Shown here: positions 1 to 64,000 of the stretch, piece after piece
How positions within the stretch are numbered: position 1 is the stretch's first letter
Layout of the letters: each line of letters opens with the position of its first letter
From: Terracidiphilus sp.
GTDB lineage: Bacteria > Acidobacteriota > Terriglobia > Terriglobales > Acidobacteriaceae
Reading direction: 5' to 3'
Length of the DNA stretch: 64,000 nt
NCBI GenBank assembly: GCA_050014655.1
Contig: JBEKCX010000001.1
Coordinates: 11,684 to 75,683, forward strand
The notes under the pieces: generated by a model
Told to the model about the DNA's origin: nothing
Databases searched by the model: none
Seen by the model: only the letters and a program-made list of their open reading frames with translations
Position numbers and translations under genes: made by a program

Positions 1-1
1 C

Positions 2-2641
2 AAGGCGAAGACGATCGAGAAGTATCTGGGCAGGGACTTCGACGTGCGGGCATCGGTTGGGCACATCATGGACTTGCCCAAGAACGATCTTGGCGTGGAG
101 CTGCAGAAGCGGACGTTTGTGCCGGAGCTGATCGTGTCTCCGGGCAAAGAGAAGATTGTGGAGCACTTGAAAAAGCTGGGGGCGCAGGCCGAGGCGATCT
201 ATCTGGCGCCCGATCCGGACCGCGAAGGCGAGGCGATTGCGTACCACCTGGCGCTGCAGTTGGGAAAGACGGCGAAGGAGCGCAAGAAGATTCGCCGCGT
301 GACCTTCAACGAGATTACGAAGAAGGCCGTGCAAGAGGCCTTCAAGCACCCGCGCGACGTGGATCAGAATCTGGTGGACGCGCAGCAGACGCGGCGCGTG
401 CTGGACCGGCTGGTGGGCTACCAGATTTCGCCGCTGCTGTGGGAGAAGGTGCGGCGGGGGCTGTCGGCGGGCCGCGTGCAGACGGTGGCGGTGCGGCTGA
501 TTGTCGAACGGGAGCGGGAGATTGGCGCGTTCGGTCCGGTGGAGTACTGGACGCTGGACGCGATTCTCCACCCGGAGAGGCAGGCGGACAAGAGCTTCAA
601 GGCGCGTTTTGTGGGCATTGATGGGGAGCCGGCGCGGGTCGCGAACGGCAAGGACAAGGACGGGAAGGATCAGTTCATCGCCAATGCTCTGCCGGACGAA
701 GGATCGATGAAGCAGTTGGTCGCCGCGCTGGAGAAGGCGAAGTGGTCGCTGGTTTCGGTTGAGTCCAGGGAGCAGCAGAGAAGGCCGCCGGCGCCCTTCA
801 TCACCAGCCAACTGCAACGCGATGCGGCGAGCAAGCTGGGCTTCAATGTGCGGCGGACGATGGGAGTGGCGCAGCGGCTCTACGAGGGCGTCGCTATTGG
901 CGCCGAGGGTCCGGTGGGCCTGATTACTTACATGCGCACCGACTCGCCGCGGGTGGCGCCGGAGGCCATTGCCGGGGCGCGAGAGTGGATCGGCAAGCAG
1001 TTGGGGCCACAGTACCTGCCCAAGGAACCGAATTTGTACAAGGGCAGTAAGGCCGCGCAGGACGCGCACGAGGCCATCCGGCCGACCGACGCCGCGCGGA
1101 CGCCGGAGTCGATTGCCCGCTATCTGACCGAAGAACAGCTCAAGCTGTACCGGCTGATCTGGCAGCGCTTTGTGGCCTCGCAGATGACGCCGGCGGTCTT
1201 CGATGTGACCACGGCAAAGATTGCGGCGATCTCTCTGAAGACGGGCAAGACCTACGATTTCCGCGTCAGTGGATCGGTGGTGCGGTTCGACGGGTTCTTG
1301 AAGGTCTACGAGGTTCTGGAGGAGAAGAAGGACGAGGACGACGAAGCGTCCAACAAGCTGCCCGATCTGGAGCGCGTGAAACGGCTGGAGCTGGAAAAGC
1401 TGGCGGACGAGCAGCACTTTACCCAGCCGCCTCCGCGCTACAACGAGGCCTCGCTGGTGAGGGTGCTGGAGGAACGGGGCATCGGGCGGCCTTCGACTTA
1501 CGCCTCGATCATCAATACGATTCAGGACCGCGAGTACGTGACCAAGATCGGCGGGCGCTTCTATCCCACCGAGATCGGGATGGTGGTCTGCGACCTGCTG
1601 GTGAAGAACTTTCCCTATATCTTCGACGTCGCTTACACGGCCAAGCTGGAAGAGGAGCTGGACGAGATCGAGGAGGGCCACGAGAAGTGGACGGACCTGC
1701 TGAAGGGCTTCTACGGCTACTTTGAAGACGAGCTCAAGGATGCCGGCAAGAACATGGAAAACATCAAGCGGATGGAGCGCGCGACCGGGGAGAAGTGCGA
1801 TCTATGCGGGTCGCCGCTCGTGCTGAAGTGGGGCAAATTCGGCACATTCTATGCGTGTTCGGCATACAGCAAGAAGGGTAAGTCCAGCTGCGGGTTTACC
1901 AGGGAGAACACCGCGAGCAAGCCGGACCTTAATACGCAGGAGGCCCAGGAGGCGGGCGAAACGGAAGAGTACTGCGACAACTGCGGGCGCGTGATGGTGC
2001 TGCGGCGCGGGATCTTCGGGCCGTATATGGCCTGCCCTGGGTACAGCGAAGATCCTCCCTGCAAGACCATCCGCAAGCTGAGCCAGAAGCAGCAGCAAAA
2101 GCAGAATACGGCCCAGCCGACGGGCGAGAACTGCCCGCTGTGCTCGAAGCCCCTGGTGTTGCGCCAGGGAGCCTTCGGGGAGTTCGTCTCCTGCTCCGGC
2201 TATCCCAAGTGCAAGTACGTGAAGCAGAACCTGATCGAAGGGATGAAGTGCCCCAAGTGCGGGCAGGGCGACCTGGCCGAACGCAAGGCGCGGCGAGGCA
2301 ATATCTTCTGGGGCTGCACGAACTATCCCAAGTGCGACTTTACGTCCAATTACAAGCCGGTGGCGAAGGTGTGCCCGCTGTGCAAGAGCCCGTATCTCGT
2401 GGAGAAGACGCTGCGGTCGGGCGTCTACCTGGAATGCCCCAATAAGAAGAAGAGCGTCGAGGAGATTCTGCCGAGGAAGCGGGGCGCGAAGGCGGCCAAG
2501 CCGGCGCACGCCGAGATAGCGTGCAGTTATTCGAAGCGGATCGGGGATGCGCCGCCCTTGCCTACGGCCGAGACGCATGGGCCGGTCATGGAGAAGGAGT
2601 CCGCAAAGAAGGGCGGGAAGAAGGCGTTGCAGCCGGCGTAA
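2..2641 (+). CDS. topA: DNA topoisomerase I (5' end truncated by window edge)
   Basis: Frame is open from position 2 (KAKTIEKYLG...ASVGH). Toprim DPDREGE, SAGRVQ, catalytic ITYMRTDS, GIGRPSTY and C-terminal C4 zinc ribbons. Confidence 0.97.
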   Translation, partial: KAKTIEKYLGRDFDVRASVGHIMDLPKNDLGVELQKRTFVPELIVSPGKEKIVEHLKKLGAQAEAIYLAPDPDREGEAIAYHLALQLGKTAKERKKIRRVTFNEITKKAVQEAFKHPRDVDQNLVDAQQTRRVLDRLVGYQISPLLWEKVRRGLSAGRVQTVAVRLIVEREREIGAFGPVEYWTLDAILHPERQADKSFKARFVGIDGEPARVANGKDKDGKDQFIANALPDEGSMKQLVAALEKAKWSLVSVESREQQRRPPAPFITSQLQRDAASKLGFNVRRTMGVAQRLYEGVAIGAEGPVGLITYMRTDSPRVAPEAIAGAREWIGKQLGPQYLPKEPNLYKGSKAAQDAHEAIRPTDAARTPESIARYLTEEQLKLYRLIWQRFVASQMTPAVFDVTTAKIAAISLKTGKTYDFRVSGSVVRFDGFLKVYEVLEEKKDEDDEASNKLPDLERVKRLELEKLADEQHFTQPPPRYNEASLVRVLEERGIGRPSTYASIINTIQDREYVTKIGGRFYPTEIGMVVCDLLVKNFPYIFDVAYTAKLEEELDEIEEGHEKWTDLLKGFYGYFEDELKDAGKNMENIKRMERATGEKCDLCGSPLVLKWGKFGTFYACSAYSKKGKSSCGFTRENTASKPDLNTQEAQEAGETEEYCDNCGRVMVLRRGIFGPYMACPGYSEDPPCKTIRKLSQKQQQKQNTAQPTGENCPLCSKPLVLRQGAFGEFVSCSGYPKCKYVKQNLIEGMKCPKCGQGDLAERKARRGNIFWGCTNYPKCDFTSNYKPVAKVCPLCKSPYLVEKTLRSGVYLECPNKKKSVEEILPRKRGAKAAKPAHAEIACSYSKRIGDAPPLPTAETHGPVMEKESAKKGGKKALQPA

Positions 2642-2699
2642 GGGTGAAGGCCGCGGCTCCAATGCCATCTGATATAAACTCCCGGCAAGGAGCCCTTCG

Positions 2700-4187
2700 A
2701 TGCGCACCGGGCAAGATTCCTACGATTCAGTCGCCTATCCGAGTTTTCCCCATCCATACACGCATCCCGATCGCCTGGCGGCGATGGCCATTCTGCATGG
2801 GCTTTCACCGGCGCCGGTTGAGCAGTGCCGCGTGCTTGAGATTGGATGCAATGACGGCGCGAATATCATTCCTATGGCTTATGCCATGCCGAAGAGCGAG
2901 TTTGCGGGGTTCGATCTGGCTGGTTTGCCCGTTGCGCGCGGGCAGGAGCGGATTGGCGAACTCGGCCTGCGAAACGTGCGCATCTTTCAGGGCAACCTGC
3001 TCGACGTTGGGGCGGAACTCGGCCAGTTCGATTACCTCGTTGCGCACGGGCTTTATTCCTGGGTTCCCGAACCGGTGCGCGAACGGCTGCTGGCGCTCTG
3101 CGAGGAGCTGCTGACGCCGGACGGAGTTGCGTTTGTCAGTTACAACGCGCTGCCGGGCGGTCATCTGCGCAAGATGACTCGCGAGATGATGCTGTTCCAG
3201 GTGAGAGAGATTGAAGACCCGGAGCAGCGGGTCTCCGGCGGGCTTGCGTTCCTTCACTTCCTGGCCGAGGCGAGACCGGAGGGCGATGTATATCGCCTGC
3301 TGATCGAAGAGCAGTTGAACAGAATGGAGAAGCGCATCCCCCGGGTCACCTACCACGATGAACTGGAGGATACTTACCATCCGGTGCACTTCATCGAGTT
3401 TGTGGAGCACGCCCGGAGGCATGGCTTGCAGTACCTGAGCGAAGCAGTGCTGCCGCCGCCAACCGATCCGTGCTACCAGTCCAGCATGCAGCCGGCGATT
3501 GCGAGCGCGGCGGGCGGCGACATTCTGAAAGAAGAGCAGATGCTAGATTTCATGCGCATGCGCGGGTACCGGGAGACGCTGCTTTGCAGAGCGGAGCGCG
3601 TGCTGCGCCGCGATCTTCCTGCCGAAGATTTGCGGCGGCTGTTGCTTGCCTCGCCGGTGAAATCGGCGCCGGGAGAAGCATCCGGGGCGAAAGTCTTCCG
3701 CCTGTCGGATGGGATCACAATGGAATCGAACCACGCGGGCGCGATTGCTCTGCTGGAGGCACTGGAGGCGGCGTGGCCGCGGGCGCTGAGCTTTGACGAG
3801 ATTGAACCGCTGATTGCCGGGAGCGGTTTTGCGCTCGATGGCGACGGAACTACATTGCTGATGCGGCTGGTGGTGGCGAAGATGGTCGATCTGCATGCCT
3901 GGAGAGCGCCAGTCGCTGGGAATGTCACGGCGCGGCCCAGGGCCAGCGCCTGCAGCCGGCAAGAAGCCCGGAGCGGAGCGTATGCGACCACTCTGCTGCA
4001 CAGCAAGGTGGCTCTCGACGATCCCGTGGTGCGGAGCTTTCTCAAGTTGCTCGACGGAACCCGCGACCGGAGGGCGCTTCTCGATGCCATGAAGGCTGAA
4101 TTCCCCACTATGGCCGAAGAAGAGCTTGAAAAGGGGATCGAGCCTGGTCTCGCCTTCTTTCACCGTGCCGGCTTGCTTGAAGCCTGA
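2700..4187 (+). CDS. Class I SAM-dependent methyltransferase with methyltransferase regulatory domain (Rickettsia PKMT-like architecture)
   Basis: YDSVAYPS..THPDRL N-terminus, RVLEIGC SAM motif, FDY..AHGLYSWVP, VAFVSYNALPG; AGGAG RBS upstream. Confidence 0.85.
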   Translation: MRTGQDSYDSVAYPSFPHPYTHPDRLAAMAILHGLSPAPVEQCRVLEIGCNDGANIIPMAYAMPKSEFAGFDLAGLPVARGQERIGELGLRNVRIFQGNLLDVGAELGQFDYLVAHGLYSWVPEPVRERLLALCEELLTPDGVAFVSYNALPGGHLRKMTREMMLFQVREIEDPEQRVSGGLAFLHFLAEARPEGDVYRLLIEEQLNRMEKRIPRVTYHDELEDTYHPVHFIEFVEHARRHGLQYLSEAVLPPPTDPCYQSSMQPAIASAAGGDILKEEQMLDFMRMRGYRETLLCRAERVLRRDLPAEDLRRLLLASPVKSAPGEASGAKVFRLSDGITMESNHAGAIALLEALEAAWPRALSFDEIEPLIAGSGFALDGDGTTLLMRLVVAKMVDLHAWRAPVAGNVTARPRASACSRQEARSGAYATTLLHSKVALDDPVVRSFLKLLDGTRDRRALLDAMKAEFPTMAEEELEKGIEPGLAFFHRAGLLEA

Positions 4188-4296
4188 CGGAGATCCGGGG
4201 ATCGGCCAAGGTTCCGGCCGCCTTTGCGGAATGAATCCGCCGGCAGTTCAACCCATGCGGTCGAATCCGTTACTATGGGGCAGCGGAGACCTGTCG

Positions 4297-4779
4297 ATGG
4301 AACGAATGCTTGCAACGCCCGCGGATGCCGAGATCATTCTCAAGCTTTATGAACTGCGCACTGAAGCGGTGATGCGCCAGGCTCGCGTGTGGATAACGGG
4401 CGAGTTCTGGCCGGCGACGGCCGAGGAGTTCTTTGCCGTGGCCGAGAATCCCGCGGACCCGCACAATGCCTGGCTGCGCCAGGTGCTCACCTATTGGGAG
4501 ATGGCGGCGGCGATGGTGTTGCACGGGGCGGTTTCCGCTGAGCTGTTTGTGGATTGCAATTCCGAGGGGTTCTTTCTGCTGGCCAAGTTCGCGCCCATTC
4601 TGGAGGCGATCCGGGAGAAGAATCCGGGGTTTCTGATCAAGACGGCGGAGATGGTGGGACGGTTTTCAGCCGCGGCCCAGCGCTACGAGGCGGTGCTGAA
4701 GAATGTGGAAGCCAGGCGCAACAGCCTGCCGGCCAAGCAGGAATCGCACGGGCAGTATTCTTATCCCGTGAAGCCCTGA
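4297..4779 (+). CDS. Conserved helical hypothetical protein (DUF4760-like)
   Basis: ADAEIILKLYELRTE..MRQAR and RQVLTYWEMAA pattern; GGAG upstream of ATG 4297 (4306 is an alternative start). Confidence 0.6.
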   Translation: MERMLATPADAEIILKLYELRTEAVMRQARVWITGEFWPATAEEFFAVAENPADPHNAWLRQVLTYWEMAAAMVLHGAVSAELFVDCNSEGFFLLAKFAPILEAIREKNPGFLIKTAEMVGRFSAAAQRYEAVLKNVEARRNSLPAKQESHGQYSYPVKP

Positions 4780-4861
4780 AGGCTGAAGGGTCTTGCCGAA
4801 TTGCGGCCGGTGGAGCATGATGGTAGTCGATCGAGGTTTTCACCCCTCCTGGAGGTTTCTC

Positions 4862-5185
4862 ATGAAACGTGCTCTGGCGCTTCTGACTGCTGGTTTCGCT
4901 CTGACCGCGATGGCGGCCGGCGCGGCTGGCTCAACCAAGATCAATGGCTGGATCTCCGACTCGATGTGCGGCGCCAAGCACGCCGGATCGGGCGCCGACT
5001 GCGTAAAGAAGTGCATCAAGAGCGGCCTGGCCCCGGTGTTTGTGGACGAAGCCAAGAAGGCCGTCTGGACCATCGACAATCCAGAGGCGGTGAAGGACTT
5101 TTATGGCGACCACGTGACGGTGACCGCGACCGCCGATGCGGCCAAGAAGAGCGTCCATATCGAGGCTATTGCTGAGGCGAAGTGA
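4862..5185 (+). CDS. Small exported Cys/His protein
   Basis: GGAGG RBS; signal peptide MKRALALLTAGFALTAMAAG; GWISDSMCGAKH...CVKKC motif. Confidence 0.75.
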   Translation: MKRALALLTAGFALTAMAAGAAGSTKINGWISDSMCGAKHAGSGADCVKKCIKSGLAPVFVDEAKKAVWTIDNPEAVKDFYGDHVTVTATADAAKKSVHIEAIAEAK

Positions 5186-5365
5186 GGCTTAGACGCGAGG
5201 TTGACGCCGGGGGACGGCGGCGCGCCGGCCCATCCGGCTCAAGCGCGTAGGTTTGCATGGAGCTGAACCAGAACGGTCTCTAGCTAGATTCACTATCCTG
5301 CCTGCGCGCACAAGAAATACCGCGCCGATGTCCTCGCGCAGGGGCTGTTCTCCGTCTATCCCCAC

Positions 5366-6712
5366 GTGAACGAGACCATAGCGACGCTCACGGGACCAAT
5401 CATCCAGGGGAAACAGAGGGCCGCGACTCGCTGGCGGCTGCGCATCATCATTCTGGTGGCGCTCGGGCTGCGCCTAGCCGTGATTCCGTTCAACAACTTC
5501 GAGAATCTGATGGATGCCGACCACATCCACGCCTGGGAGCAGGGCAACGTGGCGCGGGCGCTGGTGGCTGGGCAGGGCTTCGGCAGCCCGTTCGATTCCA
5601 CCCGGCCCTCGGCCGTCATGACGCCGGTCTATCCGCTCATTGTGGCGGCGTTCTTCCGTCTCTTCGGCGTCCATACCGCCCAGTCGGTTTTTGCCGTTCA
5701 TGCCTTCGACTGCCTGATCAACGCGCTGGCCTGCATCCCGGTCTTCCTGCTGGCCCGGCGCAGCTTTGGCGAGCGCGCGGCATGGTGGGCAGCCTGGGCG
5801 TGGGCGCTTTCACCTTACGGGATTTACTTTTCGGCGGCGTGGGCCTGGTCCACGCATCTGTTGCTGCTTTGCCTATGCTGGCTGCTCTATCTGGCGCAGA
5901 ATTTGGAAAGCTCGCCGCGGCTTGGGTTATGGGCCGGCTTTGGCCTGCTGGCCGGGTTCGCGGGCCTTACCGAGCCGTCCATTCTGGTGGTGATTCCCTT
6001 CCTGCTGGCGCTGGCGGCCTGGAGGCTGGCTCACGCGGGCAATCGCTGGCTGTTGCCGGGGGCGGTTGCCTCGCTCACTCTTGCGGCTGTGCTCTCGCCC
6101 TGGTTGATTCGCAACGCTCTGGTCTTCCATCGCTTCATTCCCATGCGTGACAGCATGGGCCTGGAGCTGTGGATGGGCAACAACGGCAGCGACCTGCGCT
6201 GGACGAGCGACTACCTGCACCCCCTTCACAACGCCGGGGAGCTAGCCGCATATGACGCCGGCGAACTGGCCTACATGGATCACAAGGCGGAGCAGGCCAA
6301 AGCATATATCAACGACCACCCCGGCTGGTACGCATGGATGTGCGCGCGCCGCGCCGTTTATCTTTGGACCGGCTACTGGAGCTTCGATGCGCGCTATCTG
6401 GCCATGGAGCCAACCGACCTTGAGAATGTGCCGTTTGCCACTTGCCTGACGCTGCTCGGGCTGCTCGGGCTGCTGCTGGCGTGGCGCGAGAGGCCCTCTG
6501 AGGTCATTCGCTACGGCGGAGTGCTGTTTCTGTTTCCCGTTATGTATTACTTCACCCATCCGGAGCCTTACGATATGCGCGCGCTCGATCCGTTGCTGGC
6601 GATCCTCGGCTGCTCCGCGATTCTGGCCTTGCGCGCCCGGACCAGGGTAAGCTCGCCGATTGCATCGGTCTCGCAGGAGAGAGGCGAACTGGCGGGATCG
6701 ATGGAGTATTGA
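5366..6712 (+). CDS. GT-C fold membrane glycosyltransferase (ArnT/PMT, GT39/GT83-like)
   Basis: Many TM helices; PVYPLIVA..FRLFG, GLLAGFAGLTEP, LSPWLIRN, GLELWMGNN motifs. Confidence 0.8.
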   Translation: MNETIATLTGPIIQGKQRAATRWRLRIIILVALGLRLAVIPFNNFENLMDADHIHAWEQGNVARALVAGQGFGSPFDSTRPSAVMTPVYPLIVAAFFRLFGVHTAQSVFAVHAFDCLINALACIPVFLLARRSFGERAAWWAAWAWALSPYGIYFSAAWAWSTHLLLLCLCWLLYLAQNLESSPRLGLWAGFGLLAGFAGLTEPSILVVIPFLLALAAWRLAHAGNRWLLPGAVASLTLAAVLSPWLIRNALVFHRFIPMRDSMGLELWMGNNGSDLRWTSDYLHPLHNAGELAAYDAGELAYMDHKAEQAKAYINDHPGWYAWMCARRAVYLWTGYWSFDARYLAMEPTDLENVPFATCLTLLGLLGLLLAWRERPSEVIRYGGVLFLFPVMYYFTHPEPYDMRALDPLLAILGCSAILALRARTRVSSPIASVSQERGELAGSMEY

Positions 6713-6965
6713 GGAAAGCGGAATTGGGAAGCTGGGCCGAGTCCTGGCCTGGAAGCCGTCGCGGCTAGAGCGGTTCCACAATTCAAGTGCCCTTTCCGGC
6801 ATTGAGCAAAGTGGCGTTTTCTTGAGGAAAATGGCACTTGAGCGCAGTGGTTTCGGGGTGCAGCAATTGTGGAACCGCTGTAACCAGACCGCCGGACTCC
6901 AATGCTTCAAAACCTGCCCTTGCCATTGCCATCAGCGGCGGCGCCGGCTTTCCGCACTCCGGTCT

Positions 6966-8396
6966 TCAATGCTGCATGGCTAGCTCGGTCAGGTCCAGCC
7001 CGCTGCGCGCGCGCGCGTTGTTGCGGTCGCAGGCCAGCACCGCGCGAAACTGCCTGAGCGCGGCGGGATACTTGCCTTGCTGCCGGTTTCTCTCCGCCTG
7101 ATCGAGCATCTTGGGAAGCAGGTTCGCGTCCAGGTCGCAGTTGCCCGCCGGGGCGGCCTTGGGCTGCTTGGCCGGAGATGCCAGGGCAGCGTGGGAAGCG
7201 GTTTTGGCTGGCGCTGGCGCGGGCGCTTGGCCCTTGCGGCTCTTGGGGGCCGGCTTGCCGGGCTTTGCCGGCTTCGGCGCGGTGGCGGCACTTGCGGGAG
7301 GGGCGGGATTGGCGGGCAGGCTCTGGGCAGGTGGGGCAACGATGGGGGCGATAGCGGGCTGGCCGGCGCTGGAGTCCGGGCCGGGCTGCGGAACTCCGGC
7401 AACGGGGCCGGGTGGAGGCGCGGCGGTCGAGGCGGCCGGGGACGCGGACGCCGAAGAAGCCGGGAGCGCCGCAACGGCCGCCGGCTTCGGCATCCAGGTG
7501 TGCTTGTAAGCGACCGCCAACGCTGCGCCAACGATAAACAGTATGGCGGCCGCGGCTGCCAAGCCCCGGAGCCAGCGCGACTTTCCGCGCGGGGGAGCGG
7601 CGAAGGCTTCGAGATCCACGTGAGCCAGCGTCACCGTATCCGGCTCCGCAGCACTCGGTTCTGCCGCACTCGGCACCGCCGCACGCGGCTCTGCTGCAAG
7701 CGGGGTTGCGATCAACCCGCCGTCTGCCGCGGCGGGCTGCGGTTCGGCGGGAGGGACGGCCGTCTGCGGAGGCGGGGCAGGCGCCTCGCCCCCCAATCCA
7801 CTTGGCTGGATCAACCGGGAGAGCGCCTCCTCGTCGGAGGATCGGCTGGGCGCTTCCTTGCCGGCGCGCCAGAGCAGCTCGCACGGAGCGGCGTCCGAGG
7901 CAGTCTGCAAGGGAAGGCCGGGCAGATCGTGCAGAAGTTCAGCGGCCTTTGCGGTCAGCAGGATCTGCCCCGGCGCGGCGTTCTCCAACGGGAGCAGAAC
8001 GGAACTGTCATTCTCCAGGGCAGGCAGATCGGGAGCGGAGTGAACCAGGACAGCGGCAGCCGTTGCGGCGAATCGGTCAGCCTCAGAGAGCCCCTGGAGC
8101 GCCCATTGCAGCCGGCGCGCCGTCAGAACTGCAGGTTGAATGCCGGGAAAGGCAGCCACAAGGAACCTGCCGCGGGGCGCGGACGCGACCCCCTGCTCAG
8201 CCGCGATAAGGTCAAGGGCGAGAAAGACGGCCGGATCGTCACCCGTCCAGGAGAGATCGACGGCCGGGGCGTTCTCAGGGGCTCTCCACAGCCGGATGGA
8301 AAGGGCCGCTCCGCTGGGGGATGGGCTCTCCTTGACCACTGGAGTGGCTTGAGTCGCCGGCTGGCCGGGTGGTCGGGATTGCTCGGAGGAGGCCAT
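6966..8396 (-). CDS. Bitopic membrane protein: degenerate class III nucleotidyl-cyclase-like N-domain, Pro/Ala linkers, one TM, C-terminal TPR-like hairpin
   Basis: FLVAAFPGIQPAVLTARRLQ, VLVHS and LENAAPGQILLTAKAAELL resemble the class III cyclase scaffold; TM GLAAAAAILFIVGAALAVAY; C-terminal LDQAERNRQQGKYPAALRQFRAVLACDRNNARARSGL. Confidence 0.65.
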   Translation of the reverse strand: MASSEQSRPPGQPATQATPVVKESPSPSGAALSIRLWRAPENAPAVDLSWTGDDPAVFLALDLIAAEQGVASAPRGRFLVAAFPGIQPAVLTARRLQWALQGLSEADRFAATAAAVLVHSAPDLPALENDSSVLLPLENAAPGQILLTAKAAELLHDLPGLPLQTASDAAPCELLWRAGKEAPSRSSDEEALSRLIQPSGLGGEAPAPPPQTAVPPAEPQPAAADGGLIATPLAAEPRAAVPSAAEPSAAEPDTVTLAHVDLEAFAAPPRGKSRWLRGLAAAAAILFIVGAALAVAYKHTWMPKPAAVAALPASSASASPAASTAAPPPGPVAGVPQPGPDSSAGQPAIAPIVAPPAQSLPANPAPPASAATAPKPAKPGKPAPKSRKGQAPAPAPAKTASHAALASPAKQPKAAPAGNCDLDANLLPKMLDQAERNRQQGKYPAALRQFRAVLACDRNNARARSGLDLTELAMQH

Positions 8397-8644
8397 TTTT
8401 TCTGCTGACGCAACTGTACAGACTCCGGCTTGCCGGTGCGCAAAAGAATTGCACCTCTACGGAGGAGAATGGTAGTTTAACAGACGTGGCGAACCGGGGT
8501 GAAATGGATTCGCGGTGTGCCGGCGCGGTCCCCCCAACGCGCAGTTCTCCGGTTGCATTTCGCCCAGAGGCATTCCGTATTGTGAAGTGAATAAGACGGC
8601 AGGCGGGATCATCCTGCCGGGTTGGATCGAATTCTGGGGATTTC

Positions 8645-11341
8645 ATGGCATTGTGTGTCGTTATGCAAGAAGCAAGATCGCAGCGCAGTTTTTTGTGGAA
8701 GGCCGTCGCGTTGACGGCGCTTGGGCTGAGCTGGAATGCGCCTGCCGCCCTGGCAAAACAGGCTTCCCTCACGGCCATCGAACTCTACGATGGGCCGTCG
8801 GGTGCGGCCTATGTGCAACTTGGCGATGTGCTCATCAACGGCAAGTTCGAGATGCGCAATTGCACGCCATTCCAGGCGGCGGCCATCGACCATTCGACCT
8901 ACGGCAAGATGGAGAAGCTGGCGCTCGCGCCGGGCGGGGTTGTGGAGCGCGGCGCCGACGGCGTCCTGCACTATGTCACCAATCAAGGCACGTCCCTGTG
9001 CGTGGTGCCCGACAATGTGAAGTTCGACCACAATGCGTCTTATACCCTGTCGGAGCTGGCGGACCGGGCTGTTTTGACGGGGACTCCGGTCCCTGTCTCA
9101 GGCGTTGAGGCAGGCCCTGTGCCGCCCTTGAAGAATGGCGTGAAGCTGGTTTTTGTTGCCGCACCCGACCCGGAGCTAGCCGAGTACCTGCGCGCGCAGA
9201 GAGCCGGAGACGTTGCCGGCTGGTCGAACTATCTCGCCAAGTATGCGCTTTCGCCCCATGCCGCCGATGCCAAGCTGGCGCTGGCGTCGCTTTATCTGGC
9301 TGGCGGCGAGGCCTCACTGGATAAATACGGAAAGTCGGTGGCCGCGGGCTCGCCCTCCTATAGCGACTTGAGGGATTCCAAGGTCCAGGCCGACAATGCG
9401 AATGCCGTCAATCCCGGCCTGGACCGGACCGAGAAGCTTCTGGGAGGGATTCGCGATCAACTCACCGCCATTGCGGACAGTGGCCGCGGCGAACTGAATG
9501 CTTACCAGGATGCATTCAAGAGCCATGCTCCGGGGTATGTTCACCTGCAGAATGCCAGGAAGCTGAGCGATGTGGTGAGCGGAGTCGACGCGAGCTTTCC
9601 TGCAGGCCAGGCTCTGGCCGGCGATGTGATGCAGGCCAGCGACGCCTTCGGCAGCGTGCTGCGGTCGGCGGAGTCGGCGGTGGTGGCCAAGCACATGGAC
9701 CAGGCGCTGGAAGCCATCGCTCCGTTGCGCCCGTTCCAGGACGAAGAGCCGCGCATCGCGGTCGTCGTCAATGCGGCTTACAGTTACTATCTGCAGCTGG
9801 GCAAGCATTTCGGCGAGGCGGCGGATTGGCCGAACGCCATCAAGCAGTACGAGAAGGCGGTGGGCGCGAATGACACTTCGGAGGCGCGGGACGCGCTGGC
9901 AGAGGCGCAAAAGCAACTGGTCATCGTCGAGGACAAGGCGGCGGCCGTGAAGGCGCTGGCGACCAGCCGCGACTATGAGCAGCAGAAGGATGTGATAAAT
10001 GCCTTTGAGGTGCTGTACAACCTGCCTCCTTCGCAGCAGGCGCTGGTCTCCGCCGACATCGACAGACTGAAGGACGCCTACGTCCAAAGCGCGGTCCGGG
10101 CGGCAAAGGACCTGCAGAAGGCGCACGATCCCATCCGCGGGCTGGGAGACGAGATTGGGATGGAGAAGGCCTACGACTACCTGCAGCGCGCTTATGAACT
10201 GAGCAAGGTGGACTCCTACCAGGACACGATGGGCATTCTTGGCGACGATTTGAGCGCCTACTTTGTAGACCAGGCCAAGCGCTACCTGGACAAGCCGGCC
10301 GGATCGGGCACGGAGATGGGCTGGACCTATCTCGACGAGGCCCTGTCCTTTGAACCTTCCAACCAGACGGCGCACGACGCCAAGGTGGCGGCGGCTCCGG
10401 CTCATGCCATGCATTCGAAGATATCGATTCGCGTGCAGTTCCGCGACCAGACTTCGCAGCGCAACAGCACCGGCTTCATTCCCCAGCTGGAGGACGCGAT
10501 TATTACCGGACTGGAGGCGCCCACCATCACCGCGGTTCGATTTGGGGAAGCGACGGGCGGCGTGGAGCCGGATTTTCAACTGGCCGGAGACGTGTTGGAG
10601 CGTCAGATCGTGGAGACCTCAAATCTGGAAGCCAAGGAGTCAAAGTACCGCGCCGGGACGCATGAAGATCCCAACGAGGCGTGGAACAAGGCCAATCGGG
10701 CCTATGACGCGGCTGTGCGCCAACTGGCGACGGATCAGTCCGCGCTCCAGGGAGTGGAGGCGAAGGGCAAGAAGAAGGACATCGATGAGGTGAACGCAAG
10801 GATCGCCGCGGACCAGAAGGCAGTGGCGGACGCCCAGGCGCTGGCCGACTCGCTGCCCAAGACCATCACCATCGATGTGATTCGCCCTTACCAGTACGTT
10901 CGCAGGACCATCGATGTCAAGAACACCATCAAGCTGCAGTTTCGCATCGGCGAGACGTTGAGCGGGCAGATGGGGGATGCGGTGGTGGTGGAGAAGGAAG
11001 ACCCCAGGCAGTACGTGTTGCTGGAGGAAGTGAAGGCGGACGACACCGAGGGCGTGAAGCTGGGCGGGACCACTCCCAACACCAGCGAACTGCAGACGGC
11101 GCTGGAGAATGCGGCGCGCGATGAGCTGGTTCAAAAAGTGCGCCTGAAGGTGCAGGAGCTGCCGCGCCAGGTTTATGACGCGGGCCGGGCGAGGGAGCAG
11201 GAAGAAAACGTGGATGGCGCGGGCGAGTATTACCTGCGTTATCTGAGCTGCACCGCGGAGAATGGCTCGGCGGAGCGGCGGCACGCCAAGGAGTTTCTGG
11301 CCGAGAAGTTCAATATGCGGCCGGCGGGCGACCCGCGGTAG
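8645..11341 (+). CDS. Large exported TPR-like protein with C-terminal alpha/beta domain (possibly CsgG/LptE-like) and coiled-coil insert
   Basis: Signal peptide ending AALA|K (start 8645 or 8663); helical repeats (WSNYLAKYALSPHAADAKLAL, WPNAIKQYEKA); C-terminal ISIRVQFRD...PDFQLAGDV. Confidence 0.7.
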   Translation: MALCVVMQEARSQRSFLWKAVALTALGLSWNAPAALAKQASLTAIELYDGPSGAAYVQLGDVLINGKFEMRNCTPFQAAAIDHSTYGKMEKLALAPGGVVERGADGVLHYVTNQGTSLCVVPDNVKFDHNASYTLSELADRAVLTGTPVPVSGVEAGPVPPLKNGVKLVFVAAPDPELAEYLRAQRAGDVAGWSNYLAKYALSPHAADAKLALASLYLAGGEASLDKYGKSVAAGSPSYSDLRDSKVQADNANAVNPGLDRTEKLLGGIRDQLTAIADSGRGELNAYQDAFKSHAPGYVHLQNARKLSDVVSGVDASFPAGQALAGDVMQASDAFGSVLRSAESAVVAKHMDQALEAIAPLRPFQDEEPRIAVVVNAAYSYYLQLGKHFGEAADWPNAIKQYEKAVGANDTSEARDALAEAQKQLVIVEDKAAAVKALATSRDYEQQKDVINAFEVLYNLPPSQQALVSADIDRLKDAYVQSAVRAAKDLQKAHDPIRGLGDEIGMEKAYDYLQRAYELSKVDSYQDTMGILGDDLSAYFVDQAKRYLDKPAGSGTEMGWTYLDEALSFEPSNQTAHDAKVAAAPAHAMHSKISIRVQFRDQTSQRNSTGFIPQLEDAIITGLEAPTITAVRFGEATGGVEPDFQLAGDVLERQIVETSNLEAKESKYRAGTHEDPNEAWNKANRAYDAAVRQLATDQSALQGVEAKGKKKDIDEVNARIAADQKAVADAQALADSLPKTITIDVIRPYQYVRRTIDVKNTIKLQFRIGETLSGQMGDAVVVEKEDPRQYVLLEEVKADDTEGVKLGGTTPNTSELQTALENAARDELVQKVRLKVQELPRQVYDAGRAREQEENVDGAGEYYLRYLSCTAENGSAERRHAKEFLAEKFNMRPAGDPR

Positions 11342-11380
11342 TTTCCGGCGCGGCGAACGGGCGAGAGACGGAGCGAGAGC

Positions 11381-14056
11381 ATGGAATCCCGCAGTGAGAA
11401 GCCGGCGGACACATTGACTCAGATAGGCAAGTATGAAGTCGTTGGGGTGCTGGGGCGCGGCGGGATGGGCGTGGTCTATCGCTGCGTCGATAGCCACCTG
11501 GGCCGCGAAGTCGCCATCAAGACGCTGACCGAGGGAGTCAAGAGCGATCCCGCCATGCTGGCGCGCTTTTACGAGGAAGGCCGCAAGACGGGGAATTTCA
11601 GCCATCCGAATATCGTCACCGTCTACGAGCTTGGCGACGACAAGGGGATTCCCTACATCGTGATGGAACTGGTCGAAGGCGATCCGCTCGACAAGCTGAT
11701 CGCAGCCGAGGAGCAGCTTCCGCTGGTCGAGCGCCTGCGGATCATGGCCGATGTGTGCTCCGCGCTGGGCTATGCGCACGGCCAGAATGTGATCCATCGG
11801 GACGTGAAGCCCGCCAATATCTTTGTGCAGCCCGACGGGCGGGTCAAGCTGCTGGACTTCGGCATCGCGCGGCCGGAGGAGCGAAAGGAGCAGGACCTCA
11901 GCCTCACCCGCCGCGGCCGCATCGTCGGGACGGTTGAGTATATGGCGCCGGAACAACTGACGGGCAAGCCCCTGGACCGCCGTTCCGACATCTTTGCCGC
12001 GGGCGTGGTTCTGTATCAACTGGTCTGCGGCGAGCTTCCGTTCTCCGGCGACGAGATCGTGCTGATGCGGAGGATTCTGAATGAGCCGCACCCTCCGCTG
12101 AGCAGCAAGTGCAAGGGCTGCCCGGCCTCACTGGACGCAATTGTCGATCGGGCGCTGGCCAAGTCTCCGGCCGACCGCTACTCGACGGCCGACGAGATGG
12201 CCGCTGATCTGACCACGGTGATCGCGGAGATTCAGGAGGGGCAGGCCCAGGAGTTATTGCCCGAGGCCAAGCGGCTGATGGAGGCGCAGGACCTTCAGCG
12301 CGCTCGCGCCGCGCTGCAACAACTGCTGAAGATGCAAAGCAAGAATGCCGAGGCGCGGGAGCTGCTGGCGGAGATTCAGCGGCAACTGAGCCAGCGCCAG
12401 CGCGAGGAGAGAATCCAGCAGCTTCGGCGCCAGGCGGAGGGCCTGCTGAACGACCAGGAGTTCGATAAGAGTCTTGCGATTCTGGATGAGGGGCTGGAGC
12501 TGGATGCCGCGAATCAGGAATTGAAGGAACTGCGGCAGCGGGTTGAGAAAGGCAAGGAGAAGCAGGAGCAGGTGCGCGAGTATCTGCGCCAGGCGGACGC
12601 CGCGCGCCGGGCGGGCGACTACAAGACCGCGATCTCCGCCGCCCGTGAGGCGCTGCAACTGGATGAGTCGAACTCCAAGGGAATAGTGCTCGTAAGCCTT
12701 CTCACCAAGGAGGCAGAGGAGGCCGGGAAGCGCGCCGACGTGAAGACGCTGCTGGAGGCGGCGCGCAGGGAACTGAGCCTGCGGCGCTACAAGGAAGCGA
12801 TCGAGGTTTTGCAGAAGGCGGCGCAGGCAGACCCGGCCAACCCGGAGATTCCGATTCTGCTGGAAGACGCCAACTTCGGTCTGGAGCAGATCAAGCGCAA
12901 GGAGTTGATTGCGCGACTGGAGACCGAAGTGCTGGCGGCGGCCGGCCTTGACGAGCTGGAACGATGCGCGCGGTCGGTTCAGGAAGCGCTGGCTTCCATG
13001 CCCACGGATACGACGCTGATCCGCCTGAACGCGCAGATTGACCGGCAGATCAAGGAACAGGAGAATCGCCGCTTTGTGGAAGAGACGATTCAGGCCTGCC
13101 GCGACCTGCGCCCAAAGGAGGCTTTGAAGCTGGTCCAGGAGGCCCGGCAGCGCGTTCCAGGCGAGGAGCGGCTGCAGGGGCTGGAAAAGCTGCTCTCCGA
13201 TCGGGTCAAGCGGCAGACGGAAGAGGAGCGGCGGGAAGAAATCGTATCCCAGGCGCGCGAGGCCCTGGCCGGCGGAAAGTATGCGGATGCGGTTCGCATC
13301 CTGGAAGGTTGCCAAGCGGAAGGCATTGCCACCGATGAGATTCTTTCGCTGCTGGAGTTTGCCCGCCGCGAAGAGGAAGAGCATCGCAGCCAGGCGCTCA
13401 CGCGCAGCCGGGTTGCGCAGGCGCAGGCGCTGATCGGCGCATCGGCCTACGAGGAAGCGATCGCGTTCCTCGAAGGCGCGATGAAAGAAACCGACGACAA
13501 GGCCCTGCGCTTCGTTCACGAACAGGCTTTGGAGGGCCGCGCGTCGCTCGCGAAACAGGTTGAGGCGGAGCTGGCAAATGCGGGAAAGCTGGCGCGGGAA
13601 GGAGGCCAGGCCGAGGCCGTCGAGTTTATCGAGTCGCTGCCGCCTGCCGTCCGGCGGTCGGAGCGGGTGCGGGCGGCCGAGTCCGCGCTCAGGGAAGAGC
13701 GCCAGGGGGCGATCTTCCGCACCATCGGCAGGGCGTACTCAGAGCTTGAGACCGACCTTTCGGCAGGCGAGAGCACCATGTGCCGGGTGGCGGCTGCCCT
13801 GGGCGATTCCACGCTTGCGGGCTCGGTCGCAGAGACGTTTCGCGGAAGGATGCGCGCCTTTGCCGACCGTTCGGTCGTGGACCTGACCGGGAAGTACAAG
13901 ATTATGATGGACAGCGGCGACAGGGCAGGCGCCGCGGAGCTGGCCACGAAAGTGGCCGGAATCGTTGACTACGCCGGCCCGGAGGCCAAATCCGGCTGGG
14001 AGAGCGTCGCCCCACGGCCAAGAAAGATCAGAACGCCGGTTCGTTTGAGCAGATAA
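11381..14056 (+). CDS. Hanks-type Ser/Thr protein kinase with long C-terminal TPR-like helical repeats, no obvious TM
   Basis: LGRGGMGVVY, VAIK, HRDVKPAN, DFG, GTVEYMAPE, SDIFAAG; ~58-aa helical repeats downstream. Confidence 0.95.
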   Translation: MESRSEKPADTLTQIGKYEVVGVLGRGGMGVVYRCVDSHLGREVAIKTLTEGVKSDPAMLARFYEEGRKTGNFSHPNIVTVYELGDDKGIPYIVMELVEGDPLDKLIAAEEQLPLVERLRIMADVCSALGYAHGQNVIHRDVKPANIFVQPDGRVKLLDFGIARPEERKEQDLSLTRRGRIVGTVEYMAPEQLTGKPLDRRSDIFAAGVVLYQLVCGELPFSGDEIVLMRRILNEPHPPLSSKCKGCPASLDAIVDRALAKSPADRYSTADEMAADLTTVIAEIQEGQAQELLPEAKRLMEAQDLQRARAALQQLLKMQSKNAEARELLAEIQRQLSQRQREERIQQLRRQAEGLLNDQEFDKSLAILDEGLELDAANQELKELRQRVEKGKEKQEQVREYLRQADAARRAGDYKTAISAAREALQLDESNSKGIVLVSLLTKEAEEAGKRADVKTLLEAARRELSLRRYKEAIEVLQKAAQADPANPEIPILLEDANFGLEQIKRKELIARLETEVLAAAGLDELERCARSVQEALASMPTDTTLIRLNAQIDRQIKEQENRRFVEETIQACRDLRPKEALKLVQEARQRVPGEERLQGLEKLLSDRVKRQTEEERREEIVSQAREALAGGKYADAVRILEGCQAEGIATDEILSLLEFARREEEEHRSQALTRSRVAQAQALIGASAYEEAIAFLEGAMKETDDKALRFVHEQALEGRASLAKQVEAELANAGKLAREGGQAEAVEFIESLPPAVRRSERVRAAESALREERQGAIFRTIGRAYSELETDLSAGESTMCRVAAALGDSTLAGSVAETFRGRMRAFADRSVVDLTGKYKIMMDSGDRAGAAELATKVAGIVDYAGPEAKSGWESVAPRPRKIRTPVRLSR

Positions 14057-14152
14057 GAGCTGCGCCCGGGGTGAACGCTGCGGAGCACATCCGCGCACGG
14101 ATGCTCAACGATGCGCGATTGGCATCGGAGTCATTTCTGAGATCAACAGCGA

Positions 14153-15118
14153 TCAAGCGGGCAGGGCGAGGAGCAGGATGCAGGTGATGTTATCCACGCC
14201 GCCGCGCTGCTTGGCCATGTGGATGAGGTTGGAGCAGGCCGTTTCGAAGGTCGAGGCGGCGAGGATGGAGGCGATCCCGTCCTCGGCAAAGTAGCGGGTC
14301 AGGCCGTCGGTGGCCAGGAGAACCCCGATGCCGGGCTTGAGATCGACGGAGTAGAAGTCGGGCTGCACCTCGGTGCCCACGCCGACCGCGCGGGTAATGA
14401 CCGACTCCATGCCGCGCAGATCCGCCAGGTGGGCGTTTTCGATGGTCAGCGTGCCGTTGCGAATCAGTTCATTGATATAGGAATGATCGACGGTGAGCTG
14501 CGCGCAGCGGTTGTCCTGGAGGATGTAGGCGCGACTGTCGCCGACGTTGCCCAGTATGAGTTTGTCTTGATCGAGCGCGGCCGCCACCACGGTGGTTCCC
14601 ATGCCTTTGTTCTCCGGAATCTGCCCGCTCTCCCAAACGTCGAGATTGGCGGTATTGATGGCATGTAGCAGCCGGGTGCTGACGGGCAGGCCGGAGGCCG
14701 CCGAAGCGGCGAAGCTCTGCATGATGGCCGCCACCGTGCGCGAGCTGGCGACTTCGCCGCTGGCCATGCCTCCCATGCCGTCGCAGACGACAAAGATGCC
14801 CAGCGATTCATCGTAACCGAAGCAGTCTTCGTTATTGCTGCGCACGCAGCCAATATCGCTGAGCGCGGAGACCGCGATGCGAAAGGGAGGGGCGGCGGGA
14901 ACCGGCGGCTCGGCCGGCTCGGCTGAAAGCTCGGCAGGAGCGGCTGGACTGCTCGCAGGCTCTTCGATGGGCGCGGGTTCGGCCGATGCCTCTGCCGTCT
15001 GCGGCTCGGCCGGTTCCGGCGCAGGGTCCGGCGCGGCATCGGCTGGGGCCGCGGCTTCGGCCGACTCTCCAAGGGGTGCGCCCCACTGCGGAAGATCGTT
15101 GGTGAGTTCTTCGGTCAT
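14153..15118 (-). CDS. PP2C-family Ser/Thr phosphatase (PppA/Stp1-like) with Pro/Ala-rich N-terminal extension
   Basis: SDIGCVRSNNED, VCDGMGG, GMGTT, NVGDSRAY, LTVDHS, LATDGL, GGVDNIT. Confidence 0.95.
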   Translation of the reverse strand: MTEELTNDLPQWGAPLGESAEAAAPADAAPDPAPEPAEPQTAEASAEPAPIEEPASSPAAPAELSAEPAEPPVPAAPPFRIAVSALSDIGCVRSNNEDCFGYDESLGIFVVCDGMGGMASGEVASSRTVAAIMQSFAASAASGLPVSTRLLHAINTANLDVWESGQIPENKGMGTTVVAAALDQDKLILGNVGDSRAYILQDNRCAQLTVDHSYINELIRNGTLTIENAHLADLRGMESVITRAVGVGTEVQPDFYSVDLKPGIGVLLATDGLTRYFAEDGIASILAASTFETACSNLIHMAKQRGGVDNITCILLLALPA

Positions 15119-15205
15119 TTTCCAGCCTTGATTGTTCCCAGTGTAACCTTAACCCTCGTGCCCATCCTGCCCGCTGCGGCGATTGGCGCACAAGTATCGC
15201 TCACG

Positions 15206-18200
15206 CTAGCGAGCCACGTTTGCAACGCAGTGAAATCCTTTCATGAAATCCGGGTTCAGCAATGGCGCCCCAGGGCCCGAGGCGTCGAAGAGCACGATCT
15301 CAGGGGCTTGATTGTTGAAGCTGAAGAAGAACTTCAGGCGGTTGGGAGCGATCTGCGGCGCGGCGAAGCCAAAGTGGAAGACCGACCACAGGCCGGTCAT
15401 GACAGGCGCGGTGTTCTTCTGGGTGGCGAGGGTGATCTTGCTGGACGGTTGAGAGACCCAATGGAAGGTGGCCGACTGGCCGCTCGCAGCGATCTGCTTG
15501 CCATCGATATTGAGAACGGCATCGGCATTGCCGGGCCCCTTGACCTCGGTGAGGGTGAAGTCGAGCGAAGGCTGGTTTCCGCCGCCCGGATAGAGGCTGG
15601 ATGAGATCTTCTGGGCGTGGGTGAGGAAGCTGAGGAACGCGGGGTTGATATGGACCGTGGAGCCGGGAGCCACCACGTATTGAGAGCCCTGCAGCGCCAC
15701 CAGCGCATGGATGGATGCGGTGAACTGCGCAAAGGAGCCGGAACCGGGGGCGAAGACCTGGGCGACCTCATCGGTAGAAGCCTCGTTCGAGGACTGGGGG
15801 TCGAAGGGGAACTTGGAAAGCACGGGCGCAATCTGCGCGCAGAAGGTCTTGGCTCCGCCGCCGGCGGCGTTGGCAGGCGCCTGGGCCGCCAGGTTCTTGA
15901 TGGATTCGATGGGCGCTTCGAGGAGAGTGAAGCTGGTCTTATCCATGCTCCCGGCTGGGTCGGGAAGAAAGCCGTTGCGAAGGTTTTCCGCGGCTTGTTC
16001 GGCGGTGACGGCGGCCTGGATAACGGGCGCGGCGGCGGTGGGATCGTTGGCGTTGGCGGTATTAAGAGTAAGGTTCTTCACGGCGCCTTCAAGCCCCTGC
16101 AGGGACTGAATATAGGCCTGGTTGGAAGGAGCAATGAAGCGATTATCCGGATTGGACGGAGGAACAACGGACTGCGGCGCCTGAAAGACGGTCGATATCT
16201 CCGGCGCGGCAACGCCGGTGTTGATGGAGATGAGCGAGAAGAGTTCCAGCATGGCGGAGGTATTGGAGTCCAGCGCGCCCAGCCTGGTTCCGGCATCGGC
16301 GAACCTCTGGTAGGGACGGAACTGCGCCTTGGTCAGGTAGGTTCGCCAGTTCTGGATGTAGTCGGCAATGTACGCCGATTTCAACTGGGTAGAGAGGGCG
16401 ACGCGGTCGATAGGGGGCCCGGAGGCGGGGCCGAGAACCCATTCTTCCCCGCGGAAGTAGGGGTCGGGGTGCAGGATCGCGTCCTGCATGAAGGCGAAAC
16501 CGTCCTTGGTGAAGGCTCCCTGCACCGTATAGCCGTCGACAATTTCCTGCACCGATCCGGGGAATTTGCTGTTGAAGTTGACCCCTGGGACTTTGTGGTT
16601 GGCGGCGGCCAGCATGCTTTGGTAGACGTGCTGGAATCCCTGGAAGCCATTGAGATAGAGGCGGGCATGGGCGACGACAACGTCGTTCAGAAGACCGCCG
16701 GTCTGCGCCATGCACGAGGATGGTTCGGCAATCATGCCGGCGTAAAACGCGAACTGAGTTTGCGCCAGCTGGGCGAGGTCCGGAGCGGGAGTTGCGCTGC
16801 CGGCCCATTCGGTTGCCAGCGCGGTGGGAAGGAAGTCGAGCGTGTCCTGGGCGGAGTCGGGATTGGGGTTTGTGGCCGTGACGATGTAGGCCTTCAGCGG
16901 CCGGTAAGTCGCGCTGTAGTCGGCGTCAGGCGTTGGCACGGCCGGCACGGCGCGCAGCTTGGCGAGAATTTGCTCCTGCGTCGGAGCCAGCAGCAGGGCG
17001 CGGAATTTGTTGGAGTAAGCCTGGCAGGCAATGGGATAGAGTGCCTCGCCGCGATAAAGGCCGAAGCGATCCATGAGCGGCGGGCCGTTCTTGCGATAGC
17101 CGTCGAGTTCATCCAGGACCGCTCTAAGCCTTTCGAGGGCCTCAAGGTCGGCGGAAGAGGCAAATGCGCCGGCGGAGACGGGCGTAACCGGCGCGCCCGC
17201 CGCCGCGGCTACGCGCTGTTCGAGCGAGCGGTTGTGGAAGAAGGAGATGGTGGTCAGTAGCAGCAGAATCAGAACGACCGCGCTGACGCAGCCGAGCAGC
17301 GCGCACTTGAGAAAGCTGGTCCGGGTGCTGGCGCGGCTGGCCTCCAGGGCCGACTTGTCGGCGAGCAGAATCTGCGAGAACAGGTGAGGCAGAAAGACCC
17401 ACTGCGCAACCTTGCGCGTACCGCCTCGCCGGGACTGCGGCGCGGGCGCCTGCTGCTGCTCCATGGCGGCGAGAGAAAAGATGCGGGTGGCCCCAGCGTT
17501 GACGGAAGGAGCGGCAGCCTGCGGCTGAGCCGGGCCGATCTCGAGAACGTCCTCGACCACGTGGGCGCGCATGCCGGCGAAGAAGAAACCGCGCAGGAAC
17601 GGGTTGACGCCGATCTGGCTGGGACGGGCAACCTCGGCGAGGAAAGAGACGATGCCGGCGCGGAGCTTGCGCAGGTCGCGGGGGAACTCATAGGCGCGCG
17701 CCAGGTCCTGGAGTTCGCCGCCGCGGGAGAGAATATCGAGGCGGAACTCGGAGAGCGCGTAAAGGAGCTGGTCGAACCGCGAGCCGATCAGGGCCGTGGC
17801 TTGCTCGGTATAGAGGCCGGAGCCGGAGTCGAGGGAAGAGAGCAGCGTGCCGATGGGGAGCTTGACCTCCTCGTCCGAGAGCCGGGCGACGTAATTGGCA
17901 AAGGGAGTGACGTTGTCCAGCTTGGTGAAGAGCACATAGACGGGCAGCGAGATGCCGAGGGTCTGAGAGAGCTGGCGGAGACGCTCATTCAGGGATTGCG
18001 CCAGGGCGCGAATCTGCTCGGAGGTATTGGGAGCCAGGATGCGCTCGATGCTGACGCAGACCACCACGGAGCGGGCCGGGAGGCGGCTGTCGCCGAAGAC
18101 CGAGCCAATCCGCGCGGGCATGGTGGCCTTGACGAGTCTCGCCCACAGCGGCGGCTGGCGCAGGAGCGAGCCTCCGGCCTCGACCAGAACGAAGTTGCCG

Positions 18201-18643
18201 GCCAGCCAGACGTTGGCCAGCTGAGTGGGAACGACGAGGCCGTCCCGATAGACGTTCCCGGCAAGCAATTCGGGGTCCAGGCCGGATTGCAGCACGGTTT
18301 GCGTCTTGGCGGAGTTCTCATCGCCAATCACATAGATAAGGGGCAGGGAAGCCAGCGACTTGGCGCCCGCGCGATTGGCTTGGCGAATGCGGGCATCAGC
18401 ATCGCGGAGCAAGGTGCCCAGGTTGATGGCGTCGGGAGTGTCGGGCCCGGCTGCTCGCCCCGCGGCCTTATCCAGGCTGTGCATATACCAAAGAACGAAG
18501 ACAACGGCCAATGCGCCCAGCAGACCGAGAATGACGCAAAAGAGCACCAGTCTTGTGCCTTCAAAGTGCAGGGCAAACGCCCCCCAAATCACCAGGGCCA
18601 GATAGACGAGAAAGATCAGTATCCCGATCAGGATGCGTTTCAT
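15206..18643 (-). CDS. tssM: Type VI secretion membrane complex subunit TssM (IcmF)
   Basis: Two N-terminal TMs, LPLIYVIG..SAKT P-loop remnant, LPVYVLFTKLD, PFLRGFFF, third TM, FGLYRG, KFPFDP; overlaps tssL stop. Confidence 0.9.
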   Translation of the reverse strand: MKRILIGILIFLVYLALVIWGAFALHFEGTRLVLFCVILGLLGALAVVFVLWYMHSLDKAAGRAAGPDTPDAINLGTLLRDADARIRQANRAGAKSLASLPLIYVIGDENSAKTQTVLQSGLDPELLAGNVYRDGLVVPTQLANVWLAGNFVLVEAGGSLLRQPPLWARLVKATMPARIGSVFGDSRLPARSVVVCVSIERILAPNTSEQIRALAQSLNERLRQLSQTLGISLPVYVLFTKLDNVTPFANYVARLSDEEVKLPIGTLLSSLDSGSGLYTEQATALIGSRFDQLLYALSEFRLDILSRGGELQDLARAYEFPRDLRKLRAGIVSFLAEVARPSQIGVNPFLRGFFFAGMRAHVVEDVLEIGPAQPQAAAPSVNAGATRIFSLAAMEQQQAPAPQSRRGGTRKVAQWVFLPHLFSQILLADKSALEASRASTRTSFLKCALLGCVSAVVLILLLLTTISFFHNRSLEQRVAAAAGAPVTPVSAGAFASSADLEALERLRAVLDELDGYRKNGPPLMDRFGLYRGEALYPIACQAYSNKFRALLLAPTQEQILAKLRAVPAVPTPDADYSATYRPLKAYIVTATNPNPDSAQDTLDFLPTALATEWAGSATPAPDLAQLAQTQFAFYAGMIAEPSSCMAQTGGLLNDVVVAHARLYLNGFQGFQHVYQSMLAAANHKVPGVNFNSKFPGSVQEIVDGYTVQGAFTKDGFAFMQDAILHPDPYFRGEEWVLGPASGPPIDRVALSTQLKSAYIADYIQNWRTYLTKAQFRPYQRFADAGTRLGALDSNTSAMLELFSLISINTGVAAPEISTVFQAPQSVVPPSNPDNRFIAPSNQAYIQSLQGLEGAVKNLTLNTANANDPTAAAPVIQAAVTAEQAAENLRNGFLPDPAGSMDKTSFTLLEAPIESIKNLAAQAPANAAGGGAKTFCAQIAPVLSKFPFDPQSSNEASTDEVAQVFAPGSGSFAQFTASIHALVALQGSQYVVAPGSTVHINPAFLSFLTHAQKISSSLYPGGGNQPSLDFTLTEVKGPGNADAVLNIDGKQIAASGQSATFHWVSQPSSKITLATQKNTAPVMTGLWSVFHFGFAAPQIAPNRLKFFFSFNNQAPEIVLFDASGPGAPLLNPDFMKGFHCVANVAR

Positions 18644-19398
18644 AGGGATATCTCCGCAAGGCTGGTTGCCGGGTTATTCGCCAGGGTTGGAGGCGTTTGC
18701 TCAATGCCGCGCGCGGTGGTGGGCATCGACTGGCCAAGAATCAGCATGTAGCCGAGATAAGCCAGGAGGGTGAAGACGGCCAGGACGATGGCGGTCACCG
18801 CCAGGCGGAGCACCCAGGGGTCGCGTTTGGGGCGGGGGGGCGCAGCCGGGGCTTCGGGGGGGCGGAGGAGCGCATAGGCGCCGCGGATGCGGGTGATCTT
18901 GTCGCGGATGCGGCCGAGAATGGCGTGAATCTCAGAGGCGTCGCCGAAGGCGAAGCGGCCGCGGTAGCCCAGCAGCAGGCAAAGGGCATGCAGCTCCAGC
19001 ACGTCGGCAACCTCGGCGGATTCGGGCCGGTTGAGCAGATCGGTCACGTTGCGGAAGAAGTATTCGCCGGCGAAGTGACCGCCGAACATCTCTTCCTGCA
19101 GCGGACGGCGGGCCCAGTCGGCGAAGGTCGGGTCCTTGGAGTTGAGGACGCTCTCGTCGAGGAATCCGATCATGGCGTAGATGGCCATCTTGGAGGCCTC
19201 ATCGCTGTAACCCATGGCGGAAGCGTCTTTGACCGCCGCTGAGATCATCTTGCGCAGGGTGGCGCGGAAGGAGTCGGCGTTTTCAACGCGCTGAACGTAA
19301 AAGCGGGTGCGCAGGATGACGGTAAAGACTTCCTGGAAGGCCATAGCCAGATTGTTGGTCTTCATCACCTGAAGAGGGGAAGCTGGAGAAGAAGTCAT
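18640..19398 (-). CDS. tssL: Type VI secretion protein TssL (DotU), short form without OmpA domain
   Basis: YAMIGFLDESVL, W..RPLQEEMFGGHFAGEYFF, LCLLLGYRGRF, C-terminal TM. Confidence 0.92.
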   Translation of the reverse strand: MTSSPASPLQVMKTNNLAMAFQEVFTVILRTRFYVQRVENADSFRATLRKMISAAVKDASAMGYSDEASKMAIYAMIGFLDESVLNSKDPTFADWARRPLQEEMFGGHFAGEYFFRNVTDLLNRPESAEVADVLELHALCLLLGYRGRFAFGDASEIHAILGRIRDKITRIRGAYALLRPPEAPAAPPRPKRDPWVLRLAVTAIVLAVFTLLAYLGYMLILGQSMPTTARGIEQTPPTLANNPATSLAEISL

Positions 19399-20747
19399 GC
19401 GGAGGTCTCCGTGATGATGGTGAGTTCAAAGGTTGCGTCGCCCAGGTCGCCGGGCAGATAGACTCCCACCTGCTTGGTCAGGAGAATATGCTGCCAGCAA
19501 GCGCCGCTGAGGGAGACGGAGAAGTAGTGCATGTCGGCCTGGGCGTGGAGCGCGGCGGGCGGGACGGGCAGGTGCATCAGCTCCAGGCCGGGAAGGGCGC
19601 GCTGCACCAGCTTGGCAACCCCCTCGGCCGAACAGACCTTGACCAGCGCTGGGGTCTGGCGCAGGATGAGCGACTCGGCGATGGGGGAGCGGATGCCGAA
19701 GATCCAGCGCGCGCGGCGCAGGCAGCGCTCGTCCTTCACCTCGGCCGCAAAGATGTAACTGTCCGTTTTGCGGAACTGAAGAGTGACGGTGTTGGATGGG
19801 GCGACGATCTCGAGGTAGCGCCGGATAAGAGCATCCAACTCCTTGAATGTGGAAGCCAGGTCGCGATGCCGGTAGGCCGGAATCTCGTCGCGGGCCGATT
19901 CGAGGGCAAAGGTGCTCAATGCGCCGGCCAGGCGGACGAGATCGCGGTAGACCTCTTCCGGGTGGCTGCGGCGGTCCTGCAGATGATGGCGCAAGGCGGG
20001 CAGGCTGGAGCAAAGAGCGTGCAGGAACCAGTAGTTGGCCACATCGAGGGCTGAAGTGCCCAGCTCGAAGCCGCCGGAACTGGCCCTCACGGAACGGGTG
20101 GAAACGATCTTCTCATCGATCGCCTGAACCAGCCGGTGCAGGATCAGAACCAGGCTCTCGGACGCGCTGATGCGCAGGCAGGGTGGAATGAAGTCGGGGT
20201 CGGAGGCAAATCCCCCTTTGCCGTCGCGAAAGATGCGAGCGATGGGAAACGAGACGGCGCCTTCGGCGAGCTGAGCCTGGCTCAACAGGACGAGGTTCTT
20301 GCGGGCGAATGAGACGCTGTTCTCGCCCTGGCCAAGGGCGTCGTCTCTGAGCACGCGCTTGACGGCGCCATACCGGGCGCTCGAGCCGCCGCCGAGGTCG
20401 CAGTCCAGACCCTGGTCCTGGCGGGGCGGAATCGCCAGGTGCAGGATGATCTCGCTGTCGGTGGAAGCGAACAGGCGGCTCAGTTGCACTGGCTCAGGAA
20501 CCGAGTCGCAGTCGGGCAGATCGAAGATGAGCCCGTCGGGCAGAATGCCGGAAGCGAAGTTGAGAATGGCGAGACCGTTGCCGAGGGCCTCCGTGTCGAT
20601 GGAGAAATGAAGAAATCCCCACGGCTCCTGGCGAAGGTTGGAGTTGAGAAACCAGAGCGAATCTTCGAAATACCGGCTCTGCGTCTGAAAATGATGCGGA
20701 CCGAGATGCATTCCTTCAGACCAGACGACCCGCGAAAGGAACTTCAT
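19395..20747 (-). CDS. tssK: Type VI secretion baseplate subunit TssK
   Basis: MKFLSRVVWSEGMHLGPHHFQ, WGF, GILPDG, FIPPCL, HPEEVY..L..LAGAL, YRHRDL, V.RALPGLEL; start taken at MKFL. Confidence 0.93.
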   Translation of the reverse strand: MKFLSRVVWSEGMHLGPHHFQTQSRYFEDSLWFLNSNLRQEPWGFLHFSIDTEALGNGLAILNFASGILPDGLIFDLPDCDSVPEPVQLSRLFASTDSEIILHLAIPPRQDQGLDCDLGGGSSARYGAVKRVLRDDALGQGENSVSFARKNLVLLSQAQLAEGAVSFPIARIFRDGKGGFASDPDFIPPCLRISASESLVLILHRLVQAIDEKIVSTRSVRASSGGFELGTSALDVANYWFLHALCSSLPALRHHLQDRRSHPEEVYRDLVRLAGALSTFALESARDEIPAYRHRDLASTFKELDALIRRYLEIVAPSNTVTLQFRKTDSYIFAAEVKDERCLRRARWIFGIRSPIAESLILRQTPALVKVCSAEGVAKLVQRALPGLELMHLPVPPAALHAQADMHYFSVSLSGACWQHILLTKQVGVYLPGDLGDATFELTIITETSA

Positions 20748-21013
20748 AGCAGGGAGACCACCATGGGCGAGAGTTGAACAGCAGGTTGGTTTCCGGATCG
20801 GTCGCGGGCGAAGCTCCATCGAGAGCAGCCTGGCCTCGATCGAAAGAATCATGCCGTCTGTCCGGACGATACTCCCAATAACCTTCGCTGAGTCTATTCG
20901 TCCGGCGTGGAGGGGTGCAACCGCATTATACGCAAAATCTTTTTGGGTAAATAGGCAAATCGGGCGCGACGGAATGATTTATGCTACCGGCATTGCACCG
21001 GAGGCCTGATGGC

Positions 21014-22801
21014 ATGGACAAAGCGACGAAACCGGATGGATCGAACGCCTCACCGTGGCCGGAGGAATCCGGTTCGGAACAGGGTTTTGGTGCAACGGGC
21101 GTTTTTCAGGTGGTGAAGACGCCGGAGGCTCCGGCTGGACCAGCCCCCTCGGGATTGGAGTCCTTCTTCCCGGAGAACCGCGCTCCGGAGCCGGCAAGGC
21201 CGCTGCCGCCGCCAGCGCCTAGGTCGCTGGCCGAGCCGGTGGTCCACAAGGTGGTCTTCGGGGCCGGCGCGGAGAGCTCGCCGGAGCTCCTGGACCGGAT
21301 GCGGCTGGCCTCGGCGGAGAGAGCGCCTCTTGCGGAGAAGGTTCCGGCGGCCGGTTCCGGCGGCGCGGGCAGCGGAGGATTCACGGAACTGCTGCGCACA
21401 TTGGGAAGCGATTCGGCCCCGCCTCCGCCACCCCCCGCGCAAGAAGCGCCGGCGCCCGCGCGTCCAGCGCCCCCGTCGGGGTTCACCTCCCTGCTGCAAA
21501 CTCTGAACGCGCCGGAAGCAGCAGCGCCGCCAGTGAGACCGGTTCCAGAACAGCCCAGATCAGTCCCCGCGGCCTCAGGTTCGAGTGGATTCACGGAGTT
21601 GCTGCGGACCACGGGGGGCGCGGATGCAGGGCCGGGAGCTTCTGGGCTGGCGGCGCCGGGACCGGGCGAAGCGCCATTCTTCGCGGGAGCGGCCGGGGCC
21701 GTTCCCCCTGCCGCCGAAGGCAAGCCGGGAGCCTTCACGCAGTTGTTCGGCACGTTTGGCAGCGAGGCGAGCGCACCGGCCCCGGCGGCCAGCGAGCGCG
21801 GACCGGCGCCCTCCGCCGCAAAGGCGGATTCCTTCACTCGGATGCTGTCGCTTGAACCACAGCCTCCCGCCCGTGAGCCGGCCTTCCAGGAAGAGCGCAA
21901 GCCATTGCCGGGAAGCTTGAATTACGGCGTTACCCCTGGAATGGCCGGGCCGGCCGCGCCGGTCCGCGATCCATTTGCCGCGCCGGCGGCTGAGACCCCG
22001 CCGGAAGAAAGCACTCCGCCGGGGAGCGGAGTCGGTATTACGCGCTTGATTCAGATGCTGGATGAGCCTTCGAGGCCGCCGGCTGTGCCTGTTGAGGCCC
22101 CGCGGGTCAGCCCTCCGCTGGGGAAGGAGCCAGGGGCCTGGACGCAGACCTTCGCATCCCTCTCCACGCCCAGTGAACCAGCGCCGGCGGCCAGAGCGCC
22201 TGCGTGGGCTTCGCCGCCGCCCTCCGCGGCAGCGGCCCCGCCCGCGCGGGAGGTGCAGTTCCCCGGCGGCCTGAACGAGCCCGTCGTGCATCCGGCAGCC
22301 TCCGGACCGAGCGAATTTACGCGCATTCTCGATGCCTCCAGGATGCGCGAGATGGCCATGAGGGGCGGCGCAGGCGCGGCCAACCTGCCCCAGGCGCCGC
22401 TGCCGCAGGCTCCTCCGCCGCCGGCTCCCGCGCCGTTTTCCCCACCCGCGATGCCCAGTTATCCGCTTCCCGCAGCGCCGCCGATGGGCGGAATGCCGGG
22501 GATGGGGGCCATGCCTCAGCCCGGCGTTTACCCTCCTCCGCTGCCGCAGCCGCCGGCTTATCCAATGAGCTACGCGCCGCCGGCCGCGGTGATGCCGGCC
22601 GCGGGCGCAGGCTTGCCGCAGCCGCCCGGAATGTATGCTCCGGCGCCGCCGCCCATGCCCGCCGCTCCGCAAGCGCTGCCGGTGAAGCCGCCTGATGCGG
22701 CGCCGGGGAAACTACAGCAACTGGTGCCTGTGCTGCTGGTGGTGATCATCGTTCTGCTGATTGCGCTCCTGGTGACGGTCATCTTCCTGATGAAGCATTA
22801 G
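21014..22801 (+). CDS. Pro/Ala/Gly-rich disordered protein with repeated G-x-F-T-x-L-L motifs and C-terminal membrane anchor
   Basis: GGAGG upstream of ATG 21014 (20981 alternative); repeated GGFTELLRT/SGFTSLLQT/GAFTQLFGT/SEFTRILDA; C-terminal LVPVLLVVIIVLLIALLVTVIFLMKH; divergent from tssK. Confidence 0.8.
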   Translation: MDKATKPDGSNASPWPEESGSEQGFGATGVFQVVKTPEAPAGPAPSGLESFFPENRAPEPARPLPPPAPRSLAEPVVHKVVFGAGAESSPELLDRMRLASAERAPLAEKVPAAGSGGAGSGGFTELLRTLGSDSAPPPPPPAQEAPAPARPAPPSGFTSLLQTLNAPEAAAPPVRPVPEQPRSVPAASGSSGFTELLRTTGGADAGPGASGLAAPGPGEAPFFAGAAGAVPPAAEGKPGAFTQLFGTFGSEASAPAPAASERGPAPSAAKADSFTRMLSLEPQPPAREPAFQEERKPLPGSLNYGVTPGMAGPAAPVRDPFAAPAAETPPEESTPPGSGVGITRLIQMLDEPSRPPAVPVEAPRVSPPLGKEPGAWTQTFASLSTPSEPAPAARAPAWASPPPSAAAAPPAREVQFPGGLNEPVVHPAASGPSEFTRILDASRMREMAMRGGAGAANLPQAPLPQAPPPPAPAPFSPPAMPSYPLPAAPPMGGMPGMGAMPQPGVYPPPLPQPPAYPMSYAPPAAVMPAAGAGLPQPPGMYAPAPPPMPAAPQALPVKPPDAAPGKLQQLVPVLLVVIIVLLIALLVTVIFLMKH

Positions 22802-22846
22802 GAGTTTGCCGGGAATCGATTCCCAGAGGACTCGTTGGAGGAAGAG

Positions 22847-23251
22847 ATGCTGAAGGGCTTTCGGGATTTTATCCTGCGCGGAAACGTCGTGGACCTGGCG
22901 GTCGCCGTCATTCTCGGCGCGGCCTTCAATGCGATCGTCACGTCGTTTGTGAAGGACATACTCACCCAGTTGATCGCCGCCGTTGTGGGCAAGCCGGACT
23001 TCAAGGATGTGGTGCTCAAGCTGAACGGCACCCCCATCTATATCGGCAACTTCCTGAACGCGGTCATCGCGTTTTTGATTGTGGCCGGCGTGGTCTATTT
23101 TGCCATTGTGCTGCCGTTGAACGCGCTCATGGCGCGGCTCAAGAAGCCCGCGCCGGAGGCTCCCTCGTCGATGAAGACCTGCCCGGAGTGCCTGAGCGAG
23201 ATTCCGCTGGCCGCCAAGCGCTGCGCCCACTGCGCCCAACCGGTGGCATAG
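22847..23251 (+). CDS. mscL: Large-conductance mechanosensitive channel with C-terminal C4 zinc-ribbon-like tail
   Basis: MLKGFRDFILRGNVVDLAVAVILGAAF, IGNFLNAVIAFLI; tail CPECLSEIPLAAKRCAHC. Confidence 0.95.
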   Translation: MLKGFRDFILRGNVVDLAVAVILGAAFNAIVTSFVKDILTQLIAAVVGKPDFKDVVLKLNGTPIYIGNFLNAVIAFLIVAGVVYFAIVLPLNALMARLKKPAPEAPSSMKTCPECLSEIPLAAKRCAHCAQPVA

Positions 23252-23297
23252 CGGCCTGCCGGCGCCCGGGGCATTTTCAGGGATAGTGCAATGTCCT

Positions 23298-23390
23298 GGG
23301 TGCCTCACCCACGCTGTCATCCTGAGCGAAGGTCGCCGCGGCGACCGAGTCGAAGGACCTGCGGTTCGTACTTTTGTTGGGGTGGGAAAC
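23298..23390. repeat. Composite REP-like element (TGTCATCCTGAGCG...CGAAGGACC unit nested inside a GGGTGCC...GGGTGGGA unit)
   Basis: tgtcatcctgagcgaaggtcgccgcggcgaccgagtcgaaggacc at 23315-23359, with a near copy at 61231-61276; outer arms gggtgcctcaccc and ggggtgggaaac. Confidence 0.7.
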
Positions 23391-23513
23391 CTCAGAGCAC
23401 GGATCACAGAAGCAATGAGAATGCTCTGCCCAGAGCACGATCAATGTGGCCTCGCCCCCCTTGGGACTGAGATACTGAGAGTCTCGAACGCCGCTCATGA
23501 AAGTGTCCAACGA

Positions 23514-25664
23514 ATGATGGTGCGCAACCCGCTTGCTGTTCTGCTCTTGCTCCTCCTGGTGCCCGCCTCTGTGCCGGCCCAGTCCGCCGGTGTGGTCGCG
23601 CCTCAGGGTGCGCCGCCGGCGGTCTTCGGATACGGCGACTTTACCGCTGAGTCGAAGATCGAGGAGAGGTTTCTCGCGGTTCCCGATGCCCAGCTTGCCG
23701 GCCAGCATCTCAAGATCCTCACCGCCGAGCCGCACCTGGCCGCGACGCCCGAGGACCGCAAGACCGCCGAATACGTCGCCCAGAGGTTTCGCGAGGCCGG
23801 CCTCGATGCCGAGATCGTGCCCTACCGAGTCCTGCTCAACCAGCCCAAAGTAGTGCGCGTCGAAGCCTTCGACGCCGCCGGCCAGCTTCTTATGACCGGC
23901 CCCACCCGCGAACACGTCGAGGGCGACCCCTACCAGGACGATCCTCGCGTGGTGATGCCGTTCAACGGATCGTCAGGGTCCGGGGACGTAACCGGCGACG
24001 CGGTCTACGCCAACTACGGCCGCTTGGAGGACTTCGACCAGCTTGCCGCCCAGCAAATCGACCTGCGCGGCAAGATCGTCCTCTGCCGCTACGGCGCCAA
24101 CTTCCGCGGGGTCAAGGTCTACCTTGCCGAGCAGCGCGGCGCCGCCGGCGTGCTCCTCTACTCCGACCCGCAGGACGACGGCTACTTCAAGGGCGACGCC
24201 TATCCCAACGGTCCCTGGCGGCCCGAGACCGGCGTTCAGCGCGGATCGGTCCAGTATCTTTTCAAGTATGCCGGCGACCCCGAGACCCCCGGCGTGGCCT
24301 CGACGCTGGACCTGCCCGACTCGGCCCGCATCTCGCCGGACGGCAACCAGCCGCGCATCATTTCGATTCCCTTGAGCTATCGCGATGCCGCGCCCATCCT
24401 GCAGGCTCTCAAGGGCGCGGGCGTTCCGCAGGGCTGGCAGGGCGCGCTGCCTTTCCGCTATCACCTGGGAGGGGTTGGAACGCAAGGCGGCGTGAAAGTC
24501 CACCTGGTCTCGCAGCAGGACTACCAGCGCCGCATCATCTGGGACGTGATCGGGAAGATCCCCGGCTCGGAGTACCCCGGCGAGTGGGTCGTCACCGGCA
24601 ACCACCGCGACGCCTGGGTCTATGGCGCCGTCGATCCCGGCAGCGGCACCGCGGCCATGCTGGAATCGGTGCACGGCATCGGCGCACTGCTCAAGCAGGG
24701 CTGGCGGCCCAGGCGGACCATGGTCTTCGCCAGTTGGGACGCCGAGGAGGAGGGACTCGTTGGCTCAACCGAGTGGGTCGAAGAGCACGCCGCTGCCCTC
24801 GAACGCGCCGTCGCCTACTTCAACACCGACGTTGCCGTCTCCGGCCCGGAGTTCAGCGCCGCCGCCATCCCCTCGCTCAAGCAGTTCGTCCGCGAGGTCG
24901 CGCGCTCGGTTCCCTCCCCCGCCGGCGGAACGGTCTACGACCAGTGGAAGAACTCTCGCCCGGAGGGCAACGAGCACCGCGCCTCCAACGCTCCGGCAGC
25001 CGCCGAAGAGGTCCACATCGGCGACCTCGGCTCCGGCTCCGACTTCACGCCCTTCTTCCAGCACGCGGGCGTGCCCTCCACCGACATAGGCTCCGAAGGC
25101 CCCTACGGCGTCTATCACTCCGTCTTTGACAACTTCGCCTGGTACACCCGCAACGCCGACCCCAGGTTCGTCTATCTCCAGGAGATGGCCCGCGTCCTCG
25201 GCCTTGAAGCTCTGCGCATGGCCGATGCCGACGTGCTGCCCTACGATTACGCCGCTTACGCCCGCGCCATCGAATCCTACATTCAAGCAGCGAAGCGCCG
25301 CGCCGGGGACGCCGGGCTTGGCGCGCTGGACTTTGCTCCCGCTGATGCCGCCGCCGCACGCTTCGCCGCCGCGGCGCAGGAGGCGCGCAGCCGCCAGATC
25401 CCGCCCGCCGGAGACTTGGCCAAACTCAATCTCGCCCTGCGCGAAACCGAGAGCGCGCTCCTCTCGCCGGCCGGCCTGCCCAATCGCCCCTGGTACCGGC
25501 ACGTCATCTTCGCTCCCGGCGAGTTCACGGGCTACGCGGCAGTCGTGATTCCCGGCGTCAACGAGGCTATAGACGCCCGCGATGCCAAGCTCGCCGCCGA
25601 GCAGTTGGCCGTCCTCACCCAGGCGCTCGACCGCGCCGCGCGGGCGCTGGCCCCCGCGCCCTGA
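23514..25664 (+). CDS. M28 family metallopeptidase (glutamate carboxypeptidase II / PA domain / TfR dimerisation domain), exported
   Basis: Signal peptide; YANYG, RYGANFRG, GNHRDAW..GAVDPGSG, SWDAEEEGLVGSTEW, GSGSDF, YHSVFD, RPWYRHVIFAP. Confidence 0.93.
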   Translation: MMVRNPLAVLLLLLLVPASVPAQSAGVVAPQGAPPAVFGYGDFTAESKIEERFLAVPDAQLAGQHLKILTAEPHLAATPEDRKTAEYVAQRFREAGLDAEIVPYRVLLNQPKVVRVEAFDAAGQLLMTGPTREHVEGDPYQDDPRVVMPFNGSSGSGDVTGDAVYANYGRLEDFDQLAAQQIDLRGKIVLCRYGANFRGVKVYLAEQRGAAGVLLYSDPQDDGYFKGDAYPNGPWRPETGVQRGSVQYLFKYAGDPETPGVASTLDLPDSARISPDGNQPRIISIPLSYRDAAPILQALKGAGVPQGWQGALPFRYHLGGVGTQGGVKVHLVSQQDYQRRIIWDVIGKIPGSEYPGEWVVTGNHRDAWVYGAVDPGSGTAAMLESVHGIGALLKQGWRPRRTMVFASWDAEEEGLVGSTEWVEEHAAALERAVAYFNTDVAVSGPEFSAAAIPSLKQFVREVARSVPSPAGGTVYDQWKNSRPEGNEHRASNAPAAAEEVHIGDLGSGSDFTPFFQHAGVPSTDIGSEGPYGVYHSVFDNFAWYTRNADPRFVYLQEMARVLGLEALRMADADVLPYDYAAYARAIESYIQAAKRRAGDAGLGALDFAPADAAAARFAAAAQEARSRQIPPAGDLAKLNLALRETESALLSPAGLPNRPWYRHVIFAPGEFTGYAAVVIPGVNEAIDARDAKLAAEQLAVLTQALDRAARALAPAP

Positions 25665-25884
25665 TCGAACGGCGGCCCAATCCCGATCTGCTGTCGCAGC
25701 GCTCCCACTGCCCGGCGGCCTCGCATCGGATTCCGCTTTCGGCATCGGAGGTCCGCCTTCCGTTACGAAAGTATCGGTCGGTGCAAATCTCCGAAAAAAA
25801 CACTTTCCACTTCTCCCACTAAAGCGTTATGATCCCCCAATTCCGGCCTCTCCACGCCGAATGTGCCCGGAAGGAGCGTGCGTC

Positions 25885-25986
25885 ATGTTCAGTGTCTTGA
25901 TCGTTCTGGCCCTCGTCGCAATGATCGCCGGCCCGGTGGTTCTGTCCTCGATTCAAAGGGCCAGATCCCGCGAACACGACTATTGA
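25885..25986 (+). CDS. Small (33 aa) single-TM protein
   Basis: AAGGAG RBS; MFSVLIVLALVAMIAGPVVLSSIQRARSREHDY. Confidence 0.5.
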   Translation: MFSVLIVLALVAMIAGPVVLSSIQRARSREHDY

Positions 25987-26065
25987 AGCCCATTCAGCGC
26001 CTACAGAATCCGGGTGCGGTGGCCGCGCTCAAGGCAGAAGTGTGTCTACAGCAGCCTGAAGCCTG

Positions 26066-26950
26066 TCAGGCGACTTCGGATACCTTCATGAAATCGAGCG
26101 CGCGGATGAGGTAGGACTTCAGATTGCGGCGGGGCACAACGGCATCGAGGAAGCCCTTCTCGAGCAGGAACTCGGCGCGCTGGAAGCCCTCGGGGAGCTT
26201 TTGGCGGATGGTCTGCTCGATGACGCGGGGTCCGGCGAAGCCAATGAGGGCACCCGGTTCGGCGATGTTCAGGTCGCCGAGCATGGCAAAGCTGGCGGTG
26301 ACGCCGCCGGTGGTGGGATCGGTGAGCACGCAGACGTAAGGCACGCGGGCGTCGTCCAACTGGGCCAGCGCGGTGGAGATCTTGGCCATCTGCATGAGGC
26401 TGACGACGCCTTCCATCATGCGCGCACCGCCCGAGGCCGCCACGACGATGAGGGGCTTGCGGTCAAGCCGGGCGCGGTCCACGGCGCGGGCGATGGTCTC
26501 GCCCACCACGGCGCCCATGGAGCCGCCGATGAAGCTGTACTCCATGGCGCTGAGGATCACCGGGTGGGGTCCAAGCAGGCCGACGGCGTTGAGGATGGCA
26601 TCGTCCAGGCCGGTAGCCTCGCGCGCGTCGCTGAGCCGGTTCTTGTAGGGCTTCACGTCGACGAAGTTGAGCGGGTCGGTCGAGCGCAGGCCGCCGTCCA
26701 CCAGTTCATAGCCGGGTTCGAGCAGCATCTCAATCCGCTGGCGGGCGCCAAGCTTGAAGTGGTGCTGGCACTTGGGGCAGACGTTGAGGCTGGCGTCGAG
26801 ATCGGCTTTGAAGATGGTCTGGCGGCAGCCCAGGCACTTGATCCACAGGCCCTCGGTTCGCACAGTCTTCCCTGCCGCATCCGAGCCATTCTCGGGGCCG
26901 GGACCGCCTGCCGCAGGGAACTCGCCATCTTCACGCTTGAACCAGGACAT
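26066..26950 (-). CDS. accD: Acetyl-CoA carboxylase carboxyltransferase beta subunit
   Basis: GLWIKC..C...VCPKC zinc finger, GGSMGAVVGE, SGGARM, DPTTGGV, GFAGPRVI. Confidence 0.97.
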   Translation of the reverse strand: MSWFKREDGEFPAAGGPGPENGSDAAGKTVRTEGLWIKCLGCRQTIFKADLDASLNVCPKCQHHFKLGARQRIEMLLEPGYELVDGGLRSTDPLNFVDVKPYKNRLSDAREATGLDDAILNAVGLLGPHPVILSAMEYSFIGGSMGAVVGETIARAVDRARLDRKPLIVVAASGGARMMEGVVSLMQMAKISTALAQLDDARVPYVCVLTDPTTGGVTASFAMLGDLNIAEPGALIGFAGPRVIEQTIRQKLPEGFQRAEFLLEKGFLDAVVPRRNLKSYLIRALDFMKVSEVA

Positions 26951-27007
26951 TCGCACTCTTTCTCGCGCGCAGCCAGCCGCCGGCCGTCCGCATTTTGCCG
27001 CCCGCTG

Positions 27008-27544
27008 TCAGTATTCTATTCCGCGCTGGGCAAGGATGCCCTTTTGATAGGCGTGTTTTACCTCGCGCATCTCGGTGACGGTATCGGCTATCTGCACCAG
27101 CAGGGGGTGAGCGTTGCGGCCGGTGAGGATCACGTGCATCATCTCCGGACGCCCGCGCAGGGCCTCGGCCACCACCGCCGGGTCAAGCATTCCATAGCCG
27201 ATGGCGTAGTTGATCTCGTCCAGAACGACCATATCCCACTCGCCGGAATAGATGGCCTCGCGGGCCTCGGCCCACGCCACCTCCACCAGGCGAATATCCT
27301 CGGGATCGGTCTCTGCGCCGCCCACCTTCACAAAGCCGCGGCCCATCTGTTTGACGACGAAGTTCGGGCCGAAGGCCTGGGCGGCATCCAGCTCGCCATA
27401 ATGCCATGAGCCTTTGAGAAACTGCAGCATGAGCACCCTCATGCCGTTGCCCACGGCGCGCAGGGCAGTGCCCATGGCGGCGGTGGTCTTGCCCTTGCCG
27501 GGGCCGGTATTGATCAGGATCAGTCCTTGGCGCGAGTCGGTCAT
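27008..27544 (-). CDS. cobO: Cob(I)alamin adenosyltransferase (CobO/BtuR)
   Basis: TGPGKGKTTAAMG, QFLKG, VLDEINYA, ILTGR, KHAYQKGILAQRGIEY. Confidence 0.95.
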   Translation of the reverse strand: MTDSRQGLILINTGPGKGKTTAAMGTALRAVGNGMRVLMLQFLKGSWHYGELDAAQAFGPNFVVKQMGRGFVKVGGAETDPEDIRLVEVAWAEAREAIYSGEWDMVVLDEINYAIGYGMLDPAVVAEALRGRPEMMHVILTGRNAHPLLVQIADTVTEMREVKHAYQKGILAQRGIEY

Positions 27545-27546
27545 AA

Positions 27547-27693
27547 CAGTGGTCAGTGGTCAGCGGACAGCGGACAGTGGACAGTTGGCAATCGCGAAGG
27601 GAACGCCCAGAGTCCGCTGTTTCCGGCTGGCGGTCCTCAATTCCGATCGTTCGGGCCGATGACTGACAACTGACCACTGACAACTGACCACTG
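27547..27693. repeat. Inverted pair of heptamer tandem arrays (CAGTGGT-type ... CTGACCA-type)
   Basis: Six CAGYGGW-like units at 27547-27588; complementary ctgacaa/ctgacca units at 27663-27693. Confidence 0.85.
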
Positions 27694-27700
27694 CCTTTCC

Positions 27701-28150
27701 TCAGTGGCCGGTGTGATAGGGGTGGCCACTGAGAATTGTAAATGCCCGGTAGAGCTGTTCGGCCACCACCAGGCGAGCCAGCGCGTGGGCCATCGTCAAA
27801 GGCCCAAGCGAAAGCAGCAACTGGGCCCGCTCGCGAGCTCCCTCCGACCATCCGCTGGCGGGGCCGACGGCGAAGACGATGTGCTGCGCACCCTCGGCGC
27901 GGCGTGCGCCGAGCCAGCCGGCGAAGGCTTCGGAGGTCATCTGCCGGCCGCGGCTATCAAGGAAGACGGGCACGGCGGGCGTGCGGCCCTGCTGCCGGAG
28001 GAGCCATTCGAGAAATGCCTCCTCGGTCCGGAACGACTCAGCCTGGCAGCGCGCGAAGGGCGAGCAGCGATCGAGATAAAGCTGAGCGAGGGAGTCGAAT
28101 CCGTCCTTCGAACTGGCTCGTGCGCCGACGTGGGCGAGCGTGACGCGCAT
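27701..28150 (-). CDS. rlmH: 23S rRNA m3Psi1915 methyltransferase RlmH
   Basis: LDSRGRQMTSE, FAVGPASG, LSLGPLTMAHALARLVVAEQLYRA..I..GHPYH. Confidence 0.93.
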   Translation of the reverse strand: MRVTLAHVGARASSKDGFDSLAQLYLDRCSPFARCQAESFRTEEAFLEWLLRQQGRTPAVPVFLDSRGRQMTSEAFAGWLGARRAEGAQHIVFAVGPASGWSEGARERAQLLLSLGPLTMAHALARLVVAEQLYRAFTILSGHPYHTGH

Positions 28151-28599
28151 GGCAAGGAGGATACCTCACCCGGCCGGATTTCGTCCTCCGGGTTCGTGAA
28201 GGGATTCCCCAAAAACGAGAGCAAGTGCCCATTTTTGGAATATGCAAGCAAGAATCTCCGCAATTTCATATTGAGTACCTAAGTACCGGGCAAATGAAAT
28301 GAAAACAAAGCGTTTATTTTCAATGAAAAGCGAAGTATTCTCCGGGTTCACGGAGATTGGCAATCGTCATGCAGCATTTCTAGAGATAAGCCGTCTCTGG
28401 GTTTCCCGGAGTAGCTGTCGGCATCGGGCGAACCCCGGCGATCAAGTTGACACCATCTGTCTTTTACGCGGTTTAGTTTCTTGAAGCTCACTTGCGGTCC
28501 AGGTTCATCCCCCGGACTGGACGCCGAAGCGAAATGCGTGGATCGTGAAGTCTCCTTTAGATGGCTTGCGGTCCCGACCGATCATTTGGAGGAGTCTGA

Positions 28600-31500
28600 A
28601 TGCGATTCTTTAGGTTGGAGAATTTGGCACTCGCGTTTGGCCTGTTGGCAGCCGCCGCTTTTGTGGCGAACACCACGGCCCCGGCCGTTCACGCTCAAAC
28701 AAACACCACAGGCGCAATCGCTGGAATCGTTTCGGATTCGACGGGCGCAAGCGTTGCGGGTGCTACTGTTACCATCACCGGTCTGGCAACCGGCGAAGCC
28801 CGCACCGCGACGACCAGCTCCGTGGGCGAATATCGCCTGTCGCAACTGCCTCCGGGACGGTATTCGATTGAGGTCGCAGCTGCCACCTTCGAGAAGTCCA
28901 AGATCACTATCGACGTAAGCCCGGGCACCGTCGCCTCAGCCAATGTCACGCTGACGGTCGGCAAGGCCAACGTGACTGTCGAGGTTTCCGCAGGCGAGGT
29001 GCCGATGCTGCATGTGGAAGACGCTCAGCTTTCCACCGTCTTTACGCAGGAGCAGGTGCTGACCCTCCCCAACCCAGGCAACGACCTGACCTTCGTTGCT
29101 CAGACCGCTGCCGGCAGCGTGATGAATACCCAAAGCGGATACGGAAACTTCTCCTCCTTCGGTCTGCCGGGCACGGCCAACACCTTCACGGTGAATGGCG
29201 GCTACTACAACGATCCGTTCCTCAACGTGAACAACTCCGGCGCCACCAACCTGACCCTCGGCAACAACGACGTCGCCTCCGTGACCGTTACTTCGAATGC
29301 CTATAACGCATCCTTCGGGGGCTTGGGCGGCGCGCAGGTGTCGGAGATTACGCGCTCCGGCGGAAACAAGTTCCATGGCAATGGCGCCTACTGGTGGAAT
29401 GGCCGCGCGATGAACGCCAACAGCTACTTCGACAAGCAGGGCGAAGTGGCGGCGATAGATGCGGGCGTACCCGGCGTGAAGCAGAAACCCCCGTTCGACA
29501 ATGTGAACCAGTGGGCGGGCTCCATCGGCGGTCCCATCAGACCCGACAAGACCTTCTTCTTCGCCAACTATGAGGGCCTCGCCGTCGTCCTGCCGACCCG
29601 CACCACCGTCTACGCCCCCGATGCCAGTTATCAGGCGTTGACGCTGGCCAACCTGACAGCGAACGGCCTGGCTTCGGAGATTCCGGGCTACAAGAATATC
29701 TTCAGCCTCTACTCCAGCGCCCCAGGCTACTCCTCCGCGGCCGTTTCCACCCCGGATTCGGAGGCCGGCGGCTACGGTACCGTGTCGTTCAACGGCACAG
29801 CCGGGAATTACACCCATGAGTACATCATCAACGGCCGCATCGATCAGAGCTTCAGCGAGAAGGACCATCTTTTCGGCCACATGACCCGTGACGATGGCGT
29901 GCAGGCTACCTACACCAACGTGCTGAACCCCCTGTTCAATGCGGCCAGCCCTCAGCCCTCCTGGGATGGCCAGCTTGGCGAGCAGCACATCTTCTCGCCG
30001 GCGCTCTCCAACTCGTTTCTCTTTGCCACCAACTGGTACCAGGCCGTTTTTAGCAACACGACGGAGGCCGCTTCAGAGAAGCTGGTGCCGTTCAGCTTAA
30101 TCTTCGTGGACCAGGATCTGGCGAGCAACGTCCCCGGCGCATGGCCCGGCGGCTACAACATCATTTGGCCGCAGGGGCGCAACGTGACCGGCTACCAGTT
30201 CCAGGACGATGTGAGCTGGACCAAGGGCAAGCACACGCTGGGTTTCGGATGGACGATGCGCCGCGACGACATCACCGACTACAGCCCCAGCGAGTTCACC
30301 AGCTCTCCGGAAGCGGTGGTAACGAACGGCAGCTTCGAGCAGGGCTACGTCGACCTTTGGGTTGAGAATTTTCCCACCCGCTCCACGCAGCCGGTTGCCC
30401 TCTATGCCATGGGCTGGTACGCCCAGGACCAGTGGAAGCCTATCCCCAACCTGACCCTCACCTACGGGCTGCGCATGGAGCACAACTCCAACCCGGTCTG
30501 CCGGACGGACTGCTTCGCGCGCTTGAGCACCAACTTCGCCGCCGCAAGCGCCAAGACGTCGACCCCTTATAACAAGCTGATCGCATCCGGCTTGTCACAG
30601 GCATTGGCAGGTTTGCAGACGTTCGGCTATGAACCCCGCGTGGGATTCTCCTACCTTCCGTTTGGAGCCCAAAGCAAGACCACGCTGCGGGGCGGGTTCG
30701 GCATGTTCGCAGATGCCTTTCCCGGAGTGATCGCCGACGACCTGCTCAACAACGCCCCGACCAACGTTCCGTTTTCCATCTACGGACCGGCCTTCGGCGG
30801 CGGGAACAACACGCTGATTCCCACCGCTGCCAACAGTGCCAGATCTATCGCGACCGCCTCGAATGCGGCCTTCCAAAGCGGCTTCAAGAGCGGGGGCAGC
30901 CTCGACACCATCTCTGCCGCGGTCCCTGCCTTCGCTCCGCCCAGCATCACCACCGCGTTACAGAAGATTTCCAACCCGAGCTATGAAGAGTGGAGCTTTG
31001 CCGTCGAGCGGCAGGTGGGCAAGAACGACACCTTCTCCGTTATGTACGTCGGCAACCACAGTTATCATCAGCCGGAGCTGAACAACGGCATCAACGCCTT
31101 TAACGGAGGGGGCGCGGCGGGCTTCCCCGAGCTCTCCGCCACGGCTCCCCCAAATCCGAACTTCGCCGCTGTCACCGAAGTATCGAGTTCCGCGACGGGA
31201 AATTTCCACGGCGTGGTCTTCGGCGCGCAGCATCGGTCGCGCAGCCTTTCGCTGGCCGTCAACTACCAGTGGAGCCACGCGATCGACGAGATTTCCAACG
31301 GCGGCTTCGAGGGATTCAGCAACAACAGCGTGTATCCCGACGACCCCTTGAACCTGAAGAAGAGCATCGGCAACGCGGACTACGACACCCGCCACTACGT
31401 GAGCGGCAGTTATGTGTACTCGATGCCGCACTTCAAGGGACCAAGGCTGCTGGTCGATCACTGGGAGGCCTCGGGAACCTTCTTCCACAGCACCGGATTG

Positions 31501-32031
31501 CCCTTCTCAGTGGTGGATAACGGGACCGCCTCCGCTATCCAAAACTACGGCGCCCCGGACCCGCTCTATGCAAAGCAGCTCTCAGGCTATTTGCCGTCTA
31601 CGCACTGCGGCGGCACCGCGGCCGCAAGCGGATACCCCTGCCCCTTCGTGAACGAATTCGGAACGGACGGCCAGGACGCAAGCAATCCTATACCGGCGAC
31701 CGACTTCGGCCAGTCCGGGCGCAACAAGCTCGTCGGTCCCGCTTACACCGACAGCGACTTCGGCATTACCAAGGGCTTCGTTATACCTCACTGGGAGACG
31801 GGCAAGCTCAGGCTGGGCGCGCAGATCTTCAACCTCTTCAACCATCCGAACTTCGGCCAGCCGCTCAATAACGTTTCGTCGGCGACTTACGACCCCACCG
31901 GCAGCATAGTAACAGGAGGATTCGGAGTTATCGATTCCACCGTGAACCCGCCGACCTCGATCCTGGGATCGTTCCTGGGGGGCGATGCTTCTCCGCGGCT
32001 CATTCAGTTGGAAGCAAAGTTCGACTTCTAG
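28600..32031 (+). CDS. TonB-dependent receptor with N-terminal carboxypeptidase-regulatory-like domain (Oar-like)
   Basis: Signal peptide; G.V.DSTGA.VAGA.VT, TRSGGNKFHG, YAQDQWK, FNLFNHPNF, terminal PRLIQLEAKFDF. Confidence 0.92.
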   Translation: MRFFRLENLALAFGLLAAAAFVANTTAPAVHAQTNTTGAIAGIVSDSTGASVAGATVTITGLATGEARTATTSSVGEYRLSQLPPGRYSIEVAAATFEKSKITIDVSPGTVASANVTLTVGKANVTVEVSAGEVPMLHVEDAQLSTVFTQEQVLTLPNPGNDLTFVAQTAAGSVMNTQSGYGNFSSFGLPGTANTFTVNGGYYNDPFLNVNNSGATNLTLGNNDVASVTVTSNAYNASFGGLGGAQVSEITRSGGNKFHGNGAYWWNGRAMNANSYFDKQGEVAAIDAGVPGVKQKPPFDNVNQWAGSIGGPIRPDKTFFFANYEGLAVVLPTRTTVYAPDASYQALTLANLTANGLASEIPGYKNIFSLYSSAPGYSSAAVSTPDSEAGGYGTVSFNGTAGNYTHEYIINGRIDQSFSEKDHLFGHMTRDDGVQATYTNVLNPLFNAASPQPSWDGQLGEQHIFSPALSNSFLFATNWYQAVFSNTTEAASEKLVPFSLIFVDQDLASNVPGAWPGGYNIIWPQGRNVTGYQFQDDVSWTKGKHTLGFGWTMRRDDITDYSPSEFTSSPEAVVTNGSFEQGYVDLWVENFPTRSTQPVALYAMGWYAQDQWKPIPNLTLTYGLRMEHNSNPVCRTDCFARLSTNFAAASAKTSTPYNKLIASGLSQALAGLQTFGYEPRVGFSYLPFGAQSKTTLRGGFGMFADAFPGVIADDLLNNAPTNVPFSIYGPAFGGGNNTLIPTAANSARSIATASNAAFQSGFKSGGSLDTISAAVPAFAPPSITTALQKISNPSYEEWSFAVERQVGKNDTFSVMYVGNHSYHQPELNNGINAFNGGGAAGFPELSATAPPNPNFAAVTEVSSSATGNFHGVVFGAQHRSRSLSLAVNYQWSHAIDEISNGGFEGFSNNSVYPDDPLNLKKSIGNADYDTRHYVSGSYVYSMPHFKGPRLLVDHWEASGTFFHSTGLPFSVVDNGTASAIQNYGAPDPLYAKQLSGYLPSTHCGGTAAASGYPCPFVNEFGTDGQDASNPIPATDFGQSGRNKLVGPAYTDSDFGITKGFVIPHWETGKLRLGAQIFNLFNHPNFGQPLNNVSSATYDPTGSIVTGGFGVIDSTVNPPTSILGSFLGGDASPRLIQLEAKFDF

Positions 32032-32054
32032 CCTCAAGGCGAGTGAATCACAGT

Positions 32055-32090
32055 AAAAGGGCGTCCGCCGCGGCGGACGCCCTTTTCTTT
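32055..32090. terminator. Bidirectional intrinsic terminator between convergent TBDR and rsfS genes
   Basis: aaaagggcgtccgcc-gc-ggcggacgccctttt palindrome with A and T tracts. Confidence 0.85.
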
Positions 32091-32151
32091 TCTCGTTCAA
32101 GCGCCGGCGGTCAAGTTTTCCAGCTTCGGCAGATAGCAAGCCTCTACTGGA

Positions 32152-32778
32152 TCACCGGCCCTTTGCAGTCTTTGACGAAATCGGCCGTTTCCGCGTGGCG
32201 GCCTTCTTGACCGCGGCCTTCGTCACGACAGCTTTCTTGACAGCGGTCTTCTTCGCGCTTGCCTGTTTCGCGGGGGCGCTCTTTTTGGCGGCCGTCTTCG
32301 GCCTGGCATCGGCGCCGGCCTTGGCGACTGCCGGCTTGGCCTTGGCGGCGGCTTTCTTGCGCACAGCGGCGGTCTTCTCGGCGAGCGCGGCCTTCAGTTC
32401 GGCGTCGAACTCGGCCGGAGTGACGGGGCGGGCGGACTTGCGCAGCCTCTCGATGTCATAAAAGGCGCGGCGCTCGGCGAGAAAGACGTGCGCCACAAAG
32501 TCCACGTAGTCGAGGAGAATCCATCCGCCCTTGCGGCGGCCCTCGACGGAGTTGGGCAAGACGCCAAACTCCTTCTTCAGCTTGTCTTCGATCTCGTCGG
32601 CGATGGCCACCGACTGCCGGTCGTTGGTGGCCGAGGTGACCAGGAAGAAGTCGGATAAGCCGGCGTCGATGGGGTCGAGTTCGAGGATGCGGGTGTCTTG
32701 GCCCTTCTTGGCTTCACAGGCCTGGGCTGCGGCCTGAACGAGAATGCGGGTTTGCTGGCGTGCTTCGTCTGTCGTCAT
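32152..32778 (-). CDS. rsfS: Ribosome silencing factor RsfS with Lys/Ala-rich C-terminal tail
   Basis: KKGQD, DFFLVTS..NDRQ..AIADEI, WILLDYVDFVAHVF..RAFYDIERL; adjacent to nadD. Confidence 0.92.
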   Translation of the reverse strand: MTTDEARQQTRILVQAAAQACEAKKGQDTRILELDPIDAGLSDFFLVTSATNDRQSVAIADEIEDKLKKEFGVLPNSVEGRRKGGWILLDYVDFVAHVFLAERRAFYDIERLRKSARPVTPAEFDAELKAALAEKTAAVRKKAAAKAKPAVAKAGADARPKTAAKKSAPAKQASAKKTAVKKAVVTKAAVKKAATRKRPISSKTAKGR

Positions 32779-32853
32779 TCGGTGGGGGCGGTCTCCAATC
32801 CCAATCGTAGTCCGTCAACGGGAGAGGGGCAAGTCGAAGCCCCGCGCAGCGCG

Positions 32854-33609
32854 CTAGCGGTAGAGGCCGCGGGAGCGAATGTAATCGAGAACGGCGCTGG
32901 GCAAGAGCTTGTGCCCGGCAGTCGGAGTCGAAGACGGCGCGCGCAGCGGATCGCGAATCTGCTCCCGAATCTCGGTCGCGCTAATCTCCACATGCAAGCC
33001 CGGCAGAAGATAGAAGGGCGCGCTTTCTCCCGCGCGGTTCAAGAGGAGATACGAGCGGAGTTCGACGCCGGAGTCTTGCCGGCCCGTCTCCGGCAGGGAC
33101 TCCATGGTCAGTCCCTGGGGCAGCGCGGCCTTCAGATCGTCCAGCGGCTGGCCGGGGCGCGAGGCGACGATCAACGGCGCGGCAAACGGAATCTCCGCCG
33201 CCCGATGCCAGAGGCGCAGCGCGAAGAACGAATCGGCGCCCATCAGGCAGAAGAGCGCGCTATGCGGCGGAAGCTCCGCGCGCAGGGCGAGCAGCGTCTC
33301 CAGGGTGTAGTTGGGCGCGCCGGAGGGCTGGGGCGCGTCGGCCAACGAAACGGAGAAGCCCGGCTCTCCCGCGATGGCCAGCCGGGTCATGGCCAGGCGG
33401 TCGTCAAAGCCGGCGGTCGATCCATGGGGCTTGAGCGGCTGCGCGCCCACCGGAGCGAAGAGCACGGTATCCAGGCCGAGCGCCGCCCGGGCCGCGCGCG
33501 CCACGGCCAAATGGCCCAGGTGGGGCGGGTCGAAGCTGCCGCCGAAGAAGGCGACGCGGCGGCCGCAGCCGGGGGTCTGGGAACGAGCTTCGGGCGCGGG
33601 GTCGCTCAT
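32854..33609 (-). CDS. nadD: Nicotinate-nucleotide adenylyltransferase
   Basis: FGGSFDPPHLGH, YTLETL, MGADSF, ISATEIR, VLDYI..RGLY. Confidence 0.95.
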   Translation of the reverse strand: MSDPAPEARSQTPGCGRRVAFFGGSFDPPHLGHLAVARAARAALGLDTVLFAPVGAQPLKPHGSTAGFDDRLAMTRLAIAGEPGFSVSLADAPQPSGAPNYTLETLLALRAELPPHSALFCLMGADSFFALRLWHRAAEIPFAAPLIVASRPGQPLDDLKAALPQGLTMESLPETGRQDSGVELRSYLLLNRAGESAPFYLLPGLHVEISATEIREQIRDPLRAPSSTPTAGHKLLPSAVLDYIRSRGLYR

Positions 33610-33659
33610 GGGTTCATAGTAACGTGCGACGGATGCTCCCGAAGCGCGTCCAATGGACA

Positions 33660-34079
33660 ATGCGATACTTGATTGCTCTCATGGCCCTGGCCGGCGTGGT
33701 GGTTTCCGCGCTGGCGCTGCGCGTCCACTACTGCACCGATACCCAGCCCTGCTCCATCAACGAGCAGTGGGACTGCGGCATCGTGAACCACAGCCCGTTT
33801 GCCGAGATCGCGCACATTCCCGTGGCGGCCATCGGCATCGCGGGCTACCTGGCGCTGGCCGGCCTGGCGCTTATGCGGCGGCGGGCGTTGGTCTTTCTGG
33901 TTGCGCTGGTTGGACTCGGCTTTGCTCTGCGGCTTACCTTCATCGAAGAATTCGCCTTGCAGGTGTGGTGCGTCTACTGCGTCATCTCGCAGACCATCAT
34001 CGCTTTGATCACATTGCTCAGCCTGGGCTGGGTGGGGGCGGAGTATATCGCGCTGAAGCGGATAAGCCGGACGGCCTGA
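33660..34079 (+). CDS. Vitamin K epoxide reductase family protein (stand-alone VKOR)
   Basis: CSINEQWDC..V..SPFA, WCVYC redox motif, four TMs. Confidence 0.9.
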   Translation: MRYLIALMALAGVVVSALALRVHYCTDTQPCSINEQWDCGIVNHSPFAEIAHIPVAAIGIAGYLALAGLALMRRRALVFLVALVGLGFALRLTFIEEFALQVWCVYCVISQTIIALITLLSLGWVGAEYIALKRISRTA

Positions 34080-34124
34080 GCGCACAGCGGTTGCGAGCGT
34101 ACCATTCATTTCGGATACGGAACG

Positions 34125-34919
34125 CTACTGCTCGTCTCGGGCAGCCAGCACCAGCTCCGCGCGGCTTGCCCCGTAGAGGCTCGGAAAGGCGGCTTCGGGG
34201 TCTTTCGAGTTGTAAAGCTGCAGAAAGACAGGAATGCCCTTTCGCTCGATCAGGAAATTAACGAAACGGTAGCACGCGAAATAGTACTCCCTGCGGAACT
34301 TGGGGTCGGTTTCCACGCTATCGGGCGGAGGCTTCGTCGTTCCGAGATACTTCTCGACCTCCGGCCCTACCGCGGGTGGCGCGCCGTATCCCTGAACGTT
34401 CGGACCAACCCCCGCACCGGGGTGCAGCGTCAGCGCGACATAGTCCGCGATCCCCTCGCGAAGCGTATGGCTGCGATAGCGCCAGGTGAGCAGGTGCGTC
34501 ATTTCGTGCGTTAATGTTGCGTTTGCGCCACTGACGGCCAGGCGGGCAACCATCGGGTTGAGGAGAATGATCGCCCTGGGATCTTTGGGAAGATCGTATC
34601 CGCGCCACACGTGCGAGACAGCAACCGCGGAAGAGACGTAGATGCGGATTTTGGGACCGAAGGTAGCTTCGTCGAACTTCAGGCCGAGCAGCGCCTCCAT
34701 TCGAGGAAGATCCTCTTCCGCGACATGCAGCAGCGCAGGGTCAACGACAAGGCCGTGCTGGAAGAGCGCTACTCGAGTGCCCGAGGCGACAAGCATCGAT
34801 TCGCGGACGATCTGTTCGTCTGAAATGCCTCGGCCGCGCTGGCCATGCGCGAGTTGTGCGGTGAAGAGCACCGCGCAGATGAGGGTGGCGGAAGTACGCA
34901 GAAGAAAGCGGCTCGACAT
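34125..34919 (-). CDS. Exported gluzincin-type metallopeptidase (peptidase MA-like)
   Basis: Signal peptide; HEMTH followed by LREGIADYVA; Y..CYRFVNFL. Confidence 0.75.
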   Translation of the reverse strand: MSSRFLLRTSATLICAVLFTAQLAHGQRGRGISDEQIVRESMLVASGTRVALFQHGLVVDPALLHVAEEDLPRMEALLGLKFDEATFGPKIRIYVSSAVAVSHVWRGYDLPKDPRAIILLNPMVARLAVSGANATLTHEMTHLLTWRYRSHTLREGIADYVALTLHPGAGVGPNVQGYGAPPAVGPEVEKYLGTTKPPPDSVETDPKFRREYYFACYRFVNFLIERKGIPVFLQLYNSKDPEAAFPSLYGASRAELVLAARDEQ

Positions 34920-35010
34920 AGAAGGACTCCCCGCCGATTCTACAAGTTCCCCGGAGTTTATCAAGACTCGGCGGTGGCCCACCGCTCGAATATGCCCCTT
35001 TTCAGGTTGT

Positions 35011-35113
35011 GTGCCCGATGTCCGGATTCTCAGATTGTGGGAACGAAAAGCCCATCCCTTCGTCATTCCATTACCCCACCTCCCAGGTCTCAAAAGCGAG
35101 ACCTGGGGCACCC
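35011..35113. repeat. Inverted pair of REP-like palindromes (GTGCCC...GGGA family)
   Basis: Degenerate copy at 35011-35042; intact reverse copy tcccaggtctc-aaaagc-gagacctggggcaccc at 35081-35113. Confidence 0.7.
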
Positions 35114-35187
35114 CATTCCTCATTCAATAGCCACATCTGGGCCACCAAGCGCCGCGCCTCCCGCGCTGATAAACTTGAAGCAAAGCC

Positions 35188-36471
35188 ATGTTCAAGGAAC
35201 GCTACGCGCGCTGGATGTATGAGTGGGAGACGCGGCTGACCACGCGCGACGAAAACCGCGTGGTGCGCCCGCTGGAGTGGGGATTCGAGTGGATCGAGCC
35301 GTTTCTTGAGGCTCACGGCTTTGCCGACGCCGTGCCCAGCCCGGAGGTTGTGCGCAACCCAGCCGCCGCCGAAGCCGCCATGGTGCGCATCAACCAGCTT
35401 CTTGTCCGCCACAGCGACAAGTTCTTCGGCTACCAGCGGCCCACCGACTTCCGGCTGGAAGAGCGGCATCCGCAGTTGTTCCCCACCAACGTGCGCCCGG
35501 AGACCCTGGCCAAAGACGCGGCCATGCGCCGGCAGGCCGCCGAAGGCAAGCTCGCGCCGGCGCAGTATCTGCGCTTCACCTCGCCGGAGCGGACGCCCTT
35601 CCCCGAAAACGACCAGGTGAACGCCCGCTGGTACCCCGCGCCCGCGCATAAAGATCCGGCGCGGCCCAGGCAGGCCATTGTGGTGCTGCCGCAGTGGAAC
35701 TCCGACGGCCTGGGCCACAACTCGCTCTGCGCCATCTTCAACCGCATGGGCGTCTCGGCACTGCGGCTCTCCATGCCCTACCACGACATTCGCCGCCCCG
35801 CGGAGCTGGAGCGCTCGGACTATGCCGTCAGCTCCAACATCGGACGGACGCTCTCGGCCTGCCGCCAGGCCGTGGTCGATGTTCGCTGCTGCCTGGACTG
35901 GCTGCAGGAGCAGGGTTACGAGCACTTCGGAGTGCTGGGCACCAGCTTGGGCTCCTGCTACGCGTTCCTGGCCAGCGCGCACGACGCTCGCATCCGCGTG
36001 AATGCCTTCAACCACGCCTCGACGGCCTTTGGCGACGTGACCTGGGCCGGGCAGAGTACCCGCCACGTCAAGCAGGCCCTGGGAGAGGCTGGGCTGACCC
36101 AGGAGCGGGTGCGGGCACTGTGGGCAGCCGCAAGCCCGTGCTACTACTACGACAAGATCGCCGCCGCCGCGGCCGGCGGACCCGGCAAGCGGGTGCTCTT
36201 GGTCTACGCCGACTACGACTTGACCTTTCCCAGGGAGTATTCTCTGCAAGTGGTGGATGCCTTCCGAAGCGTCGGCCTCAACTTCGAGCCCAGAGTGCTG
36301 CCCTGCGGCCACTACACCACCGGCGAGACGCCCTACAAGTTCCTCGACGGCTGGTACCTGGGCTGGTTTGTCTATCGCGCCTTCAAGGCGCTGCGGCAGG
36401 AGAAGGCAGCGGGCTTGCGCGCGACAACGGTCCCGGCGCGTGAGGCGGAAGAGGAAGCGCTGACGCGCTGA
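35188..36471 (+). CDS. Alpha/beta hydrolase family protein
   Basis: Nucleophile elbow GTSLG; YDLTF Asp and CGHY His candidates. Confidence 0.8.
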   Translation: MFKERYARWMYEWETRLTTRDENRVVRPLEWGFEWIEPFLEAHGFADAVPSPEVVRNPAAAEAAMVRINQLLVRHSDKFFGYQRPTDFRLEERHPQLFPTNVRPETLAKDAAMRRQAAEGKLAPAQYLRFTSPERTPFPENDQVNARWYPAPAHKDPARPRQAIVVLPQWNSDGLGHNSLCAIFNRMGVSALRLSMPYHDIRRPAELERSDYAVSSNIGRTLSACRQAVVDVRCCLDWLQEQGYEHFGVLGTSLGSCYAFLASAHDARIRVNAFNHASTAFGDVTWAGQSTRHVKQALGEAGLTQERVRALWAAASPCYYYDKIAAAAAGGPGKRVLLVYADYDLTFPREYSLQVVDAFRSVGLNFEPRVLPCGHYTTGETPYKFLDGWYLGWFVYRAFKALRQEKAAGLRATTVPAREAEEEALTR

Positions 36472-36592
36472 CGGACAGCTCGGAAGCGGTGGGTCAGTTT
36501 GGAATTCCCCCCGCTTTGCGGCCAGCTTTGGTCCACTTATGACATCGTCAGTCGAGCCGAACCAGTTGCAAGTTTGGTCGCTCGGCGGGTCT

Positions 36593-37519
36593 CTATTGCA
36601 TTGGGAACAGTATCGGTTGACCGCCCATGGCCCCGGAAGTTACCGTTACCGGAGACATTGAGTAAACAAAGACCCAGAGCGGCCTGCCGGGAATTATCAT
36701 GGAGGGCTCATAGATGTTAATTATTAGAGCATTCTTATCCTTCGGATCTGGGCTAATATCACCAAGCGAGATAACTCCAGAGGTAGCGCCTATATTACCC
36801 TTCGCAACAGGTCCGCTACAAACCACCCTAAGACCGCTAGTTGAAACGGGCACGTTAGTGGTTACTACGAACATTGTTTCCCAAGTTGTTGGCGGAAAAG
36901 CATTGGATTGCTTCCGGGTTTGAAGGGACGCTTTCAATTTGGGGATTGTTGCCCCTGCGTTAACATCAATGTGCGCGCCCGGGCCGTTTGCCTGATACCC
37001 AGTTCCTCCAGACTCTACCTGCTGCATACCATAGACCTGCGGCACTGGCGACGATTGAGCCGAAGCCGCCTTCTTATTAAACTCTGCGCCCTCCGGCGGG
37101 TTGGCCTGCGACGGAGTAAGCGCAGTCGCATTCCGCTTTGTCTTCTTGGCACCTGGAGAGGTGCTGGTTTTAGTTGCGGTGCTGTTTATCTCTTTTGTGA
37201 TTGGGGCTTCTGGTGGTGGCCCCGCGCGCCCGGTTTCGGGCCTGAGCGGCGTGGTCAACTTAGAGCGTGCGTCCAGAACGTGGCCGAAAATAAAGATAAC
37301 GACGGCGATTGTTAGAAGCAGGGCCGCCGCGACTCCAGTTTTTCCGATATTCTTGCCTGCATAATCAGTACAGTAGAACGTCCACGTTGCTGCGACCACT
37401 GCCAGTACGAGAAGGATCCCCCGGGCTACTTCTGGGGAAAACGTAGCGCAACCGGTCAAGATGATAGGCAGGACCACACCAACCCATCCCGGATGCGCCA
37501 AGCTTTTAGCCATGCCCAT
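36593..37519 (-). CDS. Lower-GC hypothetical membrane protein (three N-terminal TMs, linker, C-terminal beta-rich domain)
   Basis: Part of ORF 36593-38101; plausible start MGMAKSLAHPG; AT-richer codon usage than neighbours; flanked by inverted repeats. Confidence 0.6.
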   Translation of the reverse strand: MGMAKSLAHPGWVGVVLPIILTGCATFSPEVARGILLVLAVVAATWTFYCTDYAGKNIGKTGVAAALLLTIAVVIFIFGHVLDARSKLTTPLRPETGRAGPPPEAPITKEINSTATKTSTSPGAKKTKRNATALTPSQANPPEGAEFNKKAASAQSSPVPQVYGMQQVESGGTGYQANGPGAHIDVNAGATIPKLKASLQTRKQSNAFPPTTWETMFVVTTNVPVSTSGLRVVCSGPVAKGNIGATSGVISLGDISPDPKDKNALIINIYEPSMIIPGRPLWVFVYSMSPVTVTSGAMGGQPILFPMQ

Positions 37520-37678
37520 AGCGTACCACATACCGGAACGGTCTGCCAGTGCGCGAAGTACCAGAGCCGTCGCGCCCAGTCGCAGTGCGTGGGACCAAAT
37601 TGACCCGCTACCCGCTCGCCGCGTCGAATGCGGCTGCCGGGCGGTTTCTGGTAGCATCCTCTGTGGAGACTCATCAGG

Positions 37679-37936
37679 ATGGACGCTCTTAGCAGCGCAG
37701 GCCTTGGCGCCCGGCGCAATGAAGACATCGCACTCGATCTGCTCAAGTTCGTGGCCGCCACGGCCGGCGTAGGGCGCCCCGCAGCTCCGTCGACCGGGTT
37801 CAGCGGCGCCGGCGCGCCCAAGCCGGAGGAGCATGTTTGCCAGTTGCTCTCGCTCTATAGCCGCTGCCTGAAGGCCGTCGAAGGCCAAGAACCGGATCAG
37901 GTATGCCAGGAGCCGGAAATCGAGGCTGCGCAATAG
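37679..37936 (+). CDS. Small conserved hypothetical protein
   Basis: GGAG upstream; NEDIALDLLKFVA and LLSLYSRCLKAVEG amphipathic helices; co-oriented with the downstream oxidoreductase. Confidence 0.6.
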   Translation: MDALSSAGLGARRNEDIALDLLKFVAATAGVGRPAAPSTGFSGAGAPKPEEHVCQLLSLYSRCLKAVEGQEPDQVCQEPEIEAAQ

Positions 37937-37950
37937 CCGGCGAACCCATT

Positions 37951-39141
37951 GTGCGCGTTGCGGTGGCCGGGTGCGGAGCCTTTGGACGCAACCATCTCCG
38001 CGTCTATCGCGAGCTGGAACTGGCTGGCCAGGGCGTGGCGCTGGTCGCGGCCGTCGAACCGGATGCGGCTCGCGCCGCCGACGCCGCTGCCAAGTACGCA
38101 ATCCCCGTCTTCGCGACGGTGGACGAACTGCTGGCCGCCAGGCGCAGTTCGGGACTCATGCTCGACGCGGCCACGGTCGCCGTACCCACGGTGCATCATC
38201 ATGCGGTAGCATCGGCGCTGCTCGATGCGGGACTGGATCTGCTGGTCGAAAAGCCGCTGGCTGCGAGCCTCGCCGAGGCCGACGATCTGATTCGCGGCGC
38301 GCAGATCGGCGGGCGCATCCTGCAGCCGGGCCACCTGGAGCGCTTCAACCCCGCCGTCCTGGCCGTGCAGCCGCAATTGACCCGGCCCATGTTCTTCGAG
38401 GCGCACCGGCTGTCGGTCTTCACGCCCCGCGCGCTCGACGTGGACGTAGTGCTGGACCTGATGATCCACGACCTGGACATAGTGCTCGCCTTCGCCAACT
38501 CGCCGGTGCGCGAGGTGCGCGCGGTAGGATTGCCGATTCTGTCGCCCAAGGTGGATATCGCCAACGTCCGCGTGGAGTTCGAGTCCGGCTGCGTGGCCAA
38601 CTTCACCGCTTCGCGCGTCTCCACCGAGCGGGTGCGCAAGCTGCGCTTCTTTGAACCGCGCCAGTACGTCTCCATCGATTACGCGCGGCGCGACGTGCTG
38701 GTGATTCGCGTGGTGGCAGGCGCGGGCAAGGCTTCGCCGGCAGAACTGATTGCGTCGCTGCCGCCGCAGGTTGCCGCCATGCTGCCGCCGGGGATCGCCG
38801 AGGGAATCCGGTCGGGGAAGATCGACCTCAAGAAGATTGACCCGGCATTGATTGCGCAGTTTGCCGCCATGGCCAAGATCGATCCGTCGGTAATCGCTCA
38901 GCTCACAAATCCTGCGGAAGCGAAGGCGGGCTTGAGCTTCTCCAAGCCGGCCGTCACGCCCGGAGAGCCCCTGCGGCTGGAGATCGAGTCGTTTCTCGAT
39001 GCCGTCCGCACGCGCCGCGAGCCGCGAGTTACAGCCCGCCAGGGCCGCGAAGCGCTGGCTTTGGCGCTGGAGATTCAGGCCTCGATGGCCGCCCACGCCC
39101 ACCGCGCCGGGCTGGAAGACTTCTTCAAGCCCGGAGCGTAG
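37951..39141 (+). CDS. Gfo/Idh/MocA oxidoreductase (GnnA / UDP-GlcNAc 3-dehydrogenase-like) with internal insertion
   Basis: VAVAGCGAFG..H, VPTVHH, VEKP, GHLERFNPA, DVVLDLMIHDLD, TASRVS; start uncertain (37903 or 37951). Confidence 0.85.
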   Translation: MRVAVAGCGAFGRNHLRVYRELELAGQGVALVAAVEPDAARAADAAAKYAIPVFATVDELLAARRSSGLMLDAATVAVPTVHHHAVASALLDAGLDLLVEKPLAASLAEADDLIRGAQIGGRILQPGHLERFNPAVLAVQPQLTRPMFFEAHRLSVFTPRALDVDVVLDLMIHDLDIVLAFANSPVREVRAVGLPILSPKVDIANVRVEFESGCVANFTASRVSTERVRKLRFFEPRQYVSIDYARRDVLVIRVVAGAGKASPAELIASLPPQVAAMLPPGIAEGIRSGKIDLKKIDPALIAQFAAMAKIDPSVIAQLTNPAEAKAGLSFSKPAVTPGEPLRLEIESFLDAVRTRREPRVTARQGREALALALEIQASMAAHAHRAGLEDFFKPGA

Positions 39142-39181
39142 AACGGTATGGTTGATTCGACCCAAAAGAAAACTCAATGCC

Positions 39182-39223
39182 GTGCCCCATCCATTTCCGC
39201 GTTCTTTGCGGAAATGGGTGGGA
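39182..39223. repeat. REP-like palindrome (GTGCCCCA...TGGGA family)
   Basis: gtgccccatccatttccgc-gttcttt-gcggaaatgggtggga. Confidence 0.75.
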
Positions 39224-39277
39224 TACCATGTCATGTTGCAGATCAACAAATCTGGATCAGTTGTCCAGCAAACATCT

Positions 39278-40003
39278 CTACCAATTAGCGACTATCACCC
39301 CAAACGTTAGGCGATTATCACCTCGCAACGGTGATTCAAAGGGGAATCGGCGCTGGAATTCAACATACGGCGCTCCCGGGCTATCCAGCCATTTACTTGG
39401 CAAGAGAACAGCCATCACTTTCGCGCTCGAATAACCGCCGAATGGACCGCCTCCTCCTCGGTATCCCAATCCAGGTTCGGCATAAAGCCTGAGAAACTTA
39501 TTCTTATTGTTCCCTCGGAAGCGAGGAATTCTGAGAATTGGGAGCATTGCCTGATATTCAAAGGAGCAGCCGTTATTACCCTGAATGCGATCATATTTCA
39601 GATCCCAACCGATTGGACCACTTACCTTTACACCGGCAAAACTGCTGGCCTGATGGGTGGAATCCAACCCTCCGCCACCTTCCAATGCAAATAGAAGAGA
39701 TGGAGGCCTACTTGAATAATCAAAGTAAACAATGCGCACTTCACGAATTTCAGCTCGATCAAACACATGAACAGTTTTTGGTCCAACGGCTCCGAACATC
39801 CAATTCACATGCTGGAATTCGCAGTACAGCATATCGTCGGTAGCCCTCTGAAAGCTGCATTCGGTTCGCTTTTGAGTTTCGACTGAAATCCATGTGCGCG
39901 GCGAGAGTTTCTCGACGGCCTGCCAGTCCAAAGTCTGAGCTGCGGCCCCAGAAGCGGCCATCAGCGATGCGAAGAAGAGAAGAACGATCTGCTGGTTTTT
40001 CAT
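39278..40003 (-). CDS. Lower-GC exported hypothetical protein, possible small beta-barrel C-terminal part
   Basis: Signal peptide MKNQQIVLLFFASLMAASGAAA; WQAVEKL...CSFQRATDDMLYC domain; alternating beta-strands ending in Trp. Confidence 0.6.
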   Translation of the reverse strand: MKNQQIVLLFFASLMAASGAAAQTLDWQAVEKLSPRTWISVETQKRTECSFQRATDDMLYCEFQHVNWMFGAVGPKTVHVFDRAEIREVRIVYFDYSSRPPSLLFALEGGGGLDSTHQASSFAGVKVSGPIGWDLKYDRIQGNNGCSFEYQAMLPILRIPRFRGNNKNKFLRLYAEPGLGYRGGGGPFGGYSSAKVMAVLLPSKWLDSPGAPYVEFQRRFPFESPLRGDNRLTFGVIVANW

Positions 40004-40040
40004 ACCAGCATCTTCGCCGCGGAATACGGAGAATTGTGGG

Positions 40041-40072
40041 CGGTTGTGACACTTTCGCAAGTGTCACAACCG
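40041..40072. repeat. Perfect 14-bp-arm palindrome
   Basis: cggttgtgacactt-tcgc-aagtgtcacaaccg. Confidence 0.8.
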
Positions 40073-40115
40073 AGACATCCGCGCGCCAGATGCCGGACCC
40101 GGCGAACGAGCGAAC

Positions 40116-40562
40116 CTACGCAATCCCGAGCACCCGGTTCAAAGCACCCACAATGTACTTCCAGACCAGGTAGTAGGCTGCAAGCGCGGCCACGAAGCAG
40201 GGCGCGATGAGCGCGTAGGGCACATAGGCTGCCTGGAACCAGGTAACGCCGTGGGAACTGAATGCCAGCACTCCCAGGCAATGGGCCGTGGTTGCTCCCA
40301 TAGGCATGAGAACCAAGGGCAGTATTGCGCCATGCAGGCCGATGGAGAGATGTGTGCGCTCATGCGAACCCAGCCAGAGCATGTTCCAGAGGCCGAAGAG
40401 CGAGGGCACCACGGCCATGGGAAAGATCATGGCTTGTTCAATGGGAACCGGCACCTGGAGCACGATCCGCGCCACGATGAAAACGGCCAGAAGCAGCGGC
40501 AGAACGAGCGTGGGCACAAAGACTCCCGCCAAGTAAGCGCGAAGATACTGATGGGTATTCAT
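40116..40562 (-). CDS. Four-TM membrane protein in ECF sigma operon
   Basis: AAGGAG RBS; YLRAYLAG...WNMLW...YYLVWKY hydrophobic pattern. Confidence 0.75.
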   Translation of the reverse strand: MNTHQYLRAYLAGVFVPTLVLPLLLAVFIVARIVLQVPVPIEQAMIFPMAVVPSLFGLWNMLWLGSHERTHLSIGLHGAILPLVLMPMGATTAHCLGVLAFSSHGVTWFQAAYVPYALIAPCFVAALAAYYLVWKYIVGALNRVLGIA

Positions 40563-40625
40563 CGGATTCTCCTTGCTGCGAGTTAGATCGCAAGTTAGTT
40601 TGCGGGCGGAAATGCGTCCGCGGGT

Positions 40626-40865
40626 TCAGAGGTAGTAGAGAAACACCGGGATCGACGCCGGCACGAGCGCAGCGAAGGCCGCGAGGCCGGCCAGCAGCGC
40701 CGCGTCGAACCAGGCCCAGAAGCGCAGCGGCGCGGCGGCGGGCCTTGCGTCCAGCCGCCGCAGCATGGCGGGCCAAAGATCGCGGCCCGGCTCCGGGTCA
40801 CTTTCAACCGGCGGCAGCGCCTGTTGCAAGAGTCTCTTCAAGCGGTCCTCATCGTGTGTATTCAT
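40626..40865 (-). CDS. Small putative anti-sigma factor (one TM)
   Basis: Overlaps the sigma stop codon (ATGA); LKRLLQQALPP...DLWPAMLRRL plus C-terminal TM. Confidence 0.65.
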   Translation of the reverse strand: MNTHDEDRLKRLLQQALPPVESDPEPGRDLWPAMLRRLDARPAAAPLRFWAWFDAALLAGLAAFAALVPASIPVFLYYL

Positions 40866-41407
40866 GGCGTAATCCCCTGTTGTTGTAAATCCCTTCTCAA
40901 CAGCCGAAGCGCGCGAAAGACGCGCAGTTTGACCGCGGCGACTGAGATGCCCAGCGCCTCGGCTACATCTTTGTGCGGCAAATCCTCGATAACCGCCAAC
41001 GTGGCCGCAATGCGCAACTTCGGCGCCAGTTGCTGAAATGCCTCCGCGATCTTGCGCCGAATCTCGGCGGAGACGGCGGGGTCGGCCGCGGCCGGGGCCG
41101 GCGTCTCCGCGGGCAGTTCGGTCTCAGGCCGCGCGGTTCGCAGCCAGTCGAGCGCCGCGCGGGTGGCGATGCGGCGCGCCCAGCCCTCGAATCCACGCGA
41201 TGGCTCGAAATGGCCGCGGGCCCGATAGATGCGCCAAAAAGTCTCAACAGTCAAATCTTCAGCCGTGGCCGGGTTGCGGACGATGCGCAAAATCCAGCCG
41301 TAGACGGCGCGCTGATGCTGGCGGAAGAGCGTCTCGAATGCGGCTTCGAAGGCCTCGGGGCTGCCTTGGCGGAACGCGTTCAGAAGGCCGCTCGATCCGT
41401 CTTGCAT
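40862..41407 (-). CDS. ECF RNA polymerase sigma factor
   Basis: AEDLTVETF..IY region 2, F.GW..RIA, region 4 VAEALGISVAAVKLRVFRA. Confidence 0.92.
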   Translation of the reverse strand: MQDGSSGLLNAFRQGSPEAFEAAFETLFRQHQRAVYGWILRIVRNPATAEDLTVETFWRIYRARGHFEPSRGFEGWARRIATRAALDWLRTARPETELPAETPAPAAADPAVSAEIRRKIAEAFQQLAPKLRIAATLAVIEDLPHKDVAEALGISVAAVKLRVFRALRLLRRDLQQQGITP

Positions 41408-41430
41408 CGCCCTTCCCCCTTCTACTTACT

Positions 41431-41459
41431 CTTACGCGCTAACTCCAAACTAGGTTACA
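41431..41459 (-). promoter_or_regulatory. Putative autoregulatory ECF promoter TGTAAC-N17-CGTAAG
   Basis: Minus strand reads tgtaac-ctagtttggagttagcg-cgtaag just upstream of the sigma RBS; matches the generic ECF AAC/CGT pattern. Confidence 0.55.
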
Positions 41460-41471
41460 TTGCCCGCGCCG

Positions 41472-41499
41472 GGAACAGTTTTGCTTGCCGCGGTGTCTA
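41472..41499 (+). promoter_or_regulatory. Putative sigmaE-like promoter GGAACAG-N16-GTCTA for tonB
   Basis: ggaacag-ttttgcttgccgcggt-gtcta resembles the GGAACTT-N16-GTC consensus. Confidence 0.45.
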
Positions 41500-41701
41500 T
41501 ACAAGCACAGTGGTTCCGATGGGGATGAACGGAGTAGCAGGAGCCCCAGCGACAGGTTATCGTCGCTGGGGTGCGGTGCCTTGAACCCCGCTCCTCGCGC
41601 CAGAGATTGCGCGGGGAGCGGCCAGCCCGTTCTGCGCCTGCAAAAGGCCTCCCGACCTCCCCAGCGGCGCGGCTGAATAGCAGTTTCAAGGGAGGCAGGC
41701 C

Positions 41702-42415
41702 ATGTTTGAAGACTCCACCTTCGAATCCGCAGGCAGAATCCACACCCACAGCCGCCGCTGGATGATCGCGGCCCTCACCTTCAACAGCTCCATCCTGGCG
41801 GCTTTGATTCTTATCCCGCTCCTCCGCCCTGAAGCGTTGCCGCGCCAACTTATTCCGATCCTGATGGAAACGCCTCCCGCGCCGACGAATCCGGAGCCGC
41901 AAAGGCCGCAGCCCGCGCGCACCTCTGCAACCCAAACCGAGATGGACGGCATTCACCTTCTCGCACCGCCCAGAATACCCCACTCCATCATCACGCCAAG
42001 CGCGCCGGAACCACCGCTACAGTTGGATACTGCGACGCTCGGCGGACCTCCCAGCGGCCCTGGCGGTCCGGGAGGTGGCTTTCCCGGCCCAGCCGTCCAA
42101 CCTGTCGTCCGTCCGGAGTCCAGAGGACCGATGCGGGTCTCGTCCGGAGTTGAGGACGCGCTGCTCATCCGGAAGGTTCTGCCCACCTACCCGGCCATCG
42201 GACAAGCCGCGCACGTCGAGGGCACGGTGGTGCTGGAGGCCACCATCTCCAAATCCGGAACCATCGAGAATCTTCGCGTCGCCAGCGGTCCGCCCATACT
42301 GCGGCAGGCCGCGATCGATGCCGTCGAGAACTGGCGCTACCGTCCTTATCTGCTCGACGGCGAGCCGGTGGAAGTGGAGACCACGATCAACGTGATCTTC
42401 AGCCTGAGCCGGTAA
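41702..42415 (+). CDS. Energy transducer TonB family protein
   Basis: MFEDS start, TM, Pro-rich linker, PTYPAIG..AHVEGTVVL, WRYRPYLLDGEPVEV. Confidence 0.9.
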   Translation: MFEDSTFESAGRIHTHSRRWMIAALTFNSSILAALILIPLLRPEALPRQLIPILMETPPAPTNPEPQRPQPARTSATQTEMDGIHLLAPPRIPHSIITPSAPEPPLQLDTATLGGPPSGPGGPGGGFPGPAVQPVVRPESRGPMRVSSGVEDALLIRKVLPTYPAIGQAAHVEGTVVLEATISKSGTIENLRVASGPPILRQAAIDAVENWRYRPYLLDGEPVEVETTINVIFSLSR

Positions 42416-42453
42416 GCAGGGCGCCGCTCACGCCGGCAAGCGGGGCAAGAGAA

Positions 42454-42993
42454 CTAGCCGCTTGCCAGCTTCTCCCTGGTCAGCTCGTTCCATGCGGCGA
42501 TTGTCTTCGGCATGGGCGGGCTGACCACGCCGGGGGCCACGCCTTCGATCACGGTTTGCGGCTCCACGCTGCCGTGCGCGTCGCGCAGGATTCCCTTCAC
42601 CCAGCCCACCGCGGCCAGGCCCTCGCGCCCCGTGAAGGTCTGTTCGATGTAGAACCATCGCTCATCCCAGCAGACCATCCGGGAGTTGAGCGAAAAGGCA
42701 GAAAAGAGCGGCAGGGAGCGGCGATAGGTGATCCACACCGCACCCGCCAGGGGCCTCCACCGGGAGCGGATGATGTGCTCAAGCAGCCGCGTTCGCGCCA
42801 GCAGATGGGTGCGCGCATAATCCATGATGCTCAGATAGCGCGCGTTGTTCATGTGCAGGTTGAGGTCGATATCGTTGGGCCAGACGCGCAGGCGCAACCT
42901 GTCCTCGCCCAGAACGTCCAGCGGGGCTAACGGCCGAATGTGCTGGCGGACGGCCAGCGCCGGGATGCGGACAAAGCTGATGAAGTGCGACAA
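42454..42993 (-). CDS. Hotdog-fold thioesterase family protein
   Basis: RVWPNDIDLNLHMNNARYL; ITYRRSL; TTG start with GAGGGAG RBS. Confidence 0.85.
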   Translation of the reverse strand: MSHFISFVRIPALAVRQHIRPLAPLDVLGEDRLRLRVWPNDIDLNLHMNNARYLSIMDYARTHLLARTRLLEHIIRSRWRPLAGAVWITYRRSLPLFSAFSLNSRMVCWDERWFYIEQTFTGREGLAAVGWVKGILRDAHGSVEPQTVIEGVAPGVVSPPMPKTIAAWNELTREKLASG

Positions 42994-43103
42994 ACCGTGC
43001 TCCCTCGACGATCGGGATCTACGGCGACAGTGTAGAAGACGGAGCGATTGCGGTCTTTGAGCGCCGCCTTCGCGGAGGCGCCCGATCAACGGCGAAGTCC
43101 TCT

Positions 43104-44063
43104 TCAGCGCACCATGCTGGTAAAGAGCGGCGAGTGCAGCAGGTTGTCGAAGTCCGCGTCGGAGGTGGCAAAGTGGATCGACAGCCGCCCCGAATCGGAG
43201 GCGATGGCAGTTCCGGTCAAGGCTTGCTTTTCGGCGTCCGAGCCGCTCATCTTTCTCAGCGCCACCGCCGCCGTCAGGAGCGAAGCAATGGTGGCCGCGG
43301 CAAAGGAATCGCCGGTGGAGATGGTAAGGTCGAACTTGACTCCGTGCTGAAAGTCCATCCCGTACCAGGAGGCTTGCAGGCGCTTGCGGATAGTCTCGAA
43401 GTCGGTGACGGCGCCGGCCTCGCCCAGCACCTGGCGCATCATGGTCTGGGTGCCCTTCTCGTCCAGGATGCTCCACAGCGGCGCGGAGTCCACGGTCTTC
43501 ATGGCGTCCATCATCGGCCCGTTGGTCAACATGCTGGGGGAGACTCCATCGCGGGCATCGAGAGCCTTGTCGACCGCATCCTTGCCGCCAAAGACCATGG
43601 TGGAGGGATCGACAAAGCAAAGAACCATGCCCGTCTTGGCCAGCGGATAGATCCGGTTGGTGCGCAGGCGAGTGGGCAGTACCTTCTGCTTGCGGAAGTT
43701 GGCCAGAATGTCCTGCGTCGCGAACTGGCCCTGAGCAATGCCCACGGTCACCAGCGCATCGCTCGATTCCGAGGGCCGGAAGAGCGCAAAAGCCAGCTCG
43801 TCCACGTCGTGATTGTCGTTCAGTCCGGACTTGCGCAGCGCCTCGTCGAACTGCTTCAGCTCGGGGGGCATCACGCGGTCGCGCAGATTCATGGCCGAGG
43901 ACGAGTTCTGCATGGCGCGGTAGTCGACCACGACCAACTGCTGCACCTCGTGGGGAATAGCCGTGCGGGCATCGGTGGACAACTGCGCCGCCGGAGCCAA
44001 ACTGGCCGCCGCCAGCAACATGGGGGCAATCGAAACCTTGACAAGGAACTTCAGCACTTCCAT
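43104..44063 (-). CDS. Exported conserved hypothetical protein
   Basis: GGAGG RBS; signal peptide ending APA|A; typical codon usage. Confidence 0.75.
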   Translation of the reverse strand: MEVLKFLVKVSIAPMLLAAASLAPAAQLSTDARTAIPHEVQQLVVVDYRAMQNSSSAMNLRDRVMPPELKQFDEALRKSGLNDNHDVDELAFALFRPSESSDALVTVGIAQGQFATQDILANFRKQKVLPTRLRTNRIYPLAKTGMVLCFVDPSTMVFGGKDAVDKALDARDGVSPSMLTNGPMMDAMKTVDSAPLWSILDEKGTQTMMRQVLGEAGAVTDFETIRKRLQASWYGMDFQHGVKFDLTISTGDSFAAATIASLLTAAVALRKMSGSDAEKQALTGTAIASDSGRLSIHFATSDADFDNLLHSPLFTSMVR

Positions 44064-44233
44064 CCTCCCGGAACCAAGCGCTCGTGGAATCGAGACCTTG
44101 GAGATCGTTTGCAACTCACCAACTCTTCTTCGCCTGAAGACTCAACAGAACTCATTGCTCCGGCTCTCATTTTAGCCGCTTGAGGCCTTGACTGCACCGG
44201 TCCCCGGTGCTCCACGCTCTCCGGCCCGATCCG

Positions 44234-45166
44234 CTATGGAACTCCAGTTCCCTCTCCCGGCCAAGCCAGCGGAGCTTCTAATCGGCGCTCCAGAATCTTG
44301 GTCCGCGGATCGAACCCATTCAATTGACGCATCCAGTCGCTTTCCCGCTCACAGGCGGCTTCGGGAATCAGGCCAATCACCTCACCCGCGACCGGCGCAA
44401 CCTTGTGCCGCAGCGCCAGGCCGCAGACCGCGCGATAGACCTGCGAGACTGGCGTGGCCTCGAAGTCGGTGATGTTCATGGAGAGCTGCGCCCGTCCGTG
44501 GGCCAGCACTCCCAGGGCCTTCACGCCCTTCAGGCCGCCGTTTGCGGCCCGAATCTCGCGGGCAATGGCCCTCGCCACAGCAACGTCGGCGGAATCGAAG
44601 TAGATGTTATAGGCCACCAGGAACCTGCGCGCTCCCACGGCGCAGGCGCCGGCGGTGGGATGCAGGCCGGGTCCGCCCAGGTCGGGGCGGCGAGCCGCAT
44701 CCTTGCTGACCGCGTCCCTGAGTCCCTCGAACTGGCCGCGGCGCACCTCTTCGAGGTTGGCCCGATCGGGCCGGGCCGCCGCCGCCTCATAGAAGAACAC
44801 CGGCACGCCGAAGCGCCGCCAGATCTCCAGGCCGGCCTGTCGGGCCAGCAATGCGCACTGCTCCAGCTTGATGCCGGAGATGGGAACGAAGGGAATCACG
44901 TCCGCCGCGCCGATGCGCGGGTGCACCCCCTGTTGGCGGGTCAGGTCGATCAGCTCGACGGCCTTGCCCGCGCCGCGCACCGCCGCCTCGACCACCGCCG
45001 CGGGCGCTCCGGCAATGGTCACCACGGAGCGGTTGTGGTCGGCGTCCATCGACCAGTCCAGCAGATGCACTCCTTCCACGCGCATCGCGGCCACGATCGC
45101 CTCGACCCGCCGGGCATCCCTGCCCTCGGAGAAGTTCGGAACGCACTCCACAACCGGTTCGCTCAT
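44234..45166 (-). CDS. ftcD: Glutamate formiminotransferase
   Basis: VECVPNFSEGR, DADHNRSV, GVHPRIGAADVIPF, RRGQFEGL, HPTAGA, QLSMN. Confidence 0.93.
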   Translation of the reverse strand: MSEPVVECVPNFSEGRDARRVEAIVAAMRVEGVHLLDWSMDADHNRSVVTIAGAPAAVVEAAVRGAGKAVELIDLTRQQGVHPRIGAADVIPFVPISGIKLEQCALLARQAGLEIWRRFGVPVFFYEAAAARPDRANLEEVRRGQFEGLRDAVSKDAARRPDLGGPGLHPTAGACAVGARRFLVAYNIYFDSADVAVARAIAREIRAANGGLKGVKALGVLAHGRAQLSMNITDFEATPVSQVYRAVCGLALRHKVAPVAGEVIGLIPEAACERESDWMRQLNGFDPRTKILERRLEAPLAWPGEGTGVP

Positions 45167-45238
45167 GATTCCTTTCATTCCGGCGACGAAATGGGCGCCG
45201 GGGCGCCCTTCAGGGCCGGGGCATCGCCGGGAGCCGGA

Positions 45239-46039
45239 TTACTTCCAGAAGGTATAACCCACCTGCACCTGAATACTGGCGTTCACTCCGGGATTGCGGT
45301 CTCCCAAAGAGGCAGAGGAGATGTGCACGCCGTTCACGCCCACATCGATCGACCGCTTGGCGCGCGTGAAGTAATGGAAGCCTAAGCCGCCCTGGGGGGC
45401 AAAGTTCCACACAGAGGTTCCGCCGTCGATTCCCGGCACGCCGTTGACCGCCGGCGTACTGAGAAGATTCGGCGGAAACTTGTGGGTGGTATAGATGAGC
45501 CCGCCCGCGCCCTGGAACCAGGGCTGAAATCGCTTCGAGCTGGTAAGGAAGTTCCAGCGCAGGATCACCGGGGTAAGACTGACGCCGCGAAAAGTGCCTC
45601 CCCCGTACGCCAGCAGGCAGCTGGTGTTCTGCCCATTTACGACGCAGGGAGACTCCTCCATGTGCGGAGCCGGGGTGTAGGCCTGCCACAGCGGCATGAT
45701 GTTGGCGCCCAACTCGAATTGGCCGCTGAGGAGGCCCGCTTTCACCACCGGCGAGAGGGGCTTGGCCAACTGCATCCCGGCCGAGAGAAACCTGTAACTC
45801 GAGCGGTCGCCCAAGCCGTTCCCATAGTTGACGAACGGCCCATACTCCCAGCTCCTGGCGTTACGAACTTCGGCTACGGAATTGGCGGGCAAACTTGCAA
45901 TCCCAGGGCCATTCAAGGTGGACCCAATGCCTGCGTCGGTCGCAGAGCCACCGGAAGCCTGAGCGCCGGCAGCGCTCGCTCCCGCCGTAATTATCCCCGC
46001 CACCAAGACAAAAAAAACAAACCTAGCAATTCGGATCAA
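45239..46039 (-). CDS. Acyloxyacyl hydrolase / PagL-like outer-membrane beta-barrel
   Basis: Signal peptide; PWFQGAGG, WNFAPQGG.G, HISSASL..RNPG.N catalytic-like motif, terminal YTFWK. Confidence 0.75.
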   Translation of the reverse strand: MIRIARFVFFVLVAGIITAGASAAGAQASGGSATDAGIGSTLNGPGIASLPANSVAEVRNARSWEYGPFVNYGNGLGDRSSYRFLSAGMQLAKPLSPVVKAGLLSGQFELGANIMPLWQAYTPAPHMEESPCVVNGQNTSCLLAYGGGTFRGVSLTPVILRWNFLTSSKRFQPWFQGAGGLIYTTHKFPPNLLSTPAVNGVPGIDGGTSVWNFAPQGGLGFHYFTRAKRSIDVGVNGVHISSASLGDRNPGVNASIQVQVGYTFWK

Positions 46040-46077
46040 TGTTCTTCCCTTCCCTCCATCGCAAATCGCGATTCCCA

Positions 46078-46110
46078 CAAAAAGGCCGCCACAACCGGGC
46101 GGCCCTTTGA
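46078..46110 (-). terminator. Intrinsic terminator downstream of yebC
   Basis: aaaaaggccgcc-acaaccg-ggcggcc; T-tract on the minus strand. Confidence 0.6.
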
Positions 46111-46129
46111 GTGCCTGCCTCAAGCCGGA

Positions 46130-46876
46130 TCAGCCGCCCGCCTCTTCCATCTGTGCGGCATCCATATCGAAGTTCGAGTAAACGTTCTGCGTGTCGTCGC
46201 AGTCTTCCAGCGCCTCGAGCAGACGAATCATCTGATGCGCCGCGTTGCCCTCCAGCCTGGTATGGGTGGATGCGACCATGGTCACTTCGCTCATCACCGT
46301 GGGAATGCGGGCGGCCTTCACCGCTCCCAGAACCGCCTCATACGCGGCCGGATCGGTAAGAATCTCCCAGGTGTCGCCCTCGTCCTTCAGGTCGTCGCCA
46401 CCATGTTCGAGCACGATATCCATCAGCTGCTCTTCGCTGGCGGCGGACTTCTCCACGGCGATGAGGCCCTTCTTGGCGAACAGGAACCGGACCGAGCCGG
46501 ACTCGCCCAGGTTTCCGCCGTTCTTTGAGAAGATGTGGCGAATCTCGCTCACCGCGCGGTTGCGGTTGTCGGTGGTCACATCCACGATGATGGCCACGCC
46601 GCCGGGGCCGTAGCCCTCGAACTTGATCTCCTCGTAATTGACGCCTTCCAGCTCGCCGGTGCCGCGCTGGATGGCGCGCTTGATGTTCTCCTGGGGCATG
46701 TTCTCCGCTTTGGCGGCCAGGATCGCGGTGCGCCGGCGGGGATGGCCGTCCGGATCGCCGCCTCCCGTGGCGGCGATGCTGATCTCCTTGATGATGCGGG
46801 TGAATACCTTGCCGCGCTTGGCGTCCAGCGCGCCCTTCTTGTGCTTGATTGTCGCCCATTTGGAATGGCCGGACAT
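46130..46876 (-). CDS. yebC: YebC/PmpR family protein
   Basis: [36 protein letters not shown]. Confidence 0.96.
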
Positions 46877-47067
46877 GGGAACCTCAGCGATCGAAAAGAA
46901 GATGCCGGCGCGGACCCGCGCCTGACCCTGTGAGTATATCATCGGCAGCGATGGTCAATTCGCGGCCCGCGCGGCGCCTTCATTCTTCGCGTGCTGTCCA
47001 GTCGCTGCCCGGTTACCCTGGACAAGAGACCACTCTCGCCACGCCGCAAAACTGCTACCCTATACAC

Positions 47068-47763
47068 ATGAAATTCGGGGTTCTGGTCTTTCCAGGTTCC
47101 AACTGCGATCACGATACCTACCACGTGATTGCCGAAGTGGCCCATCAGCCGGTCACCTTCCTCTGGCACGATTCCGAGGATCTGCAAGGCGTGGATGCGG
47201 TGCTGGTTCCGGGCGGCTTTGCCTACGGCGACTACCTGCGCACCGGCGCCATCGCGCGCTTTTCTCCCGTCATGCAGTCGGTGCAGCGGTTTGCCGCCGG
47301 CGGAGGCCTGGTGCTGGGCATCTGCAACGGCTTCCAGATTCTGACCGAGGCCGGTTTGCTCCCCGGCGCGCTCATGCGCAACGCCGGGCTCAAGTACATC
47401 TGCAAACAGGTTCATCTTCGCGTCGAAACCGCCGATAGTCCATTCACCGGCGGGCTGGCCAAGGGCGACGTGCTGCAGATGCCCATCGGCCACATGGAAG
47501 GGAATTACTTCTGCACGCCGGATGAGTTGCATCGGCTCGAAGCCGAGGAGCGCGTCGCCTTCCGCTACGCCACGCCTGCCGGCGACATTACTCCCGAGGC
47601 CAACCCCAATGGCTCGCTGAGCAACATTGCGGGTATCCTCAACGCCGGGAGAAACGTTCTGGGGATGATGCCGCATCCCGACCGGTCGAGCGAACAACTG
47701 CTCGGGTCGGCGGACGGCTGGAAGATCTTTGCCTCCATGGTCGAGGCCTTGGCAGCGCATTGA
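47068..47763 (+). CDS. purQ: Phosphoribosylformylglycinamidine synthase glutaminase subunit PurQ
   Basis: [39 protein letters not shown]. Confidence 0.96.
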
Positions 47764-47797
47764 GCCTCTTGCCGCCGGCGCTGGAGATCGGCTGACA

Positions 47798-48661
47798 ATG
47801 ATCGACATTCATCATCATCTGATCTACGGAGTCGACGATGGTGCAGCCGATCTGGAGATGTCCCTGGCCATGGCGCGCGAGGCGGCCGCCGAGGGCGTTA
47901 CTCGCATCGTCTGTACTCCCCATGCCAGCGACGGCCATCCCTATCGGGCCGCGCTGATCGAAGAGCGTCTGGCCGAGTTGCGCAAGCTGCTGAAGGGCGT
48001 GGTCGAGCTGAGTCTTGGCTGCGACTTCCACATGAGCGCGGAGAACGTCTTCGAGGCTGTCGCCAATCCCCTGCGCTACTCCATCGACGGCAAAGGGTAC
48101 CTGCTGGTCGAGTTTCCCGGCATGACCATCGCTCCGCAGTTGAATGATGCCATCTTCCGGCTGCAGTCGGCCGGCTATACCCTGATCGTCACCCATCCGG
48201 AGCGCTATCCGGCCGTCGAGCGCCATCCGGAGCTGCTGGCTGAATGGATGCGCAAGGGTTGCCTCATCCAGGTGACCGCGAGCGCCTTGTATGGGCGCTT
48301 CGGCCCCGTGGCGCAAGCCATTGCCAATGAGCTGCTGGATCGCAACTGGATTCACTTTCTGGCCACTGACGCGCACCACCCCGAGTGGCGTCCGCCGCAC
48401 CTGAAGAAAGGGTATGACTACGTGGCCGGGCGCTCAGGCGAGGAGACGGCGCGGCGGCTCTGCGTCAGCAATCCCCAGGCCGCGGTCCAGGGCGCCCGGT
48501 GGCCCGCGCAGCCCGAGCCGCGGGGCCTGTGGGAGCGCGTGCCGCTGACGATCGATCCCCGGCGCTATGCCGCCGACTTCGAACCTCTGCCCGGCGAGAA
48601 CGGCAAGGACGGTCCCAGAACACGCACAAGAGGCTTCTGGGGGCGCCTGTGGGCGCGGTAG
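47798..48661 (+). CDS. PHP-fold tyrosine-protein phosphatase (CpsB/CapC family)
   Basis: [28 protein letters not shown]. Confidence 0.92.
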
Positions 48662-48899
48662 AGGTCCCGGAATCTCGAACCACATCCATTCTTCTGTATC
48701 TCTGCGGCGGGCCTTCCGGACCGCCCGAGTCTATGAGATGAAAACGCACGCAAATGACGGACCCGGAGGAACAACCGGGTGTATATTGGTTTGCAGCCTG
48801 GAAAGCTGTATGGAGATCCCGGCTTAGCATGGCAGTGTCCTACCGCATGCCACGGAGTAGATTTCAGTCGATTCCGGGATGAGAAGGAGGATGTTTCCG

Positions 48900-49634
48900 A
48901 TGAAGCATGTTCCGTACATAGCCTTCTACGCGATCCTTCTGTGCTGCCCCGCACTGCGCAGCCAGTCTACCCTCACCCTCAGCGCCGATGACGTGAAGTA
49001 CCTCGACAGCTGTGGCGTCCGGCAGGACGACATCAATGTGATCTCCAACCTTTCCAGCGCCGGTCAGGGCAAAATCCTGGCTATATTGCATAGAGACGGC
49101 AGGGGATGCGACGATTTCAAGGACTTCAAAGATTCCAGGGACTTCCTAAGAAAATACACCCCGCCACCAACTGATCTTCCCGAGTCCCCGGCAGGATTCG
49201 ACAGGGATTTTCTTACTTCAACCGAATTGGCCCAGGTAGACAATGTGAACATGGGCATTCTGGCGAGCAAGGTAATCGAGAATCTAAGTCGTCAAGGTAA
49301 GGGCTTGGAGAGCTTGTTTGATGAATCTGCCCCCACTCTCAGCGCCGATGACGTGAAGTTCCTCAGTAGCTGTGGCGTCGGTCAGGACGACATCAATGTG
49401 TTCCCCAACCTTTCCAGCGCCGGCCAGGGCAAGATCCTGGCCATATTGCGTAAACACGGCAGGAAGTGCGGCGACGTTGCGTCCTTCAAAGATTCCAGGG
49501 ACTACCTGAGAAAGTACACTCCGGCTCCGAGCGAGGCTCCCAAGGCTCCAAAATCGTACGATACCGATTTCCTGACTCAAGCTGAACAGGACTATGTAAA
49601 CAAGGTGAACAAAGACATTATGGATAGGTTCTAA
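48900..49634 (+). CDS. Exported protein made of two tandem ~93-aa repeats
   Basis: AAGGAGG RBS; signal peptide; TLSADDVK.L.SCGV.QDDINV..NLSSAGQGKILAIL repeated at 360-bp spacing. Confidence 0.75.
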   Translation: MKHVPYIAFYAILLCCPALRSQSTLTLSADDVKYLDSCGVRQDDINVISNLSSAGQGKILAILHRDGRGCDDFKDFKDSRDFLRKYTPPPTDLPESPAGFDRDFLTSTELAQVDNVNMGILASKVIENLSRQGKGLESLFDESAPTLSADDVKFLSSCGVGQDDINVFPNLSSAGQGKILAILRKHGRKCGDVASFKDSRDYLRKYTPAPSEAPKAPKSYDTDFLTQAEQDYVNKVNKDIMDRF

Positions 49635-49744
49635 AGACTGGGCATGAAATACAGTTCGAATGATTGGCTTATCGCCTGATTGTCATTGTTCGGACGGCTT
49701 TGGACTTGTCTGCCGACGCAACAGACTCCTCGCTTAGGTAGCTT

Positions 49745-50479
49745 CTACAACCCCAATCCCCCATCCACAGCCAGAATCTGGCCGGTGACGAAGCTTGGGC
49801 CGGCGGCGAAGAACAGCACGGCCTGAGCCGCATCGTCCGCCGTGCCGTTGCGCTTCATGGGAGTCTTCGCGGCAAAATGCGCGACCTCGTCCTCGGAGTG
49901 GTCGTCCATCTCGATCCGGCCCGGCGCCACGCAGTTGACGCTCACCTCGGGCGCAAAGGCCTTGGCCATGGCCAGCGTGAGCATGTGCAGCGCGGCCTTG
50001 GAGGCGCAGTAGTGGGCATGATCCGCCCAGGCCTGAATCCCGCCCAGCGAGCCGATGTTCACGATCCTGCCCTGAGCGGCGCGCAGGTGCGGCAGCGCCT
50101 CCCGCGCCACCAGAAACGGCCCCCACGCATTGGTCTCGAAGACCGCATCCCAGGCGTCCAGGCTAATGCTCTCCAGCGGAGCGGAGGCAAAAACGGCGGC
50201 GTTGTTCACCACCACGTCGAGCCGCCTGAACCGGCCAGTCGCGGCGGCAATCGCCCCGCGCACCGAGGCTTCCGAGCGCACATCGCATTCCACCGCCAGG
50301 GCGCGGCGTCCCAGAGATTCGATCTCGCGTGCTGTCCGCGCAGCCTCGGCGGCGGAGCTGCGGTAGGTAATGGCCACATCCGCCCCGGCCCGCGCCAGCA
50401 CCAGGGCAATCTCCCGCCCAATGCGAAGCGCGCCGCCGGTAACCAGCGCCGATTTGCCGTTGAGGGGTTGGTTGGTCAT
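49745..50479 (-). CDS. SDR oxidoreductase (pteridine reductase-like)
   Basis: TGGALRIG, VNNAA, YCASK, VNCVAPG, VDGG. Confidence 0.9.
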   Translation of the reverse strand: MTNQPLNGKSALVTGGALRIGREIALVLARAGADVAITYRSSAAEAARTAREIESLGRRALAVECDVRSEASVRGAIAAATGRFRRLDVVVNNAAVFASAPLESISLDAWDAVFETNAWGPFLVAREALPHLRAAQGRIVNIGSLGGIQAWADHAHYCASKAALHMLTLAMAKAFAPEVSVNCVAPGRIEMDDHSEDEVAHFAAKTPMKRNGTADDAAQAVLFFAAGPSFVTGQILAVDGGLGL

Positions 50480-50510
50480 TGCCCTGCCTGCCCCGAAGGC
50501 CAAAGAAACT

Positions 50511-51080
50511 CTATTTCGACTGCGGCTGGCTCTGCTGCGCGTCCGGCGGCTTGGCTGCGTCGCCTGGTTTGTCCGTAGCTGGAGGCGGGGTTGCGGCAGG
50601 CGCCGAAGGCGCGGGTTTGGGCGCAGCCGAATCCTTGCCGCCCTCGCTCGCCTCGGGATGCGGCTTATAGATCGAGTACTGCTCGCCCGGCCGCTTCATC
50701 CTGACCTCGATGGCTATCTCAGGCTTGTCGATCTTGTAGTCGTCGCCGTAGGTCTGAAAGCCCTTGGCGATGATCTGCAGCCGCACCGTGTCGCCGATGG
50801 GCAGAACGTCGATGACGGTCTTGCCGTCCTCATTGGTCTTCAGCTCCATGGCGCCCTTGTCCTTCTCGCCCTGCATGGGATGAAAGACCACGGCGGCATT
50901 CTCAATGGGCTTGCCATTCACATCGCGCAGGACGGTCACTTCGATGCGCGCGGTGGGCGGCGCACTCTTGTACTTGCGGCCGCGCTTGGGCGCATCCTGC
51001 GCGCCGGCGGCGAGCAGCGTGGCGATAAGGCCGAATGCGGCCACGAACAGGCTGAGACGATAGCGAAAACGGCGTTGCAT
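50511..51080 (-). CDS. Exported carboxypeptidase-regulatory-like domain protein
   Basis: Signal peptide; NGKPIENAAV, KTNEDG, AKGFQT; Pro-rich tail. Confidence 0.75.
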   Translation of the reverse strand: MQRRFRYRLSLFVAAFGLIATLLAAGAQDAPKRGRKYKSAPPTARIEVTVLRDVNGKPIENAAVVFHPMQGEKDKGAMELKTNEDGKTVIDVLPIGDTVRLQIIAKGFQTYGDDYKIDKPEIAIEVRMKRPGEQYSIYKPHPEASEGGKDSAAPKPAPSAPAATPPPATDKPGDAAKPPDAQQSQPQSK

Positions 51081-51148
51081 GGGAACCATTGTAAATGGTC
51101 AACGGCGCGGCGCGGAGGCTCTCGCGGCCGGCCAATCAAACCGATCCC

Positions 51149-52612
51149 TCAGCGGGCGAGGTCCGCGCCGGCCGCGTAACCGCGTCCCAGGGCCGTTGCG
51201 AAGGACAGAAAGACCAGCGCGGCGGGCGAGTAGCCGCCGGGGTCCGGCTGGGTGAACTCGCCCGTCAGCGGGTCCATCTGCTGGCGAAACTCCGCGTGGC
51301 GCAGGATGGCCTGGCACCACTGCTGCATCAGGTGATCGAGTTCCGCCTCCTTGCCGTAGTGCGCCATCCAGCGGGGCGCGCGCAGGGCGGTCAGCGCCTG
51401 CGAGGCTCCGCCCCACGAGTTGCGCGGAATGGGGCGGACGAAGGTTGGGTCGTCCATGGCAATGCTGGAAAACGGAAACGGCGCCCAAAATGCCTTGGGA
51501 TTGTGAAGCTGGCGCTTCCAGACGGCGTGAAAGATCCCCCGGTCGCGCGCATGACCGAGATCCAGCACGTGCTCGCCCAGAACCCGGCTGATCACGTCGG
51601 AGCGCACCCGGACGAATTTGCCCTGCGCGTCCAGATCGTAGAAGGCGGCGTCTTCCGGGCAGTAGAGCTTGTCCAGAATCAACCGTCGAATGGTCTCCGC
51701 ATCGCTCTGCCAGCGGGCCGCTTCGGCGGTCTTGCCCAGCGCCTTGGCCATGGCGGCCAGCGCCACCCGGCCGCCGTAGACCGTAGCCGAAAGGTCCGGG
51801 CAGAGCCGCGGCATGGTGGCGATCTGCGGCGCCTTGCGCGCATCGGCATCGGGGCAGCGATTGGGAATGCCGGCCCAGCGCGGGCTGTTGTCGTGCCCCG
51901 TGTCGTAGGTGCAAAAGCCCTCCACCAGCCCGGTTTTGCGCGTGTCGCGGTACTGCCGCAGCCACTCGTCCCAGCGGCTGCACGCTTGGTAGGCCTTGGC
52001 CAGCAGCTCTTCGTCGCCCGTGAGTTGCGCCAGCTCCCACGCGGTGGCGGCTATCGGAACCACCATCTGAATCTGCCCAAAGCCGGTCTCCGTCATCTTG
52101 ACGCTGGCGGGAAGTTGCCCGTCGGCCCGCTGCAGATCGAAGAAGGCCATGTGGTTGTTGCGCGCGGCCTCGAGCGGCGTCGCAATCGCCTTTCCCGCAG
52201 GGACGCGCTTGGCCAGTGTGGCGTAGACGAGGCCTTCGTGCGGCCCGCACTCCTGCCAGATGCCCTGGTAGGTGCTGCCCTCGAAGAGAAGCGGGCGCGG
52301 GTAATGCGGCGTGGTGCGGATATTGCCCGCGAGCACGGCCAAAGCCGCATCCCAGGTGCTCTTTCCGGCGCGTTTCCAGGCGGCATCGTCCAAGGCGGCG
52401 TCGTTCGAATTCGCTCCGGCGGAGGGAACGGCCGCGGCGTCTGCCTGCATCGCCGTTGCCGGACTCGCTTGAGGACTGGATTGCAACAGAGCCGGCGCCC
52501 CAATCCGCGCCAGGGCTTGCAGAGGACGCGCGGCCAGCGCCGCCCCGGCTGCCTTGGCGGCGTTGGCCAGGAATTTTCTGCGTCCTTCGGTCGAACTCTG
52601 AGACTGCGCCAT
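51149..52612 (-). CDS. Tat-exported (alpha/alpha)6 glycoside hydrolase (GH63/MGH1-like)
   Basis: GRRKFL Tat motif; YQGIW.E, Q..DGQLP, DTGHDNSPRW, FYD, SWGG. Confidence 0.75.
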   Translation of the reverse strand: MAQSQSSTEGRRKFLANAAKAAGAALAARPLQALARIGAPALLQSSPQASPATAMQADAAAVPSAGANSNDAALDDAAWKRAGKSTWDAALAVLAGNIRTTPHYPRPLLFEGSTYQGIWQECGPHEGLVYATLAKRVPAGKAIATPLEAARNNHMAFFDLQRADGQLPASVKMTETGFGQIQMVVPIAATAWELAQLTGDEELLAKAYQACSRWDEWLRQYRDTRKTGLVEGFCTYDTGHDNSPRWAGIPNRCPDADARKAPQIATMPRLCPDLSATVYGGRVALAAMAKALGKTAEAARWQSDAETIRRLILDKLYCPEDAAFYDLDAQGKFVRVRSDVISRVLGEHVLDLGHARDRGIFHAVWKRQLHNPKAFWAPFPFSSIAMDDPTFVRPIPRNSWGGASQALTALRAPRWMAHYGKEAELDHLMQQWCQAILRHAEFRQQMDPLTGEFTQPDPGGYSPAALVFLSFATALGRGYAAGADLAR

Positions 52613-52702
52613 TTTGCTCCTCTGCCAGCCGAAGAATGCGAAAGAGAGGTCCGTGATGCGGCCCTCCTGCGCCTCAGTTATAACAGTTGTAAATCGAAGA
52701 TT

Positions 52703-52768
52703 CCGTAGGGAGCAGGGGGTTTCAACCCCCTGAAAGACGGGGAATTGACCTGGCCTTCAGGCACGGGC
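52703..52768. repeat. REP-like element (GTAGGGAGCAGGGG..CCCCCTGAA family)
   Basis: Hairpin cagggggt-ttca-accccctg followed by a second short hairpin; single copy in the window. Confidence 0.45.
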
Positions 52769-52920
52769 TTTTGCGCGTCTTCCAGGAATTGAGTGAAATA
52801 CAACTGTAGTAAGCGTACCAAAGGCGCCCCTCTCCTAATCCGTACGATCAGCCTTGCCGGCTCTTTATCAGAATTGTCATACTATATGAGCGTAATTCGC
52901 TCATATATCCATCGCGCCCC

Positions 52921-52949
52921 TTGACAAAATTCCCCGGCTTGCCTATCGT
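52921..52949 (+). promoter_or_regulatory. Sigma70-type promoter of groESL
   Basis: TTGACA-N17-TATCGT. Confidence 0.7.
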
Positions 52950-52998
52950 TAGCAATTGGAAGGCGGGACTGCTAGCACGCTCCAGGCAGGACTGCTGG
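52949..52998 (+). promoter_or_regulatory. Two overlapping CIRCE-like (HrcA) operators
   Basis: TTAGCAATT-N9-GACTGCTAG (52949-52975) and CTAGCACGC-N9-GACTGCTGG (52972-52998) versus consensus TTAGCACTC-N9-GAGTGCTAA. Confidence 0.7.
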
Positions 52999-53130
52999 AC
53001 CGGGTCCGCCGCTCCAATCGTTGGGGCCGCTCGCCGCGGCGAGCACCACATCCCGAAGGTTTTTTCTCAATACCATTCAAATCTCGCGGCCGGGCTCAAC
53101 CCTGCCCGCGTGTGAAGGAGAAGCGAAGCA

Positions 53131-53442
53131 ATGGCATCGACAACCGCAGCGACCACATTCACCCCGCTCCATGATCGCATCCTCGTCCGCCGTCTGGAAG
53201 AGGGCGAAACCATCCGCGGGGGGATCATCATCCCCGACAGCGCCAAGGAAAAGCCCCAGGAAGGCGAAGTGATCGCCGTCGGCAAGGGCAAGTCCAACGA
53301 CGAAGGCAAAGTCTTTCCCCTCGACGTGAAGGCGGGCGACAAGATTCTCTTCGGCAAGTACTCCGGCACCGAGATCAAGCTCGATGGCCAGGAGTTCCTC
53401 ATCATGCGCGAAGAAGAAGTTCTCGGCATCGTGAAGAAGTAG
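53131..53442 (+). CDS. groES: Co-chaperonin GroES
   Basis: [32 protein letters not shown]. Confidence 0.98.
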
Positions 53443-53447
53443 CTGCC

Positions 53448-55253
<1,806 letters not shown>

Positions 55254-55255
55254 GG

Positions 55256-55286
55256 CAGGGATCAGGGATCAGGGGTCAGGGATCGG
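55256..55286. repeat. CAGGGAT heptamer tandem array after groEL stop
   Basis: cagggat cagggat caggggt cagggat cgg. Confidence 0.75.
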
Positions 55287-55338
55287 TAAAAGCCTGGCCC
55301 CATCTCGGATTCTGCGGGTTGAATCACTGAATCAGTCG

Positions 55339-55371
55339 AAAAAGGCCTCCAGCTCGGGCTGGGGGCTTTTT
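55339..55371 (+). terminator. groEL terminator (copy 1 of direct repeat)
   Basis: aaaaaggcctccagc-tcgg-gctgggggcttttt. Confidence 0.8.
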
Positions 55372-55380
55372 CACATCTAC

Positions 55381-55409
55381 TTGACATTCCTAGGTATTGT
55401 AGGTATCTT
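55381..55409 (+). promoter_or_regulatory. Sigma70-type promoter of TA operon
   Basis: TTGACA-N17-TATCTT with a TAGGTAT direct repeat across the spacer and -10 element. Confidence 0.6.
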
Positions 55410-55431
55410 CCCATTTAGGGAGATTGTGCCC

Positions 55432-55947
55432 ATGATAACGGAAGAATTGGACCTGTACCTTGCCGACCGCATCTGGATCGCCATCGCGCTGCTCCACCAA
55501 CAATTCCCGCTCCGAGAAGGTTTTGCAAAAGATGAGATCCGGCAGAAGTTGCGCGAAACCGGCCTCATGAGTGGTCTGAAGCCCGGATCGGTAGCTGCTC
55601 ATCTCAAGGAGCATATGGTGGCAAATGTGCCGCCCTCTTCGACAAAATACCGGATGCTCTACGAAACACAGGACGGTATGCTCCGCCTGTTCCTTCCCGG
55701 TGACCGGGTTGACCCTGGACGTCAATCGCGAAGGCCATCAAAGCAGCAGCCAAACAGACTTGAAATCCCGGAGCAGTACTGGCCGCTGCTGGACTGGTAC
55801 GCAGACTGGTGTGAGCATTTTGTGGAACAGGCTCCCGTCACGTTCGAGGATGACCCCCTCATTCGCTTGATAGGCTCAGGCAAGCATATATGGGCCGATG
55901 AACACGCCGACGAGTATGTGGAACGGCTTCGGGAAGAACCTGCATGA
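55432..55947 (+). CDS. Putative antitoxin (171 aa) upstream of PIN toxin
   Basis: ATGA overlap with the PIN gene; acidic C-terminus DPLIRLIGSGKHIWADEHADEYVERLRE resembles VapB tails. Confidence 0.65.
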   Translation: MITEELDLYLADRIWIAIALLHQQFPLREGFAKDEIRQKLRETGLMSGLKPGSVAAHLKEHMVANVPPSSTKYRMLYETQDGMLRLFLPGDRVDPGRQSRRPSKQQPNRLEIPEQYWPLLDWYADWCEHFVEQAPVTFEDDPLIRLIGSGKHIWADEHADEYVERLREEPA

Positions 55948-56366
55948 GCCGAATCTTCTTTGACACAAATGTGTTCATCTATATGTTCGAGGGGCTGGAA
56001 CCGAACCGCACGAAAATGCTCGAAATCCGGCGACGTATGCTGGAGCGCGGAGACCGGCTCGTAACCTCCGCCATGACGCTCGGCGAACTGTTGGTGAAGC
56101 CCACGAAACTCGGGCAGGTCTCGCTGATCGAACAGTACGACCGCGCCGTACGGTCAGCGGCGCAGGTAATCAACTTCGACGCGCAAGTAGCATGGCGATT
56201 CGCCAGCTTGCGCGCCACTCACAACATCCGCAGCGCGGACGCAATTCAGTTGGCATGTGCAGCTCACGCTGGCGTCGATTTGTTCCTGACCAACGATCAG
56301 CGCCTGCATTCCTTCAATGTTCCTGGAATCGGATTCATCACACCGCTCGAAAGAGCACCGCTGTAA
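55944..56366 (+). CDS. vapC: PIN-domain (VapC-family) ribonuclease toxin
   Basis: IFFDTNVFIY, TSAMTLGELL, DAIQLACA, FLTND acidic tetrad. Confidence 0.9.
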   Translation: MSRIFFDTNVFIYMFEGLEPNRTKMLEIRRRMLERGDRLVTSAMTLGELLVKPTKLGQVSLIEQYDRAVRSAAQVINFDAQVAWRFASLRATHNIRSADAIQLACAAHAGVDLFLTNDQRLHSFNVPGIGFITPLERAPL

Positions 56367-56382
56367 GAAGAAGCACAAAGTC

Positions 56383-56415
56383 AAAAGGCCTCCAGCTCGG
56401 GCTGGGGGCCTTTTT
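56383..56415. terminator. Terminator (copy 2 of direct repeat)
   Basis: aaaaggcctccagc-tcgg-gctgggggccttttt; 27 nt identical to 55340-55366. Confidence 0.8.
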
Positions 56416-56548
56416 GCATTTGTGCGCGCCTCGATGCTCCGGGGGGTGGCGCGCTCGTTGGTTCACGGTCCTGGGGTCAACCAGGCATCAACCTTCGACC
56501 CCAACTCAAGGGGTCAGCCCGCTATTCAGATGCTGCCGGAACGCAGCT

Positions 56549-56809
56549 CTACGACACCAGCGCGATCGCGTGCGGTGCGCCGATCTCAGCCCTGCTCGGG
56601 ACCGATTGCGGGCGCAGCGGACGCAACCATCCCGCGGAAAGCCACGCGTGCGGAATGGAAAACTCCGACCAGCCGCAGTCCAGGCACACCCGGACATCGG
56701 GAGATGGCGTCAAAGGTGGATGGGCGAGGGTACGGGGGCTATTGCGATAAAGACGAATCTCGGCAGGAATCGTGGCCAGAGAACTGGATTTGCACTTTGG
56801 GCAGACCAT
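56549..56809 (-). CDS. Small zinc-ribbon protein
   Basis: MVCPKC...AEI...VCLDCGWSEF two CxxC pairs. Confidence 0.65.
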   Translation of the reverse strand: MVCPKCKSSSLATIPAEIRLYRNSPRTLAHPPLTPSPDVRVCLDCGWSEFSIPHAWLSAGWLRPLRPQSVPSRAEIGAPHAIALVS

Positions 56810-57080
56810 GGGAAATACCTCGGGTAGCAAGTAACCAAGGAAGCAGACAGATCAGGAGAAGCAAGATGCAGTACTTGAGAGGCTCATACAACCTTAATCG
56901 GATTGCGGTTCCCTTTTCAACAGGAATTGTGCAAAGAACGGACGGTCGGCCGCCATTTCCTTTCGAAATCCTAATACTTGCTTTGACCACATCAAAGCGA
57001 TTTTCATAAGAAGGAAGGATGTCGGGATTATTCCCTGCGCAGGCCGCCACATCCCGCCGCCAGCCAACTCGGGAATCACC

Positions 57081-57938
57081 TCACACATCCAGCTTGCGCA
57101 TGTACTCCGCATCCAGCCGCAGCGCCTCCAGGGTGTCCATGTCGAACTCCTCCTGCTCGATGAAGTAGTGCTTGAGGCCGGTGGCCGCGCGCAAAATCGG
57201 CCGGTAATCCACCAACCCCCGGCCCATCACCGTCGAGTGGAACTGTCCACTCGCATCCTTCACCATGTCTTTGACGTGCAGCAGCGGGAAGCGCTCCGGC
57301 GTCTTGCTCAGGTAGTCCACCGGGTTGCGCCCGGCGGCGAACACCCATCCGCAATCCATCTCGAAGACCACCAGTTTGGGGTCGGTGAGCCGCAGCAGCT
57401 CGTCATAAAACACCACCCCGCCTTCCGCGCCGAACTCCGGCCCGTGGTTGTGATAGCCGAAGGTCATGCCTGCGGCTTTCACCTTCTCGCCGACGCGGTT
57501 CAGCTCGCCCGCCACCCAGCGCCAGTCGTCCAGGTTGAGCGCGCCCTTCAGCGCCGGATCGCGGCGCACCGGCGAGGGGCAGACGATGTACTCCAGGCCA
57601 AGCTGATGCCCGTATTCGATCAGTTGTTCAAGCTGCGGCCGCAGCGCGCCCAGCCCGTGATGCGTGCTCACGCAGCGCAGCCCGGCCCGGTCCATCGCCT
57701 TGCGGAACTCCGCCGCCGAGCGGTCGTAGTAGCCGGCCGCCTCCACCTCCGTATAGCCCGCCTCGCGCAGCTTGCCGAGCGTCCCGTCAAAGTCCTTGGG
57801 CAGCAGATCGCGCACACTGTAAAGTTGCAACCCGATGGGCAGCCGAAGCGGCGCCGCTCCCAAACGATCGACCCCCCACGCCGCCGCTGCCATCGCACCT
57901 GTTGCCTTCAAGAAACTCCTCCGTGAAATAAGGCACAT
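57081..57938 (-). CDS. Tat-exported sugar phosphate isomerase/epimerase (AP endonuclease 2 TIM barrel)
   Basis: SRRSFLK; GLQLYSVR, YHNH..EF, FEMDCGW, LHVKD, IEQE. Confidence 0.9.
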   Translation of the reverse strand: MCLISRRSFLKATGAMAAAAWGVDRLGAAPLRLPIGLQLYSVRDLLPKDFDGTLGKLREAGYTEVEAAGYYDRSAAEFRKAMDRAGLRCVSTHHGLGALRPQLEQLIEYGHQLGLEYIVCPSPVRRDPALKGALNLDDWRWVAGELNRVGEKVKAAGMTFGYHNHGPEFGAEGGVVFYDELLRLTDPKLVVFEMDCGWVFAAGRNPVDYLSKTPERFPLLHVKDMVKDASGQFHSTVMGRGLVDYRPILRAATGLKHYFIEQEEFDMDTLEALRLDAEYMRKLDV

Positions 57939-57966
57939 TTGCCGGTCCTCCCTGGCAAGCCGCCGC

Positions 57967-59331
57967 TCAGCCCTTGATGGTCTTTGCCGCCGCATCCCAC
58001 ACCGCCACCGCGCGGTGGAAGTAAGAGTAATTGGCCAGGTGGCAGCCGATGGCCGCATTGTTGCCGAAGACCTCGTCCTCCACCACATGCTCCCGAGTCT
58101 CCACGGCGCTGAAGAAGTTGGCAATGTGATCCGCGGTGTCGTCGTAGCCGGGCGGCAGCGCGTAGCTCTCCGTCTCGCCCAGCGCCGCGGGCGGAGCCGG
58201 ATGCGCGGCGTTCCACTCCGCCAGTCCTTGCTTCTTCTGCGCCGCCGTCATTCCGTTCCATCCGTAAGTCTCAAAGCGCGGCCTCACGTCCTGCGGCGTA
58301 AAGGTCAGCGAGTTTCCCGCCACCACCATGGTTCCCAGCGACCCGTAGATGCCGATGCGGTCGTCCCCGTCGTTGTTGTTCTGGTTGCAGTGCAGGTGCA
58401 CCTGCATCCCAGGGTAGTCGTACACCGTCTCCAGCAGATCCGGAAAGTCCCGCCCATCGTTGAAGTGGTAGATCGCGCCGCTCGAATAGGCCCGGCTGGC
58501 CACGATATTCATTCCCGTAATCCCCTGAATCCCCGACAGCAGATGCACAAACAGATCCCCGGCCAGCCCCGCTCCGTAGTCGGCAAAACACCGCCAGCGG
58601 AAGAAGCGCGCCGCGTCGAAGGGCCGCTCCGGCGCATCCACCAGAAACTCCTTCCAATCGATCGTCTCTGGGCTGGCGTCCGGCGGAATCGGATACACCC
58701 ACGCCCCGCCCGGCGAGTTGCGGTTGATTTGCGCGTCGATCCAGTGCACCTCGCCCAGCCGCCCCGAGCGGTAGATCTCCCCCGCCTTCTTGTAGAGAAT
58801 CGAGCTGACGCGCTGGCTCCCGGCCTGGAAGATGCGCTTGCCCGCCTGCACCGCCTCCACCATCGCCGCGCCATCGGCCACGCTGTGCGAGATCGGCTTT
58901 TCGCAATACACGTCCTTGCCCGCGGCGACGGCATCCAGCGTAACCCGCCGGTGATGGTGGTCGCTGGTGGCCACAAACACCGCGTCCACATCCTTGCGGT
59001 CGAGCAGTGCACGGTAGTCCCGTGTGGTGGGAATCTCCGCGCCCCAGGCCTCTTTGGCCGCCTGGTGGCGCGTCTCGTAAAGGTCCGCCGCGCCCACGCA
59101 CTCGCCCGTGGGCACCGCCCGCGCCGACCGCAGCAGGTCGCAGCCGCGAATCCCCGTGCCGATCGAGACGAAGCGAATCTTCCGCCCAGTTGCCCCGCCG
59201 GCGCTTCCGCCGCCAACGCTCTGGGCCCTTATCGCCGCCGGCTCCAGCAGCGTCGCCTTCATCGCCGCTCCCGCCGCCACCGCGCCCGCCCCCAGCCGCA
59301 CAAAACCCCTCCGCGTCATCGATTGCACCAT
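57967..59331 (-). CDS. Tat-exported Gfo/Idh/MocA oxidoreductase
   Basis: TRRGFV; IGTGIRG, DAVFVAT.DH.H, KDVYCEKP, QAGSQR, GLAGDLFVH. Confidence 0.92.
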   Translation of the reverse strand: MVQSMTRRGFVRLGAGAVAAGAAMKATLLEPAAIRAQSVGGGSAGGATGRKIRFVSIGTGIRGCDLLRSARAVPTGECVGAADLYETRHQAAKEAWGAEIPTTRDYRALLDRKDVDAVFVATSDHHHRRVTLDAVAAGKDVYCEKPISHSVADGAAMVEAVQAGKRIFQAGSQRVSSILYKKAGEIYRSGRLGEVHWIDAQINRNSPGGAWVYPIPPDASPETIDWKEFLVDAPERPFDAARFFRWRCFADYGAGLAGDLFVHLLSGIQGITGMNIVASRAYSSGAIYHFNDGRDFPDLLETVYDYPGMQVHLHCNQNNNDGDDRIGIYGSLGTMVVAGNSLTFTPQDVRPRFETYGWNGMTAAQKKQGLAEWNAAHPAPPAALGETESYALPPGYDDTADHIANFFSAVETREHVVEDEVFGNNAAIGCHLANYSYFHRAVAVWDAAAKTIKG

Positions 59332-59439
59332 CGGTACGCCCTCCGCGTGAAGCGCCATTTTCGCTCCCCAACCCAACAAGTGTCCACAAACCTCGCCACC
59401 GTCGCCACGCAATCATGGGACAATGATCTAGTAAACGTC

Positions 59440-61185
59440 ATGACCAACGATAGCCTTCCCCAATCCGCCCCCGAGCCCACCCCAGGCGAGATCGCCGAAC
59501 CCACGGAATCCTTCGCCGATTTGCTCTCCGCCTTCGAGCGCGCTCACTCCCACAAGGGCGAGCCCGGCGCAAGGCAGTTGCAGGGCACCGTCGTATCTCT
59601 CTCCGCCGACCAGGTCTTCCTTGACATCGGCTACAAGACCGAAGGCGTTCTGCCGCGCTCCGCCTTCGACAACAACGCCGAAGCGGTCAAGGTCGGCGAT
59701 AGCTTCCCGGTCTCCGTCACCGGCCGCAACGAGGAGCGCTACTACCAGCTCTCCCGCTTCCGCGTTGCGCAGCCCCGCGACTGGTCCGCCCTCGAGGCGG
59801 CCTTCGCCGAGAAGCTGGCCGTCGTCGGCACGGTCACTGAAGTCATCAAGGGCGGCCTCTCGGTGGATATCGGCGTGCGCGCCTTCATGCCCGCCAGCCG
59901 CAGCGGAGCCAAGGACGCAGCCGAGCTGGAGAAGCTGGTCGGAACCGAGATCAACTGCCGCATCACTAAGCTCGACGTCACCGACGAGAACGTAGTCGTC
60001 GATCGCCGCATCGTTCTCGAAGAGCAGGCCCGCGGCCTCCTCCAGGCCCGCCACGACGCCCTGAAGGAAGGCGACGCCGTCAGCGGCACGGTCCGCAGCC
60101 TCATGCCTTACGGCGCATTCATCGATCTGGGCGGCATCGACGGCCTTCTCCACGTCAGCGACATCTCCTACACCCGCATCGGCAAGCCGGAAGACGCGCT
60201 CTCCATCGGCCAGCAGCTCCAGCTCCGCATCCTCAAGATCGATCCCCAAACCAAAAGGATCTCGCTCGGCCTCAAGCAGCTCCAACCCGAGCCCTGGGAC
60301 AAGGCGCCCGAACACCTCGCCTCCGGCCAGCGCATCACGGGCACCGTAACGCGCGTCGCCGACTTCGGGGCATTCGTCGAGATCGAGCCCGGCGTCGAAG
60401 GCCTCATCCACATCTCAGAGATGACCTACGGCAAGAAGGTCCGCCACCCCAGCGACATTCTCAAGCCGGGCGACCGCGTCGACGCCGTCATCCTCTCCGT
60501 CAAGCCTGAGGAGCGGCGCATTGCTCTCGGCCTCAAGCAGACCCTCGCCGACCCCTGGATCGAGGCCCCGCGCAACTTCCCCGCCGGCGCGCAGATCGAG
60601 GGCCCGGTCACCAAGCTGATGAACTTCGGCGCCTTCGTGCAGTTGGCCGACGGCATCGAGGGCCTGGTCCACGTCAGCGAGATCAGCCCCGACAAGCGCA
60701 TCAACCATCCCCAGGACGTGCTGCGCGTGGGCCAGGTGGTCAAAGCTCAAGTCCTCGCCATCGACCCCGACAAGCGCCAGGTCAAGCTCAGCATCAAGCA
60801 GCTCATCCCCAGCCACATCGACGAGTACATCGCCGAGCACAAGGCGGGCGATGTGGTCAGCGGCCGCGTCGTCGAGCAATCCGCAACCCTGGCCCACGTC
60901 GAACTGGGCGACGGCATCCGCGCCATCTGCCGTACCGCCTTCGCCACCCCCAGCCAGGCCCCATCCGCGGCCAATGCCGCCCCGCCTCCCAAATTCAAGC
61001 CCGAAACCAAGCCGCCCGCCAAGCCCGACCTGTCGTCTCTCGGTTCCATGCTCAAAGCCCGCTGGAAGGGAGACGCCCCCGCGTCGCAGTCAAAGCCCCA
61101 GCCCCTCGGCGCTGGTCAGGTCCGCAGCTTCAAGATCGTCCGGCTGGACCCCGAAGCCAAAAAGATCGAAGTGGAGCTGGCCTAA
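59440..61185 (+). CDS. Ribosomal protein S1-like multi-S1-domain protein (probable divergent rpsA paralog)
   Basis: FADLL N-terminal helix, DIGYKTEG, repeated GAF(I/V)..G(I/V)(D/E)GL.H(V/I)S(D/E), RISLGLKQ; degenerate C-terminal domains. Confidence 0.88.
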   Translation: MTNDSLPQSAPEPTPGEIAEPTESFADLLSAFERAHSHKGEPGARQLQGTVVSLSADQVFLDIGYKTEGVLPRSAFDNNAEAVKVGDSFPVSVTGRNEERYYQLSRFRVAQPRDWSALEAAFAEKLAVVGTVTEVIKGGLSVDIGVRAFMPASRSGAKDAAELEKLVGTEINCRITKLDVTDENVVVDRRIVLEEQARGLLQARHDALKEGDAVSGTVRSLMPYGAFIDLGGIDGLLHVSDISYTRIGKPEDALSIGQQLQLRILKIDPQTKRISLGLKQLQPEPWDKAPEHLASGQRITGTVTRVADFGAFVEIEPGVEGLIHISEMTYGKKVRHPSDILKPGDRVDAVILSVKPEERRIALGLKQTLADPWIEAPRNFPAGAQIEGPVTKLMNFGAFVQLADGIEGLVHVSEISPDKRINHPQDVLRVGQVVKAQVLAIDPDKRQVKLSIKQLIPSHIDEYIAEHKAGDVVSGRVVEQSATLAHVELGDGIRAICRTAFATPSQAPSAANAAPPPKFKPETKPPAKPDLSSLGSMLKARWKGDAPASQSKPQPLGAGQVRSFKIVRLDPEAKKIEVELA

Positions 61186-61230
61186 TAGGCGGAGCTTGCG
61201 TGGCATCACTCCACGCCTTGCCAACTAAGC

Positions 61231-61362
61231 TGTTATCCTGAGCGCAGGTCGCCGCTGCGACCGAAGTCGAAGGACCCGCGTTTCGCGCTCTTTCCCTCGC
61301 ACAAATGCTCCGTGCCCCATCTTTGCGTCCGCCGCGGCGGATTCTGTCGCAAAAGTGGGATA
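61231..61362. repeat. Adjacent REP-like elements (TGTTATCCTGAGCG family, then GTGCCCCA...TGGGA family)
   Basis: 61231-61276 is similar to 23315-23359; 61312-61360 is similar to 39182-39223. Confidence 0.7.
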
Positions 61363-61410
61363 CCTCGCAGCCTTCACAGAAAAGAGTGAGAATACGTCAG
61401 AGGTAACGAC

Positions 61411-62046
61411 ATGAATCTTTCGCGGTTTCTTCCTCTTCTTCTGCTGCTTACGACGCCGTTGGCTCTTGGCCAAGCTGCCCGCCAGACTAGGCCTGCTAGT
61501 CCACCCGACCGGCCCGAGGCGCTTGTTTGGAGCCTGTATCAGCAGGTGGTGGCTCGTCACCCGCTCGGTATTCCCGAGGGTGAGGACATGAAGATTCTCG
61601 CGCCGTATCTGAGTAAGGCACTTCTACATCGGATCGATCTAGCTGAGGCTTGCTTCGGAGATTGGAATCGGCAGTATCCAGACCTGAATTTGAAGCCGGA
61701 TTTTGCCTGGTTTGAGAGCGGACTGTTCTCGGGTGACGACGAACAGGCCGAACCGCGAGGCTTCCAGATCGAAAGAACGGAATCACAGAAGAACGGCTCA
61801 TTTCGCGTGTATGTTCGACTCACCTACGGATCGCCGCCTGTAAAGCCCTGGATTTGGCAGGTTGCGGCAATTGTGGTGCAGGAAAACGGTCATTTCGCCA
61901 TTGACGACGTTATCTACCTGAAGGAGGGACCGGAAGGCAGGCGGCTTGTAGATTCCCGGCTCTCGGAGTATTTGTCCCAGGGATGCGACGGCGCTCGCTG
62001 GGTCGGTTACGGAAACCAGCAAGACGGCCTGAAGCAGCAAAGGTAA
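61411..62046 (+). CDS. Lower-GC exported protein, DUF3828/YbjP-like
   Basis: Signal peptide; PEALVWSLY, LAPYLSKAL, ENGHFAIDDVIY, LSEYL pattern. Confidence 0.6.
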   Translation: MNLSRFLPLLLLLTTPLALGQAARQTRPASPPDRPEALVWSLYQQVVARHPLGIPEGEDMKILAPYLSKALLHRIDLAEACFGDWNRQYPDLNLKPDFAWFESGLFSGDDEQAEPRGFQIERTESQKNGSFRVYVRLTYGSPPVKPWIWQVAAIVVQENGHFAIDDVIYLKEGPEGRRLVDSRLSEYLSQGCDGARWVGYGNQQDGLKQQR

Positions 62047-62286
62047 ACGGCCCCAGAACCGGGGCCGCGCCTGCAACCGTCAACAGATTCTTCCCCAGCA
62101 TGAAGAATTTCGCCAAAGGTAGCGGCGCTTCCGCTTTACAACGCCATTACATTCCCGGCGGCCGGCCTGAGGGCATGAGCGACGCCAGCCGAGGCGGAGT
62201 CCGGCTCTGGCCGGCTCCCAGACCGTTACCAACGCGCCGCCAGCCGTAATCATGCGCATCCAGCGGTTTCTGCTTAGAATCTCTTC

Positions 62287-62565
62287 ATGAACGACCCCTT
62301 TGTCTCTCTTTCCCGGCTGCTCTCCGACGTCATCCTGCCCAACCTCAAGGCCGTGCAAATGAGCCAGGCCGAACAGATTGCCGCCAACGACCGGCTGGAA
62401 ATGGCCATCGAGGAGTTGCGCCTGCATCTGGAATCGCAGTTCGCCCAGCTCTCCGCCCAGCTCACCGCCTGCCGGGCCGAGCTGGCCGCCACCCAGGCTG
62501 TGCTGAAGGCAGCGCAGGCGCACGGCGGCTTGCGGGCGCTAGATCGGCCCGCGCTGATCCACTGA
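62287..62565 (+). CDS. Small coiled-coil hypothetical protein
   Basis: LLSDVILPNLKAV followed by a heptad-rich helix. Confidence 0.6.
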   Translation: MNDPFVSLSRLLSDVILPNLKAVQMSQAEQIAANDRLEMAIEELRLHLESQFAQLSAQLTACRAELAATQAVLKAAQAHGGLRALDRPALIH

Positions 62566-62814
62566 GTCGCGGTTCCGCCTCAGTCATGGGAGATTGGGCA
62601 TTTTGATCTCTGGAAGGTGCGGATTCCGGGCCGATTGCCGATGGCCGGAAAAAGGCGCCTCCGCCGGCGCGCGAACTCAATCCCCCTAAATCTGCATCGA
62701 AATCCGCGCCCGCTCTGTTCCCATCCGCCCGGATGCGATAGACTCATGCGGGAACCTTCAACGCAAATCGCGATCTTCAAACTCACGGAGGATACATAGG
62801 AATTGGGAAAAAGC

Positions 62815-63363
62815 ATGGTCCCGAGGAAGCTTTTCTTCACCAAGGGCGTAGGCAAACACAAGGAGCGGCTGACCTCCTTTGAGCTGGCGCTTCGGGATGC
62901 GGGGATCGCCTCGCAGAACCTGGTGCGCGTCTCCTCGATCTTTCCGCCGCGGTGCAAGGTGATTCCGCGCAAGGAAGGCCTCACCTACCTGAATCACGGC
63001 GAGGTGGTCTTCGCGGTGATCGCGGAGAACTCGACGCGCGAGCCGCATAGGCTGCTGGTTTCCAGCATCGGCGTGGCCATTCCCGCCGACCGCAACACTT
63101 ACGGCTACCTGAGCGAGCACCACAGCTTCGGCGAGAGCGAGGAGCAGGCCGGCGAGTACGCCGAGGAGCTGGCCGCCGAGATGCTGGCCACCACCTTGGA
63201 TGTGGACTTCGATCCGGACAAGAGCTGGGACGAGAAGAAGGAGATCTACCGCATCTCCAACAAGATCGTCCGCACCAGCAACATCACGCAGTCGGCCGTG
63301 GGCGACAAGCGCGGGCTGTGGACCACGACCATCGCAGCCGCGGTGCTGATTCTGGACGAGTAG
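62815..63363 (+). CDS. pdaD: Pyruvoyl-dependent arginine decarboxylase
   Basis: [23 protein letters not shown] self-cleavage Ser-Ser site, YGYLSEHH. Confidence 0.88.
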
Positions 63364-63469
63364 GCATTGCATCGAGCAGACCATTCAGGCCAACCCGGAT
63401 AGAAGGGGTTGGCATTGCTGCGAGTGCGGGGGTCTGCCGGCGCGGGATGGATCGAGGAAGGCGAGAGTC

Positions 63470-64000
63470 ATGGCGGATGCGCGTAAATACACGGTAGGCC
63501 TGGTGCAGATGCGCATGGGCGCGGACCCGGAGGCCAACTTCGCCTCGGCCGTCGAGCGCATCGACGAGGCGGCGCGGCGGGGCGCGAACATCGTCTGCTT
63601 GCCGGAGCTCTTCCGCACCCAGTACTTCTGCCAGTGCGAGGAGCTTGCGCTCTTTGACCTTTCGGAGCAGATTCCCGGTCCGTCAACCGCGCGGCTGGCC
63701 GAGGTGGCCCGCAAGGCCCGCGTCGCCATTGTCGCCTCGCTCTTCGAGCGCCGCGCGCCGGGGCTCTATCACAACACGGCGGTCACGCTGAATGCCGAAG
63801 GGGCCATCGCCGGCGTCTACCGCAAGATGCACATTCCCGACGATCCGCTGTACCACGAAAAGTACTACTTCGCCCCCGGCGATCTGGGTTTTCAGGCCGT
63901 GGATACCGCCTTTGGCCGCGTGGGCGCGCTCGTCTGCTGGGATCAGTGGTATCCCGAGGCCGCGCGGCTGACCGCGTTGCAGGGCGCCGAGGCGCTCTTC
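63470..64000 (+). CDS. aguB: Carbon-nitrogen hydrolase, N-carbamoylputrescine amidase-like (3' truncated; not in the ORF track)
   Basis: Manual translation from 63470: MADARKYTVGLVQM...CLPELF..QYFCQ...YRKMHIPDDP.Y.EKYYF...VCWDQWYPEAAR (Glu-Lys-Cys triad); follows pdaD. Confidence 0.85.
   Translation, partial: MADARKYTVGLVQMRMGADPEANFASAVERIDEAARRGANIVCLPELFRTQYFCQCEELALFDLSEQIPGPSTARLAEVARKARVAIVASLFERRAPGLYHNTAVTLNAEGAIAGVYRKMHIPDDPLYHEKYYFAPGDLGFQAVDTAFGRVGALVCWDQWYPEAARLTALQGAEALF

Follow-up and report, generated by a model that had tools for sequence, protein, structure and literature searches.

A probable split type VI secretion system in Terracidiphilus with two TssK paralogues and a proline-rich tether protein

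FHA domains are the usual readers of phosphothreonine, and the PpkA-PppA-Fha pathway is found in the Pseudomonas H1 type VI secretion system (T6SS) as well as in Agrobacterium. As described in the accessible portions of the papers cited here, each baseplate wedge of the canonical T6SS holds two TssK trimers in unlike positions, and the N-terminal 15 residues of E. coli TssK make up the TssG-loop pocket (PMC6300606). The threonine phosphorylation pathway of Agrobacterium involves pThr14-TssL (PMC3953482), and Fha of Acidovorax citrulli acts as an assembly-initiating condensate scaffold (bioRxiv 10.1101/2023.12.21.572528).

We analysed a window of 64,000 nt (contig JBEKCX010000001.1, forward-strand positions 11,684 to 75,683) from the Terracidiphilus sp. 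assembly GCA_050014655.1, which comprises 791 contigs and is 89.7% complete. Like the canonical type i system (for example that of enteroaggregative E. coli, PMC6300606), this genome has genes of the membrane complex (TssL, TssM) and the baseplate (TssK, TssF, TssG), together with parts of tssB and clpV; TssC, Hcp, TssA, TssE, VgrG and PAAR occur in relatives. For the sheath, only the first 14 codons of tssB and the 5′ part of clpV lie at contig ends here, with tssC present in bridging relatives. The system differs from that of E. coli in having no detected TssJ, an extra tail-anchored protein predicted to be disordered, and a cluster that is split in this clade (PMC6300606).

The locus and the tail genes of its genome

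A sequence-only reading of the window had placed eight genes at this locus, all of which were recovered as open reading frames (window coordinates; evidence in brackets):

6966..8396, minus strand: 476-aa bitopic membrane protein (TM scan, structure search, alignment)
8645..11341, plus strand: 898-aa predicted periplasmic protein (structure model, fold searches, distribution)
11381..14056, plus strand: Hanks Ser/Thr kinase with a TPR-like C-terminal region and no TM helix (PF00069, catalytic motifs, TM scan)
14153..15118, minus strand: PP2C/PppA-like Ser/Thr phosphatase with a Pro/Ala/Glu-rich N-terminal extension (PF00481, NF033484, motifs)
15206..18643, minus strand: tssM, 1145 aa (PF14331, PF06761, PF21070, TM scan)
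17477..17494, minus strand: GATRIF motif in a variable cytoplasmic TssM loop (Ala385-Thr386), candidate phosphothreonine site (TssM alignment)
18640..19398, minus strand: tssL, short form with a C-terminal TM helix and without an OmpA domain (PF09850, TIGR03349, TM scan)
19395..20747, minus strand: tssK2, a TssK paralogue; likely start 20747, ORF opens at 20852 (PF05936, TIGR03353, tree)
20981..22801, plus strand: tether, Pro/Ala/Gly-rich and predicted disordered; likely start 21014 (alignment, motif counts, synteny)

The proposed tight coupling of tssK-tssL-tssM, followed by a PP2C gene, is borne out by profile searches that confirm the families (E-values of 1e-119 for tssK with PF05936 and 3e-42 for tssL with PF09850) and by 4-base overlaps at both the tssK/tssL and tssL/tssM junctions. 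The flanking genes are indeed ordinary (a PMT_2, or GT-C, gene and mscL), GC content shows no obvious shift (0.648 at the locus against 0.633 over the window), and a promoter and terminator scan gave signal at chance level. When the whole genome was searched by tblastn with 12 tail and baseplate proteins of a relative (G012) as queries, tssA, tssB, tssC, tssE, tssF, tssG, tagJ, hcp, vgrG and PAAR had no match on the window's contig, in agreement with the earlier report of a window free of tail genes; none of the four listed clpV matches falls on that contig either.

Two explanations had been offered for such a layout: a split T6SS with non-canonical accessories, or a tail-less TssKLM channel put to other use under threonine phosphorylation. 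The tail-less channel would accord with the bare contig, with the failure to find tssC, hcp, vgrG and tssA in the source assembly (TssE and PAAR were not found there either), and with one relative, G493 (94% complete, 260 contigs), in which only the membrane half was found. Tail parts at contig ends of the same genome speak against it. Contig C135 carries a second tssK (tssK1; L064:5439-6794) and ends in the 14 codons of tssB, which agree with the TssB start of relatives; contig C373, cut at both ends, holds the 3′ part of tssF, whose match sits at the contig edge, together with tssG and the clpV fragment. Metagenome contigs L133-L138 encode a tssK1 that is 96-99% identical; its neighbours there are nrdR, as on C135, and, on the opposite side, tssB-tssC-hcp. 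Two of these contigs, L135 and L136, have matches to C135 as well as to C373 and bridge a 6,223-nt gap with tssB-C-hcp-tagJ-tssA-E-F, which comes close to supplying the full tail operon; hcp, tssA and tssE are encoded on L135-L138. Across 80 tssK1 loci, tssB was present in 76; in the other 4 the sequence breaks off no more than 100 nt from where tssK1 starts.

The nearest relatives have the same split and a whole tail. G496 (99% complete; TssM 95% identical) carries kinase-PP2C-tssM on one contig and nrdR beside tssK1/tssB...clpV-vgrG on another, and encodes hcp, tssA, tssE and vgrG; in G491 (7 contigs), tssLM lies ~200 kb from tssC on the same contig. The whole-genome co-occurrence check set for the tail-less channel likewise came out against it, with tail genes accompanying tssM: tssC occurs in 37 of the 38 other tssM-bearing genomes of the genus, G493 being the one exception, and tssK was found in 12 of 36 sampled genus genomes, all 12 of them with two tssK copies and tssC. 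These genome sets overlap and consist of kin, so the counts are not independent. We consider a tail-less channel extremely improbable.

Decay of the system in this strain, with the cluster broken up and part of the tail deleted, would fit the scatter of the cluster over at least C1, C135, C373 and C365/C22 and the absence of vgrG from the assembly. All recovered genes, however, have frames that stay open up to the contig ends, and relatives share the split yet keep an intact tail. Read run X1 contains 96% of the words sampled from the C135 stretch. Its contigs cover 30 of 30 bins of the L133 tssA-tssK1 stretch, and one of them crosses the C135 end point; because these are mixed-strain data, they count only weakly against decay (runs with a small share were left out of the comparison). 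Decay is improbable, but it keeps some weight because the presence of the tail genes is deduced from contig ends and relatives. We conclude that tssK2-tssL-tssM-PP2C and the tether gene are very probably the membrane-complex half of a T6SS split over at least two loci, and that tssC, hcp, tssA, tssE and vgrG of the source genome probably fell into gaps of the assembly. Its tail genes being on other contigs, the system would likely fire as a normal contractile T6SS.

A three-gene cassette beside the PP2C gene

Three unusual partners had been ascribed to one system: a degenerate-cyclase membrane protein, an exported TPR protein with a Hanks kinase, and a Pro-rich membrane protein. Only the last, here called the tether, kept that place. 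The 476-aa protein, the 898-aa protein and the kinase each fit their description and make up a cassette that can be separated from the T6SS. The 476-aa protein runs from a degenerate class III cyclase domain through a linker, one TM helix (TM scan) and a Pro-rich linker to a C-terminal TPR region. Its class III nucleotidyl-cyclase fold was seen by structure alone (Z 13.4, rmsd 3.2 over 136 residues to 1ybt; the best 22 structure matches are class III cyclases), and an HMM of its alignment searched against PDB sequences matched only at the TPR end. By eye, across 58 aligned sequences, no Asp is found at either metal-binding position as placed according to cyclase motifs, neither among the common residues of strand 1 nor after the conserved hairpin Gly.

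The 898-aa protein combines a signal peptide predicted from its sequence, an N-terminal beta domain (43-171), helical/TPR repeats and a C-terminal CsgG/PelC/HpaA-type fold, in a model with a mean pLDDT of 88. Residues 591-843 reach Z 10.3 to the curli complex 6lqh, on a par with 2iqi, HpaA and others, and the whole model retrieved only TPR proteins in Foldseek; neither a lipobox nor a Pfam CsgG domain was matched. As modelled, the CsgG/PelC-type domain is a shared fold and not a family assignment. The neighbouring kinase has intact catalytic motifs.

That all eight genes make up one machine, in which the 898-aa protein replaces TssJ as the outer-envelope part, is suggested by its fold, by its enrichment with tssM (14 of 39 tssM-positive against 13 of 112 tssM-negative genomes), by its gene adjoining the T6SS in G005 and G022, and by the lack of a TssJ match (PF12790) in any of 18 two-tssK genomes. 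Only 3 of 16 other tssK-bearing genomes of the phylum matched PF12790, so the model may miss divergent TssJ; in G005, a gene for an unassigned 177-aa lipoprotein comes after tssK2. Against a single machine, the 898-aa protein was not found in 25 tssM-positive genomes, which implies T6SS activity independent of it; it is present in 13 tssM-negative genomes, lacks a lipobox, and is encoded beside tssM (within 8-10 kb) in only 3 of 52 loci, and the triad is intact in the T6SS-free genome G009. We regard a single machine as very improbable. Because the cassette is found in the absence of a T6SS too, and the gene of its exported protein rarely lies beside tssM, the eight genes are not one system: the 476-aa protein, the 898-aa protein and the TM-less kinase are a separate three-gene signalling cassette. 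Tentatively, it may be an envelope-sensing unit that has ended up beside the PP2C gene and could provide input to the T6SS.

An Acinetobacter T6SS likewise has no recognisable TssJ, a likeness that on our side depends on one HMM of limited reach, and lineage-specific accessory genes; its TsmK has a ketoacyl-synthase-like fold, whereas the tether is predicted to be disordered (PMC10564176, accessible portion).

Two TssK paralogues

TssK1 of C135 and TssK2 of the window are 35% identical and belong to sister clades with SH-like support of 99, 99 and 100 (FastTree only; clade labels from the best BLAST hit). Judged by sequence, the two paralogues stem from one old duplication. E. coli has a single TssK that forms both trimers (PMC6300606); here two conserved TssK paralogues are present, and their fixed differences concentrate at the N-terminus. 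Among conserved columns, they affect 6 of 18 within the first 30 residues and 3 of 62 outside them, with p 0.003-0.03 depending on the threshold, in a test that assumes independence of related sequences and of neighbouring columns and that left out the long-branch K2 row L259. A TssK1 trimer might sit on one TssG loop and a TssK2 trimer on the other, yielding a wedge with two different feet, an arrangement that we place somewhat short of even. A lineage keeping two diverged tssK genes would allow the two TssK positions to be separated genetically.

The tether, threonine signalling and the Terriglobia subtype

The tether is, as proposed, a Pro-rich repeat membrane protein at the boundary of the locus: 606 aa with 21% Pro, an N-terminal A-T-x-x-F motif and a C-terminal TM anchor encoded at 22730-22786. 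Eight G/S/V-x-[FIW]-T-x-hydrophobic-hydrophobic repeats (21374-22336) include repeated G-x-F-T-x-L/F motifs, the Thr being invariant in the aligned motif columns, and the window protein carries 5 strict motifs, whereas none of 2000 shuffles gave more than 1. No Pfam family matched in 12 tether members, and no other protein among 4,430 had three or more motifs; since the gene caller overlooked the window's own tether ORF, other Pro-rich genes may be missing from that count. The gene adjoins tssK2/tssL and was found in 11 of 11 genus loci, in 59 of 62 informative loci (56 by rule, 3 by eye) and in the two-tssK locus of G327. No tether was found in any of 9 single-tssK loci, nor near tssK2 in three loci labelled Bryobacterales or Bryobacteraceae (L260, L279, L285). 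The window's tether lacks a kinase-like head; at L258 and L267, an additional N-terminal segment resembles a kinase by eye but matched neither Pfam nor, by BLAST, the window kinase.

As in the PpkA-PppA-Fha pathway, a PP2C gene, here with its DG, DG and DN motifs present, adjoins tssM in most related loci, and Hanks kinases lie near most clusters, PP2C and kinase genes being their usual neighbours. C365 encodes a TM-bearing kinase paralogue that shares 78% identity with the T6SS-cluster kinase of G035. The pathway differs here in having no detected T6SS Fha and in its candidate sites, which lie in the tether and the TssM loop rather than in TssL. TssM A385 and T386 are invariant in 11 of 11 aligned TssM proteins, an x-A-T-x-x-hydrophobic pattern occurs in 64 of 66 full-length TssM, and GATRIF follows the same pattern as the tether's N-terminal motif. 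These conserved Thr motifs have a hydrophobic residue three places on and resemble the Agrobacterium pT-V-V-E-I only loosely (PMC3953482, accessible portion). The T6SS Fha C-domain (PF20232) was found in 0 of 43 genomes of the two-tssK subtype, the control G453 being positive, and no FHA domain was found in the three T6SS-positive genomes G000, G014 and G035. An FHA protein as obligatory reader of the motif was considered and rejected: of the genomes tested, 12 of 15 with a T6SS and 10 of 16 without one have FHA proteins, and within clusters these were seen only as FHA-DUF4123 fusions.

We see an even chance that the tether replaces Fha as a multivalent scaffold anchored in the membrane. In that case, baseplate or membrane-complex subunits would be brought together at the inner membrane by the repeated F-T-x-L/F helices of the tether, and a Hanks kinase and the PP2C would switch the scaffold through the invariant threonines and the matching TssM motif. 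When tether residues 112-285 were put through complex prediction with the head domains of TssK1 and TssK2, the score was 0.00, which gives no answer either way. With A. citrulli Fha the tether would share a long disordered region, membrane association and a proposed multivalent recruitment of T6SS parts, a works-like analogy only; it has neither an FHA domain nor the Fha C-terminal domain, belongs to no common sequence family, and has instead a true TM anchor and repeated F-T-x-L/F motifs (accessible portion of 10.1101/2023.12.21.572528). Within the same split T6SS, the tether could instead be a TagA/TsmB-like anchor that sets length or position, or an array of amphipathic helices that binds the membrane, with no phospho-switch. 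Its motifs are amphipathic by pattern and FHA readers were not found in some T6SS-positive genomes; the invariant Thr of the tether motifs, the recurrence of A-T-x-x-F in TssM and the PP2C and kinase genes that usually flank the clusters argue the other way, and we think a switch-free role rather unlikely.

Collectively, two TssK paralogues, a PP2C gene, a gene next to tssK2/tssL for the Pro-rich, tail-anchored tether, and the failure to detect Fha mark an acidobacterial T6SS build that is apparently undescribed. A literature search, mostly without subscription papers and supplements, returned no account of it, and the accessible text of a 2026 review of T6SS accessory factors (PMC13584744) has no mention of proline, disordered or Acidobacteri. 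That this Terriglobia subtype combines two different TssK trimers, one per TssG loop, with Fha- and TssJ-free nucleation by a kinase/PP2C-switched multi-threonine scaffold is a proposal about which we hold more doubt than confidence. Cultured carriers are Terracidiphilus gabretensis S55 (L229) and Granulicella paludicola DSM 22464 (L242). A tail-less channel, if true, would have been a new kind of machine, and it is not there; what remains is an unusual subtype of interest to T6SS specialists, and the tether offers a concrete candidate for how assembly might begin in a T6SS that has neither TssJ nor Fha.

Membrane module and tail on separate contigs

Each of the eight open reading frames called in the sequence-only reading was confirmed in place. 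The features discussed here, neighbours included, are:

2700-4187 (+), methyltransferase left of the locus
6966-8396 (-), 476-aa gene
8645-11341 (+), 898-aa gene
11381-14056 (+), Hanks kinase gene
15206-18643 (-), tssM
19395-20747 (-), tssK2, the window copy of tssK
20981-22801 (+), the tether, a Pro-rich, predicted disordered, tail-anchored 606-aa protein
22835-23251 (+), mscL

Window tssK, tssL and tssM pass Pfam cut-offs, with a 4-base overlap at each tssK/tssL and tssL/tssM junction, and catalytic motifs are intact in both the PP2C and the Hanks kinase. The absence of an obvious GC shift also held (locus GC 0.648 vs a window mean of 0.633), and the closest named TssM relatives, at 93-95% identity, come from records labelled Terracidiphilus sp., which makes an Acidobacteriaceae source very likely. 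TssM residues 107-114, the Walker A region, read GDENSAKT in this clade vs GESGAGKT in genome G046, a change that may weaken nucleotide binding. MscL ends in a zinc-ribbon-like CxxC segment, with weak UPF0547/DZR matches.

The proposal of a tail-less TssKLM apparatus did not survive, as tssF, tssG, clpV, the start of tssB and a second tssK lie on other contigs of the same genome. A family search matched TssF at the edge of C373, a 3-kb contig truncated on either side that carries, in order, the 3' part of tssF, tssG and the 5' part of clpV. Contig C135 carries the second copy, tssK1 (35% identical to window tssK), and stops after the first 14 codons of a divergently oriented gene, the product of which matches the TssB start of relatives. 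Genes expected between these two contig ends are absent from the assembly (791 contigs, N50 7.2 kb, no contig below 2.5 kb, 89.7% complete), in which family searches found no TssC, Hcp, VgrG or TssA match.

Relatives bridge this gap. Six metagenome contigs (L133-L138) carry tssK1 at 96-99% identity to the C135 copy, flanked by nrdR on one side, as in C135, and by tssB-tssC-hcp on the other. Two of them, L135 and L136, align with C135 as well as with C373, and the intervening 6,223 nt encode tssB, tssC, hcp, tagJ, tssA, tssE and the remainder of tssF. Most relatives keep the whole cluster in the order clpV-tssG-F-E-A-tagJ-hcp-C-B, tssK1, tether, tssK2-L-M-PP2C; here it broke between tssK1 and the tether, with mscL and nrdR becoming new neighbours. 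Such splits are real in the genus because G491, assembled in 7 contigs, has tssLM ~200 kb from tssC, and there is precedent in Xanthomonas i4 (PMC9048695). G496 (99% complete; TssM 95% identical) is divided as here, with kinase-PP2C-tssM on one contig and the entire tail through vgrG on another. tssC occurs in 37/38 other tssM-bearing genus genomes. In the sole case of its kind among the 38, G493 (94% complete, 260 contigs), tssK2-L-M-PP2C-tether lies on contig C3 (L326-L327) and the other half is missing as a block, tssK1, tssC, tssF, tssA and vgrG not being found; a true half-system and a binning gap with an unbinned contig are both candidate explanations. The window's tssK2-tssL-tssM genes very probably belong to a working contractile T6SS.

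Two TssK paralogues and the tether

As a T6SS, the system is not categorically new. We found no description of a two-TssK, tether-bearing build in the literature searched or by term search of a 2026 review of T6SS accessory factors (PMC13584744). Two tssK copies were present in 12/12 tssK-bearing genomes (36 genus genomes sampled); in a phylum-wide draw, tssK matched in 52 of 401 genomes, five of them with two or more. In a FastTree phylogeny of 142 rows, the paralogues form sister clades that take in records from Acidobacteriaceae and Bryobacteraceae, and their fixed differences concentrate in the first 30 residues (6/18 vs 3/62 conserved columns, 0.85 threshold). In E. coli, TssG loops bind in a pocket made by the N-terminal 15 residues of TssK, and each baseplate wedge holds two TssK trimers in unlike positions (PMC6300606). 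Each paralogue might, tentatively, serve one TssG loop.

The tether gene is divergent from tssK2 or tssL in 11/11 genus loci containing that interval. It was recognized in 56/62 informative loci by motif rule and in three more by eye. The two-tssK locus of G327 also has it, and none was observed in nine loci with a single tssK (two fetched only in part). The protein carries 3-9 copies (strict rule) of P-G-[GES]-F-T-[QR]-[LMI]-[FL], followed by a C-terminal TM helix; the window tether has five strict copies vs at most one in 2,000 shuffles. No Pfam family matches it, and in the Atlas it falls into two unnamed, mostly acidobacterial clusters. The A-T-x-x-F motif of its N-terminus is found again in 64/66 TssM sequences, in a loop that varies elsewhere.

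A separate signalling cassette and other neighbours

The 476-aa gene, 898-aa gene and kinase, read earlier as part of one eight-gene system, instead travel as their own cassette, also without a T6SS. All three occur in G005, G008, G022, G023 and T6SS-free G009, two in G015 and one in G021. The 898-aa gene is enriched with tssM (14/39 tssM-positive vs 13/112 tssM-negative genus genomes, a contrast inflated by kinship), yet neither required nor exclusive; 3/52 informative loci have it at a distance of up to 8-10 kb from tssM. In the 476-aa protein, a class III cyclase fold that lacks the metal-binding aspartates is combined with one TM helix and a TPR on the periplasmic side. The 898-aa protein, predicted to be periplasmic, contains TPRs and ends in a domain of CsgG/PelC/HpaA type; it lacks a lipobox. 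The window kinase has no TM helix. The cassette could thus be a split receptor, in which the 476-aa membrane protein and its 898-aa periplasmic partner would sense and the soluble kinase would signal. A TM-bearing second kinase on contig C365, with an orthologue within the T6SS cluster of G035, is a better PpkA analogue than the TM-less window kinase.

Several neighbours recur. Downstream of that TM-bearing kinase comes a TPR-like gene for an exported 399-aa product; the pair is divided here over the ends of C365 and C22 and flanks the T6SS cluster in G014, G021, G024 and G035. CsgG-fold periplasmic proteins were found repeatedly beside kinases of these clusters; G327 has a CsgG + FlgT_C gene 3' of tssM (L308:4547-5632), and G012 a FlgT_C-bearing ORF between two kinases (L047:6382-6834). 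The window methyltransferase (MethyTransf_Reg and PKMT domains) has relatives, 34-38% identical, directly 3' of tssM (L255:13436-14884, L257:5763-7262, L270:13498-14985) and between tssF and tssE in the G109 cluster (L299); this type is possibly T6SS-associated. A different methyltransferase (MTS, DUF7059, DUF7782) sits between tether and tssB in G023, G005 and G022 (L052:3780-5249, L053:9802-11265, L077:17876-19339), and several genomes have a CxxCxxCC (PF03692) gene at the cluster edge (L057:617-1423, L075:17735-18523, L062:6133-6918, L296:605-1438). On contig C9 of T6SS-free G009 (L315-L316), the cassette lies within ~5-10 kb of genes with FHA domains, one of which encodes three such domains. 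Adjoining vgrG in G013 (L058:5937-6782), an FHA domain is fused to a DUF4123 effector adaptor, and G019 has an FHA gene of equal length in the corresponding position; the fusion could link effector loading to phosphorylation.

A candidate substitute for Fha

T6SS Fha (PF20232) was found in 0/43 genomes of the two-tssK/tether type. TssJ (PF12790) matched in 0/18 two-tssK genomes, a weak negative because the same model failed to match in most of the phylum's other T6SSs; TssJ loss is known in Acinetobacter (PMC10564176). The main weakness of a tether switch is that no FHA domain was found in three T6SS-positive genomes (G000, to which the window belongs, G014 and G035). Analogues come from Acidovorax Fha, in which a disordered region together with a membrane-bound end initiates assembly (bioRxiv 10.1101/2023.12.21.572528), and, for the phospho-switch, from pThr14-TssL of Agrobacterium (PMC3953482). 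By these analogies, and with about an even chance of being right, the tether would act as a membrane-anchored multivalent scaffold that does Fha's job and is switched by a kinase and the PP2C.

Follow-up and report, generated by a model that had tools for sequence, protein, structure and literature searches.

A predicted disordered, membrane-anchored threonine-repeat protein accompanying two-TssK type VI secretion clusters in Terriglobia

The gene referred to here as X lies in a 64,000-nucleotide window of a Terracidiphilus genome (by window we mean the whole stretch of DNA that was analysed) and encodes a long protein, predicted to be disordered, with repeated threonine motifs. X is a type VI secretion system (T6SS) accessory gene that holds a conserved position outside the core Tss families, and it is a real feature, representing an unnamed T6SS accessory family. 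We give a probability of about 50% to the reading that X, tethered to the membrane, serves the Hanks-type kinase and PP2C phosphatase of its cluster as a scaffold and as a substrate with many sites, standing in place of the disordered region of Fha. To our knowledge, control of T6SS assembly is known almost solely from Proteobacteria, where kinase signalling runs via Fha. The repeats of X and a matching loop in TssM supply the exact residues to mutate, so that kinase control of a T6SS that lacks Fha becomes testable.

Anatomy of X and conservation of its repeats

The features of X and its surroundings are collected in table 1. The start codon of X agrees with its homologs and has a GGAGG 9 nt upstream. 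A preliminary description, made from the sequence of the window, had pictured a Pro/Ala/Gly-rich chain with one C-terminal transmembrane (TM) segment, and composition (Pro 21%, Ala 18%, Gly 10%) and hydropathy agree with it: the sole hydrophobic segment spans residues 573-591 (mean KD 3.7), and the hydropathy of the whole chain reveals no N-terminal hydrophobic stretch. An Alphafold2 (AF2) model from a 37-row alignment is disordered except for short helices (90-101, 124-129, 343-350 and 434-450) and the TM helix (567-594), beyond which about one residue is left. From the lone C-terminal TM helix, the disorder and the lack of an N-terminal hydrophobic stretch we infer that the repeats probably lie on the inner membrane's cytoplasmic side.

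Table 1. Features of X and neighbouring genes, in window positions; motif threonines carry their residue numbers in X.
Feature	Position	Strand	Remarks
898-aa protein	8645..11341	+	no Pfam family; directly upstream of kinase gene
Hanks-type Ser/Thr kinase with TPR region	11381..14056	+	PF00069, TPR families; catalytic motifs intact; no TM predicted
PP2C-family phosphatase (PppA-like)	14153..15118	-	PF00481, PF13672
tssM (IcmF)	15206..18643	-	PF06761, PF14331, PF21070
GATRIF in TssM cytoplasmic loop	17477..17494	-	residues 384-389, between TM2 and TM3
tssL (DotU)	18640..19398	-	PF09850
tssK1	19395..20747	-	PF05936; divergent from X; the genome has a second TssK paralog
gene X	21014..22801	+	595-aa disordered threonine-repeat protein, C-terminally anchored; without Pfam family
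GFGATGVF, N-terminal motif (T28)	21083..21106	+	same type as TssM loop motif
motif 1, GGFTELLRT (T124)	21374..21400	+	
motif 2, SGFTSLLQT (T158)	21476..21502	+	
motif 3, SGFTELLRT (T194)	21584..21610	+	
motif 4, GAFTQLFGT (T242)	21728..21754	+	
motif 5, DSFTRMLSL (T275)	21827..21853	+	
motif 6, VGITRLIQM (T343)	22031..22057	+	short helix predicted
motif 7, GAWTQTFAS (T377)	22133..22159	+	
motif 8, SEFTRILDA (T436)	22310..22336	+	best-conserved motif; opens predicted 17-residue helix
C-terminal transmembrane helix, single (residues ~567-594)	22712..22795	+	AF2 and hydropathy

All nine islands that the preliminary description had picked out are present, at the positions it gave, in the reading frame of X, each with a Thr followed by Leu, Phe or Ile at +3. 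Its G-x-F-T-x-L-L motif holds for motifs 1-3 and not for the others; the eight repeats fit [FWI]-T-x-[LMIT]-[LFI], separated by spacers of 33-68 residues. Nor are the islands the only conserved parts of the chain, as had been claimed: conservation extends to EPVVHKV (74-80), to the helix LLDRMR (93-98) and to RDPF. Across 20,000 shuffles of X the mean number of matches was 0.012 and the maximum 1, compared with eight in the real chain, for a pattern that is post hoc in being derived from X's own motifs. The Thr codons of the repeats vary (ACG, ACC, ACT), so they are unlikely to be a DNA-repeat artefact.

A Pfam search with X returned no family, and thus neither an FHA domain nor T6SS_FHA_C (PF20232), nor a DotU or OmpA-like peptidoglycan-binding domain. 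The ESM Atlas matched X to two unnamed acidobacterial clusters (0.92 and 0.90) and gave no family, and the RNA run search listed no RNA holder. A homolog search yielded 148 matches, and the motif counts use the 120 of these that were listed, the named ones being hypothetical proteins of Terracidiphilus plus one stray ‘DnaK’ label. We scored the second place of segments of the form aromatic-x-x-hydrophobic-hydrophobic, the last 45 residues being excluded. Thr filled that place in 807 of 822 segments and Ser in two, while overall Ser is commoner than Thr in X homologs (8.9% versus 5.8%). The proportion was 514 of 547 in 123 further, more distant representatives, 112 of 135 in the 18 homologs with the N-terminal kinase-like domain discussed below, and 307 of 346 in 40 class-wide frames, a set selected by its Thr motifs; as all these proteins are kin, none of the counts is independent. 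Loss of the Thr among homologs had been named in advance as an outcome that would speak against a phosphorylated chain, and what we find, in close and distant homologs alike, is conservation. At the GATGVF position, 100 of the 120 listed homologs have the Thr form and five the Ser form, and 15 lack it.

The family consensus is [GS]-[GSE]-[FWY]-T-[RQE]-[LM]-[FL] and the class-wide one P-G-E-F-T-[RQ]-[ML]-F, with an acidic residue at -2 and a hydrophobic one at +3; the number of repeats per homolog ranges from 3 to 18. The motifs hold 690 of 2143 Phe residues, about one third, in what amounts to a sticker-and-spacer layout. One alternative is that the repeats, rich in Phe, act as stickers that associate with one another, or as amphipathic helices that bind the membrane, and form a phosphorylation-free condensate there. 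AF2 does place helices at motifs 1, 6 and 8, and Fha condensates offer a T6SS precedent (10.1101/2023.12.21.572528). We nevertheless consider this very unlikely, since such a chain should tolerate Ser or small residues at the Thr position, where they hardly occur, since TssM conserves a single copy, and since Pro often follows the class-wide motifs (within +4 to +7 in 51%, compared with 16% in close homologs). The amphipathic helices envisaged in the preliminary description accordingly suit the Terracidiphilus-type motifs and not the class-wide ones, of which only 14% have a hydrophobic residue at +6.

Genomic setting and distribution

The preliminary description had X divergent from tssK, which is correct; the two starts leave a gap of 266 bp. 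Among 45 loci from other genomes, tssK1, at the head of the run tssK1-tssL-tssM-PP2C, adjoins X in 43, and in the remaining two the contig ends. The homologs are thus not mostly away from tss genes, a result on which the earlier view of X had been staked. The PP2C gene follows tssM in 33 of the 45 loci, the other 12 ending before that point, and 37 have a second tssK (34% identical) downstream of X, beyond which lie tssB, tssC, hcp, tagJ, tssA, tssE, tssF, tssG, clpV, vgrG and PAAR. A Hanks-type kinase gene is in or adjoins each of 11 extended clusters (11/11). The window's own kinase gene adjoins X in just two of the 45 loci, which counts against the substrate reading in that the kinase acting on X may be this one or another.

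The T6SS cluster of this genome is split, with tssK2 on contig C135 and tssF, tssG, clpV and a second kinase also on small contigs (C135, C373, C365). We did not find tssB, tssC, hcp, tagJ, tssA, tssE, vgrG or PAAR in this assembly, which is 89.7% complete. The missing TssC suggested an orphan tssKLM module, which we rejected given the genes on the small contigs and the complete cluster of relatives. An mscL gene with a C-terminal zinc ribbon (22835-23251) follows X and marks the split here and in L001-L003. Upstream of the kinase gene, the 898-aa protein is preceded by a 476-aa protein (6966-8396, minus strand) with one TM segment, a weak C-terminal TPR match and no significant Pfam family; G246 has a comparable module of three genes flanking its T6SS (L143:10756-17407), and the two proteins are possibly the input of the kinase.

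Wherever the cluster is split (this genome, L001-L003, G264), X remains with tssK1-tssL-tssM. This bears on a second reading, which we hold to be tenable but rather doubtful: the repeats would be short linear motifs that need no phosphorylation and, by binding TssK1 (or TssL/TssM), form a multicopy tether between the baseplate and a membrane complex without TssJ, the Thr being retained because it serves packing or hydrogen bonding. The same motif is borne by TssM, a known partner of TssK; the C-terminal region of TssK1 has invariant residues specific to this paralog, among them R344, W348, R363, K379 and H407; and the spacers between repeats could reach across several subunits. An invariant Thr would be equally expected of such a motif, which counts against the substrate reading. 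On the other hand, X adjoins tssK2 rather than tssK1 in several genomes, the variable repeat number matches no fixed symmetry, and a TssK1 tether leaves unexplained both the kinase N-lobe fused to distant homologs and the operons in which N-lobe, PP2C and kinase genes meet (L286, L294).

The distribution of X was surveyed in 301 Terriglobia genomes, using two profiles across all of them plus motif scans of fetched loci; with just 4 or 16 candidates scored in each genome, the profile searches may have missed copies. TssK was detected in 71 genomes, with one match in 14 and two or more in 57, making the two-tssK T6SS a feature of about one fifth of the genomes sampled. X is present in 48 of the 57 (the copy in G502 is degenerate) versus one of the 14 (G448), and in 44 of the 48, from several families, it sits directly beside a tssK gene, which bears out the co-occurrence with tss genes that had been proposed as a check. 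Of the other four, X is separated by a few kb from tssB/C or a Clp ATPase gene in G405 and G498, is on a short contig in G561, and is at a remote site in G391. The last case, together with the short X of G530, where TssK was undetected, counts against the substrate reading. X was not found in nine of the 57 two-tssK genomes, some of which retain the TssM motif and a kinase; it is therefore not universal, which weighs against the substrate reading. In the wider phylum, 15 tssK regions of genomes with a single tssK showed no X-type frame, and three of these regions carry FHA genes.

K1 and K2 come out as sister groups (SH-aLRT 96) in a quick tree with 43 TssK rows, from which two single-copy loci, not parsed, are absent. 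The tssK duplication appears from these sequences to be one event, so the co-occurrence counts of X and two tssK genes are not independent and amount to little more than one observation.

Among the 230 genomes without a detected TssK, G530 is the one with a short X, while proteins with the N-lobe and few or no repeats occur in three or four, one of them (L286) in a PP2C/kinase operon. Such cases could suggest that X is a general kinase-signalling protein and a mere passenger of the T6SS cluster, with no role in the machine. Given its place directly beside tssK in most two-tssK genomes, across several families, and the motif that it has in common with TssM, we think this highly improbable.

Several smaller features of the clusters were recorded alongside. 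In many of them vgrG is followed by a conserved gene for a protein of 135-167 aa that has no Pfam family (L051:5631-6050, L053:6427-6909, L055:6746-7249, L059:13891-14301). Methyltransferase-like genes recur beside tssK2, PAAR or X (window 2700-4187, L053:7376-8875, L096:8592-10268, L200:2439-3989, L230:5477-7072, L293:6191-7666), and by eye the window ORF at 2700-4187 resembles the PF10119-bearing L053 protein at its N-terminus. The tssK matches at G264:C1:2387303-2388585, and both tssK and X at G541:C6:310014-315220, are split across frames by a frameshift or an assembly error.

Links to the kinase

Outside Acidobacteriaceae, X usually starts with a 95-residue domain. In the AF2 model of one such homolog, residues 1-91 are folded (pLDDT ~88) and the chain is disordered onward to the TM helix. 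Every match listed by Foldseek for this domain is a protein kinase (best E 3e-4), and in a profile alignment to the N-lobe of MARK3 it has a His where the catalytic Lys would be and lacks a glycine-rich loop. No two-lobed kinase fold was found in the modelled homolog, of which the N-lobe alone is folded. PDB sequence searches gave no matches with the full-length homolog profile and weak kinase matches with the N-lobe profile, and a Pfam search at E 0.1 with two fragments of the N-lobe gave no family. Fold prediction and alignment together indicate that the domain is a catalytically dead kinase N-lobe. Its profile match is absent from this genome (G000) and from the four other Acidobacteriaceae genomes with X. 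In this lineage the N-lobe has been lost, which also counts against the substrate reading.

The N-lobe relatives at L286 and L294 share operons with genes for a kinase and a PP2C-like protein. At L286, L287, L288, L290 and L294, a kinase N-lobe is joined to a Pro-rich linker and a TM segment, with few or no repeats, and two of these genes sit upstream of genes for a kinase and a PP2C-like protein; L288 also has a similar N-lobe ahead of a complete kinase domain. PknB N-lobes mediate activating back-to-back dimers, with L33 and D76 as interface residues (PMC13434768).

A second link runs through TssM. The motif A-T-x-x-F is found in a flexible cytoplasmic loop of all 40 X-linked TssM proteins (40/40) and class-wide in 21 of 23 (GATRMF, EATSMF, GATGIF and others), L209 deviating at +3 and L232 lacking it, compared with none of the seven loops located in 12 TssM proteins tried from single-tssK systems. 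One genome, G476, has X and a TssM loop without the motif, which counts against the substrate reading. The X-type motif may resemble the ETTSVF site of GarA/OdhI. The Thr of the class-wide consensus, with an acidic residue upstream and a hydrophobic one at +3, resembles the Thr motif reported for PknA from M. tuberculosis (PMC7164672). Both the dead N-lobe of distant homologs and the motif shared with TssM strengthen the tie to the locus kinase drawn in the preliminary description.

If X is a substrate and scaffold, its C-terminal helix would hold some 570 disordered residues at the inner membrane's cytoplasmic face beside TssL and TssM. The cluster kinase would phosphorylate the TssM loop as well as the repeated Thr residues of X, and PP2C would reverse this. 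The phosphorylation state of the repeats would set how X gathers parts of the membrane complex and baseplate, and so govern assembly at the TssK1-TssL-TssM module, helping to set where and when a T6SS is built. In lineages that keep the N-lobe, X may recruit or tune the active kinase through N-lobe contact. The step from phosphorylation to assembly, lacking an FHA reader, is a guess.

Two variants of the arrangement were seen. In G264 (L093:3468-5216) a kinase fused to an FGE-sulfatase domain, which we take to be the TagR fold, is encoded directly after tssM, like PpkA and TagR in one chain, and in G565 (L208:9826-10680) a PP2C-like gene lies between the two tssK genes instead of X.

Possible readers and known counterparts

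A phosphorylated Thr with a hydrophobic residue at +3 is a signature that many FHA domains recognize. The repeats of X could, when phosphorylated, dock FHA proteins, either FHA-DUF4123 effector adaptors (for cargo loading) or FHA-GAF-SpoIIE phosphatases. Of 37 genomes with X, 25 have an FHA-like domain, and at some of these clusters (L120, L125, L128 and L146) PAAR genes adjoin FHA-DUF4123 fusions that keep G-R and S-x-x-H. However, we found no FHA domain in the other 12 genomes, among them this one, G003 and G005; gaps in metagenome-assembled genomes weaken any single absence, but the assembled T6SS clusters of G003 and G005 hold no FHA gene. Inspected by eye, 20 of 30 FHA loci look like FHA-GAF-SpoIIE away from T6SS genes and four like FHA-DUF4123, and DUF4123 was detected in only eight of the 37 genomes. 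The T6SS Fha C-terminal family (PF20232) was found in none of 56 two-tssK genomes, and neither was TssJ (PF12790), with positive E. coli controls for both; the 57th genome, G459, was left out. An FHA reader would on these gaps be at most accessory, and docking of FHA proteins is quite unlikely as an account of the repeats. Recruitment of FHA partners, as proposed in the preliminary description, is not supported as the central mechanism.

For X as a kinase substrate, the reader of the phosphorylated sites would not be a core FHA protein; it could be TssK1, X itself, or none at all if the repeats act as a phosphate sink that sets a threshold. A bolder version, speculative and on balance unlikely, is that Terriglobia have a T6SS subtype with two specialised TssK proteins and neither TssJ nor Fha, in which a phospho-Thr sticker chain derived from half a kinase nucleates assembly and TssK1, a non-FHA reader, recognizes the phosphorylated motif of X and TssM. 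The kinase field, too, would take an interest in an isolated N-lobe that serves as a module and in a possible phospho-Thr reader outside the FHA family. A complex prediction with two copies of TssK1 and X residues 113-168 scored 0.00, giving no answer for or against.

PpkA phosphorylates TssL at T14 (PMC3953482) and Fha at T640 (PMC12607579), and T6SS assembly needs the disordered region of Fha (10.1101/2023.12.21.572528). The nearest counterpart is Fha/TagH with PpkA-PppA in Acidovorax citrulli and the Pseudomonas aeruginosa H1 system, where a T6SS cluster likewise holds a Hanks kinase, a PP2C and a long, disordered, membrane-attached protein with Thr as the likely switch (PMC12607579; 10.1101/2023.12.21.572528; PMC13584744). 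X differs in having a true TM helix, no FHA domain or T6SS_FHA_C, and 3-18 repeated Thr motifs where one site is reported for Fha, and its clusters differ in that tssK is present twice and neither Fha nor TssJ was detected. Two Granulicella-type homologs of X also gave no Pfam match to an FHA domain, and the AF2 model of X shows no folded domain. The likeness of X to Fha/TagH would be one of function only, X having neither domain that marks the family.

In the Agrobacterium TssL pThr14-Fha switch, the kinase site is likewise a Thr in the cytoplasmic part of a T6SS component of the inner membrane, comparable to the conserved A-T-x-x-F loop of TssM; that site, as reported, is single, on TssL (DLPpTVVEI), and read by Fha, whereas clusters with X encode no such reader (PMC3953482). 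Dead kinase-derived modules on membrane proteins of secretion or envelope machines, as in distant X homologs, are also known from EssB/YukC (T7SSb) and MviN; these are described as pseudokinase domains, while X homologs keep the N-lobe only and the protein of the window not even that (PMC12599244).

Papers on acidobacterial T6SS, on FHA and phosphorylation, and on two TssK paralogs, covered by title and the start of the abstract, described no such protein or cluster type, though subscription papers or supplements might mention one. The words ‘Acidobacter’ and ‘disordered’ are absent from the portion seen of a 2026 review of T6SS accessory factors (PMC13584744).

A last parallel is the ABC transporter Rv1747 of Mycobacterium tuberculosis, which reportedly has a membrane-tethered disordered linker with kinase-target Thr residues and is said to undergo multivalent clustering. 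Rv1747 has its own FHA readers and two sites, whereas X has many sites and no FHA domain.

Two further sets of genes belong with the census of FHA and TssJ. Fusions of FHA and a DUF4123-like adaptor at or near the clusters, mostly beside PAAR, extend to L136, L154 and L226 in addition to the four loci named above. A CsgG-family gene after tssM in G273 (L096:17547-18629) and an FlgT_C fragment between two kinases in G004 (L057:10382-10834) are candidates for the outer-membrane part where TssJ is missing.
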